Shown here: positions 1-44,661 of the stretch, piece after piece
Numbering within the stretch: position 1 is the first letter of the stretch
How the letters are laid out: the number at the start of each line of letters is the position of its first letter
Virus record (IMG/VR): IMGVR_UViG_2654587540_000005
Strand: one strand, 5' to 3'
DNA from: a virus
Taxonomy: Duplodnaviria; Heunggongvirae; Uroviricota; Caudoviricetes
DNA length: 44,661 nucleotides
The notes under the pieces: model-generated
What the model was told of the DNA's origin: nothing
Seen by the model: only the letters and a program-made list of their open reading frames with translations
Databases searched by the model: none
Translations under genes and position numbers: made by a program

Positions 1-414
1 TTATCCTATGTATTCCTTCGCATTTATTCCATGCTTTAATAAGTGTATAAGGTTTTAGCTAAGTTGATTTTTTTATTGACTTGGCTTTTTTGTGTCTGGT
101 TTGATGGTCTAGTTATGAGTGTAGGTATTTTTCGATTAAAGCGTATATCTTGATTTTTATATTAAGAATCATTCCTGATTTCTACTGAAGCCAAGAGAAA
201 ATTATTAATATATTTCATAGGATGATTTTGAATTAGGATCTAAACAATAAGATATGGTTCACGTAAATTTATTTTGCTGGAGTGATAACTCGATTGGGTG
301 TTTATTGAGGGGGGGCAAAAATATTGGTTTGACATTATTATTACTACCTTTTTTTGTTTCTTTGCTCAGTGTTTACGTTGCTTTTTAGCGTGCAAAAAAT
401 AGAGAACTATTATA

Positions 415-1677
415 CTAATTCATTTTCTTTATTCTCTGGGCGAATTCAAACGGTGTAATGTGTTCTTTTCTGTTGGCATTAAGGTAGTCAGCCCACCATT
501 GTAACATGAGTTTTCTCTCTTCGAGATGTTCCGCTTTGTGGATATATGCTGCCCGAACCGAGTTACGCTCTTGGTGGCTCATTTGACGTTCTACGGCGTC
601 TCTTGACCATAACCCAGATTCGATTAATGCACTACAAGCCATAGTTCGAAAACCGTGACCACAAACTTCAGCTTTCGTGTCGTAACCCATGGTGCGAAGA
701 GCCTTGTTAACAGTGTTTTCGCTGATTGGTTTGTCATCGCGACTAAAACCAATGAACATAAGATCCTTTTCTCCACTTATAGCTTGGAGCCTTTTAAATA
801 ATACTACAGCCTGCTTACTTAGCGGCACAAGATGAGGGGTTTTCATTTTTGAGCCCCTATTTGAATACTTAACCCCCTCCAATTCTCGTCTTTCTGCAGG
901 GATTGTCCATAAGGAGTTTTTGAAATTCACCTCAGACCAACGAGCGAATCTAAGTTCACTTGAACGGATGAAAGTCAGTAGAGTTAATTGAACTGCTATT
1001 TGAGTGATACCTTTCCCTTTATAGGCATCAATCCGTTTGAGAAGCTCAGGAAGTCGTTCGAGGGGAAGGGCAGGGCGGTGATTACTCTTGGCAGTGGTTA
1101 CAGCGCCTGCGAGGTCGTAAGCTGGGTTTTGGTCAATCAAAGCATTGTGAACAGCATACCGCATGATGGCAGTGATTCTTTGTTGTAAACGGGCAGCAAG
1201 TTCAAGATGTCCAGTTTCCTCTGCTTTTTTCAGAGGAACAAGTAAATCACGAGTTTTAAGCTCACTAATGTTCCGCTTACCGATAACAGGAAATACATGA
1301 GTGATCAGGCTGTTTAATACGGTAGTTCTGTGACTGTCTGACCAGGTTCTGTTGCTTGAGTGCCAGTCTCTGGCAACAGTTTCAAAAATGAGTAAGCCTT
1401 TCTCTTCAATCTTTTCTGTTTTTCGCTTTTCGCCAGGGTCAACATTGTTGGCAATGAGTTGCCTTGCTTCTTCTCTTCTACGACGAGCTTCTGCTAAAGA
1501 CACTTCGGGATAAACACCAAGCGCCAACATTTTTTGCTTACCAGAAAAGCGATATTGAAGCCGCCAGTATTTTGAACCCGTAGGGTGAACCAGGAGATGC
1601 ATACCATCCCCATCTGTTAACTTGACGGGCTTTTCAGTAGGTTTCGCATTTCTGACTTTTACCTCAGTTAGTGCCAT
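415..1677 (-). CDS. int: Tyrosine site-specific integrase, P4-like family
   Basis: 420 aa ORF with ATG at 1677 preceded by GGAGG. N-terminus (KPTEKPVKLTDGDGMHLLVHP...YWRLQYRF) is a P4-type arm-binding domain and the C-terminal half has the tyrosine recombinase pattern (...HGFR...RAAYIH...). Confidence 0.85.
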   Translation of the reverse strand: MALTEVKVRNAKPTEKPVKLTDGDGMHLLVHPTGSKYWRLQYRFSGKQKMLALGVYPEVSLAEARRRREEARQLIANNVDPGEKRKTEKIEEKGLLIFETVARDWHSSNRTWSDSHRTTVLNSLITHVFPVIGKRNISELKTRDLLVPLKKAEETGHLELAARLQQRITAIMRYAVHNALIDQNPAYDLAGAVTTAKSNHRPALPLERLPELLKRIDAYKGKGITQIAVQLTLLTFIRSSELRFARWSEVNFKNSLWTIPAERRELEGVKYSNRGSKMKTPHLVPLSKQAVVLFKRLQAISGEKDLMFIGFSRDDKPISENTVNKALRTMGYDTKAEVCGHGFRTMACSALIESGLWSRDAVERQMSHQERNSVRAAYIHKAEHLEERKLMLQWWADYLNANRKEHITPFEFAQRIKKMN

Positions 1678-1853
1678 TGTGACCTCCTGATGATGGTATC
1701 TGCATTATCGAACTTACAATACCAACAGTTATACCAACAAAACAAGCTGGATGTCCGTATATCCCAACAGTCCTTGGTAGACCATGGTTAAAGTGTACTT
1801 CATTGAAATGATTGGGAAAAATAGACTTTGATATACTTCGGTAGACAGGGTTC

Positions 1854-1873
1854 TGGCGTCCCCTGCAGACATC
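1854..1873. repeat. Degenerate direct copy of the argW 3' end (putative distal att site)
   Basis: tggcgtcccctgcagacatc matches tggtgtcccctgcaggaatc at 43579..43598 in 17 of 20 positions, with an exact 11-bp core gtcccctgcag. It lies in the int/alpA intergenic gap. Confidence 0.45.
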
Positions 1874-1941
1874 TACTTGAAGCGGCAGGGGGTTGATTGG
1901 AATGGTATTTTTTAGATGTGAGAAATATTTTACCCGCTATT

Positions 1942-2142
1942 TTACCCATTGGCGCGGCTTAAGAGCTTATTTTTGAATTCACAATGGTCACGATATAACC
2001 ATCTTGCTCGCCCGTGGATAACTTTGGCTTTAGGCAGGTCGCCGGACTTAATCCGGTCGTAGATGAAGGTTTTACCAAAGCCAGTATCAGCCATGATGAA
2101 TTTCAAATCAACCAGGGAATCAGGCTGTAGTTCGTGTTGCAT
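1942..2142 (-). CDS. alpA: AlpA-family HTH protein, putative excisionase/regulator
   Basis: 66 aa ORF with ATG at 2142 and a GGAGA RBS. Small HTH protein (…FIYDRIKSGDLPKAKVIHGRARWLYRD…) typical of AlpA/Xis-like proteins at prophage ends. Confidence 0.7.
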   Translation of the reverse strand: MQHELQPDSLVDLKFIMADTGFGKTFIYDRIKSGDLPKAKVIHGRARWLYRDHCEFKNKLLSRANG

Positions 2143-2266
2143 GAGTGCTATCTCCGAATAGGGAATCGAACCTGCAAATCAGGTAATAAAAAACCGCATT
2201 GATGCGGCGATGGTAGGTCTGGATATCTTGATAAATGAAAATGCCTCATCGAGTGTGAGGCTGTGG

Positions 2267-2611
2267 TTAGTCCTTGCGTAACTCGCTAATTCTTCTGTAA
2301 GTCTCTGGTGCTTTGTTCCCGTACGTCTTCATTTCAGACTTCAACAGAGCAACGAGTGAATCCCATTCGTTGAGGATGCCTTTGAATGCTGGAACGCGCT
2401 TTGCAACCTTGTCGAATGAATCTCTTATTTCTGGAATCTGCTCAACAAGTGCAACGCATCGTCGGAAATCGGCCACATCATGTGGAGCGCCGAAGTGATG
2501 ACCATAGATATTCTTTTTCAGTCCACATGCGATTGAGGCAAGAGTTGCGCTACTGATGCCGACATCGCCAGTCGATTGCCATTTCAAAACCTTCATAGCC
2601 AAATCTGACAT
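2267..2611 (-). CDS. Hypothetical phage protein
   Basis: 114 aa ORF with ATG at 2611 and a GGAGA RBS, co-oriented with and immediately upstream of the DpdA-like gene. No domain recognised. Confidence 0.5.
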   Translation of the reverse strand: MSDLAMKVLKWQSTGDVGISSATLASIACGLKKNIYGHHFGAPHDVADFRRCVALVEQIPEIRDSFDKVAKRVPAFKGILNEWDSLVALLKSEMKTYGNKAPETYRRISELRKD

Positions 2612-2668
2612 TTCTTGTCTCCATAAAACAAAACTCGCCGTAGCGAGTTCAGATAAAAGAAATCCGCA

Positions 2669-3472
2669 TTAAGCGGCGTCGGTGAATTCAAATAAAAAAC
2701 CGGCTTGCGCCGGCTCTCTCATCTTTCTGTCTACCCATGCTGATATCGATGGCTGGTGCACCTTTTCAATAGCAGCGCGAAGTACAGCTGTACGTGCCAG
2801 TTTGTCGGTAATCTCAGGAAATCGCTTCTCAGTTTTTGGTACGTTAACGGCAACGTTAGTAGAATCTGCGCTGGCGAATGGATACATCCCAAGCACCCTG
2901 ACATCTAGCATCCTCAATCCATGGAGCTTAACCGGGGATTTTCTATTGATGTATAGCTCAGTAAACACCTCATCCATGCGCTGCTCCCACCACTTAGATC
3001 GTATATGTCTGTGCGGTCCGCAACATCCTATTGCGACCCACTCATAACGCTCAGAAAGCCTCACAAGTCGATCAATCGATTCATCAGAATGCCATACAGG
3101 TACGTCCTTGGACGCAAGCCAGTGTGGAACTAATGCTAACTGCTCATCGTTTTCTTCCTCCGTTCCTTCAATGACATCAGGTATAAGAAACCACTCAATT
3201 CGGCTGAACCATTTCCCGACAAAGTCATAAAACCTCTCACTTCGCTTCCCCCAGTCCACCGTTTTCTTTTTCTTTTTGGCTTTATCCCATGCTGAAAACG
3301 CGCCGTTATCAAGTCTGATATCACATGGGATCATTGCCACTTTCTTCATCTGCTCCGGTCTTGCAAATGAAATGAACGCTCCACCATCACGGTACAGAGC
3401 CTTTATGAGCATATCTGTAGGTGCATCTTTATCACCCCAGATAGGACTTCCGTGAAAGTGGACTGTCATCAT
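2669..3472 (-). CDS. TGT-superfamily protein, putative DpdA-like DNA 7-deazaguanine transglycosylase
   Basis: 267 aa ORF starting ATGATG at 3472. Motifs RLDNGAF (cf. TGT DSGGFQ), AIGCCG, LHGLRML and FASADST are consistent with a tRNA-guanine transglycosylase-like barrel. Its start overlaps the stop of the upstream membrane-protein gene. Confidence 0.5.
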   Translation of the reverse strand: MMTVHFHGSPIWGDKDAPTDMLIKALYRDGGAFISFARPEQMKKVAMIPCDIRLDNGAFSAWDKAKKKKKTVDWGKRSERFYDFVGKWFSRIEWFLIPDVIEGTEEENDEQLALVPHWLASKDVPVWHSDESIDRLVRLSERYEWVAIGCCGPHRHIRSKWWEQRMDEVFTELYINRKSPVKLHGLRMLDVRVLGMYPFASADSTNVAVNVPKTEKRFPEITDKLARTAVLRAAIEKVHQPSISAWVDRKMREPAQAGFLFEFTDAA

Positions 3473-3930
3473 CTCTTCCTTAAAATTAATGACCAGATAA
3501 AACCTCCGCCAACCTTAGCAATGAACTGGCCGGCAATGATTCCTGGCATAAGAGAGCCGAATGCGATAAGCGGGAACGATATAGAATCAATAACTGAAGC
3601 GGTTATGTTTGAGGCATTTGCCTTAACTGACCAAGGCTTGCGAATCAACAGTTGATAGACGCTTCCGTCTCCCAGTGATGCGAGAACGAAGGAGGCTGAG
3701 GAGGCAATGGCGATCATGCCGCCTGCAGGATTAATGATGTAACTTAAAACTCCTGACAGTACAGCAAGCCCAGTAACTTTAATAAACCCGATTCGCTCAT
3801 GGAGTACGTCACGAAGAATGAAATCAAGGCCAATCAGAGCGAAAGAATTGACGATAGACCACCATGGTCCGAACAGAAACACAAGGTAGTTAGCTGCGCA
3901 GATTGCTAATACATATACAAGTGCAGCCAT
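3469..3930 (-). CDS. Polytopic membrane protein, putative YhhQ/VUT-family queuosine-precursor transporter (short form)
   Basis: Hydrophobic ORF; preferred start is ATG at 3930 with a GAGGG RBS, whereas the ORF-track start at 3987 is a GTG. Several predicted TM helices and YhhQ-like segments by recollection. Translationally coupled to the DpdA-like gene. Confidence 0.4.
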   Translation of the reverse strand: MAALVYVLAICAANYLVFLFGPWWSIVNSFALIGLDFILRDVLHERIGFIKVTGLAVLSGVLSYIINPAGGMIAIASSASFVLASLGDGSVYQLLIRKPWSVKANASNITASVIDSISFPLIAFGSLMPGIIAGQFIAKVGGGFIWSLILRKR

Positions 3931-4083
3931 AGTTGACCCTCTGACATGTGAATGAGCGAAGAGATAGCCGCCCATGCAATAAGGCACGCTATGGCGACCA
4001 GAACTGGGTTGTAATGCATGGTGACTCCGGATAAAGAAAAACCCGCTGGGTGCGGGTTTGTTATGCGTCGAATGGGTTAGGCG

Positions 4084-4323
4084 TCATCCAAGGTATGGCT
4101 TCTTCCAGTCCTCGCTGGTAGCCAACCTCTCCATGGCAAGCAGAATCGGCAGATTAGATTCGTCTGTCTTCTTCATGATTTCCCAATGAAGCCGTTTTAA
4201 CTCGTGGACCAGCTGGTCTCTGTTTGTTTCCGCATCATTGCTGGCAAGCATCAAGCAGCACTCACCAACAATTCGACACGCTTCCCGGTACAGGTCTTCT
4301 GAAAGCTTCTCATATTCTGACAT
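4084..4323 (-). CDS. Hypothetical early-left protein
   Basis: ATG at 4323 with a GGAGGGG RBS; the ORF-track start at 4341 has a weaker context. 79 aa. Confidence 0.5.
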   Translation of the reverse strand: MSEYEKLSEDLYREACRIVGECCLMLASNDAETNRDQLVHELKRLHWEIMKKTDESNLPILLAMERLATSEDWKKPYLG

Positions 4324-4360
4324 AAGCAACCCCTCCACCATGAAGGGATTTTATATCACA

Positions 4361-4687
4361 TCAGTTTGCATCCTGCTGCTCAGCCCTCCGCGCTTCAGCG
4401 TCGTGATATCCCTGCATGTAAGCATCAGCCCAGTCTGGGTTAACACCTGCCTGAATAGCGATTTCGTCGATACACTCAGGCTCTGCGGCGGCCTTTTTCG
4501 CGTGCTCACGAATCTGCGCGATTAGCTCCTCGGCATTAACCTCAAAGCACTTCAGAGTTTCACATCCGCCAACCTTGTCACCGGAGATTCGGCACCCGCC
4601 ATCATCGTTACTTACGCAGAGGGAAAGGCCACCGGCCTGATTGTGAGATATTTCGATATAAACATTGCCTGTCTTCAATTTAGACAT
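4361..4687 (-). CDS. Hypothetical early-left protein
   Basis: 108 aa ORF with ATG at 4687 and an AGGAGG RBS. Its start overlaps the stop of the upstream gene. Confidence 0.5.
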   Translation of the reverse strand: MSKLKTGNVYIEISHNQAGGLSLCVSNDDGGCRISGDKVGGCETLKCFEVNAEELIAQIREHAKKAAAEPECIDEIAIQAGVNPDWADAYMQGYHDAEARRAEQQDAN

Positions 4688-5294
4688 TTTTAGCCTCCTG
4701 CTGCGGCGCTGCTGGTGCGGCGGCGAGCATTTTCGAGTAGCAATGCACTGTATTCAGCCAGAACCCAACCACCGATTGTCCAGCACGCAACATATCTTTT
4801 GTTGGGTCAATCGGAACAAGTTTCCATCCATTCGGAATCACCGGAGAGTTACCAGCCACCATTTTGTTGGCATCATCAGAATGGTCTACCATTTCGAGGT
4901 GTTGCTCGGTATGGTTTCCTCCCTGAAGCATGGCGGCGCGGCAGGCATTCCAGCCTCTCACCTCTGCAATAGCGGCAACAGCATCGACCGCGTACATTTT
5001 AAGAGGGTTGGGCATTGGTTTTTCTTCAGGTACTACTGGCACTGGAGGGGCGGCGTATACTTCAATTGTCCCATTATCAATAGGCCATTCTCCATCCTTG
5101 ATGTAGTCACTTGTGCCATCGACCTGCTGTTCTGCAATGTGGAAAGCACCTATTGGTTTTGCTTCCAGCGATGCCAGAGCAATTCGTGCCAGTTCTTCCG
5201 CTTCTTCTGCTGGCAGTACAACGTTGCTGCCAGGTCCGTATGTTTCGCGCCACTGCTTGATTGTCAGCAGTCGCTCTTTGGTAATAGTGATCAT
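4680..5294 (-). CDS. Hypothetical early-left protein
   Basis: 204 aa ORF with ATG at 5294 and an AAGGAA RBS. No recognised domain. Confidence 0.55.
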   Translation of the reverse strand: MITITKERLLTIKQWRETYGPGSNVVLPAEEAEELARIALASLEAKPIGAFHIAEQQVDGTSDYIKDGEWPIDNGTIEVYAAPPVPVVPEEKPMPNPLKMYAVDAVAAIAEVRGWNACRAAMLQGGNHTEQHLEMVDHSDDANKMVAGNSPVIPNGWKLVPIDPTKDMLRAGQSVVGFWLNTVHCYSKMLAAAPAAPQQEAKNV

Positions 5295-5806
5295 GCCGCG
5301 TTTCCTTCTTTCTTATTAACAATTACACCGTCATATATTTCATTAAGGTGCCCTCTCAACTCCATGCGCCTTAATGCAGATAACATGTAATCGCATTCAA
5401 CCTGCTTATTTCCAGTAAATGGCTTATCGTCAGGATTACCCCAACAGCAATTACCCTTGGGCCACCCATGTACTTTCCGTACTCTTCCGTTAACAACGTG
5501 AAGTAATCCCCAGCCAGGTGGTAAATCCTCAATTGAAATAATTCCCGGCTCACTAATAAAGAATCGCCAGTCGCCCATTCCAAGAGACGGATTTTTACGA
5601 AAACGCTTTTTTCTATCTGCTAACAAGTCAGCACGAGAACACTTCGCTTCTATCAGGCATGATGCTGAATTTCTGAATCCCATAGCATCTGGCTGTTCTC
5701 CGGTACTGGTTACAGCTATAAAGCGGTCATGAAAACAAACCTTGAACCCGTTGCGCTTAAGGAACTTATACGCAATCTGACAGAGTTCACGGTGTGTTAA
5801 CGCCAT
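5291..5806 (-). CDS. PD-(D/E)XK nuclease-fold protein (MmcB-like)
   Basis: ATG at 5806 with an AAGGAGAG RBS; the ORF-track extension to 5878 is unsupported. Motif ...GEQPDAMGF...CLIEAKCS fits the PD-x(n)-ExK signature. Confidence 0.5.
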   Translation of the reverse strand: MALTHRELCQIAYKFLKRNGFKVCFHDRFIAVTSTGEQPDAMGFRNSASCLIEAKCSRADLLADRKKRFRKNPSLGMGDWRFFISEPGIISIEDLPPGWGLLHVVNGRVRKVHGWPKGNCCWGNPDDKPFTGNKQVECDYMLSALRRMELRGHLNEIYDGVIVNKKEGNAA

Positions 5807-5807
5807 A

Positions 5808-5996
5808 TCACTCTCCTTTAGTGCGCAAGTGGTTTTTCCAGCGGTTTTGCGCCGCGCTGGGCTTTTTGCTAAAACCACAATCCATCATCCCGTAATATTT
5901 CATCAACCCCATCCGTCGGTTGCTGAGTCTCACCCACTGCCAGACGCCAGGAGCGTTTCTACGAACTAACAGAATCTTTGCTTTACGGTTTTTCAT
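5808..5996 (-). CDS. Small basic hypothetical protein
   Basis: 62 aa ORF with ATG at 5996 and an AGGAGA RBS; its stop abuts the start of the next gene. Confidence 0.4.
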   Translation of the reverse strand: MKNRKAKILLVRRNAPGVWQWVRLSNRRMGLMKYYGMMDCGFSKKPSAAQNRWKNHLRTKGE

Positions 5997-6168
5997 CGTT
6001 TTGCTCTCCTGCGTTTCTTTGCTTCGCGTCGTGCAGCCGCAATACCGGTATGGCGGCGCTTTGGTGCCGGGATGATGTTGTCAGCCATCAGGACATGCGG
6101 CTTCGCAATTAGCGCAGAAGCCCAAAAACGAGTCGGGTACGGTAACAAGCCGATACATGCCACACGCA

Positions 6169-6882
6169 TTACTCACCTCCTTTGATGCGAATGCCAGCTG
6201 CGCTTGCTGATTCTTCATATGCGCGTTTAGCAGCGTTAAGGATTGCTGCCAGTGGCGTATAGCCGCCATCCATTCGGATTGTGTTGTGGATGCCAGCCAT
6301 TGTGTCGCGCAATTTGCTGTGGCTAGCAGACAGTTCTGCTATGCGCTTCTCTGCGGATTCCAGCGCTGCAACCAATTCGTCTACAGTTCCGGCAGCTTGC
6401 AGTGCGTAATCGGTAATAGCCATCTCATGATCAATTTCAGTACCGTTCTCATTCGTTGAGGTGATAGCAAAATAATCAGAGTCGATTTCGTTATCAGCTA
6501 AGTGGCGTAGCGTATCGGCAACAAACTGACCGTTTTCGATTAACAGCTTCCCTACCGTTAGCGCAATATCCTCGTTCTCCTGATCGCGGCGTTTGATGTA
6601 TTGCAGGTTTCTTTCCCGTTCATCCAGCAGTGCCAGCACAGTAACCGGATTGGATGCGGCGATGAATTCAGCATTGGCCTGCTGTTCCATTTGGAAATCT
6701 TCATCGAAACCGCTTTCAGGATGCGCTCCTTCAATTCTGCAAATGGGAAGATATCCAACAACGTCACGATGAATTAGCGCATCATCACAATCAAATCGGC
6801 TCTCTCCATATTCGAGCGACCACACACCACACGTTGCTTTCTCTGCCTTTTCACGCAGTGCCTGATAGTCAATCTTGCTCAC
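6169..6882 (-). CDS. Ead/Ea22-like protein
   Basis: Preferred start is GTG at 6882 with an AAGGAGG RBS, overlapping the upstream stop as GTGA. Acidic protein with an Ea22-like character (…NAEFIAASNPVTVLALLDE…). Confidence 0.5.
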   Translation of the reverse strand: MSKIDYQALREKAEKATCGVWSLEYGESRFDCDDALIHRDVVGYLPICRIEGAHPESGFDEDFQMEQQANAEFIAASNPVTVLALLDERERNLQYIKRRDQENEDIALTVGKLLIENGQFVADTLRHLADNEIDSDYFAITSTNENGTEIDHEMAITDYALQAAGTVDELVAALESAEKRIAELSASHSKLRDTMAGIHNTIRMDGGYTPLAAILNAAKRAYEESASAAGIRIKGGE

Positions 6883-7292
6883 TGGTTGCCTCCTTTGCGA
6901 AGCTGTTCCGCACAATGCAGCAGGGCGTCCGTCGCTTCTTTCACCGTAACGATGTCGCCATCGTCCAGCCCGGCAACCGTCGCGTCCTTAACGAACACCG
7001 AGCAAAGGTCATTAAACGCCTGCGCCCGTACTTCAGCCAGAAAAGCATCGGTGGCTGGGGTTTCCGTGAAGTTGTCCTCCCAACCGTAGTACTCCTGACG
7101 ACAGAAGTTATTAAATTCCTTCTCCGACTGTTTAAGCGCCGCATTTTCCGCTGCCAGCGCCGCGCACTTGGCCTCCGCTTCAGCAAATTTACGCACCAGA
7201 TATTCTGCGTTTGTTTCGTTAACCTTTAAATCTCGTGGGATGCATTTACCTTTCAGAAAACCATCCATCTCAATTAGTGACATTTGTTTCAT
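6879..7292 (-). CDS. Hypothetical coiled-coil protein (Ea22-like N-terminal region)
   Basis: ATG at 7292 with a GGAG RBS; the ORF-track start at 7310 is a GTG. Alanine-rich coiled-coil segment. Confidence 0.45.
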
Positions 7293-7453
7293 TTCTTCCC
7301 ACTCCGCCACATTGCATTCAGATATTTGTTTTGATTCACTGATGGAAACGAGTTTATCTTAAGCAATTCCTCTCTCGATGGCATTGGCTTTACGCGTTGG
7401 CGAATAATCATTTCTGCCGGAAGAATGCCGGGATTGTATGCAAGTCCTCTCAT
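7289..7453 (-). CDS. Small hypothetical protein
   Basis: Internal ATG at 7453 with a GAGGA RBS about 8 nt upstream. Part of the tightly packed leftward operon. Confidence 0.3.
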
Positions 7454-7463
7454 GGTAAATTCC

Positions 7464-7757
7464 TCAGTCATTACTGATAGCGCCATAGCGTGAGCGGTAA
7501 TTACGCAGGCGCGGGTCAATTTCAGGGAAGTGGGTATATGTGGCTTTGCGGAATGGTCGGATTGATGTCTGGTAAATTCGCTCGCGTTCTTCTTTCTCTG
7601 CAAGCCATATACAGTGGCGAAATTCCTTTTCCTCTTTCGTTTCCTGCGGTAGAGCCATTATTCGATCGTAGTTTTTTCTGAATTTATCCAGCACCTCCGA
7701 TACGGAATTGCCGGAACAGCGGCGTGGGTCATCCGCACCATACAGAGGCGCTGGCAT
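7464..7757 (-). CDS. Hypothetical phage protein
   Basis: 97 aa ORF with ATG at 7757 and an AAGGA RBS. Confidence 0.5.
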
Positions 7758-7780
7758 AATTAAATCCTTATTTTTCTAAA

Positions 7781-8164
7781 TCAGAATGGGATGGAATCGT
7801 CGTATACAGGAGTGTTCTGCTGGTTACTACTTTGCTGCTGCGGGCCATTTCCTGAAGCTGCAAATCCAATTTTTGCATTCAGTAATTCAAGAGTGATTGA
7901 TTGACCATTTTGCCCCTGATAAACATCAACCCTGATGTTTTCTCCGGTAATTTCCACAATGCCACCTTCAACAAGAACACTACGGTAGTAATCCGCTTGC
8001 GCTCCCGGCTTGGCAAATACAACGGCGCTGTAGTTTGTCCATTCTTTCTTTTTTGTCTGGCGATCGTAATACTGAACGCCAGCACGGATGTTGAATCCGA
8101 TATTTTCCCCGGCCTGAAACTCTCTTGCGGGCTTGTTTAGTCTTACAGTAATCGAATGTGCCAT
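7781..8164 (-). CDS. Phage single-stranded DNA-binding protein
   Basis: ATG at 8164 overlaps the erf stop. Glycine/glutamine-rich tail ending DDSIPF is the characteristic SSB C-terminal tail. Confidence 0.65.
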   Translation of the reverse strand: MAHSITVRLNKPAREFQAGENIGFNIRAGVQYYDRQTKKKEWTNYSAVVFAKPGAQADYYRSVLVEGGIVEITGENIRVDVYQGQNGQSITLELLNAKIGFAASGNGPQQQSSNQQNTPVYDDSIPF

Positions 8165-8769
8165 TAAGCAGCCGCTCCTTCTAATTCGTCTCGTCTGATG
8201 TTGTAAACGCCATGCGCTTTGTGCTGCTCCGGTGTGCCTTCGAGCATCTTCCACGCTTTGGCGAACGCCTGTTTAAGCTCTTCTACGGTGTTTTTCTGCA
8301 TTGCTGCGTCAGTGAATGCTTTTAGAACCTGTTCAGGTGTAGGTGATGGCTTTGATTGCTTTGCTGCTGCGTTCTGCTGATGTTTATGCTCGTCGGTATC
8401 TGCATCTTTCGCATCATCAATGCCGAATAAACCATTGAGGCAATACTTGCGTGCATAAGAGCTTGTAGCTCCAGTAACTTGTGCAGAATCCATTCCTTTC
8501 TTGCTTTCTTCCTCTCGTGCAAGAGCGGTTGCCGTATGACTGTTTTCGCCATCGGTAATAGTTGCCGTGGCTTTCACGTAATACCGATCACCAATCAACA
8601 CAACTTCATCGCTGATTGATAAAAACAGGCCATTCAGTAACGGCTTAACGCCTTCAAGAATGTCTTCGCAGCTTCTGTATTTATATTTGCCGAATGAGTT
8701 GTACTGATTCTTTGGCGCGTTCAGATTCTCCTGAATAGCTGCCAGTCTTGCGTAAAATTCTTTGCTCAT
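8164..8769 (-). CDS. erf: Erf-family single-strand annealing recombinase
   Basis: ATG at 8769 (MSKEFYARLAAIQENLNAPKNQYNSFGKYKYRSCEDILE...), the conserved Erf N-terminus. Position upstream of ssb matches P22-type recombination modules. Confidence 0.8.
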   Translation of the reverse strand: MSKEFYARLAAIQENLNAPKNQYNSFGKYKYRSCEDILEGVKPLLNGLFLSISDEVVLIGDRYYVKATATITDGENSHTATALAREEESKKGMDSAQVTGATSSYARKYCLNGLFGIDDAKDADTDEHKHQQNAAAKQSKPSPTPEQVLKAFTDAAMQKNTVEELKQAFAKAWKMLEGTPEQHKAHGVYNIRRDELEGAAA

Positions 8770-9025
8770 ATTATTGTTCTCAGAATGGACACGGCCCAAG
8801 GAAATAACGCTGATTTAATACTTCGACTCGGGACAAATTAAGGCATACCCGCATCCCTTCGCGGTCACCATTATGGCGATACCAGAGAGCTTTCTGCGTG
8901 TACATGCGTCTCTGTAACTTGCTCTCCTTCACTGTGGTTGCAAGTGACATGAATATCTCCTTCGTTACCGATTAAATCTTTCATCTGACGAATGAATTCT
9001 TCGTCTGACCAGTTATCTGTAAAAC

Positions 9026-9178
9026 TCATTTCCTGCGATACCACGGAAGGTTGATAGCTGATTTCATCGCTTTATTTGCTTCAAACCACATTTTTGAATC
9101 ACCAATAAATCTGGCTATTACTGCTTTGTTCTGTGCAGCACGAAGCATCTGGTGATTAATGGCTATTTCATTGCGCAT
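9026..9178 (-). CDS. Small ORF in the kil/cIII-position cluster
   Basis: 50 aa ORF with ATG at 9178 and a GGAGG RBS 5 nt upstream; its stop overlaps the next small ORF as ATGA. Confidence 0.3.
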   Translation of the reverse strand: MRNEIAINHQMLRAAQNKAVIARFIGDSKMWFEANKAMKSAINLPWYRRK

Positions 9179-9296
9179 AACGCCTCCAGTTGTTTCTTTG
9201 CTGCTCTGATTAATTGTTTAACTCGGCGTGATAATTCAGATTCGTGCGGGTAGAAAGCGGACATGACGCCGCTACCCGCTAAAATATATTCATTCA

Positions 9297-9809
9297 TTAT
9301 TTGCTCCTGTAGAATTCGCCGTGATGCTTTCTGGCAAAGTCGCAGTAAGCTTTTTTGGCATCTTCTAATTCATTAAAGTACCCTAGATGTTTTTTCTTCC
9401 CGTTTAATTTCCCATAGGCAGCCCACTTTCTACTTTCCTTCTTCCATGTGACTCCTTTGCAACCTGATTTGTTGAGGGTATTTATTTTACTATTCATTGA
9501 ATTCTGTGAGTAAGTTGCAAGCCTCAGATTGCAAATTCTGTTATCTGTCTTTATGCCATTTATATGGTCGATAATACCTTCAGGCTCAACACCGAAAGTG
9601 ATAATCCATGCAAGTCTATGTGCAGCATAGTGTCTTCCGTTAATGAAAATCCTTAAGTAGCCGCTTGTTGTTATTGTTCCGGCAGTTCCACCTATCTTCC
9701 TTGCTCCATAAGATTTTAGCCATGTGAACTCACCAGAAATAGGGTTATATTTGACAACATTATTAATCTCACTTAGGGAAATTAATTCAAGAATCTTTAT
9801 AAGTGCCAT
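9297..9809 (-). CDS. HNH endonuclease with AP2-type DNA-binding domain
   Basis: HNH motif HINGIKTDNRICNLRL and AP2-like segment SGCKGVTWKKESRKWAAYGK. AT-rich; ATG at 9809. Confidence 0.8.
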   Translation of the reverse strand: MALIKILELISLSEINNVVKYNPISGEFTWLKSYGARKIGGTAGTITTSGYLRIFINGRHYAAHRLAWIITFGVEPEGIIDHINGIKTDNRICNLRLATYSQNSMNSKINTLNKSGCKGVTWKKESRKWAAYGKLNGKKKHLGYFNELEDAKKAYCDFARKHHGEFYRSK

Positions 9810-9893
9810 TTTATATCCTATCAACTGCGTTCATTAATCAGCGTTTACGCTCATGAATAAACACCTCTCGTGAAGCGTTATTGGTATGCATAT

Positions 9894-9917
9894 AAAAAGG
9901 CCCTCACACTGGAGGGC
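9894..9917 (-). terminator. Rho-independent terminator for leftward transcription (tL-like)
   Basis: Minus-strand hairpin GCCCTCCAGTGTGAGGGC followed by a U-run, sited between the 83-aa ORF and the HNH gene. Confidence 0.5.
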
Positions 9918-10053
9918 AAAGAAGATTTCCAATAATCAGAACAAGTCGGCTCCTGTTTAGTTACGAGCGACATTGCTCCGTGTATTCACTCGTTGGAATG
10001 AATACACAGTGCAGTGTTTATTCTGTTGTTTGTGCCAAAAATAAAGGCCACCG

Positions 10054-10305
10054 TCAGGCAGCCTTGTTGTAAATGTTGCAGGTATCAAGTAAGTAATTAG
10101 ATGGAGCGCCATAAATTATGAATTCATCGTTTGTCGGGTCCATCTCCATCTCTTGGCCTATTGCCATTCTTGCGTCAGTGTCATCAGCGGCGAAGCATAA
10201 AACAGCCCACGCACCCATTGTTTTAAACAGAACTGCAATTGGCTGTGGTTTTACTGAATTTGCGTTAGCGCGAAAATCACAAATCGCACTTTCATGAAAC
10301 TCCAT
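10054..10305 (-). CDS. Hypothetical protein
   Basis: 83 aa ORF with ATG at 10305 and a GAGGTGAG RBS. Confidence 0.5.
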   Translation of the reverse strand: MEFHESAICDFRANANSVKPQPIAVLFKTMGAWAVLCFAADDTDARMAIGQEMEMDPTNDEFIIYGAPSNYLLDTCNIYNKAA

Positions 10306-10367
10306 ATCTCACCTCAAATAAGTGGTTTGCTGCCAAAACAATGAACCATCCGGAAATTCCAGATAGT

Positions 10368-10592
10368 TCATAATTCACTCTTCAATACTTCCAACTTACT
10401 AATCGCCGATAGATATCCGCGCTGATAGGGCATCATCATTCCTTCGAGCTTGCCACTTCTTAACTCCTCCCTGAGCAATTGTATTGCTTGATCAATAACC
10501 TCTGCCTTAGCGTCCTTTATGGCTTGCTTGCGGGGCTTTGCTTTCTGCTTTGGCAGATTTCTCAAGCATGATGGAATGTATGTCTGATTCAT
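10368..10592 (-). CDS. Hypothetical protein downstream of N
   Basis: ATG at 10592 with a GAGGTAAG RBS, directly following the N stop. Confidence 0.5.
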   Translation of the reverse strand: MNQTYIPSCLRNLPKQKAKPRKQAIKDAKAEVIDQAIQLLREELRSGKLEGMMMPYQRGYLSAISKLEVLKSEL

Positions 10593-10595
10593 CAC

Positions 10596-10859
10596 TTACC
10601 TCGCTGTAACCTGCTTACTTGTACGATGACCAGCTGCGAAAAGCGCAACTTCTGGCAGGCAGACAGTACCACCTTCAACTTCCTTCTGAAGCGTTCCGGC
10701 AAGCGAAATGGCTTTTGTTACGCGTGTACTGCATGTGCTATTTGCTACCCGGCGCGAAAGAGAAGCGTCCTGCATTGCCTGCTCACGTTGAGCCTGTCTG
10801 CGTGCTCTGCGGCGATTTCTGGCGTTATCGTCAGCCAGATATGTAATGACTACTGTCAT
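10596..10859 (-). CDS. N: N-type transcription antitermination protein (P22 gp24-like)
   Basis: 87 aa with an arginine-rich motif (NARNRRRARRQAQREQ) near the N-terminus and a C-terminus (VTKAISLAGT.QKEVEGG...AAGHR.SKQ.TAR) matching P22 gp24. Sits immediately downstream of nutL. Confidence 0.7.
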   Translation of the reverse strand: MTVVITYLADDNARNRRRARRQAQREQAMQDASLSRRVANSTCSTRVTKAISLAGTLQKEVEGGTVCLPEVALFAAGHRTSKQVTAR

Positions 10860-10966
10860 GTTGACCTCCGATGATTGACTTTGGCGGTGACGCGCCGGGT
10901 GCTTATCTTCCGGTTGCCGTCGTGCAGCTGCACTTCACGTCACCCCAAAGCCAACTACTCTTTGGT

Positions 10967-11009
10967 TCCCGCATTTCGGCGGGACAATCCCATCAATGTT
11001 AAAGAGCCT
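10967..11009 (-). promoter_or_regulatory. nutL (boxA plus boxB)
   Basis: On the leftward transcript, boxA-like TGTTAAAGAGCC (10998..11009) is followed by a boxB hairpin at 10967..10984 whose sequence is identical to the nutR boxB. Confidence 0.6.
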
Positions 11010-11057
11010 GCCAATCTGTTCCGTTTGGCTTCCAGCGTCCTGCTGATGGCTAAAGAA

Positions 11058-11095
11058 TACTGTAGGTATTTTATTGTGTAAATACCCAAGGTATT
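11058..11095. promoter_or_regulatory. oL operator sites / pL region
   Basis: Two 13-bp ATAC-N5-GTAT palindromes (atactgtaggtat, atacccaaggtat) and a possible degenerate third at 11127..11139, matching the oR sites. Confidence 0.55.
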
Positions 11096-11226
11096 TATTT
11101 TTGGTGAAATAATGATAAGCAAATGAATACAAAGGATATTTATTTTTTCGGTGTCTGCTTGTTCAGTGTTTTTTATGCGGGATATGTGAAGTGGATCCCG
11201 ATAGCTATTGCTGCCGGGATTATGGG

Positions 11227-11595
11227 TTAGTCAGCGAAGGTTAAGACGAGAATTACCTTAATGATGTCTGCTACAACAGACACAGCCATAGATAAACCAA
11301 AGACGATCCAAGCCATAGAGATGTCTTCACTACCATCGTATAGCGTTCCGTAATCACTGGTGTAAGGCGTAAATGTCGCGCCTTGATACAACAGGTATAA
11401 GCTTGAACCATAGAGGATAAATGCAGATATCCCTTGTATTGCTATGATCACCAGAATCATGAAACGAGCTGATCTATGCGCCCAAGCCTGGCTTATTTTT
11501 TCTGATAGAGATTTCGCAATAAAAGCATGCGCTAAGCCGTAAATTGTCGAGATTGCCAACATCCCAAAAAAGCTTGATATAGCGGTTCCAACCAT
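11227..11595 (-). CDS. Small polytopic membrane protein at the rexAB position
   Basis: ATG at 11595 with an AAGGGG RBS, 18 nt downstream of the cI stop and co-oriented. Three to four predicted TM segments; no similarity to lambda RexB noticed. Confidence 0.6.
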   Translation of the reverse strand: MVGTAISSFFGMLAISTIYGLAHAFIAKSLSEKISQAWAHRSARFMILVIIAIQGISAFILYGSSLYLLYQGATFTPYTSDYGTLYDGSEDISMAWIVFGLSMAVSVVADIIKVILVLTFAD

Positions 11596-11612
11596 AATCG
11601 CCCCTTGCGTGA

Positions 11613-12329
11613 TCAAACCAGCCTTAGTTTTGTCTCAATTGCAACGCCTATAATCTTGCAGTTTCCATTGATTGGCACGAGAGGCCATGCAGGATTAAGT
11701 CCCTTGAGGTATTTATTTCCGCCGTCGATTATCAGCTTCTTGAATGTTGCTTCGTTAGAGTCAGAAAGTTTTGCTATGACCAAGCTGCCGTTGATCGCCT
11801 CCCTTCCGGTATCGAAAAGAACGAATGTTCCCTCTGGAATGCTTAACCCAACCGGTGCCGTCATTGAATCACCTTCCACTTTAAGCCAGAACGCATTACC
11901 TTGAATATGCGCGTCAGACTCAAGCCAAACATCTATGTCTTTAATGGTGTATGGTTCGCATGCTTCACACCACGAGCCAGCCTGGATACTGCTTAACACC
12001 GGATACCTCTTTCCTGCTCTGTATTCCCCTGCATACCTTACGTTGGCATCGCTCTTAAGGCTTTCTGCCTGTTCTGCAACCTTGGCAGCAATTGACTGGC
12101 TAAAATCAGCAATTGAGACTTGCAACAAACGTGCAAAACCAGATGCGACCTCAACGTTTAGCGCGTTTCTGCCATTAAGATAATGCCCTACCGCTCCTTG
12201 GGTGATACCCAGTTCATCAGCGATTGAGTATTGGGTTATTCCCAATTCTTTCTTTTTTGACTCATACAAAGCCTTAAGCCGCTTAGCGTCTTCGAGCTGT
12301 TCTGTCGTCAGTGATTTTTTATTTTCCAT
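11613..12329 (-). CDS. cI: CI-type prophage repressor (HTH plus S24 LexA-like peptidase domain)
   Basis: 238 aa; N-terminal HTH with the lambda-cI-like pattern TTEQLEDAKRLKALYE, C-terminal autocleavage domain (EGDSM...FKKLI). Confidence 0.9.
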   Translation of the reverse strand: MENKKSLTTEQLEDAKRLKALYESKKKELGITQYSIADELGITQGAVGHYLNGRNALNVEVASGFARLLQVSIADFSQSIAAKVAEQAESLKSDANVRYAGEYRAGKRYPVLSSIQAGSWCEACEPYTIKDIDVWLESDAHIQGNAFWLKVEGDSMTAPVGLSIPEGTFVLFDTGREAINGSLVIAKLSDSNEATFKKLIIDGGNKYLKGLNPAWPLVPINGNCKIIGVAIETKLRLV

Positions 12330-12365
12330 AGCTTAATTCTAATAGCTAAGGTACTTAAACTAAAA

Positions 12366-12403
12366 ATACCCTGAGTATTGATTGCTTTGAATACCTGTAG
12401 TAT
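12366..12403. promoter_or_regulatory. oR operator sites with divergent pRM/pR
   Basis: Two 13-bp ATAC-N5-GTAT palindromes (ataccctgagtat, atacctgtagtat) between the divergent cI and cro starts. Confidence 0.6.
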
Positions 12404-12435
12404 TCTTTGTTCATGGTTAATAACGGAGAGTGCAT

Positions 12436-12630
12436 ATGATTCGAATGACACTTGCCGATTACGCCAAAATCCATGGACAGGCTAAAGCAGCCAGTGACTT
12501 TGGTGTAATCCAGTGCGCTATCAGCAAGGCCATTCTGGCAGGCCGTAACATCATGGTTACGGTAAAGCCTGATGGCAGTGTGATTGGAGAGGAAGTTCGT
12601 CCTTTCCCAAGCAACAAGAAAAACAAATAG
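12436..12630 (+). CDS. cro: Cro repressor
   Basis: ATG at 12436 (the ORF track begins at a GTG at 12430). Close to lambda Cro (..DYA...GQ.K.A.D.GV.Q.AI.KAI.AGR.I...DGSV..EEV.PFPSNKK). Confidence 0.85.
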
Positions 12631-12636
12631 TAACAC

Positions 12637-12679
12637 CGCTCTTTAACAGTCATGGTCATCATTCCCGCCGAAATGCGGG
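12637..12679 (+). promoter_or_regulatory. nutR (boxA plus boxB)
   Basis: boxA CGCTCTTTAACA (12637..12648) followed by a boxB hairpin (stem CCCGC/GCGGG, 12664..12679). Confidence 0.65.
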
Positions 12680-12738
12680 AATACAACGCGCATAATTTGA
12701 TGCGCATAACTTCTTATTTGTTAAGGAAATACTTACAT

Positions 12739-13017
12739 ATGCAACTTACAAGTACTCGCAAGAAAGCGAATGCAATTACAAGCAACATCCTGAATCGAAT
12801 TGCTGTACGTGGTCAGCGAAAGGTTGCCGACGCGTTAGGGATTAATGAATCGCAAATTTCGCGATGGAAAGATAGCTTCATCCCCAAAATGGGAATGCTT
12901 CTGGCTGTTCTTGAATGGGGTGTTGAAGACGAGGAGTTGGCGGAACTGGCTAAGAAAGTAGCCAGAATGCTGACAAAAGAAAAAGCCCCGAAGAACGGCG
13001 AATTCTTCGAGGCCTGA
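12739..13017 (+). CDS. cII: CII transcriptional activator
   Basis: ATG at 12739 with an AAGGA RBS. Matches lambda CII (…SQISRWK…[14 protein letters not shown]…). Confidence 0.85.
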
Positions 13018-13051
13018 TGTAGAAAGACTGGATCAATCCACAGGAGTCATT

Positions 13052-13198
13052 ATGACAAAACAACTCAGTCCTTACCAGGACAAAATTCACAAACACATAC
13101 TACGTGATCGCTTCCTGTCCAGCTTCAAGCAACCTGGTCGATTCCGGGCTGAGTTGGAAAAAGTGAAGCTGATGCAGAAGGAGAAAGGTCATGAGTAA
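13052..13198 (+). CDS. Small ORF between cII and the replication gene
   Basis: 48-codon ATG ORF ([15 protein letters not shown]...) ending just inside the O-like gene start. Below the ORF-track cutoff; function unknown. Confidence 0.3.
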
Positions 13199-14051
13199 TA
13201 TTGCAACCGTAACACATTTAAGGCCTTCACAACGGCCTGTGGAGCGTCGTGTGGCAGAAGTTGAAGATGGTTATACCCGTCTTGCAAATGCCCTGTATGA
13301 AGAGCTTATCGGCGCAGATTTAACGAAAAATCAGAGCAAGGTTGCCCACGCCATATGCCGTAAAACATACGGCTACGGTAAAAAGATGGATCGCATCTCT
13401 GATAGTCAGTTAGCTCAAATTACCAGGCTGCCAAGACAGAAGGTAAACAAGGCCAAGAATGAGCTTATCGCGATGAAGGTTATCCTTCGCGAAGGCCAGC
13501 AAATCGGGCCTAACAAGAACATCGAGGAATGGCAAATAGAAGGGTGTCACTACTCTGGTGATAATGTCACTGCATTGGTGACAAAAAGTGTCACCAAAAC
13601 GGTGACAGCGCTGTCACCAAAACAGGGACACACAAAAGAAACTATTACAAAAGAAAAAAGAAATAATAAAAACACTATGTCCGAAAGTGTTCGGACGGAG
13701 TGTGAAAAATCACCTGACCATCACGAAGAAACCGACAAGGCATTCGAGGAAATATTCTGGTGTGCGGGCATGCGGAAAGCCGGGAAGAAAAACGCAGCTT
13801 CAGCATTCAGAACACAGTTCAGGGAATGGCGTAAAACTACCAGGGGTACGGCAAGCGAGTTTGCCACGATGCTGGCAGAAGACATCGCATGCAGGAATGG
13901 TAAGCAGTTCGGATTCGACAGGTTGTTACCATCGAGCTACCTGAACGGTCAGCGCTGGAACGACGAGAAGCCAGAAACCATTCAACCACAATCCAAACCA
14001 TCATCCGCAATCACCGTATCGAAAACTGGCTACGTGTTTTTCGACAGGTGA
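13191..14051 (+). CDS. O: Replication initiator, lambda O-like N-terminal domain
   Basis: N-terminus matches the lambda O DNA-binding domain ([42 protein letters not shown]...) and contains iterons; the C-terminal half differs from lambda O. Confidence 0.8.
13565..13618. repeat. Origin iterons inside the O-like gene
   Basis: Five copies of GGTGACA/TGTCACC at roughly 12-bp spacing (13565..13618), followed by an AT-rich tract (13626..13680), as at ori-lambda. Confidence 0.6.
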
Positions 14052-14158
14052 ACCATGAAATCAAAAATCAAATCGCTACTGGTCGCTGGTTATAACCACG
14101 GCTGGTTAAGTATTTCGTTTGTCGATTTCTGGTTTAAAAATCTCAATCTGAGGGAATC

Positions 14159-16039
14159 ATGAGGCCAAGTGAACTTAGCGACCTGCTTTGGGCGCAGGTT
14201 GACAGGGTGGCTCCGCACCTGTTGCCAAATGGCAAGAAAGAGGGGCATGAGTGGGTTGCCGGTAACGTCAACGGTGACAAGGGAAACAGCCTTAAGGTCA
14301 ACCTTAGCGGCAAGAAAAAATGGGCTGATTTCGCTGAGGGAGACGGCGGTGACATGCTTGATTTGTGGATGGCATGTCGTGGAATTAACCTGCATCAGGC
14401 TATGCAGGAAGCGAAAGCATTTCTCGGTATCAAGGATGACGATCACCATTTCGATGCCAGACGTGAGAAGAAATTCTCCAGACCTGATCGCAAGAAAATC
14501 GCCCGCTACGTTACCAGAACAGAATCCCATCTTGAGTACCTGCAATCGCGTGGCATATCGCCAGAAGTCGTAAAGCGCTACGAGGTTGTCAGCGGCAAGG
14601 TGTGGAATGGAGAACGAGAACTGGATGCTCTGGTGCTTCCGTACAAACGCGATGGTGAGTTGTTGCAGGTCAAGCGAATCAGCACTGAGCGCCCGGACGG
14701 GAAGAAAGTCATTATGGCAGAAGGTGATTGCGAACCTTGTCTGTTCGGATGGCAGGCTCTGGACGCTGGCGTGAGGGCGGTTGTACTTTGCGAAGGCGAA
14801 ATTGATTGTATGAGCTATGCGCAATATGGCATCTCGGCGTTATCCGTGCCGTTTGGTGGCGGGAAAGGAGCTAAACAGCAGTGGATTGAGTTTGAGTATC
14901 ACAACCTCGACAGGTTTGAGGAAATATTCATCTCGATGGACGTTGATGATGTTGGTCGTGAAGCCGCAAGGGAAATCGCAAGCCGACTCGGTGAACATCG
15001 TTGCCGTCTTGTTACTCTGCCGTACAAAGACATCAACGAATGCCTGATGAACGGTGTTACCGAGGATGAAATCTGGCAGTACATCGGCACGGCATCCTAC
15101 TTCGATCCTGAAGAACTCTACAGCGCGCGAGAGTTTTACCAGGACACTATCAACGCTTTCTACGGCAAGCAGCAGTATCTGTTTAATCCACCGTGGGAAT
15201 CTCTGGCAGATAAATTCCAGTTCCGTGAGGCCGAGTTGACGCTGGTCAATGGTGTGAACGGTCACGGAAAAACGGAGGTTGTCGGGCATATGGCACTTGA
15301 GGCAATGCGTCAGGGTGTGAAGACGTGCATCGCGTCACTTGAGCTGAAGCCTGGTATTCTCCTTAAGCGCCTTACCCGTCAGGCGACGTGCTGCAAGATG
15401 CCGCCAGTGCTGGAAATTGACTCTGCATTTAAATTTTATGACGAAAGACTTTGGGTGTTTGGCCTGACCGGAACGGCGAAAGCCGACAGGCTGATCGAAA
15501 TATTCGACTACGCTCGCCGCCGATACGGCATCCAGTTATTCATTATCGACAGCCTGATGAAATGTGGCATAGGCGACGATGACTATAACGGGCAGAAGGC
15601 GTTTGTTGACTCGATTTGCGACTTCAAAAACAAAACAAACTCCCACGTCATTCTCGTTACTCACTCGCGAAAAGGAGACAGCGAAGAAAAACCAACCGGG
15701 AAAATGGACGTAAAAGGCTCTGGAGCGATAACAGACCTGACAGACAACCTTTTCATCATCTGGCGTAACAAGGCTCGCGAGAGAGCGTTACAGAGAGTTC
15801 AGAGTGGTGAAAAGATGTCAGAGAAGGACGAACAGCTACTGGCATCTCCGGCATCTGTTTTGATGCTTGAAAAACAACGTAACGGTGAAGGTTGGGAAGG
15901 TGGTGTCCCGTTGTTCCTTGACGAGCAATCGCACCAGTTCCTGCAACTTGAATCAGGATCGCCATATAGCTACATCGCCAATATGCCGAAATCGGAATAT
16001 GACGAGGCGTGGCGACAGGAAAACGTGACAGAGTATTAA
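14159..16039 (+). CDS. Bifunctional Toprim primase / RecA-fold helicase
   Basis: 626 aa with ATG at 14159 and a GAGGGA RBS. Toprim signatures (VVLCEGEIDCMSYAQYG, ISMDVDDVGREAA), Walker A GVNGHGKT and Walker B LFIIDSL. Confidence 0.75.
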   Translation: MRPSELSDLLWAQVDRVAPHLLPNGKKEGHEWVAGNVNGDKGNSLKVNLSGKKKWADFAEGDGGDMLDLWMACRGINLHQAMQEAKAFLGIKDDDHHFDARREKKFSRPDRKKIARYVTRTESHLEYLQSRGISPEVVKRYEVVSGKVWNGERELDALVLPYKRDGELLQVKRISTERPDGKKVIMAEGDCEPCLFGWQALDAGVRAVVLCEGEIDCMSYAQYGISALSVPFGGGKGAKQQWIEFEYHNLDRFEEIFISMDVDDVGREAAREIASRLGEHRCRLVTLPYKDINECLMNGVTEDEIWQYIGTASYFDPEELYSAREFYQDTINAFYGKQQYLFNPPWESLADKFQFREAELTLVNGVNGHGKTEVVGHMALEAMRQGVKTCIASLELKPGILLKRLTRQATCCKMPPVLEIDSAFKFYDERLWVFGLTGTAKADRLIEIFDYARRRYGIQLFIIDSLMKCGIGDDDYNGQKAFVDSICDFKNKTNSHVILVTHSRKGDSEEKPTGKMDVKGSGAITDLTDNLFIIWRNKARERALQRVQSGEKMSEKDEQLLASPASVLMLEKQRNGEGWEGGVPLFLDEQSHQFLQLESGSPYSYIANMPKSEYDEAWRQENVTEY

Positions 16040-16068
16040 ATGACCATCTACATCACTGAGCTTGTAAC

Positions 16069-16100
16069 AGGCCTGCTGGTAATCGCAGGCCTTTTTATTT
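16069..16100 (+). terminator. Rho-independent terminator after the replication genes
   Basis: Stem AGGCCTGC/GCAGGCCT followed by a T-run. Confidence 0.5.
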
Positions 16101-16116
16101 GGGGGAGAGGGAAGTC

Positions 16117-16557
16117 ATGAAAAAACTAACCTTTGAAATTCGATCTCCAGCACATCAGCAAAACGCTATTCACGCAGTACAGCAAATCCTTCCAGACCCA
16201 ACCAAACCAATCGTAGTAACCATTCAGGAACGCAACCGCAGCTTAGACCAAAACAGGAAGCTATGGGCTTGCCTTGGTGACGTCTCTCGTCAGGTTGAAT
16301 GGCATGGTCGCTGGCTGGATGCAGAAAGCTGGAAGTGTGTGTTTACCGCAGCATTAAAGCAGCAGGATGTTGTTCCTAACCTTGCCGGGAATGGCTTTGT
16401 GGTAATAGGCCAGTCAACCAGCAGGATGCGTGTAGGCGAATTTGCGGAGCTATTAGAGCTTATACAGGCATTCGGTACAGAGCGTGGCGTTAAGTGGTCA
16501 GACGAAGCGAGACTGGCTCTGGAGTGGAAAGCGAGATGGGGAGATCGGGCTGCATGA
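16117..16557 (+). CDS. ninB: NinB recombination protein
   Basis: ATG at 16117 (the ORF track begins at a TTG at 16099). Protein MKKLTFEIRSPAHQQNAIHAVQQILPDPTKP... is lambda NinB-like. Confidence 0.85.
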   Translation: MKKLTFEIRSPAHQQNAIHAVQQILPDPTKPIVVTIQERNRSLDQNRKLWACLGDVSRQVEWHGRWLDAESWKCVFTAALKQQDVVPNLAGNGFVVIGQSTSRMRVGEFAELLELIQAFGTERGVKWSDEARLALEWKARWGDRAA

Positions 16558-17081
16558 CTATCAAATCAAATACGCCAGCACACGACAAGGACTGCTGGCA
16601 AACGCCGCTTTGGCTTTTTGATGCACTGGATATTGAGTTTGGATTCTGGCTGGATTCGGCAGCGAGCGACAAAAATGCTCTGTGTGCTCACTGGCTAACT
16701 GAGGCCGACGACGCGCTCAATTCTGAGTGGGTAAGCCACGGTGCAATCTGGAATAACCCACCGTACAGCAATATCAGGCCGTGGGTGGAAAAAGCCGCTG
16801 AGCAGTGCATACAACAGCGACAGACGGTAGTGATGCTTGTGCCAGAGGATATGTCAGTCGGATGGTTCAGCAAGGCTCTGGAGAGTGTCGACGAAGTTCG
16901 CATTATCACTGATGGACGGATTAATTTTATCGAACCATCGACGGGGCTGGAGAAGAAGGGAAACAGCAAAGGCTCCATGCTGCTGATTTGGCGACCGTTC
17001 ATCAGTCCTCGACGGATGTTTACTACTGTATCCAAAGCGGCATTGATGGCGATCGGGCAGGGCGTCAGGAGGTACGAATGA
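16554..17081 (+). CDS. DNA N6-adenine methyltransferase (phage Dam-like)
   Basis: ATG at 16554 overlaps the ninB stop. Catalytic NPPY motif (IWNNPPYS) in a Dam-family context. Confidence 0.8.
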
Positions 17082-17260
17082 GACGACAGCGACGAAGTAT
17101 CACCGACATCATCTGCGAAAACTGCAAATACCTTCCAACGAAACGCTCCAGAAATAAACGCAAGCCAATCCCAAAAGAATCTGACGTAAAAACCTTCAAT
17201 TACACGGCTCACCTGTGGGATATCCGGTGGCTTAGAGAACGTGCGAGGAAAACAAGGTGA
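17078..17260 (+). CDS. ninE: NinE-like protein
   Basis: ATG at 17078 overlaps the Dam stop ([29 protein letters not shown]...). Assigned by lambda nin-region gene order. Confidence 0.6.
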
Positions 17261-17427
17261 TTGACCAAAATCGAAGTTACGAACAAGGAAGTGTCGAGCG
17301 GGCTTTAACGTGCGCTAACTGCGGTCAGAAGCTGCATGTGCTGGAAGTTCACGTGTGTGAGCACTGCTGCGCAGAACTGATGAGCGATCCGAATAGATCA
17401 ATGTACGAGGAAGAAGACGATGAATGA
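17257..17427 (+). CDS. ninF: NinF-like small cysteine-rich protein
   Basis: 56-codon ORF from a GTG at 17257 ([10 protein letters not shown]...[20 protein letters not shown]...), overlapping the next gene's start. Confidence 0.5.
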
Positions 17428-18142
17428 GTTAATAAATGGCAATGCCATCAAAATGACAAGCATTGAAATCGCTGAGTTGGTTGGTAAGCGTCATGACAAT
17501 GTGAAACGTACCATCGAAACGCTGGCTAAAAATGGTGTTATCCGGCTTCCTCAAATTGAGGATCGTGGAAGAATCAATGGGTTAGGCTTAAATCAAAGTT
17601 TTTGTGTGTATGTATTCGAAGGCGAACAAGGAAAGCGAGACAGTATTGTCGTTGTAGCCCAGTTGTCGCCGGAATTCACCGCTCGTCTTGTTGACCGTTG
17701 GCGAGAGCTTGAAGAAACTGCGGTTAATATCCCCAAAACGCTACCAGAAGCGTTGCGCCTTGCTGCTGATCTTGCTGAGCAGAAAATGCAACTGGAAAAC
17801 CAGCTCGCAATTGCCGCACCTAAAGTTGAGTTTGCCGATCGAGTTGGCGAGGCCAGCGGAATTTTGATTGGAAACTTTGCAAAGGTTGTCGGTATTGGTC
17901 CAAACAAACTGTTTGCGTGGATGCGTGATCACAAAATCCTTATTGCTTCAGGTTCCCGGCGAAATGTGCCAATGCAGGAATATATGGATCGCGGCTATTT
18001 CACCGTAAAAGAAACAGCGGTCAACACAAATCACGGAATACAGATATCGTTCACTACAAAAATCACCGGACGTGGCCAACAGTGGCTGACCAGAAAGCTG
18101 CTCGATAACGGAATGCTGAAAGTAACCGGGGAGGCTGCTTAA
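17420..18142 (+). CDS. Rha-family regulatory protein with antirepressor-like C-terminal domain
   Basis: N-terminal Rha-like region (MTSIEIAELVGKRHDNVKRTIETL) and C-terminal KilA-C/Ant-like region. Embedded in the nin region. Confidence 0.7.
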   Translation: MNELINGNAIKMTSIEIAELVGKRHDNVKRTIETLAKNGVIRLPQIEDRGRINGLGLNQSFCVYVFEGEQGKRDSIVVVAQLSPEFTARLVDRWRELEETAVNIPKTLPEALRLAADLAEQKMQLENQLAIAAPKVEFADRVGEASGILIGNFAKVVGIGPNKLFAWMRDHKILIASGSRRNVPMQEYMDRGYFTVKETAVNTNHGIQISFTTKITGRGQQWLTRKLLDNGMLKVTGEAA

Positions 18143-18432
18143 TGGCTAACCTACGCAAAGAAGCACGCGGCAGAGAATGCCAGGTACGTATTTACGGCGT
18201 ATGCAATGGCAACCCTGAAACTACAGTTCTGGCACATTACCGGATGGCTGGAATTTGCGGAACGGGAATGAAGCCTGACGACCTGATCGGCGCATGGGCT
18301 TGTAGTGACTGCCACGCGGAGATCGACCGACGCACCCATAACCTCGACAACAAAGACGCCAGACTTTACCACCTCGAAGGCGTGATCAGGACGCAGGCGA
18401 TACTGCTGAAGGAGGGGAAGATTAAACCATGA
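18142..18432 (+). CDS. Small cysteine/histidine-rich nin-region protein (DUF1364-like)
   Basis: 96 aa with Cys/His pairs (CQVRIYGVCNG...CSDCHAEIDRR), coupled to its neighbours by overlapping start and stop codons. Confidence 0.5.
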   Translation: MANLRKEARGRECQVRIYGVCNGNPETTVLAHYRMAGICGTGMKPDDLIGAWACSDCHAEIDRRTHNLDNKDARLYHLEGVIRTQAILLKEGKIKP

Positions 18433-18791
18433 ACGAATATCAGTTTGTGCTTCCATACCCGCCGTCGCTGAACACCTACTGGCGAAGACGGGGAAGCCAA
18501 TACTACATCAGCGATAAAGGCCAGAAATACCGAAAAGACGTTCAGCAAATCATCCGCCAACTTAAGTTAGACATTTTCACCAAATCACGACTCCGCATCA
18601 AAGTCATCGCAGACGTTCCAGACTCCCGCCGCCGCGACCTCGACAACATCCTGAAAGGTTTACTCGATTCCCTTATCCACGCCGGATTTGCGGAAGACGA
18701 CGAGCAATTCGATGACATTCGCGTAATTCGTGGTGTGAAAGTACCAGGCGGACGGCTTGGAATAAAAATCACCGAACTGGAGAACGCATGA
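18429..18791 (+). CDS. rusA: RusA Holliday-junction resolvase
   Basis: 120 aa; N-terminus LPYPPSLNTYWRR and acidic catalytic region (DLDNILKGLLDSL) typical of RusA. Confidence 0.85.
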   Translation: MNEYQFVLPYPPSLNTYWRRRGSQYYISDKGQKYRKDVQQIIRQLKLDIFTKSRLRIKVIADVPDSRRRDLDNILKGLLDSLIHAGFAEDDEQFDDIRVIRGVKVPGGRLGIKITELENA

Positions 18792-18976
18792 ACGCCACAA
18801 TTCAAACGATACCAGAGCTTCTTATCCAGACACGAGGCAATCAGACCGAAGTGGCGAGGATGCTTTCCTGTGCAAGAGGAACAGTGCTCAAGTACAACCG
18901 AGACAGCAAAGGTGAGCGTCACGTAATAGTTAACGGCGTCCTGATGGTCAAACAGGGCAAGAGGGGAAGACGATGA
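18788..18976 (+). CDS. ninH: NinH-like protein
   Basis: 62 aa similar to lambda NinH (…YGNQTEVAR.L.C.RGTV.KY…HAIVN.VLMV…). Confidence 0.7.
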   Translation: MNATIQTIPELLIQTRGNQTEVARMLSCARGTVLKYNRDSKGERHVIVNGVLMVKQGKRGRR

Positions 18977-19491
18977 GCATAAGAGAACTAAACCTCACCA
19001 AAGAGCAGCACGAGTGGCTGAATGGCTGGCTTGAACTGTGGGGCGCATGGGTTTATTCAGGTCGTCTGGAAAAGCGCATGAGCAGCGTAATAGCGAAGTT
19101 CATGGAGAGCGTAGAGCCGGGAAGAATTATGACAAGGCCAATGTGTAATGATGATGATGGAATGTTGATTTCTCAGGTCGTCGATTCCGTCATGTACATT
19201 GACAAGAAAGCCTTTGGCATCCTCCTCAGCTACTACGCTCATGGTTCATCTAAGCGAGCAATTGCATCCTACTATCACGCGACTGCAAAGCCACGCAAGA
19301 TGTGTGGACGTGGTGGCGAGGGATGGAGAAAACCTTCACTGGCAACCTGTAGAAACGAAATTGACGACATCCTGAAAGCGTCGTTATTTGTTTTGTACCA
19401 GCCAATGCAAAATGCTTTCAAAATGCGTAAACGTGTTGAGAAAGTTAAGCATGTTGCTGTTAAAAGCCTTGACATGCAATTATCCATTTAG
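18973..19491 (+). CDS. Q: Late-gene antiterminator Q
   Basis: 172 aa in the Q position, immediately upstream of a strong promoter and terminator pair; basic, cysteine-containing protein. Family assignment rests on gene order. Confidence 0.65.
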   Translation: MSIRELNLTKEQHEWLNGWLELWGAWVYSGRLEKRMSSVIAKFMESVEPGRIMTRPMCNDDDGMLISQVVDSVMYIDKKAFGILLSYYAHGSSKRAIASYYHATAKPRKMCGRGGEGWRKPSLATCRNEIDDILKASLFVLYQPMQNAFKMRKRVEKVKHVAVKSLDMQLSI

Positions 19492-19500
19492 CCATAATAT
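19469..19500 (+). promoter_or_regulatory. Late promoter pR'
   Basis: TTGACA (19469..19474), about 18-bp spacer, then CATAAT (19493..19498), overlapping the 3' end of Q. Confidence 0.5.
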
Positions 19501-19538
19501 TCACATATGCTGCTGCTTTTGCATTCAGCAACCATCAC

Positions 19539-19565
19539 AAGCCCACCTCCTGTGGGCTTTTTTGC
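19539..19565 (+). terminator. tR' rho-independent terminator
   Basis: Hairpin AAGCCCAC-CTCC-TGTGGGCTT followed by TTTTT, about 45 nt downstream of pR'. Confidence 0.6.
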
Positions 19566-19685
19566 ATTCGCGTGCAATCAAAACAAGAGTCTTAGTGATA
19601 TGGGCCTGAGATATGGTGGTGGAAACATCGCTCCGCTCTTGGCTGTCATATCTACGCGAACAGGCTCTATCCCTAAGGTAAAGCG

Positions 19686-20198
19686 ATGAAAGAAATAAAA
19701 TTAACGCCAGAAATGGTGCTTTCTGTTGTTGATTACAATCCATCATCAGGCGACTTTCACTGGAGATGGAGGCGGGGAAGAGAGAGGACCACTTTGACAT
19801 GGAACTCTCGTTTTGCTTTCAAGAAATGCTCATCAATAAATTCTGATGGGTATTTAATGATTATGATTAATGGTAAAGCATACCCTGCTCACAGACTGGC
19901 ATGGTTGATTGTTTATGGCACCATGCCCGATGGTTTTATTGATCACATCAACAGGGTAAGAACAGATAACCGGATATCAAATCTTCGTCTTGTCACTCAT
20001 TCCGAAAATATGCAGAACAGGAAAATTCAGAAGAATAATAAATCTGGATACCGTGGCGTGTCTTGGGATGCTAAGTACGGGAAATGGAGAGCAAGAATTA
20101 ATGCGTCTGGAAAGTGTATTAACCTTGGATACCATGATACTGCCGAACTTGCCGCTGCGGCTTTTGAGGCCGCCAGAATGAAATATCATACCGTTTAA
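19686..20198 (+). CDS. HNH endonuclease with AP2-type domain (second copy)
   Basis: HNH motif HINRVRTDNRISNLRL and AP2-like segment SGYRGVSWDAKYGKWRARI. Paralogous to the 9297..9809 gene; AT-rich. Confidence 0.8.
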   Translation: MKEIKLTPEMVLSVVDYNPSSGDFHWRWRRGRERTTLTWNSRFAFKKCSSINSDGYLMIMINGKAYPAHRLAWLIVYGTMPDGFIDHINRVRTDNRISNLRLVTHSENMQNRKIQKNNKSGYRGVSWDAKYGKWRARINASGKCINLGYHDTAELAAAAFEAARMKYHTV

Positions 20199-20653
20199 AG
20201 ATGTAAGCTGCCGTTAGTGACTCTTAAGTTGCAACGGTGGCTTTTTTTATTTGCACAACAGGTAAGAGCATTGAGTCGATAATCGTGAAGAGTCGGCGCG
20301 CCTGGTTAGCCAGTGCTCTTTCCGTTGTGCTGAATTAAGCGAATACCGGAAGCAGAACCGAATCACCAAATGCGTACAGGCGTCATCGCCGCCCAGCAAT
20401 AGCACAACCCCAACTGAGCCGTAGCCTCTGGCTATCCTGAATTCATCAGTGATAGTTACGCTGCGGCATTCTACGCATGACCTTCGTGAAAGCGGGGGGG
20501 CAAGAGGCTGCGCTAACAACCTCCTGCCGTTTTGCCCGTGCATATCGGTCACGAACAAATCTGATTACTAAACACAGTAGCCTGGATTTGTTCTATCAGT
20601 AACCGACCTTATTCCTAATTAAATAGAGCAAATCCCCTTATTGGGGGTAAGAC

Positions 20654-20977
20654 ATGAAGATGCCAGAAAAACATGACCTGTTAGCCGCCATTCTCGCGGC
20701 AAAGGAACAAGGCATCGGGGCAATCCTTGCGTTTGCAATGGCGTACCTTCGCGGCAGATATAATGGCGGTGCGTTTACAAAAACAGTAATCGACGCAACG
20801 ATGTGCGCCATTATCGCCTGGTTCATTCGTGACCTTCTCGACTTCGCCGGACTAAGTAGCAATCTCGCTTATATAACGAGCGTGTTCATCGGCTACATCG
20901 GTACTGACTCGATTGGTTCGCTTATCAAACGCTTCGCTGCTAAAAAAGCCGGAGTAGAAGATGGTGGAAATCAATAA
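20654..20977 (+). CDS. S: Class I holin S (dual-start S107/S105)
   Basis: [39 protein letters not shown]... is essentially lambda S, with the Met1-Lys2-Met3 dual-start motif. Confidence 0.9.
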
Positions 20978-21437
20978 TCAACGTAAGGCGTTCCTCGATA
21001 TGCTGGCGTGGTCAGAGGGAACTGATAACGGACGTCAGAAAACCAGAAATCATGGTTATGACGTCATTGTTGGCGGAGAGCTATTCACTGATTACTCCGA
21101 TCACCCTCGCAAACTTGTCACGCTAAACCACAAACTCAAATCAACAGCAGCCGGACGTTACCAGCTTCTTTCCCGTTGGTGGGATGCCTATCGTAAGCAG
21201 CTTGGCCTGAAAGACTTCTCTCCCAAAAGCCAGGACGCTGTGGCACTGCAACAGATTAAAGAGCGTGGCGCTTTACCGATGATTGATAGCGGTGATATCC
21301 GTCAGGCAATCGACCGTTGCAGCAATATCTGGGCTTCACTGCCGGGGGCTGGTTACGGTCAGTTCGAGCATAAGGTTGACAGCCTGATTGCAAAATTCAA
21401 AGAAGCTGGCGGAACGGTCAGAGAGATTGAGGTATGA
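20961..21437 (+). CDS. R: Endolysin (lambda R-type lytic transglycosylase)
   Basis: [49 protein letters not shown]... is near-identical to lambda R. Confidence 0.9.
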
Positions 21438-21871
21438 GCAGAGTCACCGCGATTATCTCCGCTCTGATTATCTGCATCATCGTCTGCCTGTCATGGGCTG
21501 TTAATCATTACCGTGATAACGCCATCGCCTACAAAGAGCAGCGCGATAAGGCCACATCCACAATCGCTGACATGCAGAAGCGTCAACGTGATGTAGCAGA
21601 ACTTGACGCCAGATACACAAAGGAGCTTGCTGATGCTAACGCGACTATCGAAAGCCTCCGTGCTGATGTTTCTGCTGGTCGTAAGCGCCTGCAAGTCGCC
21701 GCCACCTGTGCAAAGCCAACGACCGGAGCCAGCAGCATGGGCGATGGAGAAAGCCCAAGACTTACAGCAGATGCTGAACTCAATTATTACCGTCTCAGAA
21801 GTGGAATCGACAGGATAACCTCGCAGGTTAACTACCTGCAGGAGTACATCAGGACGCAATGCCTTCGATGA
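21434..21871 (+). CDS. Rz: Rz i-spanin
   Basis: N-terminal TM segment ([18 protein letters not shown]) followed by a coiled coil; lambda Rz-like. Confidence 0.85.
21633..21818 (+). CDS. Rz1: Rz1 o-spanin lipoprotein, embedded in Rz in the +1 frame
   Basis: ATG at 21633 with an AAGGAG RBS; signal peptide with lipobox (LLVVSAC) and a proline-rich mature region. Confidence 0.65.
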
Positions 21872-22044
21872 TAGCGATAATTTTACTCATCATCCTTCAC
21901 ATCTGGCTTTGTAGACAGGGTGGTGATCACTTCTGGAGTGAATCCAGATTAAACATCTCATTGCTGATGCTTGATATTGAGCATCTGGCGCGCGGTAAGG
22001 GGCTGCGTTGAGATAAGAGCCAGTCATTACAAATACCAGGATTT

Positions 22045-22069
22045 AGCCTCGCATTTGCGGGGCTTTTTT
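22045..22069 (+). terminator. Rho-independent terminator downstream of the lysis cassette
   Basis: 8-bp stem (AGCCTCGC/GCGGGGCT) followed by TTTTT. Confidence 0.5.
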
Positions 22070-22286
22070 ACATCTGCAGTAAACCGCGCATCGCAGCGCG
22101 TAACAATCCCGAGTCTTTCAGAAAGCTGAGCCTGAGAATTGCCGTATATGGTGGCGACCATCTCGGGGACGGCTTTTCTGTGCGAACAGGCTCATCTTTC
22201 TAAAAGGTAAACGCTATGAACAACTTTGTTGAAATTACCTCAAGAAAGACATCTTAATCAAGCAACCACTCCACAGGGTCATAATT

Positions 22287-22667
22287 ATGAACGACCAGCA
22301 AATCGAAAAAGAAATCGTTGAGAAAGGCAAAACGGCACCGCGAATCACCCCGCAGCACATCGAAGACGTGATTAAAAGCGAGCATTACTTTACTGCTTAT
22401 GATGGACGTAATGGTGCCATTTCCAGCAACGAATATTGTGGCAGAGAAAAACCAGAAGAAGGCGATCGTGATTTATCGCCATTGAAGTTGCTCACTTTCT
22501 GCGTACTGGTGCTGAAGAATGGCTTCACCGTCACCGGAGAGAGTGCCTGTGCAAGTCCGGAAAATTTTGATGCAGAAATTGGTCGGAAGATTGCCCGGCA
22601 GAATGCTGTAAACAAAATCTGGATGCTCGAAGGTTACTTGCTGAAGCAGAAGCTAAGCGAACAGTAG
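22287..22667 (+). CDS. Hypothetical phage protein
   Basis: 126 aa ORF with ATG start between the lysis and packaging genes. Confidence 0.5.
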   Translation: MNDQQIEKEIVEKGKTAPRITPQHIEDVIKSEHYFTAYDGRNGAISSNEYCGREKPEEGDRDLSPLKLLTFCVLVLKNGFTVTGESACASPENFDAEIGRKIARQNAVNKIWMLEGYLLKQKLSEQ

Positions 22668-22770
22668 TTATTACAAAAGCCATTCCCTACAGAGTGGCTT
22701 TGATAATGGCTTATACCCTACACGGGATAACTTAACTGATATCCCTTTTAACGGATAAACGGAGCCAACA

Positions 22771-23013
22771 ATGGCAGAGATTATTCCCATGACTGAAGAA
22801 CAGAAATTCCAGTTAGAGATTTACAAACTGGTCATGAACCAGAACGCAGCCGCAGAAGAAGCATTTCAGTTCATTGGCACTGACGAGCTGAAGCTTGAGC
22901 TATTCAAAATTCACTTCCAGTCAGGCGGCGCTAATTCAGATATCACGACCCGCACTATCGAAGCGGTACGTAAATCGAAGGAAGCGTTAGACCTGTTCAC
23001 TACCGGAGTGTAA
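22771..23013 (+). CDS. Hypothetical phage protein
   Basis: 80 aa ORF. Confidence 0.45.
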   Translation: MAEIIPMTEEQKFQLEIYKLVMNQNAAAEEAFQFIGTDELKLELFKIHFQSGGANSDITTRTIEAVRKSKEALDLFTTGV

Positions 23014-23016
23014 GAG

Positions 23017-23304
23017 ATGACTGAACAAGAAATGCCGAGATACCAGTGCCACAAAAAAGTTCGCGCCCTGAAGATTGGCTCTATAGAACATAAGCCAAAC
23101 CCAGATCAGTCTGGTAAGACTGGCTCTTCTAGTTATGGGGCAATTATTCATCCGGATGATAAGAAATACGCAGCATTTGATGTTAGCGCGGAATATATCT
23201 GTAAGCACCGACCAATGTCTGGAGGCTATTACGTTGTCTATGAGGATGGATATGAATCATATTCTCCTGCTGAGGTATTTGAGTCTGGATATTCAAAATT
23301 ATAG
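23017..23304 (+). CDS. Hypothetical phage protein
   Basis: 95 aa ORF. Confidence 0.45.
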   Translation: MTEQEMPRYQCHKKVRALKIGSIEHKPNPDQSGKTGSSSYGAIIHPDDKKYAAFDVSAEYICKHRPMSGGYYVVYEDGYESYSPAEVFESGYSKL

Positions 23305-23313
23305 GAATCCTCT

Positions 23314-23493
23314 ATGACAAGCGTCGTTGATCTTGGTAAGGAGAAGAAATTCCCAATTACTCAAGAGCTATACGAGCGGCTTGAAAGCGTCATCCATGAT
23401 TACGATGGTGAAATCAGTTTATGCGAGGCGATTGGCACACTCGAATTGCTGAAGCAGTCACTGATTGAAGGCGCGAAAGAGTCCTCAGCCTGA
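23314..23493 (+). CDS. Small hypothetical protein
   Basis: 59-codon ATG ORF (MTSVVDLGKEKKFPITQELYERLESVIHDYDGE...), below the ORF-track cutoff. Confidence 0.35.
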   Translation: MTSVVDLGKEKKFPITQELYERLESVIHDYDGEISLCEAIGTLELLKQSLIEGAKESSA

Positions 23494-23516
23494 AATGACA
23501 ACTAAGTGAGATGAAT

Positions 23517-24005
23517 ATGGCAGCACCAAAGGGCAACCGATTTTGGGAGGCCCGCAGTAGTCATGGGCGAAATCCTAAATTCGAATCGCCTGAGGCGCTG
23601 TGGGCTGCTTGTTGTGAATACTTCGAGTGGGCTGATGATAACCCGCTATGGGAGGGTAAGGTATTTTCATATCAGGGAGAAATAATTAAGGCTAATGTCC
23701 CTAAGATGCGAGCCATGACTATTTCAGGATTGTGTACCTTCCTTGATATCACCAGGCAAACATGGGGAACCTTCCGGTCAATGGAAGGTTTTTCTGACGT
23801 CACATCACGAGCGGAAGACATCATCTACGACCAGAAATTCTCTGGCGCAGCCGCTGACCTTCTCAACGCTAACATCATCGCCCGTGATTTGGGCCTCAAA
23901 GAGCAGTCGCAAGTTGAAGACGTGACACCTGATAAGGGAGATCGCGATAAGCGACGCTCTCGTATCAAGGAGCTATTCAACCGTGGAACTGGACGCGATT
24001 CTTGA
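23517..24005 (+). CDS. Terminase small subunit (P22 gp3-like)
   Basis: [38 protein letters not shown]... matches the P22 gp3 type. ATG at 23517 has the better RBS spacing than 23511. Confidence 0.8.
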
Positions 24006-25482
24006 TAACCTGAGCGACGAAGAGCAAATCGAGTTGCTCGAGCTACTCGAAGAAGAAGAGAACTACCGGAACACACACCTGCTATATGAATTTACGCCAT
24101 ACAGCAAACAGCGTGAGTTCATCGACGCCGGGCATGACTATCCAGAGCGCTGTTTTATGGCTGGTAACCAGCTTGGTAAGTCATTTACTGGGGCTGCTGA
24201 AGTCGCGTTTCACCTTACCGGGCGTTATCCGGGAACAAAAGGCTATCCGGCTGATGGTAAATATGGTGGGGAGTGGAAAGGTAAGCGTTTCTATGAGCCT
24301 GTTGTCTTCTGGATTGGCGGCGAGACAAACGAGACTGTAACCAAAACGACTCAACGCATCCTGTGTGGTCGTATCGAAGAGAATGATGAGCCAGGCTACG
24401 GTTCCATACCTAAAGAAGACATCATTAGCTGGAAGAAGTCTCCTTTCTTTCCGAACCTTGTTGATCATCTTCTGGTTAAGCATCACACGGCTGATGGCGT
24501 TGAAGATGGAATTTCAATCTGCTACTTCAAACCATACTCGCAAGGCCGCGCTCGCTGGCAGGGTGACACAATCCACGGCGTGTGGTTTGACGAAGAGCCA
24601 CCATACAGCATTTATGGCGAAGGTCTTACCCGTACCAACAAATACGGGCAATTCTCAATTCTGACGTTTACCCCGCTGATGGGGATGTCTGACGTTGTTA
24701 CCAAGTTCCTGAAGAATCCCAGCAAGTCGCAGAAAGTGGTCAACATGACCATCTATGACGCTGAGCACTACACCGACGAGCAGAAAGAGCAAATCATCGC
24801 ATCCTATCCTGAGCATGAGAGAGAGGCGCGTGCTCGCGGTATTCCTACGATGGGTAGTGGTCGAATCTTCCAGATACCGGAAGAGACAATTAAGTGTCAG
24901 CCGTTCGAGTGTCCTGATCACTTCTACGTAATTGGCGGGATGGATTTCGGATGGGATCACCCACAGGCGCAGGTTCAGCTTTGGTGGGATAAGGACGCAG
25001 ACACAATCTACGTTTCACGCGTGTGGAAGGCGAAAGAAAAAACAGCCGTTCAGGCATGGGGAGCCGTTAAATCATGGGCGCATAAAGTGCCAACCGCATG
25101 GCCTCATGACGGAAACCAGCATGAGAAGGGCGGCGGTGAGCAGCTCAAAGGGCAGTATGCAGACGCTGGTTTTATGATGTTGCAGGAGCATGCGACATGG
25201 CCTGATGGCGGTAATGCTGTGGAGCCTGGCATCACTGAATTGCGCGACATGATGCTCGATGGTCGCTTCAAAGTATTCAACACCTGTGAGCCATTCTTTG
25301 AGGAGTTCCGCCTCTATCACCGTGATGAAAACGGGAAAATCGTCAAGCTTAACGACGACGTTCTCTCAGCCGTTCGCTATGCATACATGATGCGCCGCTT
25401 CGCAAAAATGATGCGCGACATCAAAAAACCAAAAGAGAAAAAGATACCAGCCCCAATCAGGCCCATCGCACGGAGAACTTAA
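23983..25482 (+). CDS. Terminase large subunit (P22 gp2-like)
   Basis: 499 aa, the same length as P22 gp2, with the same overlap onto terS; ATPase and nuclease halves. Confidence 0.85.
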
Positions 25483-27648
25483 ATGGCCGACGAAAACAGA
25501 CTCAATTCCATTCTGTGTAAGTTTGACGCAGACTGGATGGCGAGCGATGAAGCCAGAACCGAGGCGACAAATGACCTGTATTTTAGCCGAGTGTCGCAAT
25601 GGGATGACTGGCTATCAAACTACACTACCCTGCAATATCGCGGACAATTCGATGTTGTTCGCCCGGTGGTCAGGAAGCTGGTCGCAGAGATGCGCCGTAA
25701 CCCTATCGACGTTCTATTCAGACCAAAAGACGGCGCTAATCCTGATGCAGCCGATGTGTTGATGGGGATGTATCGTACTGATATGCGCCATAACACGGCA
25801 AAAGTTGCCGTTAACGTTGGCGTTCGTGAGCAGATAGAGTCCGGCGTTGGTGCATGGCGTCTGGTCACGCAGTACGAAGACAACGACCCAACAAGCAACA
25901 ATCAGGTAATCCGACGCCTGCCAATCCATGAAGCCTGCTCACACGTCATATGGGACGCAAACAGCAAGCAGATGGATAAGAGCGACGCTAAGCACTGCAC
26001 GGTGATTAACGCCTTGTCGCGCAATGGCTGGAAAGAGTTCGCAGAGGATTACGGTATTGATCCGGACACCTTGCCATCTTTCCAGAATCCAAACGATACA
26101 TGGCTGTTTCCGTGGGTATCGAATGATGTAGTCTACGTCGCTGAGTATTACGAGGTCGAAGAGAAGAAAGAGAAAGTCTTCATCTACCGCGACCCGCTGA
26201 CAGGTGAGCCGGTCAGCTATTACCAGCAGGATATCAAAGACGTCATCGACGACCTGGCTAATCGTGGATTCATTAAGGTAGCAGAGCGCAAGGTGAAGCG
26301 TCGGCGTGTGTATAAGTCGATCATCACCTGCACGCAGATACTGAAAGACCGCGAGAAGATAGCTGGAGAGCATATCCCAATCGTTCCTGTGTATGGCGAA
26401 TGGTCATTCGCTGGTGACAAGGAGTGCTACGAGGGCGTGGTAAGGCTGACGAAAGACGGTCAACGCCTTCGTAACATGATCATGTCGTTCAACGCCGATA
26501 TTGTTGCTCGTTCACCGAAGAAGAAACCGACCTTCTTCCCTGAGCAAATCGAAGGCTACGAATACATGTACGGTGGAAATGATGACTATCCGTACTATCT
26601 GCAGAACAAGACCGATGAAAACGGTAACGACCTTCCGATTGGTCCAATATCCTACATGGAAAACCCTGAAGTGCCGCAAGCCAACGCTTACATGCTTGAG
26701 GCTGCCACCAACGCAGTGAAAGAGGTGGCTAGTCTTGGCGTGGATGCGCAGGCAGCAAACGGTCAGGTCGCTTTCGATACCGTCAATCAACTGAACATGC
26801 GGGCAGACCTTGAGACATACGTGTTTCAGGATAACCTGGCTACCGCAATGCGACGTGATGGCGAGATTTATGCCTCAATGGTCAACGATATTTATGACGT
26901 TCCTCGTCATGTAACGCTGACACTTGAAGATGGAAGCGAGAAAGATGTTCAACTCTATGCGCAAGTTGTCGATTACCAGTCCGGCAATGTGGTCACACTC
27001 AACGACATTCGCGGTCGCTATGAGTGCTATACAGACGTCGGACCATCCTTCCAGAGTATGAAGGAACAGAACCGCGCAGAGATTCAGGAGTTGCTAACCA
27101 AGGTTCCGCAAGGTACTCCAGAGTTCCAGATGCTGATGCTGCAATACTTCACGCTGCTTGACGGTAAAGGCGTCGAGATGATGCGAGAGTACGCGAACAA
27201 GCAACTGGTGATGATGGGGCTGAAGAAACCAGAAACACCTGAAGAGATGGAGATGGTACAGCAGGCACAACAACAGCCGCAGCAGCCATCAGCAGAGCAA
27301 ATTCAGGCGCAGGGTATCCTTCTGCAAGGTCAGGCTGAATTGCTCAAGGCAGAGAACCAACAGGCGCAGATTCAGGTTGAAGCCGCCAAGGTTGAAGCCC
27401 AAAACCAACTCAACGCCGCGAAGATTGCGGAAATCTTCAACAATATGGACCTCGACAAGCAGGCAGAACTGCGTGAGTACCTCAAGCTCGTAGGTCAATT
27501 CCAGCAACAGCGCAGCAAAGATGCTCGCGCTAACGCTGAGCTGCTTCTTAAAGATGCAGACCAGACTCATTCACAACGCATGGATTTCGCGAATCTTATG
27601 CGTCAAGTTCAAATCCCCTCCGGCGGAGTAGCCGAGACACCTCAATAA
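25483..27648 (+). CDS. Portal protein (P22 gp1-like)
   Basis: 721 aa; size and gene order as P22 gp1, with a glutamine-rich C-terminal barrel region. Confidence 0.85.
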
Positions 27649-27661
27649 GAGAGAGTTAATC

Positions 27662-28573
27662 ATGAACCAAACCACCGACATTCAGGCTTCTGAAGAATTA
27701 ACCCTGCCCGGCAATCATGCAGCGGCATCTGCTGATGGCTTAGTTGTCGATAATGCCAACGACAACGCAGGTCAGGAAGGAGGCTTCGAGATTGTCCTGA
27801 AAGACGATGAGAAACCAAAACAAGACCCGGCAACTAATGCTGAATTTGCCCGTCGCCGCATCGAACGCAAACGCCAGCGTGAGCTTGAGCAGCAGATGGA
27901 AGCGGTTAAGCGTGGAGAATTGCCGGAGCACCTGCGGGTGAACCCTGAGTTACCAAAACAACCAGACCCTAACGATTATCTTTCCGAAGATGCACTGGCT
28001 AAGTACGACTATGACCAGAGCCGCGCACTGGCTGCCTTCCAGCAGGCAAACAGTGAATGGCAGATCAAGGCTATGGACGCACGAAGCCAGGCTGTCGCCG
28101 AGCAGGGTCGCAAAACTCAGGAGTTCACCCAGCAATCAGCGCAATACGTCGAGGCAGCCCGTAAGCACTACGACGCAGCGGAAAAGCTCAATATCCCTGA
28201 CTATCAGGAGAAAGAGGATGCATTCATGCAACTGGTGCCGCCAGCAGTCGGTGCCGACATCATGCGCCTCTTCCCGGAGAAATCCGCCGCTCTCATGTAT
28301 CACCTTGGTGCTAATCCTGAGAAAACACGCCAGTTGCTGGCGATGGACGGGCAATCCGCGCTGATTGAACTCACTCGACTGTCAGAACGTTTAACTCTCA
28401 AGCCTCGAGCCAAACCTGTTTCAGAAGCCCCGTTACCTGATGAACCCATTCAGGGACACGCTGTTGCTGCAAATATCTCTGCGATTGAAAAGCAGATGGA
28501 AGCGGCAGCAAACAAAGGGGATGTAGAGACATACCGCAAGCTCAAGGCGCAACTGAATAAAGGAATTCGATAA
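27662..28573 (+). CDS. Scaffolding protein (P22 gp8-like)
   Basis: 303 aa with long colinear identity to P22 gp8 (…[23 protein letters not shown]…[11 protein letters not shown]…). Confidence 0.85.
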
Positions 28574-29868
28574 TGGCATTAAATGAAGGTCAACTGGTCA
28601 CGTATGCTCTGGATGAAATCATCGAAACCGTCCAGAACCTGACGCCAATGGCGTCCAAAGTGACAAAATACACCCCTCCGGCAGAATCCATGCAGCGTTC
28701 AAGCAACACCGTGTGGATGCCTGTTGAGCAGGAAGCGCCAACCCAGACTGGCTGGGATTTAACTGGCAACGCAACCGGGATTCTGGAACTCTCCGTTAAA
28801 TGCAACATGGGCGATCCGGATAACGATTTCTTCGAGCTTCGTGCAGATGACCTGCGTGATGAGCGTTCTTACCGTCGCCGCATCCAGGCATCCGCCAAAA
28901 AACTGGCGAATAACATTGAGTCAGCAATTGCCAAACAGGCAACTGAAATGGGCTCGCTTGTTGTTCACGATACCCGCGCAATTGGTCCATCTACTGGCCT
29001 GTCTGGCTGGGATTTTGTGTCTGATGCAGAGCGCCTGATGTTCTCCCGTGAGCTAAACCGCGATATGGGCATCAGTTACTTCCTGAACCCTGACGATTAC
29101 CGCAAAGCAGGCCGCAACCTGGTAGATGGTGACATCTTTGGGCGCGTTCCTGAAGAAGCGTATCGCAACGGTACTATTCAGCGTCAGATTGCTGGCTTTG
29201 ATGAAATTCTTCGCTCACCGAAACTTCCGGCAGTTACCAAGTCAACCGCTACTGGTGTAACTGTTTCTGGTGCGCAGAAGTTTAAGCCGCAGGCATACAC
29301 CCTTGATACCGATGGTAACAAAGAGAACGTCGACAACCGTGTTGCAACGGTGACCGTATCCTCCACCACCGGATTTAAGCGCGGCGACAAAATCAGTTTC
29401 ACTGGTGTGAAATTCCTGTCTCAGATGGCGAAGAACGTGCTGACTGATGATGCTACTTTCTCAATCACCCGTGTGATCGATGGTACTCACATCGAAATCA
29501 CGCCGAAACCGATTGCACTGGATGACGCTTCACTGACAAAAGAAGAGAAGGCTTACGCTAACGTAAACACCTCTCTTGCTGATACCACTCCGGTAAACGT
29601 TCTGAACGTGGCAACAACCACCGCTAACGTGTTCTGGGCTGATGACTCAATCCGTCTGCTGTCTCAGCCGATCCCGGTAACCCATGAACTGTTTGCTGGC
29701 ATGAAAACGTCTTCCTTCAGCATTCCTGGTATTGGTGTTAACGGCATCTTCGCAACGCAGGGTGATATCAACACTCTGTCTGGTAAGTGCCGTATTGCTG
29801 TGTGGTATTCAGCATGTGCTGTACGGCCAGAGGCAATTGGTGTTGGTCTGCCTAACCAGACCGCGTGA
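28573..29868 (+). CDS. Major coat protein (P22 gp5-like)
   Basis: 431 aa, colinear with P22 coat protein (MALNEGQ.VT...DEIIET…[12 protein letters not shown]). Confidence 0.9.
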
Positions 29869-29876
29869 TAACCAGA

Positions 29877-29898
29877 GGGAGCTTCGGCTCCCGTTTTT
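29877..29898 (+). terminator. Hairpin terminator downstream of the coat gene
   Basis: GGGAGC-TTCG-GCTCCC stem with a tetraloop, then G and TTTTT, 9 nt after the coat stop. Confidence 0.55.
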
Positions 29899-29912
29899 AT
29901 CTGGAGACAAGC

Positions 29913-30150
<238 letters not shown>

Positions 30151-30173
<23 letters not shown>

Positions 30174-30651
30174 TTTAGTCCTTGCGGCATTACGTAAGCT
30201 CGGTGTGGCATCAAATGCCACGTTAACCGATGTCGAACCGCAGTCTATGGAAGACGGCGTCAACGACCTTGAAATGATGATGGCTGAATGGCTTGGAGGT
30301 GATGCGTCACCTGGTATCAACGTTGGCTACATTTTCGCTGATGCAGATGTCGCTCCAGATCCGGGCGATGAGCACGGTTTATCAAATAACGCTATCAATG
30401 CTGTTATTTTCAACCTTGCCTGCCGCATTGCACCGGATTATGCGCTGGAAGCGCCTGCAAAACTTATAACCACTGCCAGATACGGGAAAGAGCGACTCGT
30501 CAAACTGTCTGCAATGGACAGAGCAAAAGCCGCTAAATGTAAGTCCGGTTATCCAAACCGTATGCCTGTTGGTAGCGGTAACCAGTTGGCGAAGTGGAAC
30601 GGTTGGAATTACTTCCACCGAAAGGAACCTTGCGATAACGGGAGCGAATAA
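30151..30651 (+). CDS. Head completion / tail adaptor protein (P22 gp4-like)
   Basis: ATG at 30151; the ORF-track start at 30052 runs through the repeat in the wrong frame. Matches the gp4 type (…[27 protein letters not shown]…). Confidence 0.8.
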
Positions 30652-32070
30652 ATGCCGATTCAGCAACTTCCGCTTATGAAAGGTGTCGGCAAAGACTTTA
30701 GAAACGCTGACTATATCGACTATCTGCCAGTGAATATGCTGGCTACACCCAAAGAAATACTCAACAGCAGCGGATATCTTCGCTCATTCCCGGGCATTGC
30801 CAAACGCTCTGATGTAAACGGTGTATCGCGCGGAGTCGAGTACAACATGGCGCAGAATGCTGTATATCGCGTGTGTGGCGGCAAGCTGTATAAGGGCGAA
30901 AGCGAGGTCGGTGATGTTGCCGGAAGTGGTCGCGTATCAATGGCACACGGTAGGACATCACAGGCAGTAGGCGTTAACGGTCAACTGGTCGAGTATCGCT
31001 ATGATGGCACGGTTAAAACCGTCTCAAACTGGCCTACAGACAGCGGATTCACGCAGTATGAGTTAGGCTCAGTCCGCGATATTACGCGCTTACGTGGGCG
31101 TTATGCGTGGTCAAAAGACGGAACTGATTCATGGTTTATCACTGACCTTGAAGACGAATCGCATCCTGACCGCTACAGCGCACAATATCGTGCCGAGTCG
31201 CAGCCGGACGGCATCATCGGTATCGGCACATGGCGAGACTTCATCGTCTGCTTTGGTTCATCGACGATTGAATATTTCTCCCTGACTGGTGCAACCACTG
31301 TTGGTGCCGCTTTGTATGTCGCACAGCCATCACTGATGGTGCAAAAAGGCATCGCCGGGACTTACTGCAAAACGCCGTTTGCTGATTCTTATGCATTCAT
31401 CAGCAATCCGGCAACAGGTGCGCCGTCTGTATATATCATCGGCTCCGGTCAGGTATCACCAATCGCCAGCGCGAGCATTGAGAAAATACTACGCTCCTAC
31501 ACTGCTGATGAACTGGCTGATGGCGTGATGGAATCGTTGCGGTTTGATGCTCATGAGTTGCTGATTATTCACCTGCCGCGCCATGTTCTTGTTTACGACG
31601 CATCTTCAAGCGCCAATGGTCCGCAATGGTGTGTGTTGAAAACAGGCCTGTATGACGATGTGTACCGCGCTATCGACTTCATTTACGAAGGCAATCAGAT
31701 AACGTGCGGCGATAAGCTGGAATCTGTTACCGGGAAATTGCAGTTCGATATCAGCAGCCAGTACGACAAGCAACAGGAACATCTGCTGTTTACCCCACTC
31801 TTCAAAGCAGATAACGCCAGAGTTTTCGACCTTGAGGTTGAATCGTCAACTGGCGTTGCGCAGTACGCCGACCGCCTTTTTCTCTCTGCGACCACTGACG
31901 GCATAAATTACGGGCGTGAACAGATGATTGAGCAGAATGAACCGTTCGTTTACGACAAACGCGTTTTGTGGAAGAAAGTGGGGCGCATCAGGAAAAATAT
32001 TGGCTTCAAATTGCGCGTTATCACGAAGTCACCTGTAACTCTGTCTGGCGCTCAGATAAGGATTGAGTAA
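30652..32070 (+). CDS. Tail hub protein (P22 gp10-like)
   Basis: 472 aa, the same length and position as P22 gp10. Confidence 0.8.
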
Positions 32071-32918
32071 TGGCGGATTCGAATCTCAATGTGCCGGTAA
32101 TCATTCAGGCTACACGACTCGACACATCAGTCCTTCCGCGTAATATCTTCTCGCAGTCATATCTGCTGTACGTTATTGCACAGGGTACTGATGTTGGTAA
32201 TGTGGCTAACAAGGCCAACGAGGCCGGACAGGGCGCTTATGATGCACAGGTCAGGAACGATGAGCAGGATGTGATTCTCGCTGACCATGAGCAGCGAATT
32301 TCTGCTGCGGAAGCAACACTTGTTAATCATGAGGAGCGAATCAGCCAGGCAGAATCAACTCTTCAGGAACATGAAACACGAATAGCTCAGAATGAAAGCG
32401 ATATTGCGTCGCTTGATACCAGAGTTCAGTCGCTGGAATCGCAGGTTTCAGACCATGAAACGCGCATCGATGCTCTGGAGTATGCCACTACTCGCAAGAA
32501 GTCAGAGGTTGTTTACTCTGGCGTATCTGTAACCATCCCGACAGCGCCGACCAACCTTGTTAGCCTGCTGAAAACGCTAACGCCGTCATCCGGCACGTTG
32601 GCACCATTCTTCGACACCGTTAACAACAAGATGGTTGTGTTCAACGAGAACAAAACCTTGTTCTTCAAGCTGTCGATCGTCGGGACGTGGCCCAGCGGAA
32701 CCGCCAACAGGTCAATGCAGCTAACCTTTTCCGGCTCTGTTCCTGACACACTGGTCAGCAGTCGTAATGCGGCGACAACAACCGACAACATCCTGTTAGC
32801 GACGTTCTTCAGCGTGGATAAAGACGGCTTTCTTGCCACAAATGGCAGTACGTTAACCATTCAGTCTAATGGTGCGGCGTTTACTGCCACAACCATCAAA
32901 ATCATTGCGGAGCAGTGA
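32070..32918 (+). CDS. Tail needle protein (gp26-like, with C-terminal knob)
   Basis: N-terminal gp10-binding region, heptad-repeat coiled coil (…[36 protein letters not shown]…) and an extra C-terminal domain. Confidence 0.8.
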
Positions 32919-33385
32919 TGGAAATAAAGCTCATCGATAATCCGGTGAAGCTTGCAGAATTCCTCAACAACCCGGCAAACACGGGAAATATCGTAGATAG
33001 TGGAGACAAATACTACATCAAGCCTGATGCGGTATACCTCGGCATGTACGAAGGATTAGTGCTGGCTGGCGTTCATGAAGTGCGTAACTTCTGGCATAGC
33101 GTTGTTGAATGCCATGCGGTGTACGACCCCGGATTCCGTGGTGAATATGCACTGCAAGGGCATCGATTATTCTGCAAATGGCTTCTCGAAAATTCACCAT
33201 TCCTTAACAGCATCACTATGGTTCCTGACACCACGAAATACGGACGGGCAATTATCCGTTTGCTTGGCGCTACCCGTGTTGGTCACCTTGATGATGCGTA
33301 CATGAGTAACGGAAAACCGGTAGGAATCACCCTCTATCAATTACCTCGTTCGAAATATGAGGAGCTATTAAATGTTAGTACTTAG
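32918..33385 (+). CDS. gp14-position head completion protein
   Basis: Assigned by P22 gene order (4-10-26-14-7-20-16). ATG at 32918 overlaps the gp26 stop; the ORF-track start is a GTG. Confidence 0.5.
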   Translation: MEIKLIDNPVKLAEFLNNPANTGNIVDSGDKYYIKPDAVYLGMYEGLVLAGVHEVRNFWHSVVECHAVYDPGFRGEYALQGHRLFCKWLLENSPFLNSITMVPDTTKYGRAIIRLLGATRVGHLDDAYMSNGKPVGITLYQLPRSKYEELLNVST

Positions 33386-34052
33386 CGAAAGCTTCAAGAA
33401 TAAATTGCTTCCCATGAATGGGTATATGAAAGGCGGCAGCGACTCCGGATCTAAAGCCCAGGCACGCGCAACTGAAAAGGGCATCGAACTGCAGCGTGAA
33501 ATGTGGCAGACGAACATGCAAAACCTTGCACCGTTCACGCCACTCGCTCAGCAGTACGTATCACAGTTGCAGAATCTTTCCTCTCTTCAGGGGCAAGGTC
33601 AGGCGCTTAACCAGTATTACAACTCCCAGCAGTATAAAGACCTTGCAGGGCAGGCGCGTTACCAGAGTCTGGCAGCAGCAGAGGCAACGGGTGGATTAGG
33701 CTCTACAGCAACAGGAAACCAGTTAGCAGCAATCGCACCTACACTCGGTCAAAACTGGCTGTCAGGTCAGATGAACAACTACAACAATCTGGCAAATATC
33801 GGCCTTGGTGCTCTTACAGGTCAGGCAAACGCCGGACAGAACTACGCTAACAACGTGAGCCAATTGTATCAACAGCAGGCGGCAGCATCTGCGGCGAATG
33901 CTAACCGACCATCAGGACTGCAATCAGCCTTGGGAGGTGCCATGAGCGGTGCGGCATCAGGGGCGATGATTGGCTCTGTGGTGCCAGGAATAGGTACGGC
34001 TGTTGGCGCTATTGGTGGCGGCATTATCGGTGGTCTTGGATCATTGTTTTAA
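33372..34052 (+). CDS. Ejection protein (P22 gp7-like)
   Basis: 226 aa, glutamine/alanine/glycine-rich, in the P22 gp7 position. Confidence 0.7.
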   Translation: MLVLSESFKNKLLPMNGYMKGGSDSGSKAQARATEKGIELQREMWQTNMQNLAPFTPLAQQYVSQLQNLSSLQGQGQALNQYYNSQQYKDLAGQARYQSLAAAEATGGLGSTATGNQLAAIAPTLGQNWLSGQMNNYNNLANIGLGALTGQANAGQNYANNVSQLYQQQAAASAANANRPSGLQSALGGAMSGAASGAMIGSVVPGIGTAVGAIGGGIIGGLGSLF

Positions 34053-34061
34053 GGTGGGAAT

Positions 34062-35336
34062 ATGGCTACTTGGCAACAAGGAATCAACTCAGGCGGTTTT
34101 CTTGCTGGCATCGGTGCGCAAAATGAGAATGCGCCAAAGGCAAGCGACATTAACGCAACGCTTGGTCTGATCCGCGAAAACAATGAACTGGCTCGCTCAG
34201 GTGCAAATAACGTTGGTCTGACCGCGTTACGTGGTCTGGCTGGAGTTGCTGATATTTATAAGCAGGAACAGCAACAGAAAGCGATTAATGCGTTCAATAA
34301 GGTTCATGCTGATGCATGGGCTTCTGGTGAACCATCGGGACTATTTAAGTTTGCCCAGGAAAATCCAGCGTTTGTTGCACAGGCACAACAGGCGTTTTCC
34401 GGTCTTAATGATCAGCAACGCAACGATATGGGCGATTTAGCCATGAGGGCTAACGTCGCTCTTTCTCAGGGACCGGAAGCCTACAGCAAATTCATTACTG
34501 ACAACAAGGACAGGTTAAATCGCGTTGGTGCTAATGCTGACTGGATGATTCAGACAGGTATCCAGAATCCAGAGCAGCTATCACACATGCTGACTACTAT
34601 GTCTCTCGGTGCGATTGGACCAGAAAAGGCGTTTGCTGTTCAGGATAAGATGGTTGGTCGCCAGCAGGATCAGCAAAAAATTAACGAAACAATCCGTAAT
34701 AATGACATGACAAATGCCAGAGGGTGGGCAAGCAACAATATTGCGCAACAAAATGTCAATCTTCGTCGGATGGAATTAGAGGACAAGAAATACGACAGAC
34801 TCATCGCAAATGAAACTAATGCCTTAAAACTTGCTGAATTGCAGGACAAGAGATTGCAGAATCAGCAAGCTATGGAGCAGGCAAAGCGAGATAAGGCTGA
34901 TGCGTACAACTCTGGAATGGATAATCTTTCCAGAACGATAGAGACGGCTACAAAAGTTCTTAATAGCCCGGGTTTCACGGGATATTTCGGAACAAACCTA
35001 AACCCACTATCGAGTAGATTCATTCCAGGAACAGAGGCTGCTGATACAGAAACTCTGGTTGACACGCTGAAATCTCAGGGATTCTTATCTGGCATTCAGC
35101 AGATGAAAGGGATGGGGGCTTTAAGTAATGCCGAGGGGCAAAAGGTAATGGATGCTATTGGTAGTTTGTCCCCAAATCAGTCTGAAAAATCAGCCAGAGC
35201 AGCTATCAAAACAATCATAAAAACCACTGAGATGGCTCAGAAACGTATGCAACAGAAATACGGGAAGGACATACAACCGTCTCAACAGCAGCTTTCTGAT
35301 GATGACCTGATTAATAAATATCTCGGAGGGCAGTAA
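34062..35336 (+). CDS. Ejection protein (P22 gp20-like)
   Basis: 424 aa in the gp20 position. Confidence 0.65.
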
Positions 35337-37447
35337 TGGCCTATAGTCGTGAACAGTTGATGACGGCGTTAAGGAATGCTGATGCTGCCGGTGATACTGA
35401 GGGAGCACGTCGCATTGCTCAGATGCTGTCTTCTGATGATCAATCCACTCAAAACCAATCGCAGCCAGAAGAACAATCTCTGGTAGGAAAAGCTACTGAC
35501 TGGCTCACTGGTGGTCAAAGTGCAGGGCAAATTGCAGAACAGGCTGGTCGTGGTCTGGTAAACATACCATTTGACGTATTGCAGGGTGGCGCAAGTCTGA
35601 TTAATGCAATCAGCCAGGGGCTTGGTGGTCCAAAGGTTTTGGATGATGTTTATCGCCCTGTCGATCGACCTACAGACCCTTACGCGCAAGCCGGTGAAAC
35701 AATTGGTGGGTATCTCCTGCCAATTGGCACAGCGGCAAAAGCTGTTGGAGCGACAGCAAAGCTCGCTGGAGATATCGGTTCCGCAGGAAACATGATTGCA
35801 GGTTCTCTTGCTGATGCTGCAAATCAGGAGGGCGACTTTGCACAAAATGCTGCCATTAACGGTGGTATCAATATTGGTGCTCAAGGCGTTCTTTCAGGTG
35901 TCGGGCGCGTTATTGCGCCAAGAGTTTCACAGGCTCTTGGTGGTGCAGCACTGAATTCTGCTAATGATGTTTCCAGAATGGCAAAGTCAGGTGCTGGGCG
36001 TCAGTCAATTGCCAGTCAGGCCGCTAATGTGTCCGAAGATGTAGCAAAAGCGGCTGAGTCTGCTGGAATTGATATAAACGCATTAACACCAGGAATGCGA
36101 TCTGGAAGTCGTGGAATTGCACAAGCCGAAGGCGCATTGGCATCAACACCAGGAATTGTTCAGGATGCCCATCAGGCAGCATTTAACGAAATATCATCAA
36201 AGTTAAGTCGAAACCTTGATGAATTTGGGGCCGCATCTGGAACGGCATCAGAAAAAAGTGCGGCTATAAAACAAAGGATTCTTCAAAATCTTGATCAGAT
36301 GAAGGATGCCGAGCGCGCGGCATGGGATGACGTGCGGTCAACAATGCCAAATCAAAAAGCAAGAATGCTAAATGGTAATGCCGTTATTCAGGCAGAGCGA
36401 TCTGCTGGCATACCGCTTACTCCTGAAATGAAACAGTTTGTTCAGGCAAACAATCAAGGTGGAGTAACATTTGATGGCATGAAAGCATGGAGAGCGAAAT
36501 TTGCTGATGCTGAGCAAAAATATAAGCGTAGCGGAGAGGCAAATGCGGCAAGGAGAGCAGGGGAAATACGCCGGGCAATTACTGATGATATGCGCACAAT
36601 GGCGGAAAACGGCGGATTTCTTGATGACTGGCAAAAAGCTAATGATCTGTCTAAAGCGAGGCTATCCGCACAAGAGAGTGCAGAGTCTGTTTTTGGGCGT
36701 GATTTGGCAACAGATGCACTGATTACGAATGGAGTAAAATCTCTTCAATCATCGTCAGCTAAAGGTCTTAATGGTCCTGCTGGATTCCATTCTATGATCC
36801 GCGCGCTGCCAGAATCAGAGCGTGTTCCTGCTATATCATCAATGTTGCAGGATGCTATCTCGCATGGTGTACGTGGTGGCAAATCTGATGCAGCAGGAAT
36901 TAACCATATCGCAGGGATACTTACCCCACAAAATGTAAAAGCCATTAGCAGATATTCCTCAGAACTTGGAAGAATTGCTGATGCATATGGCACTCTTGCA
37001 AGAGCGGCAGTGAAGCCTCAGCAGTATATTGAAAGAACAGGGAGAACAGCCAATGTTCTACGTGATCTTGACGCTGGTTTATCCAACGTTACCTCAACAG
37101 TATTAAATGCAATTGCAAACTCAACGTCGGGTGCCATTGTTGGTGGAGCAGGTGGGGGCATTGCAGGCGCGGCCGCAGGTGCTTTAGTTGGCGCCGGGTT
37201 AAAAGGTGCTGTATCTAAAATTGCCACCACGCGTAGCGGTCGATATGCGATAGAGAAAGCAGTTCAGGAAGCCACGAAAGCAGTAAGAGCTGGCGGAAGT
37301 AAAGAAGCATTAGCGGCGGCGGAACGCAGATTTATGGCAAATAAAGCCGCCGTAAAAGCAATACGTGATGCAGTTGGAAACGAAGAGTTCAATCGCTTAG
37401 CGAGGGCTGGCATTGTAGCGTCGCTAAGCGGAATAGCACAGGAGTAA
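35336..37447 (+). CDS. Ejection protein (P22 gp16-like)
   Basis: 703 aa in the gp16 position, glycine/alanine-rich. Confidence 0.65.
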
Positions 37448-37771
37448 TTAATCATCCATGGATGGATTGAGCTTATCTCGTGTTGATGTGGCGATTTGTC
37501 CTACATTCCTAAGCCAAGATTTCAAATCCTTGATATTGTCATTGATTTCATGAATATCTTCTTTTTTTAGTCTGTTAATATTATTCTCAATAATTTCAAT
37601 GGATTGCTCAATATCAGATATAGTGAATGATAGTTTGTTCTTCTCATCTTTTATTGAGTTTTTAAGTGCTTCGTTCTCAGTCTTGAGGTCAGATATCTTT
37701 TGTTTTAAAGATGCCAGTTGGTACTGAACCACAATGAGTGCGATAGCTATCACGATAACTGTTGTATACAC
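37448..37771 (-). CDS. Membrane-anchored coiled-coil protein (moron at the sieA position)
   Basis: GTG start at 37771 with an AAGGAGG RBS; N-terminal TM helix (TTVIVIAIALIVV) then a lysine/glutamate-rich coiled coil. AT-rich; converges on the gp16 stop with no gap. Confidence 0.55.
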   Translation of the reverse strand: MYTTVIVIAIALIVVQYQLASLKQKISDLKTENEALKNSIKDEKNKLSFTISDIEQSIEIIENNINRLKKEDIHEINDNIKDLKSWLRNVGQIATSTRDKLNPSMDD

Positions 37772-37889
37772 ACCAACCTCCTTAGTTTTGAGCAGGATAC
37801 CATGAAAAAAGTAAACATCTTTTGCCTACTTCACATTTGAATGGTTTGTCATTAGGATGTTTCCGGTTTTTTCAAATATGGAAATTGAT

Positions 37890-38309
37890 ATGAAGAGGAT
37901 TATCGGCGTTGTTGCTGGCGCTATATTGTTATCTGGGTGCGCAACTATTGTTGGTGACGAAACACAGCTCGTGCAAGTGAACAGCAATCCTTCCGGTGCG
38001 AGCTTTAAAGTAAAAGACGAATCAGGCGTGATTGTTGCGCAAGGCAAGACCCCGCAAGGAGTAACTCTTGCCAAGTCAGATGGTAGTTATTTTGGCAAAA
38101 AGAGCTACCAGATCACTATGGAAAAGGATGGGTACGAACCAGTTACCCTGCCAATCAAAGCCAATGCTAATGGTTGGTATATTGGTGGAAACCTTGTGTT
38201 TGGTGGGTTAATTGGTTGGCTTGCTGTAGATCCTTTTAATGGTGGGATGTATACCTTGAAGCCAAAAGAGGCAAACGCATCTCTTATACCATCAACAAAG
38301 CAAGACTAA
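37890..38309 (+). CDS. Lipoprotein (moron at the sieA position)
   Basis: ATG at 37890; signal peptide with lipobox (MKRIIGVVAGAILLSGC). AT-rich. Confidence 0.65.
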   Translation: MKRIIGVVAGAILLSGCATIVGDETQLVQVNSNPSGASFKVKDESGVIVAQGKTPQGVTLAKSDGSYFGKKSYQITMEKDGYEPVTLPIKANANGWYIGGNLVFGGLIGWLAVDPFNGGMYTLKPKEANASLIPSTKQD

Positions 38310-38318
38310 TAAATAGGA

Positions 38319-38340
38319 CCCACCTTCAGGTGGGTTTTTT
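38319..38340. terminator. Bidirectional hairpin terminator
   Basis: CCCACC-TTCAG-GTGGG followed by TTTTTT on the plus strand, overlapping the mnt stop on the minus strand. Confidence 0.55.
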
Positions 38341-38577
38341 GTACAAATCCTTCAGCGTATCAAACACCATCTTCTTAACAAGCTCTGACTGCTCATCAGC
38401 GAGTCGTTCTGCATCGTCGCGATATCCAGTCACAGGCGATGGTTTTGATAGAGCATCTTGGACGATTTGTAACAACTCGGAGTTCATTGATCTCCCATTC
38501 GCCTCCGCCCTGAATTTTAATTTCTCCCTTACTTCCATAGGCATACGGAAGTTAAAGTGCGGATCATCTCTAGCCAT
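38326..38577 (-). CDS. mnt: Mnt repressor (immI region)
   Basis: 83 aa (MARDDPHFNFRMPMEVREKLKFRAEANGRSMNSELLQIVQDAL...) matching P22 Mnt, a ribbon-helix-helix repressor. Confidence 0.85.
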   Translation of the reverse strand: MARDDPHFNFRMPMEVREKLKFRAEANGRSMNSELLQIVQDALSKPSPVTGYRDDAERLADEQSELVKKMVFDTLKDLYKKPT

Positions 38578-38599
38578 GCCATCACTCCAAGTTGGTGTA

Positions 38600-38652
38600 T
38601 TGACATGATAGAAGCACTCTACTATATTCTCAATAGGTCCACCGTGGACCTA
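38600..38652. promoter_or_regulatory. Pant with arc operator and mnt operator; divergent Pmnt
   Basis: TTGACA at 38600..38605; the 21-bp arc operator ATGATAGAAGCACTCTACTAT at 38606..38626; TATATT at 38624..38629; the 17-bp palindromic mnt operator AGGTCCACCGTGGACCT at 38635..38651. Confidence 0.75.
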
Positions 38653-38667
38653 TATTGTGAGGTGAAT

Positions 38668-38829
38668 ATGAAAGGAATGAGCAAGATGCCGCAGTTCAAT
38701 TTGCGGTGGCCTAAAGAAGTATTGGATTTGGTACGCAAGGTGGCGGAAGAGAATGGTCGGTCTGTTAACTCTGAGATTTATCAGAGAGTAATGGAAAGCT
38801 TTAAGAAGGAAGGGCGCATTGGCGCGTAA
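38668..38829 (+). CDS. arc: Arc repressor
   Basis: 53 aa ([53 protein letters not shown]) matching P22 Arc, starting at ATG 38668 with a GAGGTGA RBS. Confidence 0.9.
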
Positions 38830-38834
38830 AGTTG

Positions 38835-38897
38835 AAGCCCCAACTGCGGGAACAGTCAGGGCTTCGGTATCAACAAATCGGATTAGGAAATATTGAC
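38835..38897 (-). ncRNA. sar: Putative sar antisense RNA (arc-ant intercistronic region)
   Basis: By analogy with P22 immI. A minus-strand hairpin (GAAGCCC...GGGCTTC) followed by a U-rich tract sits opposite the ant RBS; the ends are not defined. Confidence 0.35.
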
Positions 38898-39776
38898 ATG
38901 AAAAGTATAGCAAAGGCACAAAACGATTTCACCATCTTCAAATTCGGCGACAGTGAAATCCGCGTCATCAACAAATGCGGTGAGCCGTGGTTTGTAGCAA
39001 AAGATGTTTGTGATGCTTTAACCCTGACTAACTCACGCAAGGCGCTTACTGCACTTGATGACGATGAAAAGGGAGTAACTTTAAGTTACACCCTTGGTGG
39101 TGAGCAGAATCTAAGCATTGTTAGCGAATCAGGTATGTATACATTGGTTCTGCGCTGCCGCGATGCTGTCAATAAAGGTTCGGTCCCGCACAAATTCCGC
39201 AAGTGGGTAACAGCAGAAGTTCTACCTTCAATTCGCAAACATGGCGAGTATGTGAAAGGCAAGAAAACCACTGTTGAGGAAAGAACGCCGCTACGCGATG
39301 CAGTAAACATGCTGGTAGGAAAGAAAGGACTTCGCTATGACGATGCATACAATATGGTTCATCAGCGTTTTGGTATTGACAGCATTGATGAACTTTCAAT
39401 TGAACAAATCCCGCTGGCCGTAGAGTACATCCACAGGGTAGTGCTTGAAGGCGAGTTTATCGGCAAACAAGAGAAGAAAACCAACGAGCTTTCTGCAAAA
39501 GAAGCAAACAGCCTTGTATGGTTATGGGATTATGCCAACCGCTCACAGGCATTATTCCGCGAACTGTATCCGGCATTAAAACAAATTCAATCGAACTATT
39601 CCGGCAGATGCTACGACTACGGTCATGAGTTCTCGTATGTTATCGGAATGGCGAGAGACGTTTTAATCAATCACACACGAGATGTTGATATCAATGAGCC
39701 AGACGGACCAACGAATCTTTCCGCATGGATGAGACTTAAGAATAAAGAATTACCTCCTTCAGTTCATAACTACTGA
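38898..39776 (+). CDS. ant: Ant antirepressor
   Basis: ATG at 38898 with an [50 protein letters not shown]... matches P22 Ant. Confidence 0.85.
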
Positions 39777-39795
39777 CAGATAACCAACGCAACGA

Positions 39796-39818
39796 CCCAG
39801 CTTCGGCTGGGTTTTTTT
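39796..39818 (+). terminator. Rho-independent terminator after ant
   Basis: CCCAGC-TTCG-GCTGGG followed by TTTTTTT. Confidence 0.6.
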
Positions 39819-39876
39819 ATGCCCAAAATTCACCGTAGCCATGCTGCGGCGATTCCTTGTATCTGGAGCAAATTAA

Positions 39877-42108
39877 ATGACAGACATTACAGCCAATGTT
39901 GTGGTAAGCATGCCTTCGCAACTCTTCACTATGGCGCGTTCTTTTAAAGCCGTAGCCAATGGCAAAATTTATATCGGTAAAATTGACACTGACCCTGTAA
40001 ATCCTGAAAACCAGATTCAGGTTTATGTGGAGAACGAAGATGGTTCTCACGTTCCTGTTGCACAGCCAATCATCATTAACTCTGGCGGGTATCCTGTATA
40101 TAACGGACAGATTGCCAAGTTCGTAACTGTGCAAGGCCATTCTATGGCTGTTTATGATGCATACGGTGCGCAGCAGTTCTATTTTCCTAATGTGCTGAAG
40201 TATGACCCTGATCAGTTTAGAACAATAATAGAGTCAAATTATGGTGCGGGGCATGTTGGTACTTCGTCTGGACTAACAATTCAGCAGTTGATTGATTCTT
40301 TTATTGTAGTTACACCACAAATGTTTGGTGAATCTGGAAAGTCAAATGATTCAACAATAGCAATTAACTCTGCATTGGACTATCTTGAGTCTCTCGGTGG
40401 TGGGATTATTTATCTTCCTCCAGGTAAATATTACGTCAGCATTGAAAATTCAGGTCATAATTATTCATGCATTAGAGTTCCAGCTAACGTAACTTTCTGT
40501 GGGGCTGGTGCTGGATCTACCATCATTCAGAGACTACCCACTGAGAGGGGGATGGATGGTGTCTTGATAACAAATAAATATTATGATACTAGAACTGGCT
40601 ATGGGGCTGCGGGCAATATTGTTTTTAGAGATTTTACAATCACTGACGGTAGCGCAACCCCAACAAGGGATTATGGTGATTTAATCGGTTTAGGTCATAG
40701 CAAAAATGTAACTATAGAGAGAGTGGAGCAAGGGAGACATGATCAACATTTTGTTGATATTGCAGGATCAACCGATGTAACAGTCAAAGACTGTCACGGG
40801 TCGTGTGATATGGAGGTGGACCATATTACGTGGAATTGTGATATACAGATTGATTCCGCTCAACCAAACGCAATACTTGGAATTAAAGCTGATGGCACAC
40901 CTAGCACAAATATAATTATTAGCGGAAATAAACTTCAAAACAAAAGCTCAAATTTGCAAATTGAAACAGGACATGCTGGGGGAGTATATAGAAATATTAT
41001 TATTTCTGATAACATACTTGATGGGGCATATTTTCAAGACTCATCAGTTATTGGTTGTAACTCAACAACAGCTACCATTATCAATTTGAGCATAAATAAC
41101 AATCAAATACTAACAAATAATATAAATTCAAGAGGTGTTAATCTTTATTGTCTTGGGAATAACGAAAAACTTATTGGTATTTCTTTTAGTAATAATATTA
41201 TAAGAGGTTATGCTAGGATTGGTGCATGGTTTGGGACTAATGGTAATTATACTGGAACGAAGTTTCCTCATGATGATGTAACAATAATAGGAAATAAATT
41301 CTTTCTAACATCGCCTTCATCTGGAACATTTGTTCAAGGTGTTGTTGTTGCTGGTTGGCGATCTGTTGTATGTAGTGATAATATAGTTGAGATATATTCT
41401 GATAATGAATTTTCTTCAGGGTGTTCGGGGATATCAGTTTGGAAAAATGGTAGTGCTAAGGTAAGTGATAACAATATCTCTAGAACATGTGGTGCAACAC
41501 CTGACGTATCATCTTCAGTTATTTCGTTGATACTAATCACCCCTGAACCTTCCAGCATTGATAAGGCGTCATCAATCCATATTAATGGAAATGCTTTCTT
41601 TGGAGATATTCCTAGATATGCAATAAATCACCAAGAAGGGTGGATTGAAGGATATGACATGATAGTTGTATCAGGCTCTCATGGTAGATTTAACCAAACA
41701 TTTATAGGCACGCAAGGGGCGCATATGTATGAAACGTACCCAATTTCTGATATGACAAATTTCAATCAACCAGTGTCAATAAATGGTCAATATAGAAGGC
41801 AGGTATACAGCGGAAATAATTACCAGTCAACGTTCAATTTGAAGAAAAATGGAAGTGAAACAAGTGGGGCTAAAGTGGATTTTTTTATATCTAATGAACG
41901 CTCAAAAATAACAGGTTCTGAACAATTGAATGTAGCATATATATCTCCAACTGAGTCTGTGGGAATCACCGCTACATCAATAGATTTGTCATCAGGAACA
42001 CTTAATATAATTACTGGAACAAATGGTGTATCTATGAATTTAAATCCATCCAATAAGCAGCCTGAAATAAGAAATAGCGCGTATATAAGCGCAAGGATTT
42101 CCATTTAA
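39877..42108 (+). CDS. Tailspike: P22-type head-binding N-terminus fused to a divergent beta-helix receptor-binding domain
   Basis: The first ~115 aa match the P22 gp9 head-binding domain ([12 protein letters not shown]...[33 protein letters not shown]…VLKYDPDQ). The remainder is AT-rich and repeat-like (…IIISGNKL…IIISDNIL…LSINNNQIL…), as in parallel beta-helix proteins. Confidence 0.8.
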
Positions 42109-42235
42109 AATTCAGAAATTAGCCATAAAAAGCATGAAGTCTATCATCCAAGTGTCAATCGATCGATGACTTGCTGTGGTTGATGAGACAAAACTGAGAC
42201 ACACAAAGCTTTGCACTGGATTGCAAGGCTTTGTG

Positions 42236-43417
42236 CTATCCGATGGTGTTTAAGTTTCCTAACTCCGCCTTTTCATCAAGCCAGTCCGCCCACCACTGCA
42301 TCATTTCTCTGCGCTTATCGAGATACTGAGCATGGTTGTAAATTCCGCGCACAGATCCGCCGTTGGCATGTGCCAGTTGCACTTCAATAGCGTCAGCAGG
42401 CCATTCGTGCTCGTTCATAATCGTGCTGAATTCATGCCTGAATCCGTGACCGCTTTCCAGACCTTCATAGCCGATTTGTTTGATCACAAGCAGTACAGCG
42501 TTCTCGCAAATTGGCTTCTTCTTATCGTTGCGCCCGGCAAAAACAAACTCTGACACTGGTTTAGTGATTGAGCTTAGCGTAGTGAGAAGTTCAACTACCT
42601 GGTCTGACATCGGTACTACATGAATCTTGCGACCCTTCATCACACTGGCGTCGATGGTGATAATCCTGTTTTCAAAATCGACGTTCTTCCATAGCATGGA
42701 ACGAAGTTCTTTCGTTCTTAGGGCGGTGTAGCGTAAAACTTTAGTCGCAATAAGCGATACGATACTTCCTGAAAATGTTGCCAGTGCTTTGTTGAATGCC
42801 GGGATCTGGTCTGCAGGAAGAAACGGGAAGTTCTTCTTGCGGTATCCTTTCATGGCGTCTGCAAGGTCAGGTGCCGGGTTATATTTAGCCCTTCCGGTGA
42901 CAATAGCGTAACGGAAAACCTCTCCGCATCTTCTGCGGGCTTTGTTGGCTCGCTCCATTGCACCGCGATCTTCAAATCTGCGGATTACTTCCAGCAGTTG
43001 CATCGGCTCAATATCCTGAATTTCAAGGCCGCCGATGATGGGTAAAATGTCGTCGTCAAACATTTTGGCAAGTTCGTTTGCATAGCCTACTGACCAGACT
43101 TGCTTCTTGTGCTCGTACCATTCCTTGTAAATGGCGCTAAAGGAATTGTTATTAGACGAAGCCTTTTTCGCTTTTACCGGATCGATGCCAACCGAGATGT
43201 CTTTCCTCGCGGTCCATGCTTTATCCCTTGCCTCCTGCAAAGTCATAAGCGGATATTTTCCGACGGTCAGTATTTTTTCCTTACCGTCAATCTTGTAGCG
43301 AAGCTGCCATACCTTTTTCCCGGATACAGGAACATAAAGGTACAGGCCATTACCATCGAGAAGGCGGTATGGTTTTTCTTTCGGCTTTGCTGCTTCAATC
43401 TGCTTAACGGTGAGCAT
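42236..43417 (-). CDS. intS: Tyrosine integrase, IntS-like (argW-associated)
   Basis: P4-type integrase adjacent to argW and co-oriented with it. ATG at 43417 (MLTVKQIEAAKPKEKPYRLLDG...); the ORF-track start at 43453 is a GTG. Contains the conserved HGFRH and tyrosine regions. Confidence 0.85.
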   Translation of the reverse strand: MLTVKQIEAAKPKEKPYRLLDGNGLYLYVPVSGKKVWQLRYKIDGKEKILTVGKYPLMTLQEARDKAWTARKDISVGIDPVKAKKASSNNNSFSAIYKEWYEHKKQVWSVGYANELAKMFDDDILPIIGGLEIQDIEPMQLLEVIRRFEDRGAMERANKARRRCGEVFRYAIVTGRAKYNPAPDLADAMKGYRKKNFPFLPADQIPAFNKALATFSGSIVSLIATKVLRYTALRTKELRSMLWKNVDFENRIITIDASVMKGRKIHVVPMSDQVVELLTTLSSITKPVSEFVFAGRNDKKKPICENAVLLVIKQIGYEGLESGHGFRHEFSTIMNEHEWPADAIEVQLAHANGGSVRGIYNHAQYLDKRREMMQWWADWLDEKAELGNLNTIG

Positions 43418-43578
43418 GGGTAAAAATCCGGTGGGTAAAATTATTTTATCCACTTTTTACCCGTCATGGTGTGCGGCTGTCAACGATCTGACGCGAACCA
43501 TTACGAACTGTGAATCTATGGAAGGCTTGATATGCAGGGGATTTTGCGGACTAGTACGGATGGGAGCGAACTGATAAA

Positions 43579-43653
43579 TGGTGTCCCCTGCAGGAATCGA
43601 ACCTGCAATTAGCCCTTAGGAGGGGCTCGTTATATCCATTTAACTAAGAGGAC
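43579..43653 (-). tRNA. argW: tRNA-Arg (anticodon CCU)
   Basis: 75-nt minus-strand cloverleaf: 7-bp acceptor stem (GTCCTCT/AGGGGAC), anticodon stem AGCCC/GGGCT with loop CUCCUAA giving anticodon CCU, T-arm GGTTCGATTCC, 3' ACCA. Confidence 0.9.
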
Positions 43654-43728
43654 AATGCGGCATGAGTATACCCGCTAATGGACTGCGGGGTAAGTACGCT
43701 GCCGCTCGATTGCTTAAACCCTCGCCAT

Positions 43729-44661
43729 TTATGCTGGGTTTTTATCATTTTTCTTAATGTTTTCCGCACGTTCTGCTTTTTGGCGTGCTTCTGCTTTACG
43801 CTTGTTGCTCATGTCGTTACGAATCTGTGCATGACTCATTAACGCGAAGATAAAGGTGCCGCCGCAGATGTTCCCCGCTAAAGTAGGTAGTGCGAAGGGC
43901 CAGATGAAATCGCTCCAGTGCAGCGTGCCGTTAAACACCAGATAGAGGATTTCAACAGAACCGACAACGATGTGGGTGGTGTCACCCAGTGCAATAAGCC
44001 AGGTCATCAATATAATCACCACAATCTTTGCCGCACCCGCAGCAGGAAACATCCAAACCATAGTGGCGATCAGCCAGCCGGAAATGATCGCGTTGGCAAA
44101 CATCTCGCTGGGGGTGTTCTTCATCACATCCATGCCGATTTTGACAAATGCATCGCGAGTTTCTTCATTGAAGATAGGCATATATTCAAATGCCCATGCA
44201 GCAATACCTGTCCCGAGAATATTACCCAGCAGCACGACGCCCCATAATCGCATAAGTAAGCCGACGTTGCTCATTGTCGGTTTTTGCATGACGGGTAGTA
44301 CCGCAGTCACGGTGTTTTCGGTAAATAATTGCTGGCGGGCCATAATGACGATAATAAAACCAAAGGTATAACCGAGATTCTCCAGTAAGAAGCTGCCTGG
44401 CACTCCTTCCAGTTCGACATGAAATATCCCTTTTGCCAGTAGCGAAGCGCCCATCGACAGACCCGCCGCAATGGCTGACCACAGTAGCGCCATTGCGTCG
44501 CGTTCCAGCTCTTTTTCACCATCCTGGCGGATATGCTCATGAATTGCCATCGCCCGGGAGGGGAGTCGGTCTTCATCTATTTCTATTTTTTTGCCGCGCT
44601 CTTTTTCTTCGCTCTCAACTTCAATTTCGTCGCTGTGTTGATCAATTTTGTCGTTGTCCAT
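43729..44661 (-). CDS. yfdC: Formate/nitrite-transporter-family inner membrane protein YfdC (host gene)
   Basis: 310 aa polytopic membrane protein upstream of argW, in the same arrangement as E. coli K-12 yfdC-argW-intS; the start codon is the last codon of the window. Confidence 0.75.
   Translation of the reverse strand: MDNDKIDQHSDEIEVESEEKERGKKIEIDEDRLPSRAMAIHEHIRQDGEKELERDAMALLWSAIAAGLSMGASLLAKGIFHVELEGVPGSFLLENLGYTFGFIIVIMARQQLFTENTVTAVLPVMQKPTMSNVGLLMRLWGVVLLGNILGTGIAAWAFEYMPIFNEETRDAFVKIGMDVMKNTPSEMFANAIISGWLIATMVWMFPAAGAAKIVVIILMTWLIALGDTTHIVVGSVEILYLVFNGTLHWSDFIWPFALPTLAGNICGGTFIFALMSHAQIRNDMSNKRKAEARQKAERAENIKKNDKNPA

Follow-up and report, generated by a model that had tools for sequence, protein, structure and literature searches.

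tRNA genes are hot spots of integration, where a later arrival inserts by recombination at the 3' end of the functional tRNA gene, displaces the earlier element and leaves a partial copy of the tRNA between the two. For the argW gene, the IntS-TorI module of KplE1 and HK620 has been described (Panis et al., PLoS Genet 2010, PMC2951348; Viruses 2012, PMC3509656). TorI is the experimentally established excisionase, or recombination directionality factor (RDF), that partners IntS (PMC3509656, PMC2951348). Excision of KplE1 requires these two proteins, which suffice for it and also act on HK620 substrates (PMC2951348, PMC3509656). The KplE1 core is the 16-nt sequence CTGCAGGGGACACCAT (Panis et al., PMC2951348). 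The other systems used for comparison here are the integrase of satellite phage P4, which targets leuX, and the P4-like islands found at tRNA genes.

The DNA analysed here, referred to as the window, is a stretch of 44,661 nucleotides. We read it as a tandem insertion of two independent mobile elements at argW (order: yfdC, argW, P22-like prophage, genomic island), and give this reading a probability of roughly 0.93. Tandem elements with two different P4-family integrases had already been proposed in the initial annotation of the window, and the protein identities, the att junctions and the polymorphism among genomes all agree with that proposal.

Layout of the locus

Two intact tyrosine integrase genes, both on the minus strand, are found at 415..1677 and 42236..43417 with the P22-like prophage between them, beside argW (Table 1). 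The initial annotation had described them as different proteins of 420 and about 393 amino acids, and its coordinates were borne out together with the distinction, which BLASTP supports. The length of 393 amino acids for the right protein is counted from an ATG; the mechanical open reading frame extends back to a GTG at 43453. The left and right integrases are 32% identical over 400 amino acids (BLASTP, E=3e-72), with values of 32-34% across comparisons. Both contain Arm-DNA-bind_3, Phage_int_M and Phage_integrase domains, and the N-terminal arm-binding pattern that had been noticed earlier (KPxEKPxxLxDGxGxxLxV...WxLxY) is present in left and right alike. The hallmarks of P4-like tyrosine integrases, namely Arm-DNA-bind_3 (DUF4102) followed by central and catalytic domains with an R-K-H-R-H-Y set, were found in both proteins. 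They are homologous yet clearly different proteins.

The sole tRNA gene of the window is tRNA-Arg(CCT), argW, which is located 161 nt upstream of the right integrase. Its present 3' end, with discriminator A73, is phage-supplied. Presence and absence of each segment were counted over 5426 complete E. coli genomes, and the yfdC part of the window was matched in all of them (5426/5426).

Table 1. Positions of the features of the argW locus in the window
Feature	Position	Strand	Evidence
Integrase of the argW island, P4-Int-like tyrosine recombinase, 420 aa	415..1677	-	Identity, domains, locus in prophage-free strains
Three direct repeats ATMCCAACA(GT), candidate arm-type sites of the island integrase	1719..1771	+	Motif search
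attR core, TGGCGTCCCCTGCAG (3'-terminal 15 nt of island-type argW)	1854..1868		Core search, four-way alignments
P22-like (Lederbergvirus) prophage body, torI at left end, intS at right end	1869..43578		Phage matches, gene content
Two copies of TTTTACCC, attR side	1928..1947	+	Motif search
torI (HK620 hkaC, Sf6 gene 18), excisionase/recombination directionality factor of the IntS module	1942..2142	-	Amino acid identity, PHROG 66, RefSeq
GGAATCGAACCTGCAA, exact 16-nt copy of the argW T-arm (tRNA nt 46-61)	2162..2177		Direct repeat, upstream of torI
intS, the prophage's own integrase	42236..43417	-	Amino acid identity to K-12 IntS and to HK620 and Sf6 Int
Three copies of TTTTACCC, attL side, between int start codon and core	43418..43462		Motif search; aligns with HK620 and Sf6
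attL core, CTGCAGGGGACACCAT on the minus strand	43578..43593		Sequence compared with published core
argW, tRNA-Arg(CCT)	43579..43653	-	ARAGORN prediction and junction alignments
yfdC, chromosomal flank	43729..44661	-	yfdC adjoins argW in annotated sister loci and K-12

The right integrase and TorI

Pairwise alignments against IntS and P4 Int separated the two integrases. The right one shares 99% of its amino acids with K-12 IntS and 98% with the integrases of HK620 and Sf6, and at the nucleotide level its gene is 95-96% identical to the int genes of HK620, Sf6, CUS-3, HZ41, IME10, HF4s and N7. In sister genomes its counterpart carries the PGAP label intS. Its identity with P4 Int is only 37%, which makes it a distant member of the P4-like tyrosine integrases; its catalytic residues are kept at positions matching the R-K-H-R-H-Y set of the left integrase. 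Within the window the gene lies directly downstream of argW in the same orientation. The K-12-like argW-intS arrangement that the initial annotation had seen at this end is confirmed.

The IntS of the window differs from that of the KplE1 module by an extension of 8 amino acids at the C-terminus. It results from a stop-loss change of TGA/TAA to TTA (GAG TTA... vs. GAG TGA/TAA), and a V384A substitution is also present. The protein agrees with HZ41 Int at 383 of the 385 residues that the two have in common. The exact 76-nt stretch over this variant 3' end has a perfect (100%) match in only 4 of the 5426 E. coli genomes (8/5426 matched at all) and none at all in the phage collection. The stop-loss IntS is probably active, but its rarity (4/5426 genomes, none in the phage collection) means that full activity is not guaranteed.

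At the other end of the prophage, the 66-amino acid protein encoded by 1942..2142 is 100% identical to K-12 TorI, HK620 HkaC and Sf6 gp18. It matches PHROG 66 (excisionase), and the counterpart in sister genomes is named torI in RefSeq; searches of Pfam and NCBIfam gave no match to it. The initial annotation had noted that the left integrase is preceded by an att-like repeat and by an alpA gene. Both sequences do lie upstream of that integrase, but they are not its partners, since the 66-amino acid protein is TorI and the repeat (1854..1868) forms the core of the prophage's attR.

A 16-mer upstream of torI, GGAATCGAACCTGCAA, repeats the T-arm of argW exactly. The pair 2162..2177 and 43593..43608 was considered as an att duplication, which would place torI outside the prophage, and was rejected because the attP and attB alignments put the junctions at 1854..1868 and 43579..43593. 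The 16-mer falls in the region annotated as the pI promoter in HK620. It is invariant in HK620, Sf6 and HZ41 and is also present in K-12. When it was checked as a possible general feature of the module, Klebsiella phage Chronis, in which the module has diverged, proved to lack it. The 16-mer is conserved phage DNA upstream of torI, not a crossover site.

Prophage boundaries

The window contains exactly two copies of the core pattern TGGYGTCCCCTGCAG, which forms the 3' end of argW (0.00 copies expected): one inside argW at 43579..43593 and one at 1854..1868. The pattern search found no copy to the left of position 415 in the window. A single base distinguishes the two copies, T in attL and C in attR. 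The attL core is exactly the published KplE1 core (16/16), and attR matches it at 14 of 16 positions, with 15 contiguous nt containing one mismatch. The segment 1854..1868 is at the same time the remnant of the island's own argW-proximal att site.

The junctions were mapped by aligning attL and attR with attP of HK620, Sf6 and HZ41 and with attB of the prophage-free strain CUVET21-37. In this four-way alignment attL consists of the int-side arm of the phage and bacterial argW, attR consists of the island flank and the torI-side arm of the phage, and attP and attB are the reciprocal halves. Alignments with phages HZ41 and IME10 start at 1854, and those with prophage-free E. coli stop at 1868. 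The two ends of the prophage are contiguous in both virion genomes with an overlap of 15-20 nt. In HZ41, window positions 42182..43598 map to 7714..9127 and 1854..2639 to 9108..9890; in IME10 the two window-end blocks map to 11403..12731 and 12717..13794, an overlap of 15 nt. The annotated order in HK620 and Sf6 is int, attP core, hkaC/gene 18. From the core positions and the junction alignments, the prophage is 1869..43593, or 41,725 bp.

Six copies of the motif TTTTACCC are present in the window where 1.15 would be expected, and five of them are clustered beside the two cores. HK620 has annotated attP repeats at corresponding relative positions, flanking the int start and at the hkaB/hkaC junction, with one inside int. 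We read TTTTACCC as a putative IntS arm-type motif, equivalent to the HK620 repeats by position only. In K-12 the intS promoter overlaps attL in the region that matches 43418..43462 (PMC2951348). The orientation of int, away from the tRNA, and the cluster of motifs at 43418..43462 fit a KplE1-type module, and a promoter at this place is predicted by likeness.

The locus therefore shows an IntS-type integrase, a TorI-type RDF, split ends and integration at argW with duplication of the core, as expected of an IntS-TorI module, and is a typical representative of this published family. It resembles the modules of KplE1 (CPS-53), HK620, Sf6 and CUS-3 in IntS (98-99% amino acid identity), in the identical TorI, in the argW target and in the attL core. 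The KplE1, HK620 and Sf6 modules also have int and the RDF at opposite ends of the prophage, attP between them in the free phage, and the repeated TTTTACCC motif beside both cores. Apart from the extended IntS, two differences were found. KplE1 of K-12 is a 10-kb remnant, whereas the prophage that the module serves in the window is P22-like and full length, and attR here has two mismatches (CTGCAGGGGACGCCAG). These mismatches are explained if the phage recombined with an argW gene in which island DNA already formed the 3' end.

With one core copy counted, the prophage is almost exactly as long as the P22 record (41,724 bp). Its body is made of mosaic blocks 95-96% identical to Escherichia phages Louie, HZ41, IME10 and Dewey, and encodes a repressor, an O-like replication initiator, a primase/helicase, the large terminase, coat and Ant. 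A domain search found the P22 head-binding domain in the tailspike. With this domain and P22-type head, packaging and ejection genes, the prophage has the hallmarks of Lederbergvirus. It is full length, and its genes for replication, packaging and the head appear intact.

The left integrase and its island

The left integrase shows 56% identity with P4 Int, against 34% with IntS. It has a 12-amino acid insertion in common with P4 Int that IntS does not have, and its catalytic residues R238/K277/H341/R344/H368/Y378 are intact. It is 100% identical to WP_023277626.1, which is encoded directly beside argW in CUVET21-37. No record of the phage collection carries it. The nearest true phage or satellite relative there is P4 Int (56.6%), and the single nearer match (68%) is a Salmonella chromosomal contig. 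In other genera, genes for relatives with at least 77% identity follow tRNA-Arg(CCT) at a distance of about 180 nt and share its orientation at all 11 assessable loci, that is, those with enough upstream sequence. Relatives at about 73% identity adjoin tRNA-Phe. Those at 67-70% adjoin tRNA-Leu(CAA), which is the target of P4 itself.

Three direct repeats of ATMCCAACA(GT), the only matches in the window (0.68 expected), are located between the start codon of the left integrase and the att core. In the CUVET21-37 island the ATMCCAACA motif is found 55-95 bp inside the distal att, its only match in 49.5 kb. These repeats are candidate arm-type sites that the island integrase would bind. The annotated arm repeats of P4 are a different motif (TGCCCCC-type) and lend no support to this assignment.

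Window positions 1..1868 are 100% identical to many E. coli chromosomes that have the left integrase directly beside argW and no prophage. In CUVET21-37 the order is yfdC, tRNA-Arg, integrase, then RloB and an AAA ATPase. The island of this strain is closed by a 23-nt argW repeat, TGGTGTCCCCTGCAGGAATCGAA, about 45.7 kb away; the distal att was absent from the first 41 kb of the island and was found further out. The argW copy at 43579..43601 is identical to this distal repeat at 23/23 positions, and the middle site of the window keeps only 15/23. The segment 1..1853 is present in 44 of the 5426 genomes, one copy each. In 30 of the 44 the match stops inside argW and there is no prophage. In the other 14 it runs on into torI, so that argW and the island are separated by an IntS/TorI prophage; in at least one of these, FXCREC004, the intervening prophage has a different body. 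The torI module is present in about 1435 of the 5426 genomes, and K-12 has intS...torI at argW without the left integrase.

The content of the island to the left of the window can be predicted from sister genomes, where the linked island is a mosaic of about 45 kb with the AAA-ATPase/RloB pair, recombinases, ParB genes and a relaxase. P4-type primase, sid, psu and delta were not among the annotated genes in the approximately 41 kb of island examined, and for this reason the island does not look like a P4-type satellite. The left integrase resembles P4 Int and the integrases of P4-like tRNA islands in sequence identity, domain architecture and the 12-amino acid insertion, and its gene resembles theirs in lying about 180 nt downstream of the tRNA with the same direction of transcription. 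The argW island is also like them in having a direct repeat that spans the tRNA from the T-loop to the CCA end (23 nt). It differs from P4 in its target, argW instead of leuX, and in its candidate arm repeats. The two integrases of the window are only about a third identical, yet the parts of the tRNA that they use overlap, being roughly its last 15 nt for one integrase and its last 23 nt for the other.

The initial annotation had held that the integrase mobilising the prophage could not be settled from sequence. This proved too cautious as far as ownership is concerned. Ownership can be assigned by comparison because free phages carry int, attP and torI contiguously and never carry the left integrase, and because 30 prophage-free genomes have the left integrase at argW. 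The comparison largely settles that IntS and TorI belong to the prophage and that the left integrase serves a separate argW genomic island outside it. The actual catalytic activity of each integrase is presumed.

Proposed history and excision

From these comparisons we infer the following order of arrival. The island with the P4-like integrase would have entered argW first, bringing its own copy of the tRNA 3' end with discriminator G73. Later, IntS of the phage would have recombined attP with the 3' end of the argW gene that the island had reconstituted. Integration split the intS - attP core - torI segment, leaving intS beside argW at attL (43579..43593) and torI at the far end at attR (1854..1868). 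It would also have restored a tRNA end with A73, the G73 fragment staying at attR, and have pushed the island and its integrase 41.7 kb from the tRNA. The T at attL and the C at attR place the exchange on the tRNA-body side of the differing base.

Excision by IntS and TorI would recombine attL (43579..43593) with attR (1854..1868), giving a 41.7-kb circle and rejoining argW to the island. The predicted attP junction after excision is ...GAACTGATAAATGG(T/C)GTCCCCTGCAGACATCTACTTG..., and the predicted restored attB is ...GGGTTCTGG(C/T)GTCCCCTGCAGGAATCGAACC....

The discriminator of the functional tRNA switches between G73 and A73 according to which element inserted last.

Alternative explanations

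Cross-reaction between the two integrases may occur, since their recognition sites in the tRNA 3' end overlap. A further reading concerns the interplay of the two elements: the prophage would entrap the island, which would be mobile only after prophage excision (a hierarchical lock), or the P4-like integrase would cross-act on the prophage att sites. We consider this unlikely. Entrapment is suggested by the shortening of the identity block at the argW-proximal end of the island from 23 to 15 nt and by the distance of 41.7 kb between its arm sites and the intact argW core.

A slightly less likely possibility keeps the same ownership as the tandem arrangement but has the prophage locked, the IntS stop-loss or other lesions blocking excision so that neither integrase mobilises it. 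In its favour, the 8-amino acid extension and V384A are rare and occur in no sequenced free phage. Against this, the catalytic residues are all intact and the protein is otherwise nearly that of HZ41 (383/385 common residues identical). The two att cores and the TTTTACCC motifs are in place, and the prophage has its full length and apparently intact genes for replication, packaging and the head.

It is very improbable that prophage and island form one composite element, moved together by either integrase or by the left one acting on the intact argW and the distal repeat. The 23/23 match of argW 43579..43601 to the distal repeat, compared with 15/23 at the middle site, might make a reaction of the island integrase favour the outer pair. 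The two parts are nevertheless distributed independently (torI module in about 1435 genomes; island integrase in 44, 30 of them without the prophage), and the same slot is occupied by different prophage bodies. The candidate arm sites of the island are 41.7 kb from the intact argW core, and an element of about 87 kb would be too big for a P22-type head, judging from the 41.7-kb genome size.

The λ/P22-type arrangement, with xis and int adjacent in one element and att beyond the 3' end of int, was looked for in the left integrase and alpA and was not found. That these two genes are a λ/P22-style xis-int cassette moving the prophage, with argW-intS left over from an older KplE1-like element, is the least probable explanation of all: the order and strand are superficially λ-like (early-left operon, small excisionase-like ORF, int) and K-12 intS does belong to a defective remnant, but the att core at 1854..1868 separates the small ORF inside the prophage from the left int outside it, that ORF encodes TorI, which acts with IntS and whose gene is joined to intS in free phages, the segment 1..1853 is in no phage record and stands beside argW without a prophage in 30 genomes, and a second att copy left of 415 was not found in the window.

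Implications

The tandem arrangement of prophage and island at argW is an ordinary and already understood one. The IntS/TorI module is in the literature (PMC2951348, PMC3509656), the locus contains nothing new in kind, and nothing essential distinguishes it from tandem accretion at one tRNA gene as known elsewhere. Current understanding is unchanged by it. Its main value is correct annotation: the recombination genes of the prophage are intS and torI at its opposite ends, and the neighbouring integrase marks a different element. Boundary callers that take the limits of a prophage to run from integrase to integrase would misplace the ends at this locus. Beyond annotation, the locus offers a clear natural case in which two integrases that are only distantly related use overlapping parts of one tRNA 3' end.

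Island integrase and island content

The target tRNA followed identity to the left integrase, the P4-Int-like integrase of the island, in clean tiers across the loci of its relatives (L010-L069). Relatives at least 77% identical to it adjoined tRNA-Arg(CCT), those about 73% identical adjoined tRNA-Phe(GAA), and those 67-70% identical adjoined tRNA-Leu(CAA), which is the P4 target. In all tiers the integrase had the same orientation as the tRNA and lay 180-200 nt downstream of it.

The genes just past the island integrase, an AAA-family ATPase/RloB pair, were seen in sister genomes (coordinates of these and the other features are collected in the table) and map just left of window position 1. 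We would guess that the pair is a putative anti-phage defence cassette. Deeper in the island we found serine and tyrosine recombinase fragments, ParB genes, an Hxs radical-SAM cluster and a relaxase. This mixed gene content suggests that the island consists of several accreted elements. The flanks of the island att repeat were also alike, the distal flank being about 70% similar to the proximal one, hinting at an older related insertion.

Features of the island, the prophage and the argW sites
Feature	Position	Strand	Remarks
AAA-family ATPase and RloB-family protein	L001 3983..6000; L006 18043..20000 (sister-genome loci)		First island genes past the integrase
Island/argW repeat, sites compared	Window 1854..1876; L009 44085..44107 (distal island stretch of prophage-free CUVET21-37); window 43579..43601		
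argW T-arm 16-mer	2162..2177; argW copy 43593..43608; L007 11776..11791 (K-12 argW locus)		Upstream of torI
Queuine tRNA-ribosyltransferase homologue	2669..3472	-	PHROG 887, E=4e-95; early-left region
Gene of unknown function following it	3469..3987	-	PHROG 4899
Perfect hexanucleotide tandem repeat, (CAGAGC)n	30058..30103		5' end of ORF 30052..30651
intS stop-loss region	42236..42262	-	TTA in place of the usual TGA/TAA stop

Prophage cargo and tailspike

The queuine tRNA-ribosyltransferase homologue and the gene after it could be DpdA-type 7-deazaguanine DNA-modification (anti-restriction) cargo. A block similar to this gene pair is carried by phage HK106. The ORF containing the (CAGAGC)n tract lies just downstream of the coat gene and is a head/tail accessory gene; the tract is possibly prone to slippage. 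At window 40000..42100 the GC content falls to 0.35-0.40 versus about 0.47 across the whole prophage. The drop covers the receptor-binding C-terminal portion of the tailspike (743 aa), a protein in which Pfam matched only the N-terminal head-binding domain. Such low GC in the C-terminal portion would fit a host-range module acquired by horizontal exchange.

IntS variant and argW attachment sites

The loss of the intS stop extends the reading frame by 8 codons, ending ...EKAELGNLNTIG, and V384A is also present in the IntS of the window. A 76-nt stretch across this variant int 3' end was matched in 8 of 5426 complete E. coli genomes, in four of them with 100% identity; two of these four also contain the island. 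A search of the phage collection with the exact 76-nt stretch gave no match.

The direct repeat shared by the island and argW measures 23 nt, extending roughly from the T-loop to the CCA end, compared with 15-16 nt for the phage. After phage insertion, the island-proximal site keeps 15 identical nucleotides of the 23, and the intact 23-mer now adjoins intS, 41.7 kb from the island. This shortening and separation may affect the capacity of the island for independent excision. The two att cores differ at a single base, 1857 vs 43582, which is the tRNA discriminator position. In island-bearing strains without the prophage argW ends in GACGCCA (G73). Once the phage has inserted, the functional argW ends in GACACCA (A73), the same as in K-12. 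Thus, the mature tRNA sequence depends on the last integrant.

The 16-mer found upstream of torI matches the argW gene (75 nt) exactly at positions 46-61, and the attP core spans positions 61-75 plus one further base. Hence the 30 contiguous nt at the 3' end of argW are all present in the phage, but interrupted by a torI-containing insert of 293 nt. Recurrence of any tRNA 16-mer in the window by chance is estimated at about 1e-3. The 16-mer, which falls within the pI promoter/cII-box region by the HK620 annotation, is invariant among HK620, Sf6, HZ41 and K-12 KplE1, and was not found in the diverged module of Klebsiella phage Chronis. A longer ancestral attP into which the RDF gene inserted may have left this 16-mer as a relic.

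Follow-up and report, generated by a model that had tools for sequence, protein, structure and literature searches.

A displaced argW 3' end as the probable boundary between a P22-like prophage and a genomic island arrayed in tandem at argW

We analysed a stretch of 44,661 nucleotides of viral DNA (IMG/VR record IMGVR_UViG_2654587540_000005), referred to as the window. We found that the 15 nucleotides at 1854..1868 are very probably the far-end att site of a P22-like prophage, and that they adjoin a separate genomic island. We are highly confident in the scheme as a whole, which comprises the displaced argW end and a P22-like phage inserted in an argW gene that already held the island. The evidence lies in the structure of the junctions, in the identities of the individual parts, and in the fact that the two elements occur separately and the empty site exists. 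The features of the window are collected in Table 1.

Table 1. Positions of the features discussed, in window coordinates.
Feature	Position	Strand	Remarks
rloB-int spacer, island interior	1..414	.	AT-rich, 29.7% GC
Island integrase int2	415..1677	-	420 aa, intact ORF; P4-like tyrosine recombinase
Island integrase-proximal att arm (int2 upstream region)	1678..1853	-	176 bp
Displaced argW 3' end (tRNA positions 62-76)	1854..1868	-	Hybrid att core, island arm plus phage torI-side arm
P22-like (Lederbergvirus-type) prophage	1869..43578	.	41,725 bp core to core
Phage torI-side att arm, phage part of minimal attR	1869..1965	-	Same in K-12 attR and in HK620 and Sf6 attP
torI, recombination directionality factor (excisionase)	1942..2142	-	66 aa; 73 bp from core
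T-loop box, 16-mer GGAATCGAACCTGCAA, same as argW T-arm	2162..2177	-	Same as argW 43593..43608; candidate regulatory site
Terminator-like hairpin	2193..2208	-	Just upstream of T-loop box
intS-type phage integrase	42236..43417	-	393 aa from ATG at 43417; directly downstream of argW, same orientation
Phage integrase-side att arm	43418..43577	-	Same as HK620 and Sf6 attP int arm
argW, tRNA-Arg(CCT)	43579..43653	-	Regenerated with phage-borne 3' end (A73)
yfdC, chromosomal flank	43729..44661	-	ORF; yfdC annotated beside tRNA-Arg in relatives

The repeat was re-found by alignment as the preliminary description had reported it. The segment 1854..1873 (TGGCGTCCCCTGCAGACATC) is identical to the argW 3' end at 43579..43598 (TGGTGTCCCCTGCAGGAATC) in 17 of 20 positions and has the same orientation, with an exact 11-mer inside it (1858..1868 = 43583..43593). 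It was also correctly placed between the ORFs 415..1677 and 1942..2142, which are 264 bp apart. However, the meaningful repeat is the 15 nt at 1854..1868. This 15-mer is TGGTGTCCCCTGCAG, and the two copies differ by a single mismatch at 1857 (14 of 15 identical in the tRNA part). The last five bases of the 20-mer, ACATC, are phage arm DNA and are identical in K-12, HK620, and Sf6. Their partial match to the tRNA (GAT in the tRNA sense) fits a degenerate core-type binding site, retained in several relatives.

Searching 5,426 complete Escherichia coli genomes, we found that homology to K-12 MG1655 starts precisely at 1854. The K-12 sequence has TGGTGTCCCCTGCAG and then ACATCTACTTGAAGC, and the window continues identically. 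The K-12 equivalent of the 15 nt is annotated as the pseudogene pawZ (b4643), just outside the "cryptic prophage CPS-53" and beside torI. The element KplE1/CPS-53 is bordered by a duplicated 16-nt core, CTGCAGGGGACACCAT, and its recombination module is common to HK620, Sf6, and CUS-3 (Panis et al., PMC2951348). In GenBank, these 16 nt are labelled as the attP core in both HK620 and Sf6. Because the pawZ annotation, the published core, and the HK620 and Sf6 attP core coincide, we took the repeat to be 15 to 16 nt long. The right copy at the functional argW (43578..43593, minus strand) matches the published core in 16 of 16 positions, and the left copy (1853..1868) in 14 of 16.

The limits of the prophage follow from two identifications: its TorI is the K-12 TorI, and the right-hand integrase resembles HK620 Int. 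An extent from about 1.86 kb to argW had been proposed earlier, and the presence of TorI, Int, and att arms at both ends upholds it. The right-hand integrase, previously described as IntS-like, is indeed so, at 98% identity to HK620 Int. Both integrases of the window carry the domains Arm-DNA-bind_3 (PF13356), Phage_int_M (PF22022), and Phage_integrase (PF00589), which is a P4-like three-domain layout, and they are 32% identical to each other. In K-12, the int-side arm holds the intS promoter, the IntS arm-type sites, and TorI GTTCG sites (PMC2951348). Primers published for in vitro excision (PMC3509656) match the window exactly, both for attR-IHF2 (1946..1965) and for attL (43394..43417 and 43593..43613). 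ARAGORN identified argW as the sole tRNA gene in the window.

PHROGs assigned prophage genes to terminase, portal, coat, DNA-transfer proteins, a CI-like repressor, and primase/helicase, and Pfam recognised the P22 head-binding domain in the tailspike. The nearest phages are Louie, IME10, Dewey, HZ41, and CUS-3, and a single phage record covers at most 58% of the late region. This exact prophage is absent from the 5,426 complete E. coli genomes. With positions 1600..9600 as the query, which include the junction and the initial 8 kb of prophage, the best match covered 49%.

The small ORF at the left end of the prophage had been put forward as alpA, a candidate excisionase. An excisionase does lie at this far end, but it is TorI, and the AlpA label does not hold. 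The 66-aa product has the same sequence as K-12 TorI (100% identity) and falls in PHROG 66, excisionase; RefSeq annotates TorI at this ORF in relatives. It had no Pfam family at E values up to 0.001, and hence no AlpA match. Distant homologues of TorI exist in Pseudomonas phages (43% identical), and some of these are annotated as AlpA family. TorI is the excisionase of KplE1 and has been characterised by experiment. Excision in KplE1-type modules depends on IntS, TorI, and IHF. In the window, IntS and TorI are presumably still able to excise the phage, and excision could be impaired if the differing core base (1857 versus 43582) falls in the strand-exchange region. A sigma-70 promoter scan around torI found none, a literature search on Rho control of torI found nothing relevant, and a search of 1700..2400 for a cryptic tRNA or other RNA family gave only noise-level Rfam matches.

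The DNA to the left of the repeat belongs to the island. Positions 1..1853 are present in 44 of the 5,426 complete genomes, always in the chromosome and at 99.9 to 100% identity. In 19 of the 44, the island stands straight against an intact tRNA-Arg gene that is followed by yfdC, with no phage. In 14 genomes the island is separated from argW by a torI-type phage, and in the remaining 11 by a different island with yeeU, DUF987, and radC-like genes. In the island-only genomes, 1..1853 is followed immediately by TGGCGTCCCCTGCAG-GAATCGAACC..., the intact tRNA-Arg gene, and yfdC. The island arm is identical up to base 1853 where it abuts argW in ETEC4088 and AR_0128, and homology to K-12 and to the free phages stops exactly at the boundary between this arm and 1854.

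The body of the island and its far-end repeat were read in relatives, as the window ends at the rloB-int spacer. In FXCREC035, the last base of the RloB coding sequence directly precedes the first base of the window, and the integrase stop codon falls at 415. The earlier reading of 1..414 as the interior of a second element is therefore sound; this stretch is the rloB-int spacer in relatives. That element was also said to reach leftward beyond the window, and this too is borne out by the 19 island-only genomes and by FXCREC035, in which the island extends for about 43.8 kb to the left of the integrase, up to a third argW fragment beside cscB. The third fragment is the 23-nt TGGTGTCCCCTGCAGGAATCGAA (L003 21582..21604). 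The cargo in FXCREC035 includes AAA-ATPase/RloB, YegP, a recombinase, ParB, a relaxase, two further integrases, an H-NS-like protein, a YhhA-type RiPP cluster, and an HxsABCD system with a TIGR04141 protein. From this gene content, the FXCREC035 island looks like a mobilisable element rich in defence genes. Our literature search, which was not exhaustive, did not find a description of this particular island.

The third type of element seen beside the island, in VE-T2 (L012 6121..6139) and 10 similar genomes, carries a yeeU antitoxin gene, DUF987 and radC-like genes, and antirestriction remnants. It shares a 19-nt identity block, and therefore argW can hold arrays of differing composition.

We recovered six junction types, all read on the plus strand of the window. 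In the phage attP of HK620 and Sf6, the int arm ends in ...GAACTGATAAA and is followed by a core that begins TGGTG and by the torI arm, ACATCTACTTG.... The right end of the window has the same int arm (...GAACTGATAAA) and a TGGTG core, and continues into argW with GAATCGAACC.... At window position 1854, the island arm (...GACAGGGTTC) meets a TGGCG core and then the torI arm. Phage-only lysogens (EJN001 and CUVET19-1937) have the csc flank (...GAAGGGTATC), a TGGTG core, and the torI arm. The island-only genomes ETEC4088 and AR_0128 have the island arm, a TGGCG core, and argW. Finally, the far end of the island in FXCREC035 has the csc flank, a TGGTG core extended by GAATCGAA, and island DNA.

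The predicted empty site, in which the csc flank is joined to the core and argW, exists at 100% identity. Its junction is spanned by a match in 1,415 genomes (match of at least 80% of the query). The comparison with an uninterrupted site that the preliminary description had called for thus found that site, and its outcome favours the reading given there. The island int-side flank (1836..1853) bears a weak similarity to the csc-side flank (L010 3500..3517), with 11 of 18 positions identical, and this suffices to carry BLAST matches on to 1837. The csc-side chromosomal flank may be a relic of an older element, or the likeness may be due to chance.

The mismatch at 1857 helped to place the crossover. 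The functional argW of the island-only genomes reads TGGCG, with discriminator G73 rather than A73 (L005 and L007, position 4857). By this comparison, the C at 1857 is the island's own variant of the tRNA end. When the two elements lie in tandem, the C is joined to the island arm and the T (43582) to the phage int arm. Because of this linkage, the crossover is placed to the right of 1857, and we infer that the phage recombined within GTCCCCTGCAG, the exact 11-mer. Among IMG/VR proviruses, variant left junctions read ...AACCAGTTCCCTGCAG or ...TTTAAAGTGTCCCCTGCAG, each followed by the phage arm, and they would narrow the crossover towards the CTGCAGGG end of the core. Four IMG/VR loci (L109, L016, L072, and L083) have shortened or altered torI-side cores, for example CCCTGCAG only, or a 2-nt deletion; their appearance suggests secondary integration sites or decay, and they too point to a crossover in the CTGCAGGG portion.

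The preliminary description also had the second element inserted in tandem at the displaced att copy. The tandem arrangement stands, but the point of entry was probably another: the island more likely came first, and the phage entered the regenerated argW. The torI phages found beside the same island differ in gene content and are 96.5 to 98.5% identical even within the torI module. Because one near-identical island (at least 99.9%) has three kinds of right neighbour, and the phages among them differ, island first and phages later into the regenerated argW is the most likely order. The order has to be inferred, because the junction sequences fit both orders, which give the same products.

We propose the following history. 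A genomic island of about 44 kb with a P4-like integrase would have occupied argW before the phage, and would have regenerated the gene with the island's own 3' end (TGGCG on the plus strand, discriminator G73). A phage with a KplE1/HK620/Sf6-type module (IntS, TorI, and the 16-nt core) would then have recombined inside GTCCCCTGCAG of the rebuilt argW. The functional argW would thereby gain the phage 3' end (TGGTG, A73), adjoining intS. The island's tRNA end would be shifted 41.7 kb outward, giving a hybrid junction of island arm, core, and phage torI arm, and the resulting order would be island, displaced core, torI ... prophage ... intS, argW, yfdC. Reversal of the phage insertion would give a circle junction of int arm, TGGTGTCCCCTGCAG, and ACATCTACTTG, and the phage-cured site would read island arm, TGGCGTCCCCTGCAG, GAATCGAACC, that is, argW with G73. 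The circle junction of the island would read int2 arm, the 23-nt block, and AGTGTAAATAATT.

The decisive support for the att copy is comparative rather than statistical. Chance occurrence of the 11-mer had been put at once in 50 windows; the figure is right for one fixed 11-mer, but it is weak as an argument by itself. Allowing up to two mismatches, TGGTGTCCCCTGCAG is expected 0.08 times per window, and two matches arose in 0 of 100 shuffles. A 271-bp argW query matched five other 11-mers in the window by chance. This last count speaks for an alternative in which the 11-mer of the repeat is itself a coincidence, the integrase at 415..1677 belongs with the small ORF to one P4-like int-alpA module within a single element, and the end of the prophage is at another place such as 2162..2177, where the exact 16-mer is a longer match to argW than the 11-mer. 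We also counted for it that AlpA-like genes often accompany P4-like integrases. However, int, core, and torI are contiguous in the attP of the free phages HK620 and Sf6, and island-only genomes have int2 against argW without torI; together, these attP records and island-only genomes refute this reading. In addition, the homology to K-12 and the phages begins exactly at the first base of the repeat, and the 16-mer is internal to the phage module, at a fixed offset in 69 IMG/VR loci. We regard the alternative as having next to no probability.

It is also quite unlikely that the phage came first and that the island later entered the displaced 15-nt copy (a pawZ-type attR) instead of argW. The junctions do fit this reverse order, as either scenario leaves the C at 1857 on the island arm and the T on the chromosomal flank. 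However, the identity block between the island and argW is 23 nt long and extends into the T-loop (TGGTGTCCCCTGCAGGAATCGAA), and the displaced copy is without that part. The reverse order must also be set against the island standing alone in 19 genomes and elsewhere beside at least four phage interiors or a different island. Because the island occurs alone and beside varied neighbours, later arrivals entering an intact tRNA gene is the simplest account. Another unlikely possibility is that the left integrase is an orphan remnant, with the island body deleted here and the tandem merely historical. The window ends 414 bp past the integrase, and several relatives have IS insertions in or near int2 (H41-H46), both of which would suit a remnant. 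Yet the 420-aa int2 ORF is intact, the AAA-ATPase and RloB genes directly follow it in all 6 of the inspected relatives, and the window is 99.9 to 100% identical to the relatives up to its first base.

The argW gene has G73 when the island is alone and A73 is restored by phage lysogeny, and therefore the integrated elements would toggle one tRNA base: lysogeny would switch the argW discriminator from the island's G73 back to A73. As a speculation, the phage may also lock the island in, because the identity block of the island reaches the T-loop and the phage core lies 3' of it. Excision of the island would then depend on prior excision of the phage. If this is true, the phage cut the integrase-side arm of the island off from the island's own crossover site.

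A second copy of argW sequence, absent from the preliminary description, is the T-loop box, which is a longer exact match than the 11-mer and lies 18 nt upstream of the torI ATG. Its 16-mer abuts the core in argW, and therefore the phage carries tRNA positions ~47-77 in two pieces with the torI cassette between them. The box is present in K-12, HK620, and Sf6. Loci with the box include L001 (1809..1824), L008 (1677..1692), L133, L136, L137, L141, L208, and L243. Among the 69 IMG/VR loci long enough for both the core and the box, the offset between the two is 308 nt in 68 and 309 nt in 1. The block A-GTTCGATTCCC does not vary across seven divergent phage lineages, although the sequence around it does, and it is always 15 to 18 nt upstream of the torI start. 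The divergent modules are those of the Erwinia phages Midgardsormr38 (two copies) and phiEt88, Salmonella phage Emek, and three IMG/VR contigs, and their TorI proteins are down to 36% identical to that of the window. In a scan for AGGTTCGATTCCCA in viral contigs, 3 of 120 occurrences precede a torI homologue and add new lineages; most of the others are unrelated.

A-GTTCGATTCCC contains GTTCG, the known TorI-binding pentamer, and mutation of GTTCG at attL abolished TorI binding (PMC2951348). The HK620 record has a putative promoter and a cII site drawn over the T-loop box. The box lies outside the 135-bp attR that is sufficient for in vitro excision, and its sequence is the same as one half of the bacterial attachment site, the half next to the crossover. 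Most likely, the box would be bound by a protein that controls torI expression. TorI or IntS could act on it as an operator to regulate the synthesis of the excisionase, or the box could mimic half of the bacterial attachment site. That it is a functional control site at all rather than a relic is a tentative reading, and we lean somewhat towards doubting it. We also considered insertion of the torI cassette into a longer identity block. This origin received no support from intermediates: an unsplit attP, with the core and the T-arm 16-mer contiguous (CTGCAGGAATCGAACCTGCAAATC...), was matched neither in IMG/VR nor in 185,579 species genomes. If the regulatory reading is true, the phage uses a copy of its host target, the T-loop box, as a regulatory switch. 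The box is the sole element here that might prompt new work on the control of excision.

The practical value of the displaced copy is in correct boundary calling, as it marks where the phage ends and the island begins. Another IMG/VR provirus, IMGVR_UViG_2737471827_000006 (L110), starts at the first base of the window and includes the island integrase, with a different phage interior. The shared start base and the shared island integrase suggest that automated prophage calling merges the island integrase into the phage.

The arrangement at argW can be compared with tandem arrays in the Islander collection, in which each element has its own integrase and a displaced tRNA fragment that points the same way as the tRNA gene, with the newest element beside the intact gene (PMC4383910). 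Islander counts 125 arrays of at least two islands among 3,919 islands (PMC4383910), and tandem islands at tRNA genes are therefore routine. Here, each element likewise has its own integrase (int2, 415..1677, and intS, 42236..43417), the elements also occur separately, and an empty site exists. The tRNA fragment of the phage is at 1854..1868, and that of the island was seen in the relative FXCREC035, outside the window. In contrast to the Islander arrays as a class, this is one specific instance in which the island's own fragment lies beyond the window. The chromosomal site is also a familiar one: PMC7545054, citing Moritz and Welch 2006, describes the argW-dsdCXA / csc region as a recognised variable hot spot in E. 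coli. The site analysed here is the same, and in FXCREC035 the island has csc genes beside its far end. The displaced argW end is thus a known kind of att site in an ordinary arrangement, its biology is already well known, and the current understanding of tRNA-gene integration is unaltered by it.

By each sequence criterion examined, the module of the window belongs to the KplE1/HK620/Sf6 family. It shares with KplE1/CPS-53 of K-12 the target gene, the core, TorI, and both arms, and in both the integrase and the excisionase lie at opposite ends. The two differ in three respects. The window holds a full-length 41.7-kb P22-like genome, whereas KplE1 is a 10-kb remnant; on its outer side, attR borders on island DNA here and on dsdC in K-12; and the displaced core carries a C at 1857 here. 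The argW integrators HK620, Sf6, and CUS-3 have the same attP layout, and likewise P22-like virion genes and a P22-like tailspike head-binding domain. However, the gene content of the prophage in the window is a different mosaic from theirs.

Follow-up and report, generated by a model that had tools for sequence, protein, structure and literature searches.

A short VUT-family transporter gene overlapping a DpdA-like transglycosylase gene in an Escherichia coli prophage: a candidate two-gene DNA-modification cassette

The modification of phage DNA with 7-deazaguanines is an established anti-restriction and anti-CRISPR strategy. Phage CAjan depends on its DpdA for the dPreQ0 in its DNA, which amounts to 32% of G (PMC7544227, PMC6884629). 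Deletion of the CAjan yhhQ gene left the modification unchanged (PMC7544227), which counts against the reading that we favour below. Every phage TGT paralogue tested to date acts on DNA (PMC10516641). The largest class of phage DpdA is encoded without the precursor pathway, and the few members tested show trace modification or none. In phage 7-11, dADG makes up 0.02% of G. Orion is unmodified, which has been explained by a host lacking preQ0 synthesis (PMC6884629). In MED16, LC-MS/MS detected dADG together with a negligible amount of dPreQ0 (~0.001% of G). The gamma-proteobacterial singleton DpdAs form similarity-network clusters of their own, and the authors who defined them raised the possibility of functional divergence (PMC6884629); the literature that we searched contains no report of gene-dependent 7-deazaguanine nucleosides in the DNA of this singleton lineage. 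Phages with DpdA and YhhQ only were already present in the 2019 table, where PEAT2 is entered with DpdA and without YhhQ (PMC6884629).

Here, we describe a pair of genes of this kind from a prophage in an E. coli genome, contained in a 44,661-nt stretch of viral DNA (the window). The original prediction was of a DNA-modification module in which a DpdA-like enzyme is coupled to a YhhQ-family importer. That interpretation is supported, in that both family assignments hold; DNA modification itself is what we infer from them. The features discussed below are collected in Table 1.

Table 1. Positions in the window of the gene pair and of the sequence elements around it
Feature	Position	Strand	Basis or remark
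Short VUT/YhhQ-like six-helix membrane protein, 153 aa	3469..3930	minus	ORF; candidate 7-deazaguanine base importer
DpdA-like transglycosylase of 267 aa with a predicted TIM barrel (singleton DpdA group)	2669..3472	minus	ORF
ATGA stop/start overlap of the VUT and DpdA-like genes	3469..3472	minus	Read from sequence
Terminator-like hairpin, AAACCCGC-ACCCA-GCGGGTTT followed by a T run	4039..4059	minus	Just upstream of the pair
Terminator-like hairpin within the last codons of the DpdA-like gene	2694..2719	minus	Terminator scan
Second terminator-like hairpin, in the gap between the DpdA-like gene and ORF114	2631..2650	minus	Terminator scan
Candidate hydrophobic small ORF, 37 aa, with a GGAG ribosome-binding site	3906..4019	minus	Overlaps the VUT start

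The two genes are co-oriented and overlapping, as had been claimed, and share the four letters ATGA. The membrane-protein gene had been placed downstream of the enzyme gene, which is true of plus-strand coordinates only; by transcription it lies upstream (5'). An AGGA ribosome-binding site for the DpdA-like gene sits within the 3' end of the VUT gene, and the overlap, which recurs as an identical ATGA junction in related loci, implies that the two genes are probably translationally coupled. The 153-aa VUT reading frame starts at an ATG with GAGGG 5' of it. Two longer in-frame starts, at 3987 (GTG, 172 aa) and 3975 (ATG, 168 aa), were rejected, as neither has a ribosome-binding site and the homologues start at the 153-aa site. 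Both genes are real and under strong purifying selection, with dN/dS against relatives of 0.03-0.06 (0.035-0.053 for the VUT gene). Database searches gave 3590 homologues of the 267-aa enzyme and 97 of the membrane protein. The assignment also has some practical use in annotation: PGAP labels the product 'hypothetical protein' in each of the 82 complete E. coli genomes with the enzyme gene.

The four motifs on which the enzyme assignment had been based (RLDNGAF, AIGCCG, LHGLRML and FASADST) are all present in the 267-aa protein, and profile comparison supports the TGT/DpdA likeness. The protein matches PHROG 887, 'queuine tRNA-ribosyltransferase', with E 4e-95. When the family profile was aligned to the experimentally validated CAjan DpdA using hhalign, the probability was 94.7% (E 6e-8, 155 columns), with LDNGAFS paired with CAjan LDSGAFS and SADST with CAjan SCDSS. 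Members of the enzyme family also match CAjan DpdA directly, with E values down to 2.5e-12 in searches of small databases, and so bridge the similarity. General family models are silent: a Pfam scan of the enzyme gave no match at E <= 1, so none to TGT (PF01702), NCBIfam gave no match, and hhalign of the enzyme profile against E. coli Tgt gave no signal (probability 0.6%). As the validated CAjan DpdA has no Pfam match either, at E <= 10, the Pfam TGT test does not discriminate for phage DpdA. Likewise, neither phmmer nor the A1 family profile found a TGT/DpdA chain for the enzyme in the PDB sequence set, and the corresponding search with CAjan DpdA found none. Foldseek against the PDB ranked generic TIM barrels first.

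Five residues, D55, F59, D99, H128 and D203, are invariant among 28 homologues, and this constancy holds down to 44% identity. The reference residues of the bacterial enzyme bDpdA are D95, F99, D130, H181, G206/207, L236 and D256 (PMC10164549). The invariant residues of the phage enzyme follow the bDpdA order, the D-x3-F spacing is kept, and each lies at the C-terminal end of a predicted beta-strand. D55 and D203 also align with the CAjan motifs, while the equivalence of D99 and H128 is by residue order only. The CXCX2CX22H zinc site defined for bDpdA (PMC10164549) is absent from the phage enzyme, which has just three cysteines (C50, C150 and C151) and so none past residue 151. There is also no C-terminal RNA-binding domain in the 267-aa protein, and its last 12 residues are modelled with pLDDT < 50. 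Natural fusions of the same DpdA to a Dam DNA methyltransferase exist (P0103, 42 members), and the DpdA-like gene sits amid phage recombination and anti-RecBCD genes; this setting supports DNA as the probable target of the enzyme.

For the membrane protein, the proposed check against PF02592 (Vut_1) gave 35.6 bits, above the gathering score of 27.2, in a match that covers model positions 64-140 of 152, i.e. only the C-terminal ~60% of the model. The same domain is found in 95/95 full-length homologues. Further matches are to phrog_4899 (E 1.6e-35), to E. coli YhhQ using hhalign (probability 88.9%, E 2.4e-6) and to the CAjan 'preQ0 transporter' gp41 (31% identity, E 8e-9), and an identical protein is labelled 'VUT family protein' at NCBI. 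E. coli YhhQ, a preQ0/preQ1 transporter (COG1738), belongs to the same Pfam family, and D/R/S/F positions are common to both proteins in the aligned helices. YhhQ, however, matches the Pfam model over its whole length with 125 bits and clears the NCBIfam equivalogs, whereas the phage protein fails them (PRK11212, 19.4 against a cut-off of 252; TIGR00697, 15.4 against 50.95). On these scores it should not be filed as YhhQ itself. The original prediction was right about the difference in size (221 aa for YhhQ) but not about a possible truncation: the homologues all have 153-185 aa, and the AF2 model (pLDDT 90.2) has six complete helices over residues 2-151. A length of ~155 aa with six helices is the norm of the subfamily, and the CAjan transporter has 159 aa. 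The protein is thus a complete six-helix VUT of a short phage subfamily. The nearest solved folds are six-helix ECF S-components (TM 0.5-0.63).

How does the locus compare with described systems? With no co-encoded FolE, QueD, QueE or QueC, the phage belongs to group 3 (DpdA only) of Hutinet et al. 2019, and not to groups 1 and 2. Group 3 comprises the singleton DpdA phages HK106, SfI, BTP1, PEAT2 and others (PMC6884629). Like the window, these have no genes for preQ0 synthesis; they are temperate, of lambdoid or P22-like type, with the DpdA gene close to int/xis. Listed as a DpdA (PMC6884629), HK106 gp29 is of the same lineage as the window enzyme (81% nucleotide identity). Unlike in the window, the VUT partner is missing from HK106, from the E. 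coli W prophage and from 78% of the loci sampled. In the Pectobacterium phage PEAT2 (NC_044940), gp18 and gp19 form the same overlapping pair in the same order, annotated as 'VUT family protein (YhhQ family domain)' and 'queuine tRNA-ribosyltransferase'. The PEAT2 VUT is 57% identical to ours, and its DpdA matches the family profile with E 1e-131. PEAT2 is an isolated Peatvirus with the pair after a DNA primase gene, whereas the window is a P22-like argW prophage. Since the PEAT2 RefSeq record already annotates the pair, and the HK106 homologue is listed as DpdA, the pair is known in kind and the window provides a further case of the arrangement.

CAjan resembles the window in having a zinc-less phage DpdA (gp35) and a short VUT (gp41) in one cluster, with catalytic motifs that align. 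It differs in also encoding FolE, QueD and QueE together with QueC, in the spacing of the two genes, which lie ~2.3 kb apart rather than overlapping, and in sequence, CAjan DpdA being only about 25% identical to the window enzyme over part of its length. The best structural match appears to be the DpdA of the bacterial Dpd system (Salmonella Montevideo, PDB 7UI4), with the same order of active-site residues and the same proposed chemistry. That enzyme has 413 aa, the zinc site, insertions and a need for the DpdB ATPase, and is part of a restriction-modification island, none of which applies to the window enzyme. Dpd system models in PADLOC gave no hit for the window enzyme, and its neighbours are phage early genes rather than DpdB-K.

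To place the pair among viruses, loci carrying either gene were surveyed. Of 80 viral contigs with a short VUT gene, 79 have a DpdA-like gene immediately next to it and co-oriented with it, in both gene orders, and the sole exception is cut by a contig end. The coupling of enzyme and transporter is therefore stronger than had been claimed. What is new here is that the phages surveyed almost never have a short VUT unless a DpdA adjoins it. The converse does not hold: only 17 of 79 sampled DpdA loci have a VUT gene, the other 78% being without, and its presence is sporadic among near-identical DpdA genes. The pair also occurs in an enterobacterial prophage (L165), in the isolated phages PEAT2, AB3P2 and Opt-719 (vB_EcoD_Opt-719), and in ECO111 5-P; virulent phages (a Rogunavirinae and Peatvirus) are among its carriers. 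On a contig from the Firmicute Tumebacillus, the DpdA next to a short VUT is of another lineage. A distant VUT-like protein of mEp021-type phages adjoins a putative DNA cytosine methyltransferase (the depositor's annotation) instead of a DpdA. The reported lack of queC, queD, queE and folE in the window was borne out, with no match using tblastn with the CAjan proteins or in Pfam scans of the early-region ORFs; preQ0-synthesis genes were likewise missing from every VUT/DpdA locus surveyed. No conserved third gene lies near the pair, and no neighbouring family is common to more than 16 of 79 loci. The 114-aa protein (ORF114, 2267..2611), suggested as a possible third component, was rejected as such. 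It belongs to the phage 434 ORF114/HK022 family (phrog_1229), of which many lambdoid phages that lack DpdA have a member, it occurs in just 1/80 VUT loci and 2/79 DpdA loci, and two terminator-like hairpins stand between it and the pair.

As had been described, the pair is at the far end of the early-left operon: only ORF114 and a TorI-like excisionase lie between it and attR. The N antiterminator is encoded at 10596..10859(-) and a cI-like repressor at 11613..12329(-). No sigma-70-like promoter was found on the coding (minus) strand from the upstream terminator to the genes.

Taken together, we favour a reading, with a probability of roughly 60%, in which the two genes form a 'salvage-and-insert' cassette for DNA modification, carried by a P22/HK620-like prophage that integrates at argW. 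As the cassette has no promoter of its own and would be part of an N-antiterminated early-left transcript, expression is expected after induction or infection. Judging by family membership, the VUT protein in the inner membrane would import a free queuosine-precursor base, most likely preQ0 but possibly preQ1 or a relative, and so would lift the precursor pool above what the host pathway and host YhhQ supply. After replication, the coupled DpdA-like enzyme would swap guanines in double-stranded phage DNA for the imported base. Residue conservation suggests the double displacement of the TGT/DpdA family, with D203 as the nucleophile, D55 as the general acid/base, F59 as the gate, and D99 and H128 as readers of the base edge. 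Like the CAjan enzyme, it would need neither the DpdB ATPase nor a zinc site. The modified DNA would be partly shielded from restriction in the next host, as is established for other phage DpdAs outside the singleton group. The DNA target, the substrate, the timing of expression and the level of modification are all put conditionally here, because the DpdA-only phages tested are unmodified or show only traces; here, too, modification may be at a low level. E. coli itself produces preQ0 and encodes YhhQ, which makes it less obvious what a second importer would add. The near-obligate adjacency argues that the singleton enzymes still use a queuosine-precursor-type base, with precursor supply limiting. 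The cassette would then be a minimal, two-gene version of the anti-restriction strategy.

A wider claim is more tentative. The ~155-aa VUTs might be a dedicated, near-obligate accessory of phage DpdA, together forming a self-sufficient 'import-and-insert' module that frees the phage from the host de novo pathway, with a base that may be other than preQ0 (preQ1, queuine or another environmental 7-deazapurine). If this were true, the level or type of phage DNA modification would hinge on supply from the microbiota or the medium.

It is unlikely, but has some basis, that the pair is conserved while the enzyme has no activity on DNA, or has come to catalyse another reaction, leaving the virion bases canonical and the VUT to import another small molecule. 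The separate clustering of singleton DpdAs, with the functional shift flagged by its authors, fits such a change, as do unmodified Orion and trace-modified 7-11, the lack of Pfam or NCBIfam recognition and of a profile link to E. coli Tgt, the failed YhhQ equivalogs, and the VUT-like protein beside a non-DpdA enzyme in mEp021. Against it, the gate Phe, the His and all three of the catalytic Asp are invariant down to 44% identity, dN/dS is about 0.03-0.06, and the obligate pairing with a transporter family of queuosine-precursor type argues that such a base is still used. The lack of modification in Orion is explained by a host that does not make preQ0, a pathway that E. coli does possess.

Two further explanations seem improbable to a similar degree. 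In one, the enzyme acts on RNA as a phage TGT, altering host or phage tRNA with the imported base and so tuning translation during infection. The sequence link, however, is to a DNA-modifying DpdA rather than to E. coli Tgt, the zinc site and the C-terminal RNA-binding domain are both absent, Dam DNA methyltransferase fusions exist, and the phage TGT paralogues tested all modify DNA (PMC10516641). In the other, the pair is a lysogenic-conversion cassette that helps the host, the VUT scavenging queuosine precursors for host tRNA or the pair marking the lysogen DNA. Terminator-like hairpins flank the pair in a moron-like manner, the PHROG class of the enzyme is 'moron, auxiliary metabolic gene and host takeover', and the VUT is sporadic among near-identical DpdA genes. 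Against this reading stand the lack of a coding-strand sigma-70-like promoter between the upstream terminator and the genes, and the presence of the pair in virulent phages (a Rogunavirinae and Peatvirus), which have no lysogeny; and no restriction partner was recognised, PADLOC being null for the pair and six other window proteins (eight scanned). A Cap10-like enzyme or counter-defence factor, whose barrel adds deazaguanine to or removes it from a protein such as a CBASS cyclase, is very improbable, since identity is only 10% to Cap10 against 17% to DpdA, generic TIM barrels score as high as Cap10, no QueC-like Cap9 partner lies nearby and PADLOC was null.

We also noted several minor features around the pair. 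Positions 1600..4800 contain nine terminator-like sites, compared with 2.5 +/- 1.4 in shuffled sequences, and the hairpin just upstream of the pair is at the same place in loci L009-L017. An attR at the 16-nt argW repeat copy at 2162-2177 was considered and rejected: it would exclude torI, whereas the KplE1 literature and a remnant of the tRNA 3' end at ~1853-1867 put attR beyond torI. Exact matches to window proteins came from mosaic relatives and not from the same prophage. The 37-aa small ORF has no Pfam match; in L009-L014 its length is unchanged and its sequence has diverged, in L015/L016 the frame is disrupted, and more distant relatives lack it. It is possibly an accessory or leader peptide of the closest relatives only.

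Both ORFs of the original prediction were found on the minus strand at the coordinates it proposed, with the four bases ATGA common to the stop codon of the membrane gene and the start codon of the enzyme gene, and all four quoted motifs (RLDNGAF, AIGCCG, LHGLRML and FASADST) are in the sequence. The membrane gene had been placed downstream; in the direction of transcription it precedes the enzyme gene, whose AGGA ribosome-binding site falls within the membrane gene's end. The 153-aa protein starts at an ATG with GAGGG just before it, and this is the right start since homologues start there and longer in-frame starts have no ribosome-binding site. Against relatives, dN/dS was 0.03-0.06 for both genes; i.e. 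both are under strong purifying selection. Identical NCBI entries are an E. coli 'VUT family protein' and 'hypothetical protein'.

Table. Positions of the two-gene module, its flanking signals and prophage landmarks
Feature	Position	Strand	Details
tRNA 3'-end remnant	~1853-1867		
Second downstream terminator-like hairpin	2650-2631	-	beyond the 2719-2694 hairpin
DpdA-like enzyme gene	2669..3472	-	267 aa, ORF call
Terminator-like hairpin	2694..2719	-	11 pairs then T6; in last 17 codons of DpdA-like gene
VUT-type membrane gene	3469..3930	-	153 aa, ORF call
Hydrophobic ORF	3906..4019	-	37 aa (MHYNPVLVAIACLIAWAAISSLIHMSEGQLWLHLYMY); GGAG ribosome-binding site
Terminator-like hairpin	4059-4039	-	upstream of the pair
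N antiterminator	10596..10859		
cI-like repressor	11613..12329		
IntS-like integrase	42236..43453		
tRNA-Arg(CCT)	43579..43653		

The 267-aa protein had no match in sequence searches of Pfam, NCBIfam or the PDB. This is not counter-evidence to a DpdA assignment, because the validated DpdA of Escherichia phage CAjan likewise has no Pfam or PDB sequence match. The predicted TGT/DpdA assignment was borne out by profile searches: the protein matched PHROG 887 'queuine tRNA-ribosyltransferase' (E 4e-95), and a profile of 28 homologues matched CAjan DpdA (probability 94.7%, E 6e-8), aligning LDNGAFS with LDSGAFS and SADST with SCDSS. Remoter family members matched CAjan DpdA directly. The family-invariant residues (D55, F59, D99, H128, G149, G152, H184, G185, L186, D203 and S204) each lie at the end of a predicted strand in the structure model, and their order is that of D95, F99, D130, H181, G206/207, L236 and D256 of bacterial DpdA, a series that includes the acid/base and nucleophile proven by mutation (PMC10164549). 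The zinc site of the bacterial enzyme is missing here, as it is from CAjan DpdA. It is very probable that the 267-aa enzyme is a DpdA-family homologue. Its last 12 residues, encoded at the 2694..2719 hairpin, have pLDDT <50. HK106 gp29 (81% DNA identity to the enzyme gene; RefSeq 'queuine tRNA-ribosyltransferase') is listed as DpdA in Supplementary Data 1 of Hutinet et al. 2019, among DpdA-only phages; there, gamma-proteobacterial singleton DpdAs cluster apart in the network, with possible functional divergence (PMC6884629).

As predicted, the membrane protein matched Pfam Vut_1 (PF02592) above threshold (35.6 versus 27.2 bits), the match being limited to the C-terminal 60% of the model; it fell far below the cut-off of both NCBIfam YhhQ equivalog models. 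The family profile matched E. coli YhhQ (probability 88.9%, E 2.4e-6), and the two share Arg, Asp, Ser and Phe positions. On these sequence criteria, the protein is a VUT family member and not a YhhQ orthologue. Its shortness had been tentatively ascribed to truncation or to a minimal form. All six helices are complete in the model (pLDDT 90.2), full-length homologues are all 153-185 aa, and CAjan gp41 ('putative preQ0 transporter', 31% identity) is itself just 159 aa; the protein therefore belongs to a compact subfamily and is not truncated. Among solved folds, six-helix ECF S-components are closest. Searching 1.84 billion representatives with the profile gave 1624 relatives at E <= 1e-3. Many metagenomic relatives (P0263, P0276, P0280, P0312, P0331, P0337 and others) are 290-350 aa, comprising the VUT domain, one extra hydrophobic helix and a C-terminal domain of ~150 aa, often with a terminal aromatic residue; that of P0280 is DUF5020 (PF16412, 80.9 bits). 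One possibility is a beta domain of outer-membrane type, either fused to the importer or joined to it by a mis-call.

We scanned viral contigs with the VUT profile, which gave at least 497 relatives, and examined the best 80 loci (48-100% identity). A DpdA-like gene lay directly beside the VUT gene, on the same strand, in 79 of these best 80; in the lone exception, the VUT gene is at a cut contig end. The order is VUT then DpdA, as in the window, or the reverse, and in most loci 0-12 nt separate the two. The converse pairing fails, with a VUT gene in just 17 of 79 DpdA loci. HK106 and the E. coli W prophage are close relatives without the VUT gene, homology ending exactly at the DpdA start codon, and among 5426 complete E. 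coli genomes the DpdA gene was found in 82 (annotated 'hypothetical protein' every time) and the VUT gene in none. The pair was also found in one enterobacterial prophage and in the isolated phages PEAT2, AB3P2 and vB_EcoD_Opt-719; the PEAT2 RefSeq record already annotates both genes. No conserved third gene was found around the pair in the loci surveyed.

A Tumebacillus (Firmicute) contig has a short VUT beside a different, CAjan-like DpdA lineage. At this locus (T. permanentifrigoris, L164, 1292..3039), a 222-aa CAjan-DpdA-like protein (pairwise E 4e-7, DCTSW motif), which the enterobacterial DpdA profile misses, is upstream of the VUT and a dUTPase_2-like protein is downstream. At greater distance, mEp021-type phages are an exception: a VUT-like protein (31% identity) overlaps a non-DpdA gene. 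In mEp021 (L168, 2462..3729), the six-helix VUT-like protein overlaps a 252-aa protein that has no Pfam match and is the depositor's 'putative DNA cytosine methyltransferase', with a Dam gene two genes upstream; similar arrangements occur in mEp010, mEp013, mEp044, mEp515, mEp554 and MagusPhagus. These loci hint that other DNA-modification enzymes may also have short VUT proteins as partners. The Enterobacter cloacae GS1 homologue P0096 (264 aa) joins VUT residues 1-54 to DpdA residues 56-267 by an in-frame deletion over the gene junction; it is a decayed module copy, since catalytic Asp55 and most of the transporter are lost.

Phage DpdA with a YhhQ-like gene was already described in CAjan (PMC7544227), and the 2019 table has three phages, with adjacent accession numbers, carrying DpdA and YhhQ only (CDKM15, eHP-6 and phiLM21; PMC6884629). 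The module is therefore of a known type, with the annotated pair of PEAT2 as a further example. Using a YhhQ query, the 2019 paper reported no correlation (PMC6884629). The main new result is the quantified, almost inseparable association of the short VUT subfamily with DpdA; the pair in an argW P22-like E. coli prophage is also new. A specialist is unlikely to be surprised, and the linkage offers a testable handle on singleton DpdAs.

No FolE, QueD, QueE or QueC homologue was found in the window, in line with the original prediction, nor, using CAjan proteins as queries, within 6 kb of the pair at any of 159 loci. This leaves the host pool or an outside source to supply the base, as had been proposed. 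We suggest that the VUT protein would import a free 7-deazaguanine base, with preQ0 the likeliest; the DpdA-like enzyme, translationally coupled to the importer, would swap guanine for this base in phage DNA after replication, by TGT/DpdA double displacement; and the modified DNA would be partly protected from restriction in the next host. We give this full mechanism a probability of about 0.6. It is tempered by several points. E. coli has its own preQ0 pathway and its own YhhQ. Tested DpdA-only phages had little or no modification (0.02% of G in phage 7-11, none in Orion; PMC6884629), and yhhQ deletion in CAjan left modification unaffected (PMC7544227). MED16 had detectable dADG and a negligible amount of dPreQ0. 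DNA as the target is supported by natural 460-aa DpdA-Dam DNA methyltransferase fusions (P0103 cluster, Citrobacter freundii and others, 42 members): in P0103, residues 1-263 are DpdA-like (74% identity to the window protein) and residues 284-450 are a Dam-family N6-adenine methyltransferase (49% identity to the window Dam gene at 16494..17081, nin region). The fusion proteins diverge in sequence at the point of the 2694..2719 hairpin.

The window is a P22/HK620/KplE1-type prophage integrated at argW, with P22-type head, injection and tailspike genes. The pair is, as predicted, at the far end of the early-left operon: the minus-strand genes run unbroken, and only ORF114 and a TorI-like excisionase lie beyond the VUT and DpdA-like genes. 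Terminator-like hairpins flank the pair, one upstream and two downstream (9 such sites in the region versus 2.5 +/- 1.4 in shuffles), and no sigma-70-like promoter was found on the coding strand of the pair's region. Because the N antiterminator gene is upstream, N-dependent read-through in lytic growth would be the simplest reading. The 37-aa ORF begins 20 nt past the upstream hairpin and overlaps the VUT start; its length is kept and its sequence diverged in loci L009-L014, whilst it is broken in L015/L016 and missing in remoter loci. ORF114, floated as a third component, belongs to the phage 434 ORF114/HK022 family, which many lambdoid phages carry without DpdA; it is ruled out as a partner by rare co-occurrence (1/80 VUT loci, 2/79 DpdA loci) and by the two intervening hairpins.

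The recombination module is of KplE1/HK620 type, with the IntS-like integrase by argW (42236..43653) at one end and the TorI-like excisionase (1942..2142) and attR at the other. A match to the KplE1 attR primer sequence (PMC3509656) at 1950-1969, together with the tRNA remnant, places the prophage end just past torI; the 420-aa integrase at 415..1677 is therefore outside the prophage, part of a neighbouring second element. On the matching genome contig, L004, RloB and AAA_15 genes come after this integrase. The argW T-arm has an additional 16-nt copy (GGAATCGAACCTGCAA) at 2162..2177, 20 nt upstream of torI, as in E. coli W. Paralogous HNH_3 plus AP2-domain genes of homing-endonuclease type are in the early-left (9297..9824, minus strand) and late-regulatory (19686..20198, plus strand) regions. 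At 30058..30103, the hexamer CAGAGC is repeated in perfect tandem, seen as three overlapping 22-nt copies, at the start of an ORF (30052..30651) in the virion-gene region.

Follow-up and report, generated by a model that had tools for sequence, protein, structure and literature searches.

A putative MmcB-like PD-(D/E)XK nuclease in a mosaic block of coupled early-left accessory genes of a P22/lambda-like prophage

Five minus-strand genes occupy positions 4084 to 5996 of the window (the whole stretch of 44,661 nucleotides analysed here). With moderate confidence, we place them at the promoter-distal end of a pL (early-left, exo-xis-type) operon in an E. coli prophage resembling P22 and lambda, where coupled accessory genes derived from at least two cassettes adjoin each other and one of them, gC, would act in DNA processing. 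The block is not a dedicated multi-gene system. An earlier note on this DNA had regarded the genes as uncharacterised early-left genes, which agrees with what we found (accessory genes of the exo-xis type), and its statement that they lack a recognisable function was essentially right: Pfam, NCBIfam and PADLOC assign nothing to them except the DUF2767 family to gF, and the PADLOC models gave no match beyond a chance-level one of PglZ to gD (E 0.019). All five proteins nevertheless have relatives elsewhere, as seen in profile searches.

Reading leftward, the block consists of g62 (5808..5996; a very basic protein of 62 aa, pI 11.6, matching phrog_1380 with E 1e-39), gC (5291..5806; a stand-alone putative PD-(D/E)XK nuclease of 171 aa from the MmcB-like/archaeal-HJ-resolvase branch), gD (4680..5294; an Eaa-like chimera of 204 aa, recognised by protein comparisons), gE (4361..4687; a two-module orphan of 108 aa, phrog_24647, E 1.5e-19) and gF (4084..4323; a DUF2767-family protein of 79 aa and the operon's last gene). 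The gD, gE and gF proteins are acidic (pI 4.6-5.0). The coordinates and ribosome-binding sites reported previously for the five genes stood up, and Shine-Dalgarno motifs are readily seen in the sequence (AGGAG for g62, AAGGAG for gC, GAAGGA for gD, AGGAGG for gE and GGAGG for gF). Start and stop codons had also been said to overlap or abut at every junction, which applies to four of the five junctions from g58/g62 through gE/gF: g58, the gene upstream of the block, overlaps g62 in ATGA, g62 and gC are separated by a 1-nt spacer (TGAtATG), gC and gD share 4 nt (ATGA), and gD and gE share 8 nt (ATGTCTAA), whereas gE and gF do not overlap, the gap being 37 nt to ATG 4323 (RefSeq's chosen start for an identical protein) or 19 nt to ATG 4341. 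A small hairpin in this spacer (4330..4347, minus strand), picked up by a scan for terminator-like structures and visible in the sequence, is predicted to pair with the Shine-Dalgarno motif of gF, so that translational coupling or attenuation is possible at this junction.

The coupling extends well upstream of g62. The g58 gene (5993..6169, minus strand), which encodes a very basic protein of 58 aa (pI 12; phrog_13831, E 7e-43) and is an annotated CDS in RefSeq relatives, overlaps in TAATG with the gene of an Ead/Ea22-like protein (6169..6882, minus strand, start GTG 6882; PF13935, E 5.6e-25). The latter is joined to the gene of a 137-aa Ea22-associated coiled-coil protein (6879..7292, minus strand; phrog_614, E 5e-55) by the GTGA overlap that had been noticed earlier and that we located at 6879..6882, and an ATGA connects the 137-aa gene with the DUF2737 gene upstream of it. 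Since the chain of g58, the Ea22-like pair, DUF2737 and Abc2 is coupled too, tight coupling characterises the entire leftward operon and is not specific to the five genes; the upstream boundary of the block at g62 is therefore arbitrary, g58 having been omitted though it belongs to the same chain. Downstream, the block ends at an intrinsic terminator (4059..4039, i.e. 4039..4059 on the minus strand) with an 8-bp stem and a T-run (AAACCCGCACCCAGCGGGTTTTTC), recognised by a terminator scan and in the sequence. A scan of the minus strand between 3400 and 8400 found no promoter-like sites. A 241-aa ORF on the opposite strand (4665..5390), without a PHROG match, was rejected as a shadow ORF. The block shares with the early-left genes of P22 and lambda (eaA-eaI, Ea22 and the exo-xis ORFs) both its tight translational coupling and its location between the recombination/abc genes on the upstream side and xis/int on the downstream side, but differs from that region in the rare additions gE and gF. 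To our knowledge, none of the early-left accessory and Eaa/DUF551 families has a known mechanism.

With regard to the origin of the block, the most informative gene is gD. Its N-terminal 125 aa are 80% identical to Eaa/DUF551 proteins, and it matches phrog_60 and other PHROGs. Relatives sharing these first ~125 aa bear DUF551 (PF04448) at their C-termini, whereas gD lacks this domain and any other Pfam match, its C-terminal 92 aa being a rare module in the place of DUF551. The edges of DNA matches together with protein comparisons put a mosaic junction at 4914..4945 (no strand), which encodes ACRAAMLQGGN: matches to the right module begin at query positions 915-924 when window positions 4000-6200 are the query, and those to the left module stop at query position 946 when the query is 4000-4950. 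Widespread right-hand and rare left-hand DNA modules thus meet at a conserved linker inside gD, GWNACRAAMLQ. Among 5,426 complete genomes of E. coli, 910 (17%) carry the gC gene, in up to 6 copies each, and only 2-3 of the 5,426 carry the left module (the C-terminal third of gD together with gE and gF), there without gC. Because the left module occurs without gC, and because the modules meet inside gD, the five genes do not make up a unit; these comparisons show that at least two cassettes, each exchanged independently, were joined within gD. The block is a clean example of exo-xis proteins rebuilt by recombination at a short linker in coding sequence, and the mosaic gD cautions that adjacent coupled genes in this region need not form a functional unit.

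That a PD-(D/E)XK-fold protein is encoded at 5291..5806, previously suggested from a motif, is now borne out by conserved residues, by the order of secondary structure elements and by a profile match to a solved structure. Among 40 diverse relatives of gC (down to 34% identity) D40 never varies, with E53 and K55 conserved in at least 90%, while all three residues are invariant among 24 closer relatives. The secondary structure follows the order alpha-beta-beta-beta-alpha-beta of the PD-(D/E)XK core fold, with the Asp on strand 2 and the (D/E)-x-K on strand 3. When the gC family profile was compared with the PDB, the sole match was 3dnx (E 1e-4), aligning over ...PDviG...iEcKvSRsDFlaDkK; this entry is the MmcB-like protein SPO1766, the closest solved relative of gC and similar to it at both structure and profile level. 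Matches in BFVD likewise include phage proteins named MmcB-like. Single-sequence PDB searches with gC, gD, gE and gF returned nothing significant, and the AF2 model of gC was of moderate quality (mean pLDDT 68.5, below 55 in the C-terminal third). In PHROGs, gC matches phrog_631 (E 1e-94) and phrog_9263 (E 2e-123). No Pfam family reached E <= 0.1 with gC itself, the thresholds of PF06319 and PF01870 not being attained; PF06319 was matched by 5 of the 40 relatives (best E 2.9e-4) and PF01870 (Hjc) weakly by 6 (best E 1.3e-4), two individually scored Hjc matches giving 16.9 and 17.7 bits, under the 21.1-bit cutoff. Taken as comparative evidence, these data show that gC has the PD-(D/E)XK fold and that its D-ExK site is intact, and the predicted catalytic residues D40, E53 and K55 make it directly testable. 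The relatives begin with M-x-LTH, which favours ATG 5806 as the start. An in-frame GTG further upstream (5878) would give a 195-aa ORF, and the longer database entries of the family (185-235 aa) may partly stem from such a codon. Fusion partners of long relatives were uninformative: one was a TniB-like ATPase and the others were unannotated.

The MmcB-like family (PF06319/COG5321/DUF1052) includes Caulobacter crescentus MmcB, a PD-(D/E)XK endonuclease acting in the tolerance of mitomycin C and crosslinks (PMC9578287), a role known for this member only, and has been linked to archaeal Holliday junction resolvases (PMC1189080). Like its members, gC is a single domain of about 150-170 aa with a PD-(D/E)XK core and the signature [IV]E[CV]KxSRxDFxxDxK around strand 3, and it shares the minimal nuclease fold of archaeal Hjc/Hje (PF01870). 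Unlike them, gC falls under every Pfam threshold; its family-specific invariant motifs GMGDWRF, LPxGWGLL and NKQxEC lie outside the 3dnx match, which ends at DFxxDxK, and it is borne by phages and plasmids, whereas MmcB is a chromosomal SOS gene of alphaproteobacteria. A literature search found no functional studies on phage MmcB-like proteins. The gC family comprises 3,279 clusters at 50% identity, from temperate and virulent phages (Ackermannviridae and Vibrio phages among the virulent carriers), P1/P7 phage-plasmids and Stx phages. The annotation 'predicted MmcB-like PD-(D/E)XK nuclease' is now available for a very common 'hypothetical protein' encoded by prophages of E. coli, by Stx phages and by P1/P7 phage-plasmids.

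Genes near gC relatives include NinG, NinB, YbcO, SSB, DnaB, helicases and methyltransferases, and a relative in the nin region of a Providencia prophage is flanked by a Lar-like gene and RusA. Most flanking genes are small unannotated ORFs, and this evidence from context is therefore thin. Together with the nearest relatives of gC (MmcB-like and Hjc), the replication and recombination neighbours point to a role in DNA processing rather than counter-defence. We infer gC to be an active DNA endonuclease that depends on Mg2+ and is produced early after infection or induction. By analogy with MmcB and Hjc it would cut DNA that is structured or damaged (at branches, stalled forks or lesions) and so might aid phage replication and recombination alongside Erf, SSB, Abc2, NinB and RusA. 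The genome does encode a recombination toolkit of Erf, SSB, NinB, RusA and YbcO. Resolution of junctions by gC would be redundant with the RusA and YbcO already encoded there.

The methyltransferases near gC relatives bear on the possibility, which we consider quite improbable, that gC degrades the DNA of the host or of competitor phages (in takeover or superinfection exclusion) while the phage's own DNA is protected by a methyltransferase or by 7-deazaguanine. Two unrelated Vibrio phages have their gC homologue in translational coupling with a DNA methyltransferase gene upstream of it, a methyltransferase lies at most two genes away, always upstream, in 5-6 of 79 viral loci of the family, and the window itself encodes a Dam-type methylase and a DpdA-like gene. 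However, about 92% of the loci have no methyltransferase nearby, Dam lies more than 10 kb from gC, the DpdA/YhhQ pair lies beyond the terminator, and the gene occurs in the many E. coli genomes counted above without obvious protection partners. The adjoining methyltransferases moreover come from at least four families (C5, N6_N4, Dam and MT-A70), whereas identity among the nucleases remains at 40-60%, and these are therefore not cognate restriction-modification pairs; gC as a restriction-modification component was accordingly rejected, adjacency, looked for in the 79 viral loci and in GenBank phages, being seen in only ~8% of loci. The earlier note had the five genes acting alongside the putative DNA-modification pair, a proposal for which we see no support, given the terminator between them and the fact that the gC module mostly travels without DpdA/YhhQ, on P1/P7-like plasmids and in Stx or virulent phages.

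That gD, gE, gF or gC inactivates host immunity (restriction, abortive infection or signalling systems) instead of gC serving DNA processing is an idea that our searches neither support nor refute, and we give it a fairly low probability. The genes do lie in a variable, early-expressed accessory region with high module turnover beside a known counter-defence gene, Abc2 (7464..7757; PF11043, E 2e-63), counter-defence genes are reported from published screens to cluster in such accessory regions, the surroundings of abc2/abc1 among them (bioRxiv 10.1101/2023.04.06.535777), the variable accessory location of gC is equally typical of such genes, and gD, gE and gF resemble many inhibitor proteins in being small and acidic. 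Against this, searches of Pfam, PHROGs, NCBIfam and the PDB revealed no similarity of the five proteins to characterised anti-defence proteins (Ocr, ArdA, Ral, Abc2, Gam and Acr/Acb/Tad/Apyc were considered), just as they revealed no clear homology to housekeeping phage proteins. The fold of gE has no match, gC is related to nucleases of repair and junction resolution, and it is 60-88% identical across genera, unlike typical fast-evolving inhibitors. DUF551 and Ea22 are not mentioned in the main text of the accessory-gene screen of Silas et al. An anti-RecBCD role, one of those put forward earlier for the five genes, is not supported, since this function is already supplied by a bona fide Abc2. 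More speculatively, and in our judgement doubtful, the gC family might be a general counter-measure or weapon, cleaving either a DNA structure or lesion made by a defence system or unmodified DNA of the host or a competitor, with gE and gF separately being new acidic inhibitors of a host system; the occasional translational coupling to methyltransferases is what hints at selective attack on unmodified DNA. Unless gC proves to be defence-related, the picture of lambdoid phage biology is unchanged.

For the remaining proteins (g58, g62, gD, gE and gF) no activity can be predicted, and by analogy with the lambda exo-xis region each is most likely a modulator that is dispensable on its own. Genes of that region change lysogenisation and induction (PMC7093339, PMC3824215). 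One could go further and suppose that the non-enzymatic proteins tune the developmental decision, induction efficiency or host physiology, in the manner of lambda Ea22, orf60a, orf61, orf63 and Ea8.5. The position is the same as that of the exo-xis region in lambda and Stx phages, the block is coupled directly to the Ead/Ea22-like gene, and the N-terminal module of gD is shared with the Eaa/Ea22 pool (phrog_60). We nevertheless find this account unlikely as an explanation of the block, in that the five proteins have no homology to the studied lambda ORFs, the Ea22-like gene is a neighbour only, and the conserved catalytic nuclease would be left unexplained.

In gF, the match to PF10965 (DUF2767, the family of E. 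coli YdhZ, called FumD in NCBIfam) passes the Pfam threshold (24.9 bits against a cutoff of 20.7, E 2e-5) yet covers profile positions 2-34 of 67 and thus the N-terminal 33 residues only; RefSeq uses the name 'DUF2767 family protein' for an identical sequence. With the FumD equivalog NF007630 gF scored 20.8 bits, far under the cutoff of 82, which gives no grounds for a fumarase function, and the literature searched contained nothing on DUF2767 or on ydhZ and fumarase. The gE protein combines an N-module of about 68 aa, which also exists as a stand-alone protein, with a C-module of about 40 aa that also occurs on other N-termini; a fold comparison gave no match. Finally, g62 accompanies gC in phages and plasmids of E. 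coli, and its sequence corresponds to the first 61 positions of phrog_9263, the rest of which is gC.

The window is a lambdoid/P22-like prophage, whose closest DNA matches (mEp043, Sf101, HK140 and Stx-converting phages) show 95-97% identity over patches. The integrase (415..1677) and an excisionase-like gene (1942..2142) are followed by minus-strand genes for a DpdA-like transglycosylase (2669..3472; phrog_887 'queuine tRNA-ribosyltransferase', E 4e-95) and an overlapping Vut_1/YhhQ-like transporter (3469..3930; PF02592, E 3e-9), with a 37-aa hydrophobic ORF (3906..4019, minus strand) ahead of this pair. The stretch 2669..4019 is, from its sequence, a probable 7-deazaguanine DNA-modification cassette; its E. 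coli relatives reach only about 86% identity and at most 68% coverage of it. Further to the right, a full-length, P22-type anti-RecBCD protein Abc2 (7464..7757, minus strand; PF11043, E 2e-63), an SSB with a DDSIPF tail (7781..8164) and Erf (8164..8799) form a recombination module of P22 type that lacks an exonuclease of its own, and the right arm carries a CI-like repressor region, O, a primase-helicase, NinB, Dam, YbcO, RusA and Q. This gene setting places the five minus-strand genes g62, gC, gD, gE and gF (4084-5996, hereafter the block) distally in the leftward early operon, at the counterpart of the lambda exo-xis and P22 ea regions.

The minus strand of this region is an unbroken run of short genes, encoding an Ea22-associated protein (6879..7292, 137 aa, phrog_614), an Ead/Ea22-like protein (6169..6882, GTG start, 237 aa, PF13935, E 5.6e-25), g58 (5993..6169, 58 aa, pI 12, phrog_13831), g62 (5808..5996, 62 aa, pI 11.6, phrog_1380), the predicted PD-(D/E)XK nuclease gC (5291..5806, 171 aa), the Eaa-like chimera gD (4680..5294, 204 aa), the orphan gE (4361..4687, 108 aa) and the DUF2767 protein gF (4084..4323, 79 aa). 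The starts are all preceded by a Shine-Dalgarno-like motif, and the successive junctions are GTGA, TAATG, ATGA (g58/g62), TGAtATG (g62/gC, 5806..5810), ATGA (gC/gD) and ATGTCTAA (gD/gE), with a 37-nt spacer from gE to gF. The start/stop coupling that the earlier note had described for the block thus holds at four of the five junctions and fails at gE/gF. Moreover, its upstream edge is arbitrary, since g58, the Ea22-like pair and a DUF2737 gene (7289..7456, minus strand, ATGA overlap) are coupled alike, with Abc2 directly past the latter. An intrinsic terminator (4059..4039) lies downstream of gF, between the block and the hydrophobic ORF, and a scan of 3400-8400 found no minus-strand promoter-like sites. 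In the gE-gF spacer, a 6-bp hairpin (CCCTTC...GAGGGG, 4330..4347, minus strand) takes in the gF Shine-Dalgarno motif and an alternative ATG at 4341, and could make gF translation dependent on ribosomes completing gE. A 241-aa open frame antisense to gD and gC (4665..5390, plus strand) gave no hit in PHROGs, and we take it for a probable shadow ORF.

DNA searches divided the block into two modules. The first (4914..6200) spans g58, g62, gC and the N-terminal two thirds of gD, and copies 96-98% identical to it are widespread: they turn up in Stx phages, in P1/P7-like phage-plasmids and on many E. coli chromosomes. The second (4000..4945) takes in the C-terminal third of gD, the two genes downstream (gE and gF) and the terminator. 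Of 5,426 complete E. coli genomes only 2-3 contain it, and in these a different Eaa-like N-terminus precedes it and gC is absent. The two match sets abut at 4914..4945, the ACRAAMLQGGN codons within gD. Protein comparisons confirmed that gD is a chimera: residues 1-125 share 80% identity with the N-terminal region of DUF551/Eaa proteins, and residues 113-204 share 98% with the C-terminus of the rare prophage's 160-aa protein. Judged by these matches, the five genes are not one unit. The breakpoint between the widespread and the rare module falls on a conserved peptide linker, GWNACRAAMLQGGN, and a similar linker (...AMLQAGNSP...) marks the join of gE-like sequence to DUF551 in two other proteins (P0144 and P0145), which suggests that in-frame crossovers recur at this site in Eaa-type proteins. 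The block represents the classical mosaicism of this region, with crossovers at short conserved linkers. The low G+C of gC (0.44, GC3 0.38, versus 0.48-0.55 and 0.47-0.59 in its neighbours) is consistent with a separate origin of the cassette. In the P1-like plasmid pO26_98E11_1 (4377..4893 of our comparison record L002), annotation of the gC-homologous region is limited to a short frameshifted pseudogene, and the adjoining DUF551 genes are marked as partial; the gC module appears to be decaying in some phage-plasmids.

The earlier note had proposed counter-defence roles for the block, including anti-RecBCD activity and action alongside the DpdA/YhhQ pair. We give this possible reading a low probability, and the analysis yielded no positive evidence for it. 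Abc2 already supplies an anti-RecBCD function, and cooperation with the pair is at odds with the intervening terminator and the independent distribution of the modules.

With regard to gC, 324 closer relatives and an exhaustive profile search, which gathered 3,279 clusters (50% identity) at E <= 1e-3 and 2,398 at E <= 1e-10, delimit a large family for which no Pfam or NCBIfam model was found. In 40 diverse relatives, down to 34% identity, D40 is invariant, and conservation is 90% or higher at E37, P39, E53, K55, S57, D64, K67 and R70. The AlphaFold2 model (mean pLDDT 68.5; core good, C-terminal third poor) has the alpha-beta-beta-beta-alpha-beta order of the PD-(D/E)XK fold, placing D40 where strand 2 begins and E53-x-K55 where strand 3 ends. 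Against all PDB sequences the family profile matched solely 3dnx (E 1.1e-4), in an alignment covering the PD and ECKxSRxDFxxDxK segments. PF06319 was matched by 5 of 40 relatives (best E 2.9e-4) and Hjc by 6 of 40 (best E 1.3e-4); Foldseek against viral models returned phage proteins named 'MmcB-like DNA repair protein'. MmcB is described as a PD-(D/E)XK endonuclease guarding Caulobacter against mitomycin C (PMC9578287), and archaeal Holliday junction resolvases have been linked to PF06319/COG5321 (PMC1189080). On sequence and model grounds we assign gC, as a putative PD-(D/E)XK nuclease, to the MmcB-like/AHJR branch. It lies outside PF06319 as currently defined, because the threshold, when tested, was not reached. 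PHROG 9263 (230 positions) matches g62 at 1-61 and gC at 62-230, so the two appear to be one ORF in some phages, through fusion, frameshift or annotation artefact. Some distant relatives (P0254, P0256) have C-terminal extensions of about 110-130 aa with '..HGS.ARDLDLV..' or '..LHDLDVLL..', reminiscent of nucleotidyltransferase-fold proteins, and in another, P0212, the N-terminus is TniB-like ATPase sequence.

At >=95% identity and >=80% coverage, gC is present in 910 of the 5,426 complete E. coli genomes, in up to six copies, with 248 plasmid-borne places; g62-gC is matched by 466 PLSDB plasmids, and tblastn found gC in 643 phage records, including P7 (Upf89.0/89.5), Stx phages, Klebsiella and Vibrio siphophages and virulent Ackermannviridae, nearly always annotated as 'hypothetical'. 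Its genome position is variable: the homologue in a Providencia prophage is a nin-region gene flanked by a Lar-like gene and RusA, that in an uncultured lytic-type contig is found amid small early ORFs, and that in Vibrio phage phi 2 follows a DUF551 protein. In a set of 79 IMG/VR loci, Eaa/DUF551-like proteins (19 loci, mostly downstream) and Ead/Ea22-like proteins (15 loci, mostly upstream) were the most frequent neighbours, and the annotated ones were DNA-metabolism genes (NinG, NinB, YbcO, SSB, DnaB, helicases and methyltransferases of four families). In the unrelated Vibrio phages 431E46.1 (L005, 2891..4082) and Kuja (L006, 2660..4103), the homologue is coupled to an upstream DNA methyltransferase gene, starting at or within its stop. 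Since a methyltransferase lay within two genes upstream in only 5-6 of the 79 loci, and the families differed, a cognate restriction-modification pairing was rejected. Of the readings considered, we rank lowest, as improbable, that of gC as an offensive, modification-aware nuclease.

With moderate confidence, we favour the view that the block consists of ordinary mosaic early accessory genes, co-expressed from pL through translational coupling, one of them a probable endonuclease which would act on structured or damaged DNA and support phage replication and recombination. Nothing in the block is categorically new; the gain is a better annotation for a very common hypothetical protein and a documented intragenic recombination junction.

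Among the other proteins, gD, which has no DUF551 domain, belongs to the Eaa/DUF551 pool, a very large one in which the search found at least 8,000 relatives. The N-module of gE (about 68 aa) stands alone in many Enterobacteriaceae, and its C-module (about 40 aa) is joined to unrelated N-termini elsewhere. gF exceeds the DUF2767 threshold over its N-terminal half only and is far under the FumD equivalog cutoff. Both g58 and g62, which are strongly basic, are conserved as PHROGs without assigned function. PADLOC models gave no match beyond chance level to gD, gF, g58 or g62. By analogy with the lambda and Stx-phage exo-xis genes (PMC7093339, PMC3824215), the non-enzymatic proteins might instead act in the lysis-lysogeny decision, a reasonable alternative to which we give rather low probability.

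Elsewhere in the window, an HNH_3 + AP2-domain homing-endonuclease-like gene follows Q (19686..20198, plus strand; Pfam), and an early-left ORF (9297..9824, minus strand) resembles it by eye (..IDHINGIKTDNRICNLRL.. then ..KGVTWKKESRKWAAY..). The sole tRNA, tRNA-Arg(CCT) (43579..43653, minus strand), is found close to the right end, on the far side from the integrase, and may mark an attachment site or prophage boundary.

Follow-up and report, generated by a model that had tools for sequence, protein, structure and literature searches.

Two homing-endonuclease-type HNH-AP2 genes in antitermination-controlled operons of a P22-like lambdoid prophage

The 44,661-nucleotide stretch of DNA analyzed here (the window) is a P22-like lambdoid prophage that carries two homing-endonuclease-type genes, termed HNH1 and HNH2, in operons that are controlled by antitermination. 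Genes of this kind are in themselves ordinary, and comparison with related phages suggests that these two are probably free-standing selfish members of the phage HNN-AP2 family that belong to two clades, each dedicated to its own site. Each insert also carries sequence that keeps the neighboring function working; cassette 1, which contains HNH1, does so for cIII and cassette 2, which contains HNH2, does so for the late leader. What is new is that lambdoid phages harbor at least two clades of HNN-AP2 genes with one site each, that one of these clades sits between the late promoter and the pause/terminator region for which it carries a substitute, and that the pseudoknotted, strongly covarying leader of the late cassette is also found ahead of many unrelated accessory genes. 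Coordinates of the features are collected in Table 1.

Table 1. Features of the two cassettes and their surroundings (positions in the window)
Feature	Position	Strand	Description
cIII	9163..9297	minus	44 aa; Shine-Dalgarno, ATG and first 6 codons cassette-derived
Cassette 1	9280..9858	minus	579-bp insert replacing 49 bp of the empty allele (HK106)
HNH1	9297..9809	minus	intact 170-aa HNH_3 + AP2 (HNN-AP2) endonuclease gene
pL-operon intrinsic terminator, tL-type	9892..9917	minus	just upstream of cassette 1; conserved left flank
Q	18973..19491	plus	PF06530
Late promoter pR', phage-21 type	19469..19498	plus	TTGACA, 18 nt, CATAAT; overlaps end of Q
Cassette 2	19499..20202	plus	704-bp insert replacing TAGAAG (6 bp), directly after the pR' -10 hexamer
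TATGCT, -10-like hexamer	19506..19511	plus	7 nt past the promoter -10; spacing as for TAAGCT in the phage-21-type leader
Terminator B	19539..19563	plus	insert's own tR'-like intrinsic terminator; 8-bp stem + T-run
Structured leader RNA	19562..19667	plus	about 105 nt, before HNH2; conserved, five helices + covarying pseudoknot
Leader P1	19562-19566 with 19573-19577	plus	
Leader pseudoknot	P1 loop 19567-19572 with 19655-19660	plus	
Leader P2	19602-19608 with 19661-19667	plus	
Leader P3	19613-19619 with 19643-19649	plus	
Leader P4	19621-19623 with 19632-19634	plus	
HNH2 Shine-Dalgarno; ATG	19675-19678; 19686	plus	just after the structured leader
HNH2	19686..20198	plus	intact 170-aa HNH_3 + AP2 endonuclease gene; first gene of the Q-dependent late transcript
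Ancestral phage-21-type leader + tR'	20203..20248	plus	now downstream of HNH2, without its own promoter
Second, diverged leader copy	22081..22223	plus	80 bits; after Rz and a terminator at 22045..22069

The original prediction, made from the letters of the window, described two genes of about 170 codons with the same architecture, and this description holds. Both reading frames encode 170 aa when counted from ATG, are unbroken and have the commonest length of their protein clusters. Both proteins match PHROG 99 ("HNH endonuclease") as well as the full profile of Pfam HNH_3 (56.8 and 66.1 bits), and Pfam AP2 is matched above its cut-off by HNH2 (35.1 bits) and below the 33.3-bit cut-off by HNH1 (29.2 bits). 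Judged by eye to be roughly half-identical, the two proteins align with 45% identity over 155 aa (BLASTP, E = 9e-42), and the AT-richness ascribed to both genes is evident from GC contents of 37.6% and 41.1% versus 46.9% for the whole window and 44-49% for the flanks. An alternative upstream TTG at 9824 of the minus-strand HNH1 frame would give a protein of 175 aa. Existing records for phage HK629 and E. coli E2348/69 already label HNH2 an HNH endonuclease.

A beta-beta-alpha-metal motif is present in both sequences, complete with catalytic His and metal-binding Asp/Asn, and residues D86, H87, N89, N99, L100, R101 and N111 are invariant in an alignment of 61 relatives that takes in HNH1 and HNH2 themselves. 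Structure modeling and a Foldseek search were carried out with HNH2, for which AlphaFold gave a model with a mean pLDDT of 92.4. The top PDB match of this model is I-HmuI (1U3E; probability 1.00, 107 aligned columns, E = 2.6e-3), an HNH nicking endonuclease of phage SPO1 that is also the best nuclease match by sequence. The next PDB matches are the plant AP2 domains 1gcc, 7et4 and 7wq5, with an rmsd of 1.2-1.6 A to 1gcc and 7et4. The DH...N...N nuclease motif of I-HmuI and the beta-hairpin region preceding it align with both window proteins. However, identity is only about 20%, and I-HmuI is the product of a gene within a group I intron and has a DNA-binding tail that is not AP2, whereas the window genes are free-standing. 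HNH1 and HNH2 are best described as an N-terminal I-HmuI-like nuclease with a C-terminal AP2 DNA-binding domain, and are predicted to nick or cleave DNA.

The same domain order is found in the HNN-AP2 genes of Xp10, Xop411, OP1, T5 and T1-like phages (Magnani 2004; Lee 2007, PMC2248197), and in Xp10-like phages such genes have been described as free-standing homing-endonuclease genes (PMC2248197). An atypical class with a divergent HNH domain and AP2 has been described in ICP1 (PMC10448857). The HNN-AP2 phage genes share with the window proteins the boxes HRLAW, DH, DNR, NLR and EN and have no zinc-binding cysteine dyads, and they are likewise sporadic in occurrence with degenerate remnants. 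In contrast, insertion of the Xanthomonas-phage genes was judged to be sequence-independent (PMC2248197) whereas each window clade adheres to one exact site, and the window cassettes, unlike those genes, rebuild the function of their neighbor.

The original proposal that HNH1 and HNH2 are free-standing genes of homing-endonuclease type, and that they have invaded two separate transcription units, is supported by their catalytic residues, by the fold match and by comparative tests. Comparison of the flanks with insert-free relatives gave precise junctions and abundant empty alleles (HK75, Sf6, HK106 and 363 genomes), with breakpoints mapped to the base against HK75, HK629, HK106, Sf6 and LZYWN_4. 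The refuting condition named with the original proposal, a lack of insert-free alleles, therefore does not hold. Both genes are rare inserts that lie between genes and outside any intron or intein, and each cassette has the same insertion junctions across a wide range of phage backgrounds.

Cassette 1 consists of a 49-nt 5' leader, HNH1 and the first 18 nt of cIII (6 codons, MNEYIL). The Shine-Dalgarno sequence of cIII is an AGGAG within the last HNH1 codons and the HNH1 stop codon overlaps the cIII start (TAATG), an arrangement that is kept throughout the HNH1 clade. The expected tL-like terminator ahead of HNH1 was recovered by a terminator scan (9917..9900 plus a T-run), and a rho-independent terminator is annotated at the homologous place in HK106. 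Cassette 1 is carried at no less than 99.3% identity by 8 of 5426 complete E. coli genomes and its flanks are matched in 2221 genomes; the early site is empty in HK106 and in many other genomes. The order HNH1, cIII, kil is found in nine of nine contexts, which vary in the gene upstream of HNH1 (an 83-aa ORF, Ral or Nmad5) and in the recombination module (Erf or Rad52).

Cassette 2 is inserted at the late promoter pR', which matches the consensus at 11 of 12 positions and is almost identical to the promoter annotated as phage-21-like in the Sf6 record. Homology with insert-free phages ends exactly at 19498, and from there the cassette brings its own -10-like hexamer, terminator and leader, so that pR' is split from the ancestral leader and two terminators in tandem flank HNH2. 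The original prediction had placed HNH2 behind tR' on the late transcript and ahead of the late leader. There is indeed a terminator in front of the gene (found by the scan at 19539..19559 plus a T-run), but it belongs to the insert and is not the ancestral tR'. The late leader does follow HNH2, with TAAGCT at 20204-20209, the tR' stem at 20207-20241 and its T-run at 20242-20248. For both genes, a consensus scan for a promoter of their own like that of a lambdoid moron, which may miss weak or activator-dependent promoters, found no sigma-70 promoter between terminator and ATG. A "putative pR'" that is annotated in HK629 between terminator B and the gene is not supported, as it has no consensus hexamer and the phage-21-type promoter overlaps the end of Q.

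The sequence order of Q, pR', a promoter-proximal -10-like hexamer and a terminator is that of a Q21-type late cassette. The window differs from the classical arrangement in that the initial transcribed region and terminator are another allele that travels with the HNH gene, with the classical allele retained as a second, promoterless copy downstream. Q21 is known to load on a template that contains -40 to -1 of pR'21 plus the pause element at its native position (bioRxiv 10.1101/651190). The TATGCT hexamer of the replacement leader (leader B) is conserved across Q alleles and is, judged by its sequence and spacing, a candidate sigma-dependent pause element; the literature texts searched gave neither a sequence nor a position for the pause element of phage 21. 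The insertion constitutes a natural experiment on which parts of the Q21-type qut site are dispensable.

Whole copies of cassette 2 are present in 39 of the 5426 complete E. coli genomes with an identity of at least 98.7%, as well as in the isolated phage HK629, and the late site is empty in 363 complete E. coli genomes and in HK75 and Sf6. Matches to the cassette sequence extend to 41 E. coli genomes, one of which contains the first 255 nt and another only the first 65 nt. Since 39 of these 41 genomes hold the whole cassette, leader B is treated as part of cassette 2, and the idea that it is an independent, common late-leader allele was rejected. Other Q alleles share leader B, and there too it occurs with an HNH gene of the HNH2 clade. 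In all ten distinct contexts Q (PF06530) is followed by HNH2 and then by a holin gene, with differing nin, holin and terminase modules.

The two genes had been called paralogous. They are not recent paralogues, however, but members of two separate site-bound clades. A recent duplication of one gene was rejected given that the cassettes resemble each other at the DNA level over no more than 145 bp of the HNH core (65%), that the two clades are separate in a neighbor-joining tree and that none of the 5426 complete E. coli genomes contains both cassettes. LZYWN_4 has cassette 1 and an empty late site. Relatives of HNH2 with 62-71% identity, from E. coli, metagenomic contigs and Pantoea, are likewise located after Q, and relatives of HNH1 with 66, 64 and 53% identity likewise overlap the cIII start. 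Each clade appears to be tied to a single intergenic site in the genomes of lambdoid phages. The only motif common to both empty sites or junctions is an ATTCA at the two left junctions, which we regard as chance.

This site fidelity bears on whether the genes could be passive, moron-like mosaic cargo that is shuffled by general or Red/Erf-type recombination, with a nuclease that is inactive or irrelevant to their spread. Both slots are general mosaic boundaries, as would be expected of such cargo. The tL-cIII slot holds other genes elsewhere (DUF2528 and superinfection-exclusion genes), and O157:H7 genomes have the same leader joined to different upstream sequence at -10/+1 of pR', so this junction is a mosaic boundary even without an HNH gene. 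Terminator-leader-cargo units with non-nuclease cargo also occur at several late-operon sites, and ordinary homologous recombination between the conserved flanks of a mosaic slot could give the same pattern of presence and absence as homing. Passive carriage is nevertheless unlikely in our estimation, as the catalytic residues are invariant in the 61 relatives, the reading frames are intact, both clades hold their sites down to 53-62% protein identity, and cassette copies are 98.7-100% identical in differing phage backgrounds. Invariant residues, intact frames and site retention at such divergence together indicate that selection acts on the protein as well as on its association with the site. 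Degenerate copies also exist. The PhiR12 phages and NCTC9112 retain the leader but no more of HNH2 than its first 68 nt, WCHEC115106 has lost HNH2 through a deletion between the two T-runs, and HNH1 of WP8-S18-CRE-02 is truncated with an IS1 element adjoining the truncated end. These truncated or deleted copies are decay products, as expected of selfish genes.

Under the homing interpretation that we favor, expression would be limited to lytic growth, with HNH1 requiring N to pass tL-type terminators and HNH2 requiring Q to pass a tR'-type terminator. Upon co-infection, or induction beside a related prophage, the enzyme would nick or cut the insert-free allele near the insertion point, and recombinational repair from the cassette-bearing genome would copy the cassette in. 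The cassette-bearing allele would presumably be protected because the late site is split or the 5' end of cIII is rewritten. Free-standing homing endonucleases of T4, such as SegG and MobE, are intergenic with expression tied to the phage program, and their homing has been demonstrated. The window genes resemble them in location and presumably in phage-program expression, and a similar spread by gene conversion of flanks would be expected. The T4 genes differ in that they are found in lytic phages and some belong to other families (GIY-YIG for Seg), and homing by the window genes is a prediction from comparison.

Alternatively, the proteins may be inter-phage weapons that damage cassette-free relatives, whether for superinfection exclusion or for interference competition, with copying of the gene as a by-product. 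Such weapons would strike a regulatory site that is indispensable to all phage-21-type relatives. In its empty form this site is present at high identity in 363 genomes, and HNH2 lies between tandem terminators. Leakage of the constitutive pR' through terminator B could allow slight synthesis of HNH2 even in lysogens, with terminator A still shielding the lysis genes. We consider this role improbable; its mechanism overlaps with that of homing, and sequence alone does not tell the two apart. Filled (HK629) and empty (HK75, HK106, Sf6) alleles exist in cultivable phages, which provides a tractable temperate-phage system for homing and interference competition.

Two further roles for these proteins can be considered. 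It had been suggested that HNH2 might assist terminase, as gp74 does in HK97-like phages. HNH2 is, like gp74, an HNH protein from the late region of a lambdoid phage and is present on the late transcript. However, it is located 3.3 kb upstream of the terminase small subunit gene (23511..24005), with S, R, Rz and the second leader copy in between, and has an HNH_3 plus AP2 architecture and not that of a small stand-alone HNH protein. It also does not accompany a single terminase: the same protein occurs with the P22-like TerS/TerL of the window, in the Lambdavirus HK629, and with gpA-type and Terminase_2 plus Terminase_3 modules, a 62%-identical relative accompanies a Sf6-type terminase, and phages with the same late genes lack HNH2. 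Its position, the variety of terminases and its architecture make a packaging role scarcely credible. Another idea is that the AP2 proteins regulate transcription of the late leader or cIII and that the nuclease is vestigial. AP2 is a DNA-binding domain and each gene does adjoin a regulatory site (qut or tR' for one, the cIII translation start for the other), but with an invariant nuclease motif and most related phages functioning without these genes, such regulation is very unlikely.

The leader RNA ahead of HNH2 is a feature that extends beyond homing-endonuclease-type genes. Support for its structure comes from covariation and not from folding energy, as single-sequence folding is unremarkable (z = -1.4). 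In late operons of Enterobacterales phages the same leader is also found upstream of KilA-N, ANT, Rha, T5orf172 and other HNH genes, and it always has a terminator in front. As KilA-N, ANT and Rha are among the genes that follow it, such cassettes must be able to spread without a nuclease of their own. Rfam 15 gave no match at gathering score for 19300..20700 of the window, for 8800..9200 of L039 or for the whole window; weak hits (E<=10) were far under the gathering score and fell on adjacent terminator hairpins, apart from one spurious miRNA-model hit in L039. Conserved strings of the leader were absent in a relevant context from the literature searched, and concept searches of it likewise gave nothing relevant. 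Gapped-motif pattern scans produced matches in metagenomes and non-enterobacterial sequences, most of which were chance matches that failed the covariance model.

We take the leader to be a cis-acting element that may control translation, mRNA stability or processing. Candidate functions are those of a riboswitch-like sensor, of an operator through which a phage or host protein acts on translation, and of a processing or self-cleaving element; the last of these, if true, would uncouple selfish cargo from the essential late transcript. The leader resembles the T4 gene 32 pseudoknot operator and riboswitch-like leaders in being a compact pseudoknotted RNA directly before a start codon. It differs in having no sequence or Rfam relation to them and in being common to unrelated cargo, always behind a terminator. 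We give an even chance that the HNH2 leader and the second copy in the window represent an undescribed class of pseudoknotted cis-acting RNA that marks mobile terminator-leader-cargo cassettes in late operons of temperate Enterobacterales phages. Homing-endonuclease-type nucleases or KilA-N/ANT/Rha DNA-binding proteins would then be the cargo, and the leader, if it is a regulatory RNA, would provide a handle on how phages control selfish or antirepressor-type cargo in late operons. The second copy in the window is followed only by a 13-codon ORF.

The two endonuclease genes, HNH1 in the early region and HNH2 in the late region, reside in a P22-like lambdoid prophage whose main landmarks are collected in the table. 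Rightward of the lysis genes are both terminase subunits (small and large), portal, coat and tailspike. The match to sar RNA points to an ant/arc/mnt-type immunity I module close to the tail genes, and the tRNA-Arg near the right end together with the integrase-sized reading frame at the left end may be connected with the attachment site. Both endonuclease reading frames are present at the coordinates first given and both are richer in AT than their flanks; the two terminators that had been named with them were also recovered by a scan. Alignment of the two proteins gives 45% identity (E = 9e-42), which agrees with the earlier estimate of roughly half. Each matches HNH_3 over its full length and also matches PHROG 99; the Pfam AP2 domain scores over the cut-off in HNH2 and slightly under it in HNH1. 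Residues D86, H87, N89, N99, L100, R101 and N111 are invariant in 61 aligned relatives, HNH1 and HNH2 among them. A confident AlphaFold model of HNH2 (pLDDT 92.4) has as its closest solved structure the nicking homing endonuclease I-HmuI, which is matched at the sequence level as well, followed by the AP2 domains of AtERF1, TEM1 and WRI1. HNH1 and HNH2 are additional examples of an already known kind of gene. What the analysis adds is the base-level anatomy of both cassettes, evidence for two site-dedicated clades and a leader RNA, the last being the most novel item.

Coordinates of features in the window and of related genes in comparison loci (L-numbers)
Feature	Coordinates	Strand	Remarks
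Integrase-sized ORF, 420 aa	415..1677		window left end; named by size
Cassette 1	9280..9858		early insert, 579 bp
HNH1	9297..9809	minus	170 aa
N-like antiterminator	10596..10859	minus	pL arm
Q, 172 aa	18973..19491		end of pR arm
pR'	19469..19498	plus	TTGACA, 18 nt, CATAAT
Cassette 2	19499..20202		late insert, 704 bp
Intrinsic terminator of cassette 2	19539..19563
HNH2	19686..20198	plus	170 aa
Ancestral leader and terminator	20203..20248		3' of HNH2 stop codon
S, R, Rz, lambda-type	20654..21871		after Q
Second, diverged leader copy	22081..22223	plus	after Rz and terminator 22045..22069
sar RNA of P22 immI region, antisense	38830..38896	minus	Rfam, 71.6 bits
tRNA-Arg, anticodon CCT (ARAGORN)	43579..43653	minus	near right end; Rfam
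HNH_3 gene, lambdoid early region	L027 727..1251
HNH_3 gene, lambdoid early region	L027 4747..5274
HNH_3 gene, lambdoid early region	L010 11995..12462
HNH_3 gene, lambdoid early region	L007 20861..21277
HNH_3 gene, lambdoid early region	L248 1129..1599
HNH_3 gene, lambdoid early region	L037 959..1549

Comparison of the flanks with insert-free phages demonstrates that both inserts are precise, and this supports the original reading as free-standing genes of the homing-endonuclease type in two transcription units. At the early site, cassette 1 stands in place of 49 bp of HK106, between a tL-type terminator and cIII. The stop codon of HNH1 overlaps the ATG of cIII (TAATG), codons 1 to 6 of cIII are supplied by the cassette (MNEYIL versus MMHFQL), and an AGGAG within the final HNH1 codons has the spacing of a Shine-Dalgarno sequence for cIII.

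At the late site, cassette 2 stands in place of six bases, TAGAAG, relative to HK75, Sf6 and the LZYWN_4 prophage, with its left junction directly 3' of the pR' -10 hexamer. According to the Sf6 record, pR' is almost the same as the late promoter of phage 21, and the qut site and tR' occupy the ~50 nt that follow it. Since the ancestral leader and tR' are found 3' of HNH2, cassette 2 comes between pR' and the initial transcribed region native to it. The cassette opens with a look-alike, as TATGCTGC occurs 7 nt after the -10 where the native leader has TAAGCTGC at equal spacing, and a good intrinsic terminator follows. We infer that the late switch still functions with the replacement leader, because a template with only -40..-1 of pR'21 and a pause element at its native position suffices for Q21 loading (bioRxiv 10.1101/651190). 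In support of this, HK629 is an isolated phage with cassette 2, and the PhiR12 phages retain the leader and a truncated gene. Downstream of a -10-like TATGCT, GCTGCTTTTGCATTCAGCA (19512..19535) is kept across different Q alleles and could form a small hairpin, UGCUG...CAGCA.

Cassette 2 is present in 39 of 5426 complete E. coli genomes (identity at least 98.7%) and cassette 1 in eight (at least 99.3%); both occur together in none of the 5426. Within the same collection the late site is empty and contiguous in 363 genomes, the flanks of cassette 1 are matched in 2221, and LZYWN_4 has cassette 1 with an empty late site. For cassette 1 no isolated phage was found, the top tblastn match being at 53%. 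The 90%-identity protein cluster of HNH2 has 265 member sequences from E. coli and Salmonella, with the commonest variants on hundreds of contigs each, and that of HNH1 has 48 from E. coli and E. fergusonii. The exact HNH2 protein is found in the order Q, HNH2, holin in 10/10 distinct contexts among which nin genes, holin classes and terminases vary, and the exact HNH1 protein in the order HNH1, cIII, kil in 9/9 contexts with varying upstream genes and recombination modules. More distant relatives of HNH2 (62-71% identity; E. coli, metagenomic contigs and Pantoea anthophila) also lie directly 3' of a PF06530 Q gene and 5' of lysis genes. Relatives of HNH1 at 66, 64 and 53% identity, one of them from Atlantibacter, likewise end on the cIII start, with ...TACAGGAGCAAWTAATG kept at the DNA level. 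A neighbour-joining tree sets the two clades apart, a pattern that is predicted by the target-site fidelity of homing endonuclease lineages. The genes are not recent paralogues, and duplication inside this genome is ruled out as their origin by two separate clades that are each bound to a site. Lambdoid phages seem to be populated by several site-specific HNH lineages. Further HNH_3 genes of lambdoid early regions occupy fixed-looking spots at ybcO/rusA, Rad52/ssb and recT/gp157 and upstream of HNH1, erf and ninG. In two E. coli prophages (L030 and L032, 1776..3513) Q is flanked on both sides by HNH-AP2 genes, with a 173-aa gene overlapping the Q start and a 170-aa HNH2 relative 3' of Q.

HNH1 and HNH2 are best read as selfish endonuclease cassettes. 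Their expression would be confined to transcripts antiterminated by N or Q, the enzyme would cut the empty allele, and the cassette would be copied in by gene conversion during repair of the cut allele; their form would do little harm to cIII and the late switch. The main rival is passive movement through recombination at mosaic boundaries, as the late and early sites are each a boundary by themselves and the same leader is used by non-nuclease cargo. E. coli O157:H7 genomes (H318 and similar; H89-H94) have a phage-21-type leader and tR' without a Q21-type promoter immediately upstream, and this homology begins exactly at the position of the cassette 2 junction, which indicates that the -10/+1 junction of pR' is a general mosaic boundary. 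The enzymes might also act like weapons against relatives that lack the cassette; this would fit with homing, and the present data do not tell the two apart. The alternative originally offered for the late copy, that HNH2 assists terminase, fails on position, specificity and architecture.

Decay of the cassettes is also evident. PhiR12_1 (L005, ~3049..3303) and NCTC9112 (H310) retain the leader and the first 68 nt of HNH2 followed by unrelated DNA. In WCHEC115106 (L008, 2501..2565) the leader and terminator of cassette 2 are fused at the T-run to sequence normally 3' of the ancestral terminator, a fusion between two T-runs by which HNH2 was deleted. Another remnant is an HNH1 copy cut off next to an IS1 element. 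Two chimeric proteins, P0049 and P0052, apparently left by deletion or fusion, each match half of HNH2 at 99% identity; one fuses HNH_3 to a PF11650 domain and the other fuses the AP2 half to Phage_CII.

Across the HNH2 clade, conservation of the ~190 nt that separate pR' from the HNH2 start far exceeds that of the protein. With a 16-mer taken from these ~190 nt, 102 IMG/VR stretches were retrieved, five or six of them chance matches, and most represent one ~125-nt element situated between an intrinsic terminator and a gene start codon. When 19 non-redundant copies were aligned with MAFFT alone, RNAalifold predicted a fold of 26 pairs in five helices; pairing holds in 97.6% of cells, and eight pairs exhibit compensatory changes versus at most two with partners slid. 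A covariance model brought in further, diverged copies, and among the resulting 45 distinct sequences pairing holds in 95.8% of cells, with both-side changes in 20/26 pairs (126 cells), a level reached by 0/500 shuffles and compared with at most 22 cells in slid controls. As the 45-sequence alignment was fitted to the model it is biased toward the structure; the unbiased check comes from the alignment made with MAFFT alone. In addition, the first hairpin has a loop complementary to the stretch immediately 5' of the final helix strand, a pseudoknot whose complementarity recurs in seven sequence versions (UUCGCG/CGCGAA, UUCUCG/CGAGAA, UCGCA/UGCGA, UCGUAC/GUACGA, CGCUC/GAGCG, CCGCA/UGCGG and UCACAC/GUGUGA). 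At least five contiguous Watson-Crick pairs are formed by 11/13 cognate combinations versus 13% of non-cognate ones. G-U pairs are frequent, as expected of an RNA transcribed in the same sense as the cargo. The leader matches no Rfam family, literature searches for it found nothing, and it is absent before HNH1.

Cargo 3' of the leader includes HNH-AP2, KilA-N, KilA-N with P63C, ANT, Rha with ORF11CD3, T5orf172/MUG113, an HNH_3 protein with a homing-endonuclease zinc loop and a TerB-like protein. Confirmed copies derive from E. coli, Salmonella, Serratia, Pantoea, Pectobacterium, Symbiopectobacterium and Leminorella. Among 63 aligned copies, with upstream genes recognized by a query set, 21 follow Q, 20 follow lysis genes, 21 have no query-set match upstream and one has too little upstream sequence. 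Six of the 21 unmatched copies were inspected: three are preceded by small genes of the tail cluster, one by an Rz-like spanin and two by genes of unassigned function. No copy turned up in an early region, and the leader is thus a late-operon element wherever its context is readable. It may act in cis on how accessory cargo of the late transcript is translated, stabilized or processed. The second copy in the window is followed only by a 13-codon reading frame, MNNFVEITSRKTS. Loci L020 and L126 have a closely similar copy with an identical upstream terminator and then a T5orf172/MUG113 gene, so the cargo in the window looks lost or replaced. Two entries in public records are probable annotation errors: the "putative late promoter pR'" of HK629 (L001, 2252..2257) is located inside the structured leader and does not coincide with any promoter hexamer, and the HK75_56 start of HK75 (L002, 3953) lies within the leader element (3888..4035), with the ATG indicated by the model ~80 nt further on.

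Follow-up and report, generated by a model that had tools for sequence, protein, structure and literature searches.

In lambdoid phages, the interval between the repressor gene cI and the antiterminator gene N is mosaic and forms a hotspot for accessory genes, exclusion genes among them, that are expressed in lysogens (PMC3564112, PMC7067206, PMC8585504). Exclusion of other phages has been found for each of the characterized genes that share a transcript with a lambdoid cI, namely rexAB, hex, and stk (PMC3564112) and bstA (PMC7067206, PMC8585504). What, then, is the role of a small membrane-protein gene that sits directly downstream of cI in this interval? The question is raised by a 44,661-nt stretch of tailed-phage DNA (IMG/VR record IMGVR_UViG_2654587540_000005; hereafter, the window), in which a sequence-only reading had proposed that an open reading frame (ORF) behind cI, at the position of lambda rexAB, encodes a lysogen-expressed exclusion factor. 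Here, we follow up this proposal by asking in turn what the gene is, whether it codes for a protein, how it is likely to be expressed, what it travels with, and what its product may look like.

Results

The ORF downstream of cI is the catalogued gene hkaS

In the ORF listing, the frame appears on the minus strand at 11227..11616, as 129 codons read from a TTG that overlaps the cI stop codon. An ATG at 11595 in this frame gives a gene at 11227-11595 (-) and a 122-residue protein, the length that the sequence-only reading had described. We place the start at this ATG because homologs of the Salmonella type carry an in-frame stop codon (TAA) directly upstream of their own ATG, and the longer reading from the TTG at 11616 was dropped on the same grounds. 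The cI TGA is at 11615-11613, and the spacer that follows (TCACGCAAGGGGCGATT) is 17 nt long, with the ATG at the 18th base; a start "18 nt" past the cI stop is thus correct if one counts to the ATG itself, but is one too many for the gap proper. The gene has its own ribosome-binding site, as had been claimed: read from the sequence, a Shine-Dalgarno box, AAGGGG, lies at 11606-11601 (-), 5 nt before the ATG, and an AAGGA or AGGGA box is found at the equivalent position in Salmonella- and Hafnia-type loci.

The 122-residue protein is 97% identical to, and of equal length with, HkaS of phage HK620 (AAK28867.1), which is encoded in the same slot between cI and oL; at the DNA level the gene is 98% identical to the HK620 hkaS region. 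It matches PHROG 6534 from end to end (E = 9.4e-79, residues 1-122 against profile positions 1-122 of 122). More broadly, the immunity regions of HK620, HK630, mEpX2, HF4s, HK140, phi296, and phi367 share 98.2-98.7% identity with the 791-bp stretch at 10860-11650, which is also matched in two Stx2c-converting phages. The window copy differs from its relatives by few substitutions (e.g., S7, where most copies carry A7). In the GenBank record of HK620, the ORF is listed as gene hkaS, with the product given as "unknown," between cI and the elements tIMM, OL3-OL1, pL, and nutL; the HK630 record names an "HkaS protein," and PHROG 6534 is annotated as being of unknown function. A literature search returned no paper combining hkaS with HK620, and "HKAS" as found there is a fungal herbarium code. 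As a sequence, hkaS is therefore not new: it has been catalogued since the HK620 genome paper (2001), as an orphan gene in a well-known kind of locus, which lowers the novelty of the observation but not that of the functional question.

hkaS is a protein-coding gene under purifying selection

A hydrophobic frame in the 3' untranslated part of a cI transcript might be spurious or nonfunctional, and such a reading would fit the lack of any family annotation (all database names for the homologs are "hypothetical protein") and the frameshifts or truncations in some database entries (P0004, P0005, and P0007-P0009). The pattern of substitution speaks strongly against it. Between the window and the Hafnia type, which are 82% identical in amino acids, dN/dS is 0.14, and between the Hafnia and Salmonella types (59% identity) it is 0.2, over synonymous divergence that is saturated. 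Moreover, the homologs from Escherichia coli, Hafnia paralvei, Salmonella enterica, Enterobacter, and metagenomes are exactly 122 residues long, down to 55% identity; 56 residues are invariant among them, the ribosome-binding site is conserved, and AlphaFold2 returns a confident fold (see below). Because dN/dS lies at 0.14-0.2, we conclude that hkaS codes for a real protein and is under purifying selection, and we regard a spurious frame as extremely improbable. Synonymous divergence is similar for hkaS and cI (dS of 0.69 and 0.76, respectively), so that the two genes have diverged together, while non-synonymous change in hkaS is about 4-fold faster than in cI.

Gene anatomy points to probable co-transcription with cI

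The cI gene (11613..12329, -) encodes a 238-residue repressor with HTH_3 and Peptidase_S24 domains (Pfam and HK620 annotation) that is nearly identical in amino acid sequence to HK620 cI (pN = 0.002), and would be the first gene of a presumed pRM/pRE operon. Mapping of the HK620 annotation, together with a position weight matrix (PWM), places the operators OR3, OR2, and OR1 at 12340-12356, 12364-12380, and 12389-12405; they are 17 bp long, with the consensus AATAC-N5-GTATT. A putative pRM -10 element, TAGAAT (12336..12341, -), was read from the sequence by analogy to lambda 6 nt upstream of the cI ATG. Its -35 region is poor and abuts OR2, and this promoter is missed by a consensus promoter scan; the position of TAGAAT beside OR3 and OR2 suggests that pRM depends on an activator, as in lambda, and would give rise to a leaderless cI-hkaS mRNA. 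The surrounding genes include cro, cII, O, and genes for a primase-helicase, Erf, and an HNH endonuclease, and the remainder of the window belongs to a P22-like phage or prophage of mosaic build, differing in its mosaic from HK620.

On the other side of hkaS, its stop at 11227 is followed by the operators and pL (11054-11141) and by N (10596-10859, -), the first gene of the pL operon and the far edge of the cI-to-N slot (Pfam N_peptide, E = 1e-16; PHROG 271); the claim that the gene ends before oL/pL thus holds. By the same mapping and PWM, OL2 and OL1 are at 11080-11096 (-) and 11055-11071 (-). The pL promoter (-35 TTTACA at 11082-11077 and -10 TATTCT at 11059-11054, both on the minus strand; HK620 annotation and promoter scan) is the sole consensus promoter found in the region. 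An operator-like 17-mer, AAATATCCTTTGTATTC, at 11125..11141 is a candidate for the true OL3, on the strength of the PWM and of the alignment: with a PWM score of 12.35 it ranks seventh in the window and second outside the five training operators, behind 15444-15460, and it is invariant across nine aligned loci. It lies within the region that the HK620 record annotates as the terminator tIMM (equivalent to 11115-11145).

The 17-nt gap between cI and hkaS leaves no room for a promoter or a terminator, and none was predicted there by consensus scans; nor did the scan give an intrinsic terminator after hkaS on the minus strand. The sequence-only reading had seen no terminator hairpin before oL. 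There is in fact a stable stem-loop 7 nt past the hkaS stop (11195..11220, -; AUCCCGG.AGC-AAUA-GCU.UCGGGAU; dG -13.7 kcal/mol, z = -3.55), but it has no U-tract; the earlier statement needs correction to this extent. The stem-loop is retained in Hafnia-type loci, with a G-U pair changed to A-U and an altered loop, and Salmonella-type loci have an unrelated hairpin (-18.5 kcal/mol) at the equivalent place; the structure may be a 3'-end stabilizer or a non-canonical terminator. An Rfam search over 10500-12800 gave no credible match, and the literature establishes no connection between hkaS and svsR, a small RNA reported at the 3' end of the cI gene of another prophage. A hydrophobic 35-residue ORF on the plus strand (11123-11230), convergent with hkaS, was considered as a toxin or partner gene and rejected, its frame breaking after ∼10-12 codons in the aligned Salmonella- and Hafnia-type loci.

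hkaS hence lies on the same strand as cI, directly 3' of it and before oL/pL in the cI-to-N hotspot, and in this sense the slot is indeed the rexAB position. On the simplest reading of the gene anatomy, hkaS would follow cI as the second cistron of its operon, with transcription starting at pRM in lysogens and at pRE while lysogeny is being established; co-transcription of this kind has precedents in cI-hex of phage 434, where co-transcription was seen by RT-PCR (PMC3564112), and in the cI-bstA operon of the P22-like prophage BTP1, defined by RNA-seq (PMC7067206, PMC8585504). By this analogy, we consider co-transcription with cI to be probable. The sequence-only reading had also noted that no RexA-like partner accompanies the gene; this agrees with the 17 nt that separate cI from hkaS and with the lack of a conserved ORF between hkaS and oL.

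hkaS travels with one repressor type across different phages

Loci were fetched by exact-protein look-up, and all 12 of those with flanking sequence (from E. coli, Hafnia, Salmonella, and metagenomes) have the same gene order, with cro divergent from cI, and cI followed by hkaS, oL/pL, and N; in a 13th (L013), a contig of 1,173 bp, only cI and then hkaS are visible. The gap between cI and hkaS is 17-20 nt across loci. The cI proteins are 84-100% identical to that of the window, with the recognition-helix region unchanged, while the loci vary in N type, in replication genes (O/P, DnaB, or primase-helicase), and in recombination genes (Erf, RecT, or Rad52). Of 5,426 complete E. coli genomes, 146 (∼2.7%) carry cI and 146 carry hkaS, each at 147 places, all of them chromosomal, and the two genes are adjacent wherever both appear among the matches listed. 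Since the module is present both in the podovirus HK620 (Lederbergvirus) and in the siphovirus HK630 (Lambdavirus), as well as in Stx phages, hkaS is not tied to virion type; judged from these sequences, it is a fixed passenger of one immunity type.

Perfect linkage to one type of cI is what one would expect of a cI-specific partner, and it is conceivable that HkaS serves the lifestyle of its own phage, either by tuning lysogen stability or induction, as do 434 Hex and lambda RexA/RexB, or by altering host membrane physiology (stress tolerance, transport, or the envelope). Hex, encoded at the equivalent position, shields its own repressor from RecA-stimulated cleavage (PMC3564112), and RexA and RexB are reported to aid the transition from lysogenic to lytic growth (10.1101/2021.04.19.439022). 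However, the linkage is explained equally well by adjacency within a 1.1-kb module, and since non-synonymous changes accumulate some four times faster in hkaS than in cI, there is no evident sign of tight co-adaptation. The predicted structure bears on the same question and is taken up below.

HkaS is an orphan with three predicted transmembrane helices

A word-indexed search of 5.8 billion proteins gave 11 clusters, all at least 55% identical, and a profile hidden Markov model search of 1.84 billion representatives clustered at 50% identity gave one full-length protein, one fragment, and a 5,949-residue YD-repeat protein that aligns with the HkaS loop only. By these searches, the family is an orphan, a single 50%-identity cluster among the 1.84 billion representatives. 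There was no match above threshold in Pfam or NCBIfam, where Cation_ATPase_C (18.9 bits against a cutoff of 27.3), TssN, and DHHC were set aside as sub-cutoff matches due to hydrophobic bias; PADLOC-DB 2.0 gave no family at E ≤ 10; and a PHROG scan at E ≤ 1 returned only phrog_6534 and one chance match (0.37), with no membership in the SieA, gp15, or Imm families. A fold search with HkaS gave no informative match, and no viral fold matched at E ≤ 0.001. The sequence-only reading had proposed a profile search for Abi or holin-like families; no Abi, defense, or holin family was matched. Its remark that the protein is, by eye, unlike RexB is borne out: a profile-profile comparison of RexB and HkaS (hhalign) gave a probability of 0.3%, with E = 0.23 over 12 columns.

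Hydropathy analysis finds three hydrophobic segments in HkaS, and an AlphaFold2 model built from a six-sequence family alignment (mean pLDDT 91.4, pTM 0.78) has helices at residues 2-29, 41-74, and 89-121, a short helix at 31-38, and a β-hairpin at ∼77-86. The earlier count of three to four transmembrane helices was thus right as to a polytopic membrane protein; by both hydropathy and AlphaFold2, the number is three and not four. Loop 1 carries the positive residues K28, K33, R41, and R44 and loop 2 the acidic residues D81, D87, E90, and D91, which by the positive-inside rule would put the N terminus in the periplasm and the C terminus in the cytoplasm. HkaS is, in other words, predicted to sit in the inner membrane with three transmembrane helices, a periplasmic hairpin, and an N-out/C-in topology. 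Helices 2 and 3 exceed the bilayer in length and should therefore project, together with the hairpin, into the periplasm, while the C terminus (...LVLTFAD) ends 1-2 residues past helix 3.

Conservation is unevenly spread over this model. TM1 and TM2 drift in sequence among the homologs, and the best-conserved parts are the amphipathic helix 31-38 on the predicted cytoplasmic face (LS.KI.Q.W.H; 82-91% identity to Salmonella-type homologs), a Tyr-rich motif predicted to be periplasmic (YLLYQGATF.PY.S.YG..Y.G), and the end of helix 3, with the invariant residues D110 and K113. Together with Q54 and S106, these two make up the invariant polar or charged residues within the helices.

The amphipathic helix could dock a cytoplasmic partner, as a role in the lifestyle of the phage itself might demand, but a protein that is embedded in the membrane and has ∼15 residues in the cytoplasm is not likely to regulate a DNA-bound repressor directly. 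On balance, we find a role of this kind improbable.

The same structural features bear on a second alternative, namely RexB-like abortive infection, in which HkaS, as an oligomeric channel or a membrane-perturbing protein, would be an effector that stays silent in the lysogen and, when triggered by superinfection, collapses the membrane potential without a RexA-type partner. The slot and operon position are those of rexAB; HkaS is, like RexB, polytopic and of nearly the same size; Q54, S106, D110, and K113 could line a pore or mediate oligomerization; and the predicted three-helix, N-out/C-in topology is that of class I holins. A faint match to the holin family TIGR01593 (E = 0.08, 12.9 bits against a cutoff of 40.2) was obtained for a Salmonella homolog, but it is far under the cutoff and missing for the window protein, and it was discarded. 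Nor does HkaS show any sequence relation to RexB or belong to a Pfam or PHROG holin or Abi family or to a PADLOC model, and it comes without a partner gene and with scarcely any cytoplasmic domain that could act as a sensor. We therefore hold abortive infection of the RexB kind to be unlikely.

Discussion

Our best guess, by analogy with rexAB, hex, stk, and bstA, is that HkaS provides a prophage-expressed accessory function that would shield the lysogen from other phages, and we put the probability of such an exclusion role at roughly 0.55. How it might act is more speculative. In the mechanism that we tentatively favor, helices 2 and 3 would hold the conserved Tyr-rich β-hairpin as a "knob" in the periplasm, with the amphipathic helix on the cytoplasmic face, and HkaS would act at the inner membrane by hindering genome entry of a superinfecting phage; the knob might bind either a host inner-membrane component that serves DNA entry or, on the side of the phage, the ejection or tape-measure apparatus as it comes in, much as for P22 SieA and HK97 gp15. 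An entry block, with SieA as the model (PMC10883804), is favored because HkaS is predicted to be a membrane protein that stands alone and has its conserved exposed part in the periplasm. Several points weigh against the proposal. In the searches described above, HkaS resembles neither SieA, gp15, Imm, or RexB nor any PADLOC model; hkaS is linked to cI rather than to virion genes, and its passage with cI across virion types would suit a target that is cytoplasmic or generic at least as well as a block to entry; the knob is conserved and not diversifying, contrary to the expectation for an arms race with variable phage proteins, which suggests a conserved host partner instead; and scarcely any of the predicted protein lies in the cytoplasm, where it could sense infection. 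We thus offer a block to genome entry at the inner membrane as a possibility, and a rather doubtful one. The wider proposition, that HkaS is a hitherto unrecognized single-gene anti-phage system, expressed from the repressor promoter, that protects against heterologous phages by an entry block or by membrane-level abortive infection and is unrelated to the known defense, Sie, Abi, and holin families, seems to us an even bet.

The cI-to-N slot has repeatedly yielded defense systems, such as RexAB, Hex, Stk, and BstA, and Nun is another. The HkaS module is widespread, being found in E. coli, in HK620, HK630, mEpX2, and Stx2c-converting phages, and also in Salmonella, Hafnia, and Enterobacter, and the gene has stood without functional annotation for 25 years and without detectable relatives. 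If the exclusion role is true, HkaS would be a minimal membrane-embedded defense protein of a new fold family, with a bearing on host range in phage therapy and on the ecology of Stx phages; if instead it tunes the stability of the lysogen, it would stand beside Hex or Rex as a counterpart located in the membrane. Since HK630 and mEpX2 grow on laboratory strains, simple genetics in E. coli K-12 is feasible, and we propose hkaS as a tractable and widespread candidate defense gene.

How does HkaS compare with the systems already known? Class I holins are ∼100-130 residues long, with three transmembrane helices in an N-out/C-in topology, and HkaS as predicted is like them (e.g., lambda S105) in all these respects; it differs in having no charged cytoplasmic C-terminal tail and no dual-start motif, and its gene lies in an immunity operon rather than in a lysis cassette. 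Lambda RexB, too, is small and polytopic, resides in the inner membrane, and is encoded between cI and oL/pL, but it is 144 residues long and has four transmembrane helices, whereas HkaS has 122 residues and a predicted three, lacks a RexA-like sensor gene, and is encoded 17 nt from cI with no gene in between. RexB is expressed in lysogens (PMC3564112, PMC7067206, PMC8585504), as we would expect of HkaS. The hex gene of phage 434, also the second cistron of a pRM-cI operon, is toxic when over-expressed and excludes heterologous phage, and hkaS is found in the same position; Hex, though, is a 158-residue ORF product, and its active fragment, a peptide purified in soluble form, acts on repressor cleavage (PMC3564112), and this description sets it apart from HkaS, a predicted integral membrane protein. 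In BTP1, bstA is a single accessory gene directly downstream of the repressor gene, transcribed from the cI promoter, in an architecture conserved across hosts, and hkaS is similarly placed; BstA, however, is reported to localize to sites of phage DNA replication in the cytoplasm and to carry an internal anti-BstA DNA element (PMC7067206, PMC8585504), whereas HkaS is a predicted membrane protein with no PADLOC match.

The mechanistic model that we tentatively favor for HkaS is that of inner-membrane proteins that block phage DNA injection. sieA of P22 lies in immI and gp15 of HK97 is encoded among tail genes, and each is linked to the virion type that it excludes, whereas hkaS is linked to cI and moves between podoviruses and siphoviruses. 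Both SieA and gp15 are small inner-membrane proteins that the prophage expresses and that work without a partner gene (PMC10883804), and HkaS is, likewise, the product of a single gene.

Operators and 3' Sequences Flanking hkaS

The OL3 and the terminator 'tIMM' annotated at equivalent positions in the HK620 GenBank record (AF335538.1) fall at 11102-11118 (TTATCATTATTTCACCA) and 11115-11145 of the window, respectively, the interval 11102-11145 corresponding to 7888-7931 of AF335538.1 and to 2743-2786 of the compared immunity locus L001. The annotated OL3 is unlike the other operators and varies between loci. Inside the annotated 'tIMM', a PWM trained on OL1, OL2 and OR1-3 identifies an operator-like 17-mer, AAATATCCTTTGTATTC (11125-11141), which is the second-best site in the window outside these five training operators and is invariant in 9/9 aligned immunity regions. 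The genuine OL3 is probably AAATATCCTTTGTATTC, which would place this operator 45 bp rather than ~24 bp from OL2.

A very hydrophobic 35-aa ORF (MNTKDIYFFGVCLFSVFYAGYVKWIPIAIAAGIMG; 11123-11230, + strand) starts within this operator-like site and runs convergently with hkaS, the membrane-protein gene directly 3' of cI, overlapping its stop codon. Because the frame is interrupted after ~10-12 codons in Salmonella- and Hafnia-type loci, the ORF is probably not a gene and was rejected as such.

Directly 3' of the hkaS stop codon is a stable stem-loop (11195-11220, - strand; 1832-1859 in locus L009 and 5381-5421 in locus L003), present in the E. coli, Hafnia, and Salmonella versions of the locus. 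The Salmonella hairpin is unrelated in sequence, the Hafnia version carries a change that preserves the structure, and all three versions alike lack a proper U-tract. The hairpin may serve in 3'-end protection, in Rho-independent termination without a U-tract, or as a processing site.

Variation in hkaS and Its Predicted Periplasmic Loop

Across 146 E. coli carrier genomes, cI is ≥99% identical to the window copy in 141, whereas hkaS reaches this level in just one (95-99% in the remainder), and 525 distinct sequences fall in the HkaS 90% cluster. Of the two genes in the module, hkaS is clearly the more polymorphic, and most copies differ from the window allele (S7).

The conserved, predicted periplasmic loop of HkaS (QGATFTPYTSDYGTLYDGSEDISMAW; residues 71-96, about 11308-11385, - strand) gives a profile match, with nine matched stretches (E = 2.8e-7), to residues 4028-4055 of P0014, a YD-repeat (Rhs-like) protein of 5,949 aa, which suggests that the loop is a YD-repeat-like beta-hairpin. 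The match could instead be compositional, and Pfam RHS_repeat lends no support to a YD-repeat in the loop.

Early-Left Operon

The early-left operon contains an inserted homing-endonuclease-like gene (175 aa; 9297-9824, - strand) with HNH_3 and AP2 domains, flanked on one side by the small ORFs near N and on the other by the Erf recombinase gene (8164-8799). Immediately downstream of the antiterminator gene N, two small - strand ORFs encode 75 aa (10368-10595) and 83 aa (10054-10305), neither with a Pfam match. Where the window mosaic has this pair, HK620 carries hkaQ and hkaP, the latter sieB-like and oppositely oriented.

Follow-up and report, generated by a model that had tools for sequence, protein, structure and literature searches.

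The region 13191-16039 of the window (the whole stretch of phage DNA analysed, 44,661 nucleotides) is a replication module of the ES18/epsilon34/Sf101/mEp043 type from a lambdoid (P22-like) prophage. We consider it likely that in modules of this type O, with an origin in its own gene, recruits a phage primase-helicase without a P-type loader.

The module is already known, real and common, and is not new. All three of its genes match the ES18-type module (O-like gene, gp60, and primase/helicase) in synteny and sequence identity, and the match extends to 80 IMG/VR loci. The module is 98.7% identical to those of phages Sf101 and mEp043 and 88% identical to that of ES18. The ES18 record (2005) lists a gpO-like gp59, a "rep_origin similar to lambda ori", gp60, and a "putative primase/helicase similar to T7 gene 4", and PMC10307801 counts the module as the third of the replication modules known in P22-like phages. 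Carriers include 298 of 5,426 complete E. coli genomes (~5%) and Stx2 phages. Having been annotated since 2005 and being this widespread, the module carries little weight as a discovery. We found no biochemical or other experimental study of it in the literature searched.

The genes of the region and the hairpin that follows them are:

13052..13198, + strand: DUF2740 gene, 48 aa, homologue of P22 orf48 (Pfam DUF2740, E 8.9e-29)
13191..14051, + strand: lambda-O-type replication initiator, 286 aa (Phage_rep_O, TIGR01610)
14055..14162, + strand: conserved 35-aa protein of the ES18 gp60 family (PHROG 21848, E 4e-26)
14159..16039, + strand: T7-gp4/Twinkle-like bifunctional primase-helicase, 626 aa (PHROG 239, E 2.6e-171)
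16069..16092, + strand: terminator-like hairpin with a T-run, directly 3' of the primase-helicase gene

The three module genes stand where an earlier reading of this DNA, made from the sequence only, had placed them (13191-14051, 14055-14162, and 14159-16039). That sequence-only reading was also right that a P-type loader is missing: none lies between cII and ninB, and what comes next is the 626-aa protein with Toprim and helicase motifs. The DUF2740 gene overlaps the O start by 8 nt, an arrangement identical to that in P22. No Rfam RNA families were found in the region, and promoter-like sites are in no excess over shuffle expectation.

The gene 3' of the small ORF, exactly in the slot held by P or gene 12 elsewhere, is the primase-helicase. 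Host DnaB could instead be the replicative helicase, loaded by an unknown route, with the phage enzyme an accessory for restart, late replication, or counter-defence. Such use of a host helicase must happen somehow in the 34 of 314 lambdoid phages that encode an O homologue only (PMC12315714). The position of the primase-helicase, the overlap of its start codon with the small-ORF stop, and the conservation of this unit in hundreds of genomes make an accessory role very improbable.

Initiator and the origin inside its gene

The origin-binding domain and the sites around it are:

13248..13532, + strand: N-terminal origin-binding (winged-helix-like) domain, aa 20-114 (Pfam match)
13545..13630, no strand: four 19-bp dyad-symmetric iterons (13545-63, 13565-83, 13589-607, 13612-30)
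13631..13674, no strand: AT-rich tract, homologous to that of lambda, 24% GC
13672..13703, no strand: inverted repeat with 14-nt arms, just right of the AT-rich tract

The initiator is 98-99% identical to O of Sf101 and mEp043. Its N-terminal domain is of lambda-O type, as had been claimed: Phage_rep_O covers aa 20-114 (Pfam, E 1.2e-37, 128.8 bits; cut-off 28.7), TIGR01610 matches with 105.3 bits (cut-off 45.5), and the N-half is 48% identical to phage 434/lambda-type O (E 6e-43). The AF2 model predicts four helices followed by two short strands in aa 21-107 (pLDDT 60-79). A Foldseek search of the PDB with O gave nothing at E < 0.1; the weak matches were to winged-helix regulators only, and the C-domain had no match. 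We found no sequence relative of O in the PDB.

Five GGTGACA/TGTCACC heptamer iterons at about 12-bp spacing had been described in this gene. The origin contains only four exact heptamers (13577, 13589, 13601, and 13612), and these are better read as half-sites of 19-bp dyad iterons with the pattern TGTCAC-N6-RGKGAYA. The four dyads start at 13545, 13565, 13589, and 13612; their spacing of 20, 24, and 23 bp is the lambda layout, and within the gene they sit where lambda has its iterons. The pattern is found nowhere else in the window and in none of the shuffles (0 expected by chance). Two more GGTGACA heptamers, at 14273 and 14348, are isolated half-sites without a dyad partner and were treated as chance. 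The origin range proposed earlier, 13565..13680, takes in iterons and AT-rich tract but misses the first iteron at 13545. Across loci, the iterons co-vary perfectly with the type of initiator N-domain (23/23 loci vs 0/62), and in 8 loci, ES18 among them, a lambda-type N-domain is accompanied by lambda iterons.

The AT-rich tract does lie inside the O coding sequence, as the sequence-only reading said, with 24% GC at 13625-13674, and is a probable DNA unwinding element. It includes CACAAAAGAnACTAnTACAAAAGAAAA, which is common to the phage 434/lambda ori and ES18. The inverted repeat beside it was considered as a helicase-loading site and rejected; its role is doubtful because the exact core is present in close relatives only, and it is altered in 24B-type alleles.

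Domains of the primase-helicase

The domains predicted in the 626-aa protein are:

14228..14434, + strand: DnaG-type zinc-ribbon-like domain without zinc ligands, aa 24-92 (TIGR01391 dnaG)
14783..15046, + strand: Toprim catalytic core, aa 209-296 (Toprim_2, E 3e-12, 47 bits; cut-off 22)
15221..15940, + strand: SF4 RecA-type helicase domain, aa 355-594 (AAA_25, DnaB_C, alignment to the T7 gp4 helicase)

By sequence and predicted fold, the 626-aa protein is a gp4/Twinkle-type SF4 helicase-primase. The domain search that had been suggested for it returned a helicase match, contrary to the refuting outcome named beforehand (a C-terminal half that matches no helicase fold): phmmer aligns aa 192-539, covering primase and helicase, to T7 gp4 (PDB 5ikn, E 2.7e-23). 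Foldseek with the predicted fold found Twinkle (2e-22) and T7 gp4 (5e-22). In the AF2 model the helicase domain is predicted with low confidence (pLDDT 35-70). AAA_25 matches with 28 bits (cut-off 27) and DnaB_C with 23.8 bits, below its cut-off of 27. The helicase motifs are a Walker A (GHGKT), a Walker B (FIIDS), motif H3 (THS), and motif H4, and residues K371, D464, H502, and R574 are invariant across the family.

In the Toprim core, E212, D261, D263, and D291 align with E157, D207, D209, and D237 of T7 and are invariant in the family. These acidic residues and the EGEID and KDINEC motifs are kept across 60-100% identity. The N-terminal region is matched by TIGR01391 dnaG (E 1.5e-9, aa 26-143), and the Pfam Zn_ribbon_DnaG match (E 0.11) is below its cut-off. 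Throughout the family aa 26-70 contain no Cys and a single His, and the four cysteines of a Cys4 zinc site are absent. The zinc finger is described as directing template recognition in T7 gp4 and plant Twinkle. Primase activity of the 626-aa protein is not assured, because its zinc-ribbon-like domain lacks all zinc ligands.

The protein might then be a helicase only, its primase inactivated by degeneration of the zinc ribbon, with priming left to host DnaG or transcription. A point against this is that DnaB recruits DnaG through its N-terminal domain, a domain that the 626-aa protein lacks. Besides the missing ligands, a helicase-only role has a parallel in human Twinkle, which has a diverged N-terminal domain and no primase activity (PMC9860392). 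The invariant Toprim residues and motifs argue for retained catalysis, and we judge loss of the primase unlikely.

C-terminal tail of O and the 35-aa protein

Two parts of the C-terminal half of O were distinguished:

13725..13964, + strand: helical C-terminal domain of O, aa 179-258 (FxxIFWxAGMRKxGKK...YLNGQRWND; AF2 pLDDT 80-87)
14004..14048, + strand: C-terminal tail of O, aa 272-286, proposed as a docking peptide

The C-half has no significant similarity to lambda O (BLASTP E 0.6), in agreement with the sequence-only reading, and its helical domain has no match in Pfam or the PDB. The proposal that this half recruits the primase-helicase is plausible but supported only in part. The 3' part of the O gene and the primase-helicase always stay together, whereas N-domains and iterons are exchanged: Stx2 phages match the window only from ~13667 on (O C-half, small ORF, and primase-helicase), and the N-domain ahead of their common part is different, of HTH_36 type. 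The helical core, however, is not helicase-specific; the same core occurs in Vibrio phages PVA1 and D59, which lack the primase-helicase, and other initiators paired with the primase-helicase have unrelated C-domains.

What is retained is the tail. It (…VSKxGYVFFDR) persists in at least six unrelated initiator architectures that precede the primase-helicase. Its ~12 residues have the form [IV]T[VI]S-x-x-G[YL]V[FY]φ or, within the Fraca-type clade, DGSAEVFINQAAIDR. Judged by sequence, the element that stays with the primase-helicase is this short tail and not the whole C-terminal half. The tail could also be conserved for other reasons, such as oligomerisation or proteolysis. A similarity of the tail to the lambda O C-terminus was suggested by MAFFT and is not significant by BLASTP.

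The small ORF had been taken for a possible leader peptide or artefact of 36 codons; it spans 35 codons plus stop. The reported overlap with the primase start is real, with its TGA overlapping the primase-helicase ATG as ATGA. The gene was called in 73 of the 80 IMG/VR loci, and its 46 nucleotide variants have a constant length and a pN/pS of 0.3-0.5. These variants mark it as a conserved gene under purifying selection, and the artefact and leader readings are discarded. It is missing from the RefSeq (PGAP) annotation of the E. coli chromosomes examined. A Rosetta-stone search for fusions of the 35-aa protein gave five matches among 1.84 billion representatives; a 131-aa fusion of O tail and small ORF has the appearance of a frameshift, and the matches to two large repeat proteins are spurious.

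The 35-aa protein may itself act as the adaptor or loader, a very small counterpart of lambda P in function that bridges the O tail and the primase-helicase, in which case O would make no direct helicase contact. In 71 of the 80 loci the gene is the immediate upstream neighbour of the primase-helicase, and the stop and start codons are adjacent or overlapping, which suggests coupled translation. Its constant length, its purifying selection, and a linkage to the helicase tighter than that of any initiator domain are in keeping with such a role. Two loci (L045 and L047), however, have no small ORF and yet encode a primase-helicase of 69% identity and an O-like tail (…YGNYYYIER); relatives at 43% identity (L083-L087) lack the small ORF as well. 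We regard a bridging role for the 35-aa protein as possible but doubtful. Co-occurrence of tail, small ORF, and helicase is in part simple linkage, because all three are adjacent.

Proposed mechanism and related systems

For the favoured reading, recruitment of the primase-helicase by O, we propose the following steps. O dimers would use the N-terminal winged-helix domain to bind the iterons, and bound O would destabilise the AT-rich tract, as at ori-lambda. O would then bring the phage ring helicase-primase to the melted DNA, with the conserved C-terminal tail as the most likely contact and the 35-aa protein as a possible partner. A helicase of the gp4/Twinkle class would load itself on single-stranded DNA and make its own primers. 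T7 gp4 loads itself by ring opening. Self-loading of Twinkle is reported in a preprint (bioRxiv 10.1101/2022.08.11.503323). Host DnaB, DnaC, and probably DnaG would be dispensable, and host Pol III, SSB, and gyrase would still be used. We infer independence from DnaB/DnaC, and the module would probably free the replication of Stx2 phages and P22-like prophages from these host proteins.

More tentatively, the ~12-residue tail and the 35-aa protein could form a portable two-part adaptor that recruits the primase-helicase. If so, any origin-binding protein that gained the tail could use this enzyme, which would account for the presence of six or more unrelated initiator architectures upstream of the same helicase. 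It would be a minimal helicase-recruitment system without a dedicated loader protein. The idea is inexpensive to test and offers a way to study how a gp4/Twinkle-type helicase reaches a defined origin.

The same gene order as in the window occurs in ES18 (genes 59-60-61), epsilon34 (genes 50-52), Sf101, mEp043, and Stx phage 24B (as "O"/"P"). This group shares the O C-half, the 35-aa gene, the primase-helicase, and an origin within the O gene, at 88-98.7% nucleotide identity. ES18 and epsilon34 differ in having an N-domain of lambda specificity with lambda iterons. In 24B the N-domain is of HTH_36 type and the P-loop of the helicase contains an intein, which the window lacks; the iterons of the window have a specificity of their own (TGTCAC-N6-GGTGACA).

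Lambda O/P and ori-lambda resemble the window in the N-domain (48% identical), four ~19-bp dyad iterons, gene position, and a homologous AT-rich tract. The lambda C-half is unrelated, and lambda has P to deliver host DnaB, whereas the window brings its own helicase-primase. P22 genes 18 and 12 also encode an O-type initiator (N-domain 45% identical) followed by a phage helicase instead of P, with orf48/DUF2740 upstream as in the window. P22 gp12 differs in being a helicase of DnaB type; it has no primase domain and acts together with host DnaG (Wickner 1984, as cited in PMC8022706).

T7 gp4 and mitochondrial Twinkle likewise combine zinc-ribbon-like, Toprim, and SF4 helicase domains in one chain, with matching catalytic motifs. 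Compared with T7 gp4, the window protein has lost all four zinc ligands. T7 starts replication from promoters by transcription, whereas the window protein is paired with an iteron-binding initiator.

IncQ plasmid RSF1010 has an iteron-binding initiator (RepC), its own SF4 hexameric helicase (RepA), and its own primase (RepB'), and replicates independently of host DnaA, DnaB, DnaC, and DnaG. RepC/RepA/RepB' comes closest in function to the proposed mechanism; it differs in having separate proteins from unrelated sequence families and an origin outside the initiator gene.

Gene layout and earlier descriptions of the module

The ORF listing of the window shows four tightly packed genes on one strand in the module region:

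13052-13198 (+), DUF2740 gene, 48 aa, homologue of P22 orf48
13191-14051 (+), O-like initiator gene, 286 aa, overlapping the DUF2740 gene by 8 nt
14055-14162 (+), small ORF of 35 codons, starting 3 nt past the O stop, with an AGGTGA Shine-Dalgarno-like sequence ahead
14159-16039 (+), primase-helicase gene, 626 aa, its ATG overlapping the small-ORF TGA as ATGA

CI, Cro and CII lie upstream and NinB downstream, so the region occupies the replication slot in an early-right operon of lambdoid type. Two further features are compatible with a P22-like prophage and indicate a P22-like immI region:

38830-38896 (-), sar antisense RNA, 71.6 bits
43582-43653 (-), tRNA gene, near which the prophage probably ends

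The module is real, but already known. Sf101 and mEp043 match it at 98.7% identity, and 298 of 5,426 complete E. coli genomes carry it. In the ES18 GenBank record (2005) the helicase gene is a "putative primase/helicase; similar to phage T7 gene 4"; gp60 is annotated too, as is a gpO-like gene that contains an origin "similar to lambda ori". The epsilon34 paper covers the same region (PMC2629481), and a 2023 paper counts the module third among the replication-module types of P22-like phages (PMC10307801). The primase-helicase falls in protein clusters with thousands of members. Our additions are modest: a corrected iteron parsing with a co-variation test, support for the small ORF as a gene, a conserved motif in the O tail, and the loss of zinc ligands in the primase-helicase.

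PHROGs and RefSeq call the DUF2740 homologue a 'tail protein'; this looks like an annotation error, since the gene lies within the replication operon and overlaps the start of O. A strong terminator-like hairpin (12983-13015, -; 14 pairs and a T-run) is antisense to the cII 3′ end, in the position of the lambda/P22 oop terminator; it had no match among the Rfam families. A Dam-like methyltransferase ORF (16494-17081), called from a GTG at 16494, has its first 64 nt inside the end of ninB (16099-16557) and probably starts at an internal ATG.

The initiator and its intragenic origin

Against both Pfam Phage_rep_O and TIGR01610, O scores above the curated cut-off. Over residues 1-159 its identity is 48% to lambda-type O (E 6e-43) and 45% to P22 gp18, whereas the last 127 residues have no significant similarity to lambda O (E 0.6), in agreement with the sequence-only reading that the C-terminal half differs. 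The AF2 model (mean pLDDT 59) has three regions: an N-domain of helices plus a hairpin (aa 21-107), a disordered linker encoded by the origin (aa 115-175), and a helical C-domain modelled with confidence (aa 179-258, pLDDT 80-87), after which comes a tail of low confidence.

The origin had been described as five heptamers at 12-bp spacing. Heptamers are present, but only four in the ori match GGTGACA/TGTCACC exactly, and each is an arm of one of four 19-bp dyad units (TGTCAC-N6-RGKGAYA):

13545, 13565, 13589 and 13612, starts of the dyad units, spaced 20, 24 and 23 bp
13631-13674, AT-rich tract, 24% GC, next after the iterons

The pattern occurs nowhere else in the 44.6 kb window and has zero matches in shuffled sequences. 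The units start 354 nt inside the O gene; in phage 434 the annotated iterons, which are lambda-type, start 348 nt into theirs. The best two read TGTCACC-AAAAC-GGTGACA, against ATCCCTC-AAAAC-GAGGGA in lambda, and the AT-rich tract is recognisably homologous to that of lambda (CACAAAAGAnACTAnTACAAAAGAAAA). Among 85 loci that each encode a primase-helicase relative, the repeat pattern is found in 23/23 with a window-type N-domain and 0/62 others; where the N-domain is lambda-type, in eight loci that include ES18, lambda iterons are present instead. The dyad repeats are thus predicted to be the cognate sites of O, this co-variation being the strongest evidence.

The primase-helicase and the 35-codon gene

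A helicase fold in the 626-aa protein, anticipated from its motifs, was found. The sequence matches Twinkle and also T7 gp4 across primase and helicase (PDB 5ikn, E 2.7e-23, aa 192-539), and has PHROG 239 "DNA primase/helicase" (E 2.6e-171), Toprim_2 and AAA_25 matches. Its AF2 model, at pLDDT 80-93 in the primase and lower in the helicase, has as best PDB folds human Twinkle (2e-22), T7 gp4 (5e-22) and the Aquifex DnaG zinc-binding and polymerase domains (5e-13). E212, D261, D263 and D291 align with T7 catalytic E157, D207, D209 and D237. Walker A (GHGKT, K371), Walker B (D464) and H502 are present, and R574, assigned by inspection, is likely the arginine finger. The catalytic and helicase-motif residues are invariant in relatives down to 60% identity.

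By TIGR01391 (E 1.5e-9, aa 26-143) the N-terminus is a homologue of the DnaG-type zinc ribbon; the Pfam Zn_ribbon_DnaG match is under its cut-off at E 0.11:

14228-14434, zinc-ribbon-like domain, DnaG-type, zinc site lost

All aligned family members have zero Cys and one His in aa 26-70. The zinc site is likewise lost in animal Twinkle, but in the window family the Toprim catalytic residues stay invariant. The zinc-less ribbon may put full primase function in question; the invariant Toprim residues argue for it.

A 968-aa allele of the primase-helicase has its Walker A loop interrupted precisely at GHGK|T by a 342-aa intein, Hint + LAGLIDADG (Stx phage 24B 'P', L002 2996-5902; loci L062 and L063, 4001-6907). 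The window allele is intein-free.

The small ORF matches PHROG 21848 (E 4e-26) and is annotated gp60 in ES18. It is called in 73/80 IMG/VR loci, directly upstream of the primase-helicase in 71, and each of its 46 distinct nucleotide versions is exactly 35 codons. Uncorrected pN/pS is ~0.3-0.5, with synonymous divergence up to 0.9, and the pattern MKxxIKxLLIAGYNHGxLxxxFVxxxFxxxxLR persists even at a helicase identity of only 60% (for instance in phages Fraca and CharmingMan). The suggestion of a leader peptide or artefact does not fit this conservation of length and pattern or the pN/pS, which mark the small ORF as a real gene. PGAP annotation of it is absent in the E. coli chromosomes we looked at. 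In two loci (L034, 3510-4004, and L055) a 164-aa HNH-type homing-endonuclease-like ORF at the ATGA junction splits it from the primase-helicase. P0245, a 131-aa metagenomic protein, appears to join the 35-aa protein to a piece of the O C-domain; it is most likely a frameshift in the tail-coding region, not a true fusion.

Proposed helicase recruitment and the O tail

Most probably, a lambda-style complex of O and its intragenic origin recruits the phage's own helicase-primase. The initiator complex would assemble at the origin and recruit a self-loading, gp4/Twinkle-type enzyme, which would replace P-mediated capture of host DnaB, possibly with the 35-aa protein as co-factor. We infer that the module is independent of host DnaB/DnaC; the literature searched contained no experiments on it. 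P22 gene 18/12 is functionally similar to this proposed mechanism, and the RSF1010 RepC/RepA/RepB′ system is a closer likeness.

Stx2 phages (24B, Min27, others) match by megablast only from ~13667 on, a span of O C-half, small ORF and primase-helicase. The 24B initiator has a different, HTH_36-class N-domain, as in other loci; in ES18 and epsilon34, whose N-domain is of lambda specificity, the match begins at ~13618. N-domain and iterons form a specificity module joined to a partner module, the classic lambda picture.

The proposal that the O C-half recruits the helicase is supported only in part: this half travels with the helicase in Stx2 phages, but its helical core is not constant. C-domains are unrelated in a number of the initiators that precede the small ORF and helicase, for example in L032, L036 and L050 (MPEGF…DWxRALNTWLRNA type), L043, L051, L060 and the Fraca type (322-340 aa). 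The window-type core also occurs without a downstream primase-helicase, in the HTH_36-type initiators of Vibrio phages PVA1 (L006 3096-3998) and D59 (L007 3129-3923), as FEIFWQAGMRK…YLNQKRWNDE. We therefore rejected the helical C-domain as the constant partner element. The next gene in PVA1 and D59 encodes a 173-213-aa protein without a Pfam match.

The constant element is the extreme O C-terminus, [IV]T[VI]S-x-x-G[YL]V[FY]φ(DR) in one clade and DGSAEVFI[NS]QAAIDR[LM]KRG in the Fraca-type clade. From this persistence we infer that the tail may be the helicase docking element; linkage alone could account for part of the co-occurrence. The motif outlasts sequence divergence (KVSKGGYVFL, IQVSQSGYVFIN, TVSNGLVFF), and two loci without the small ORF retain a degenerate tail, YGNYYYIER.
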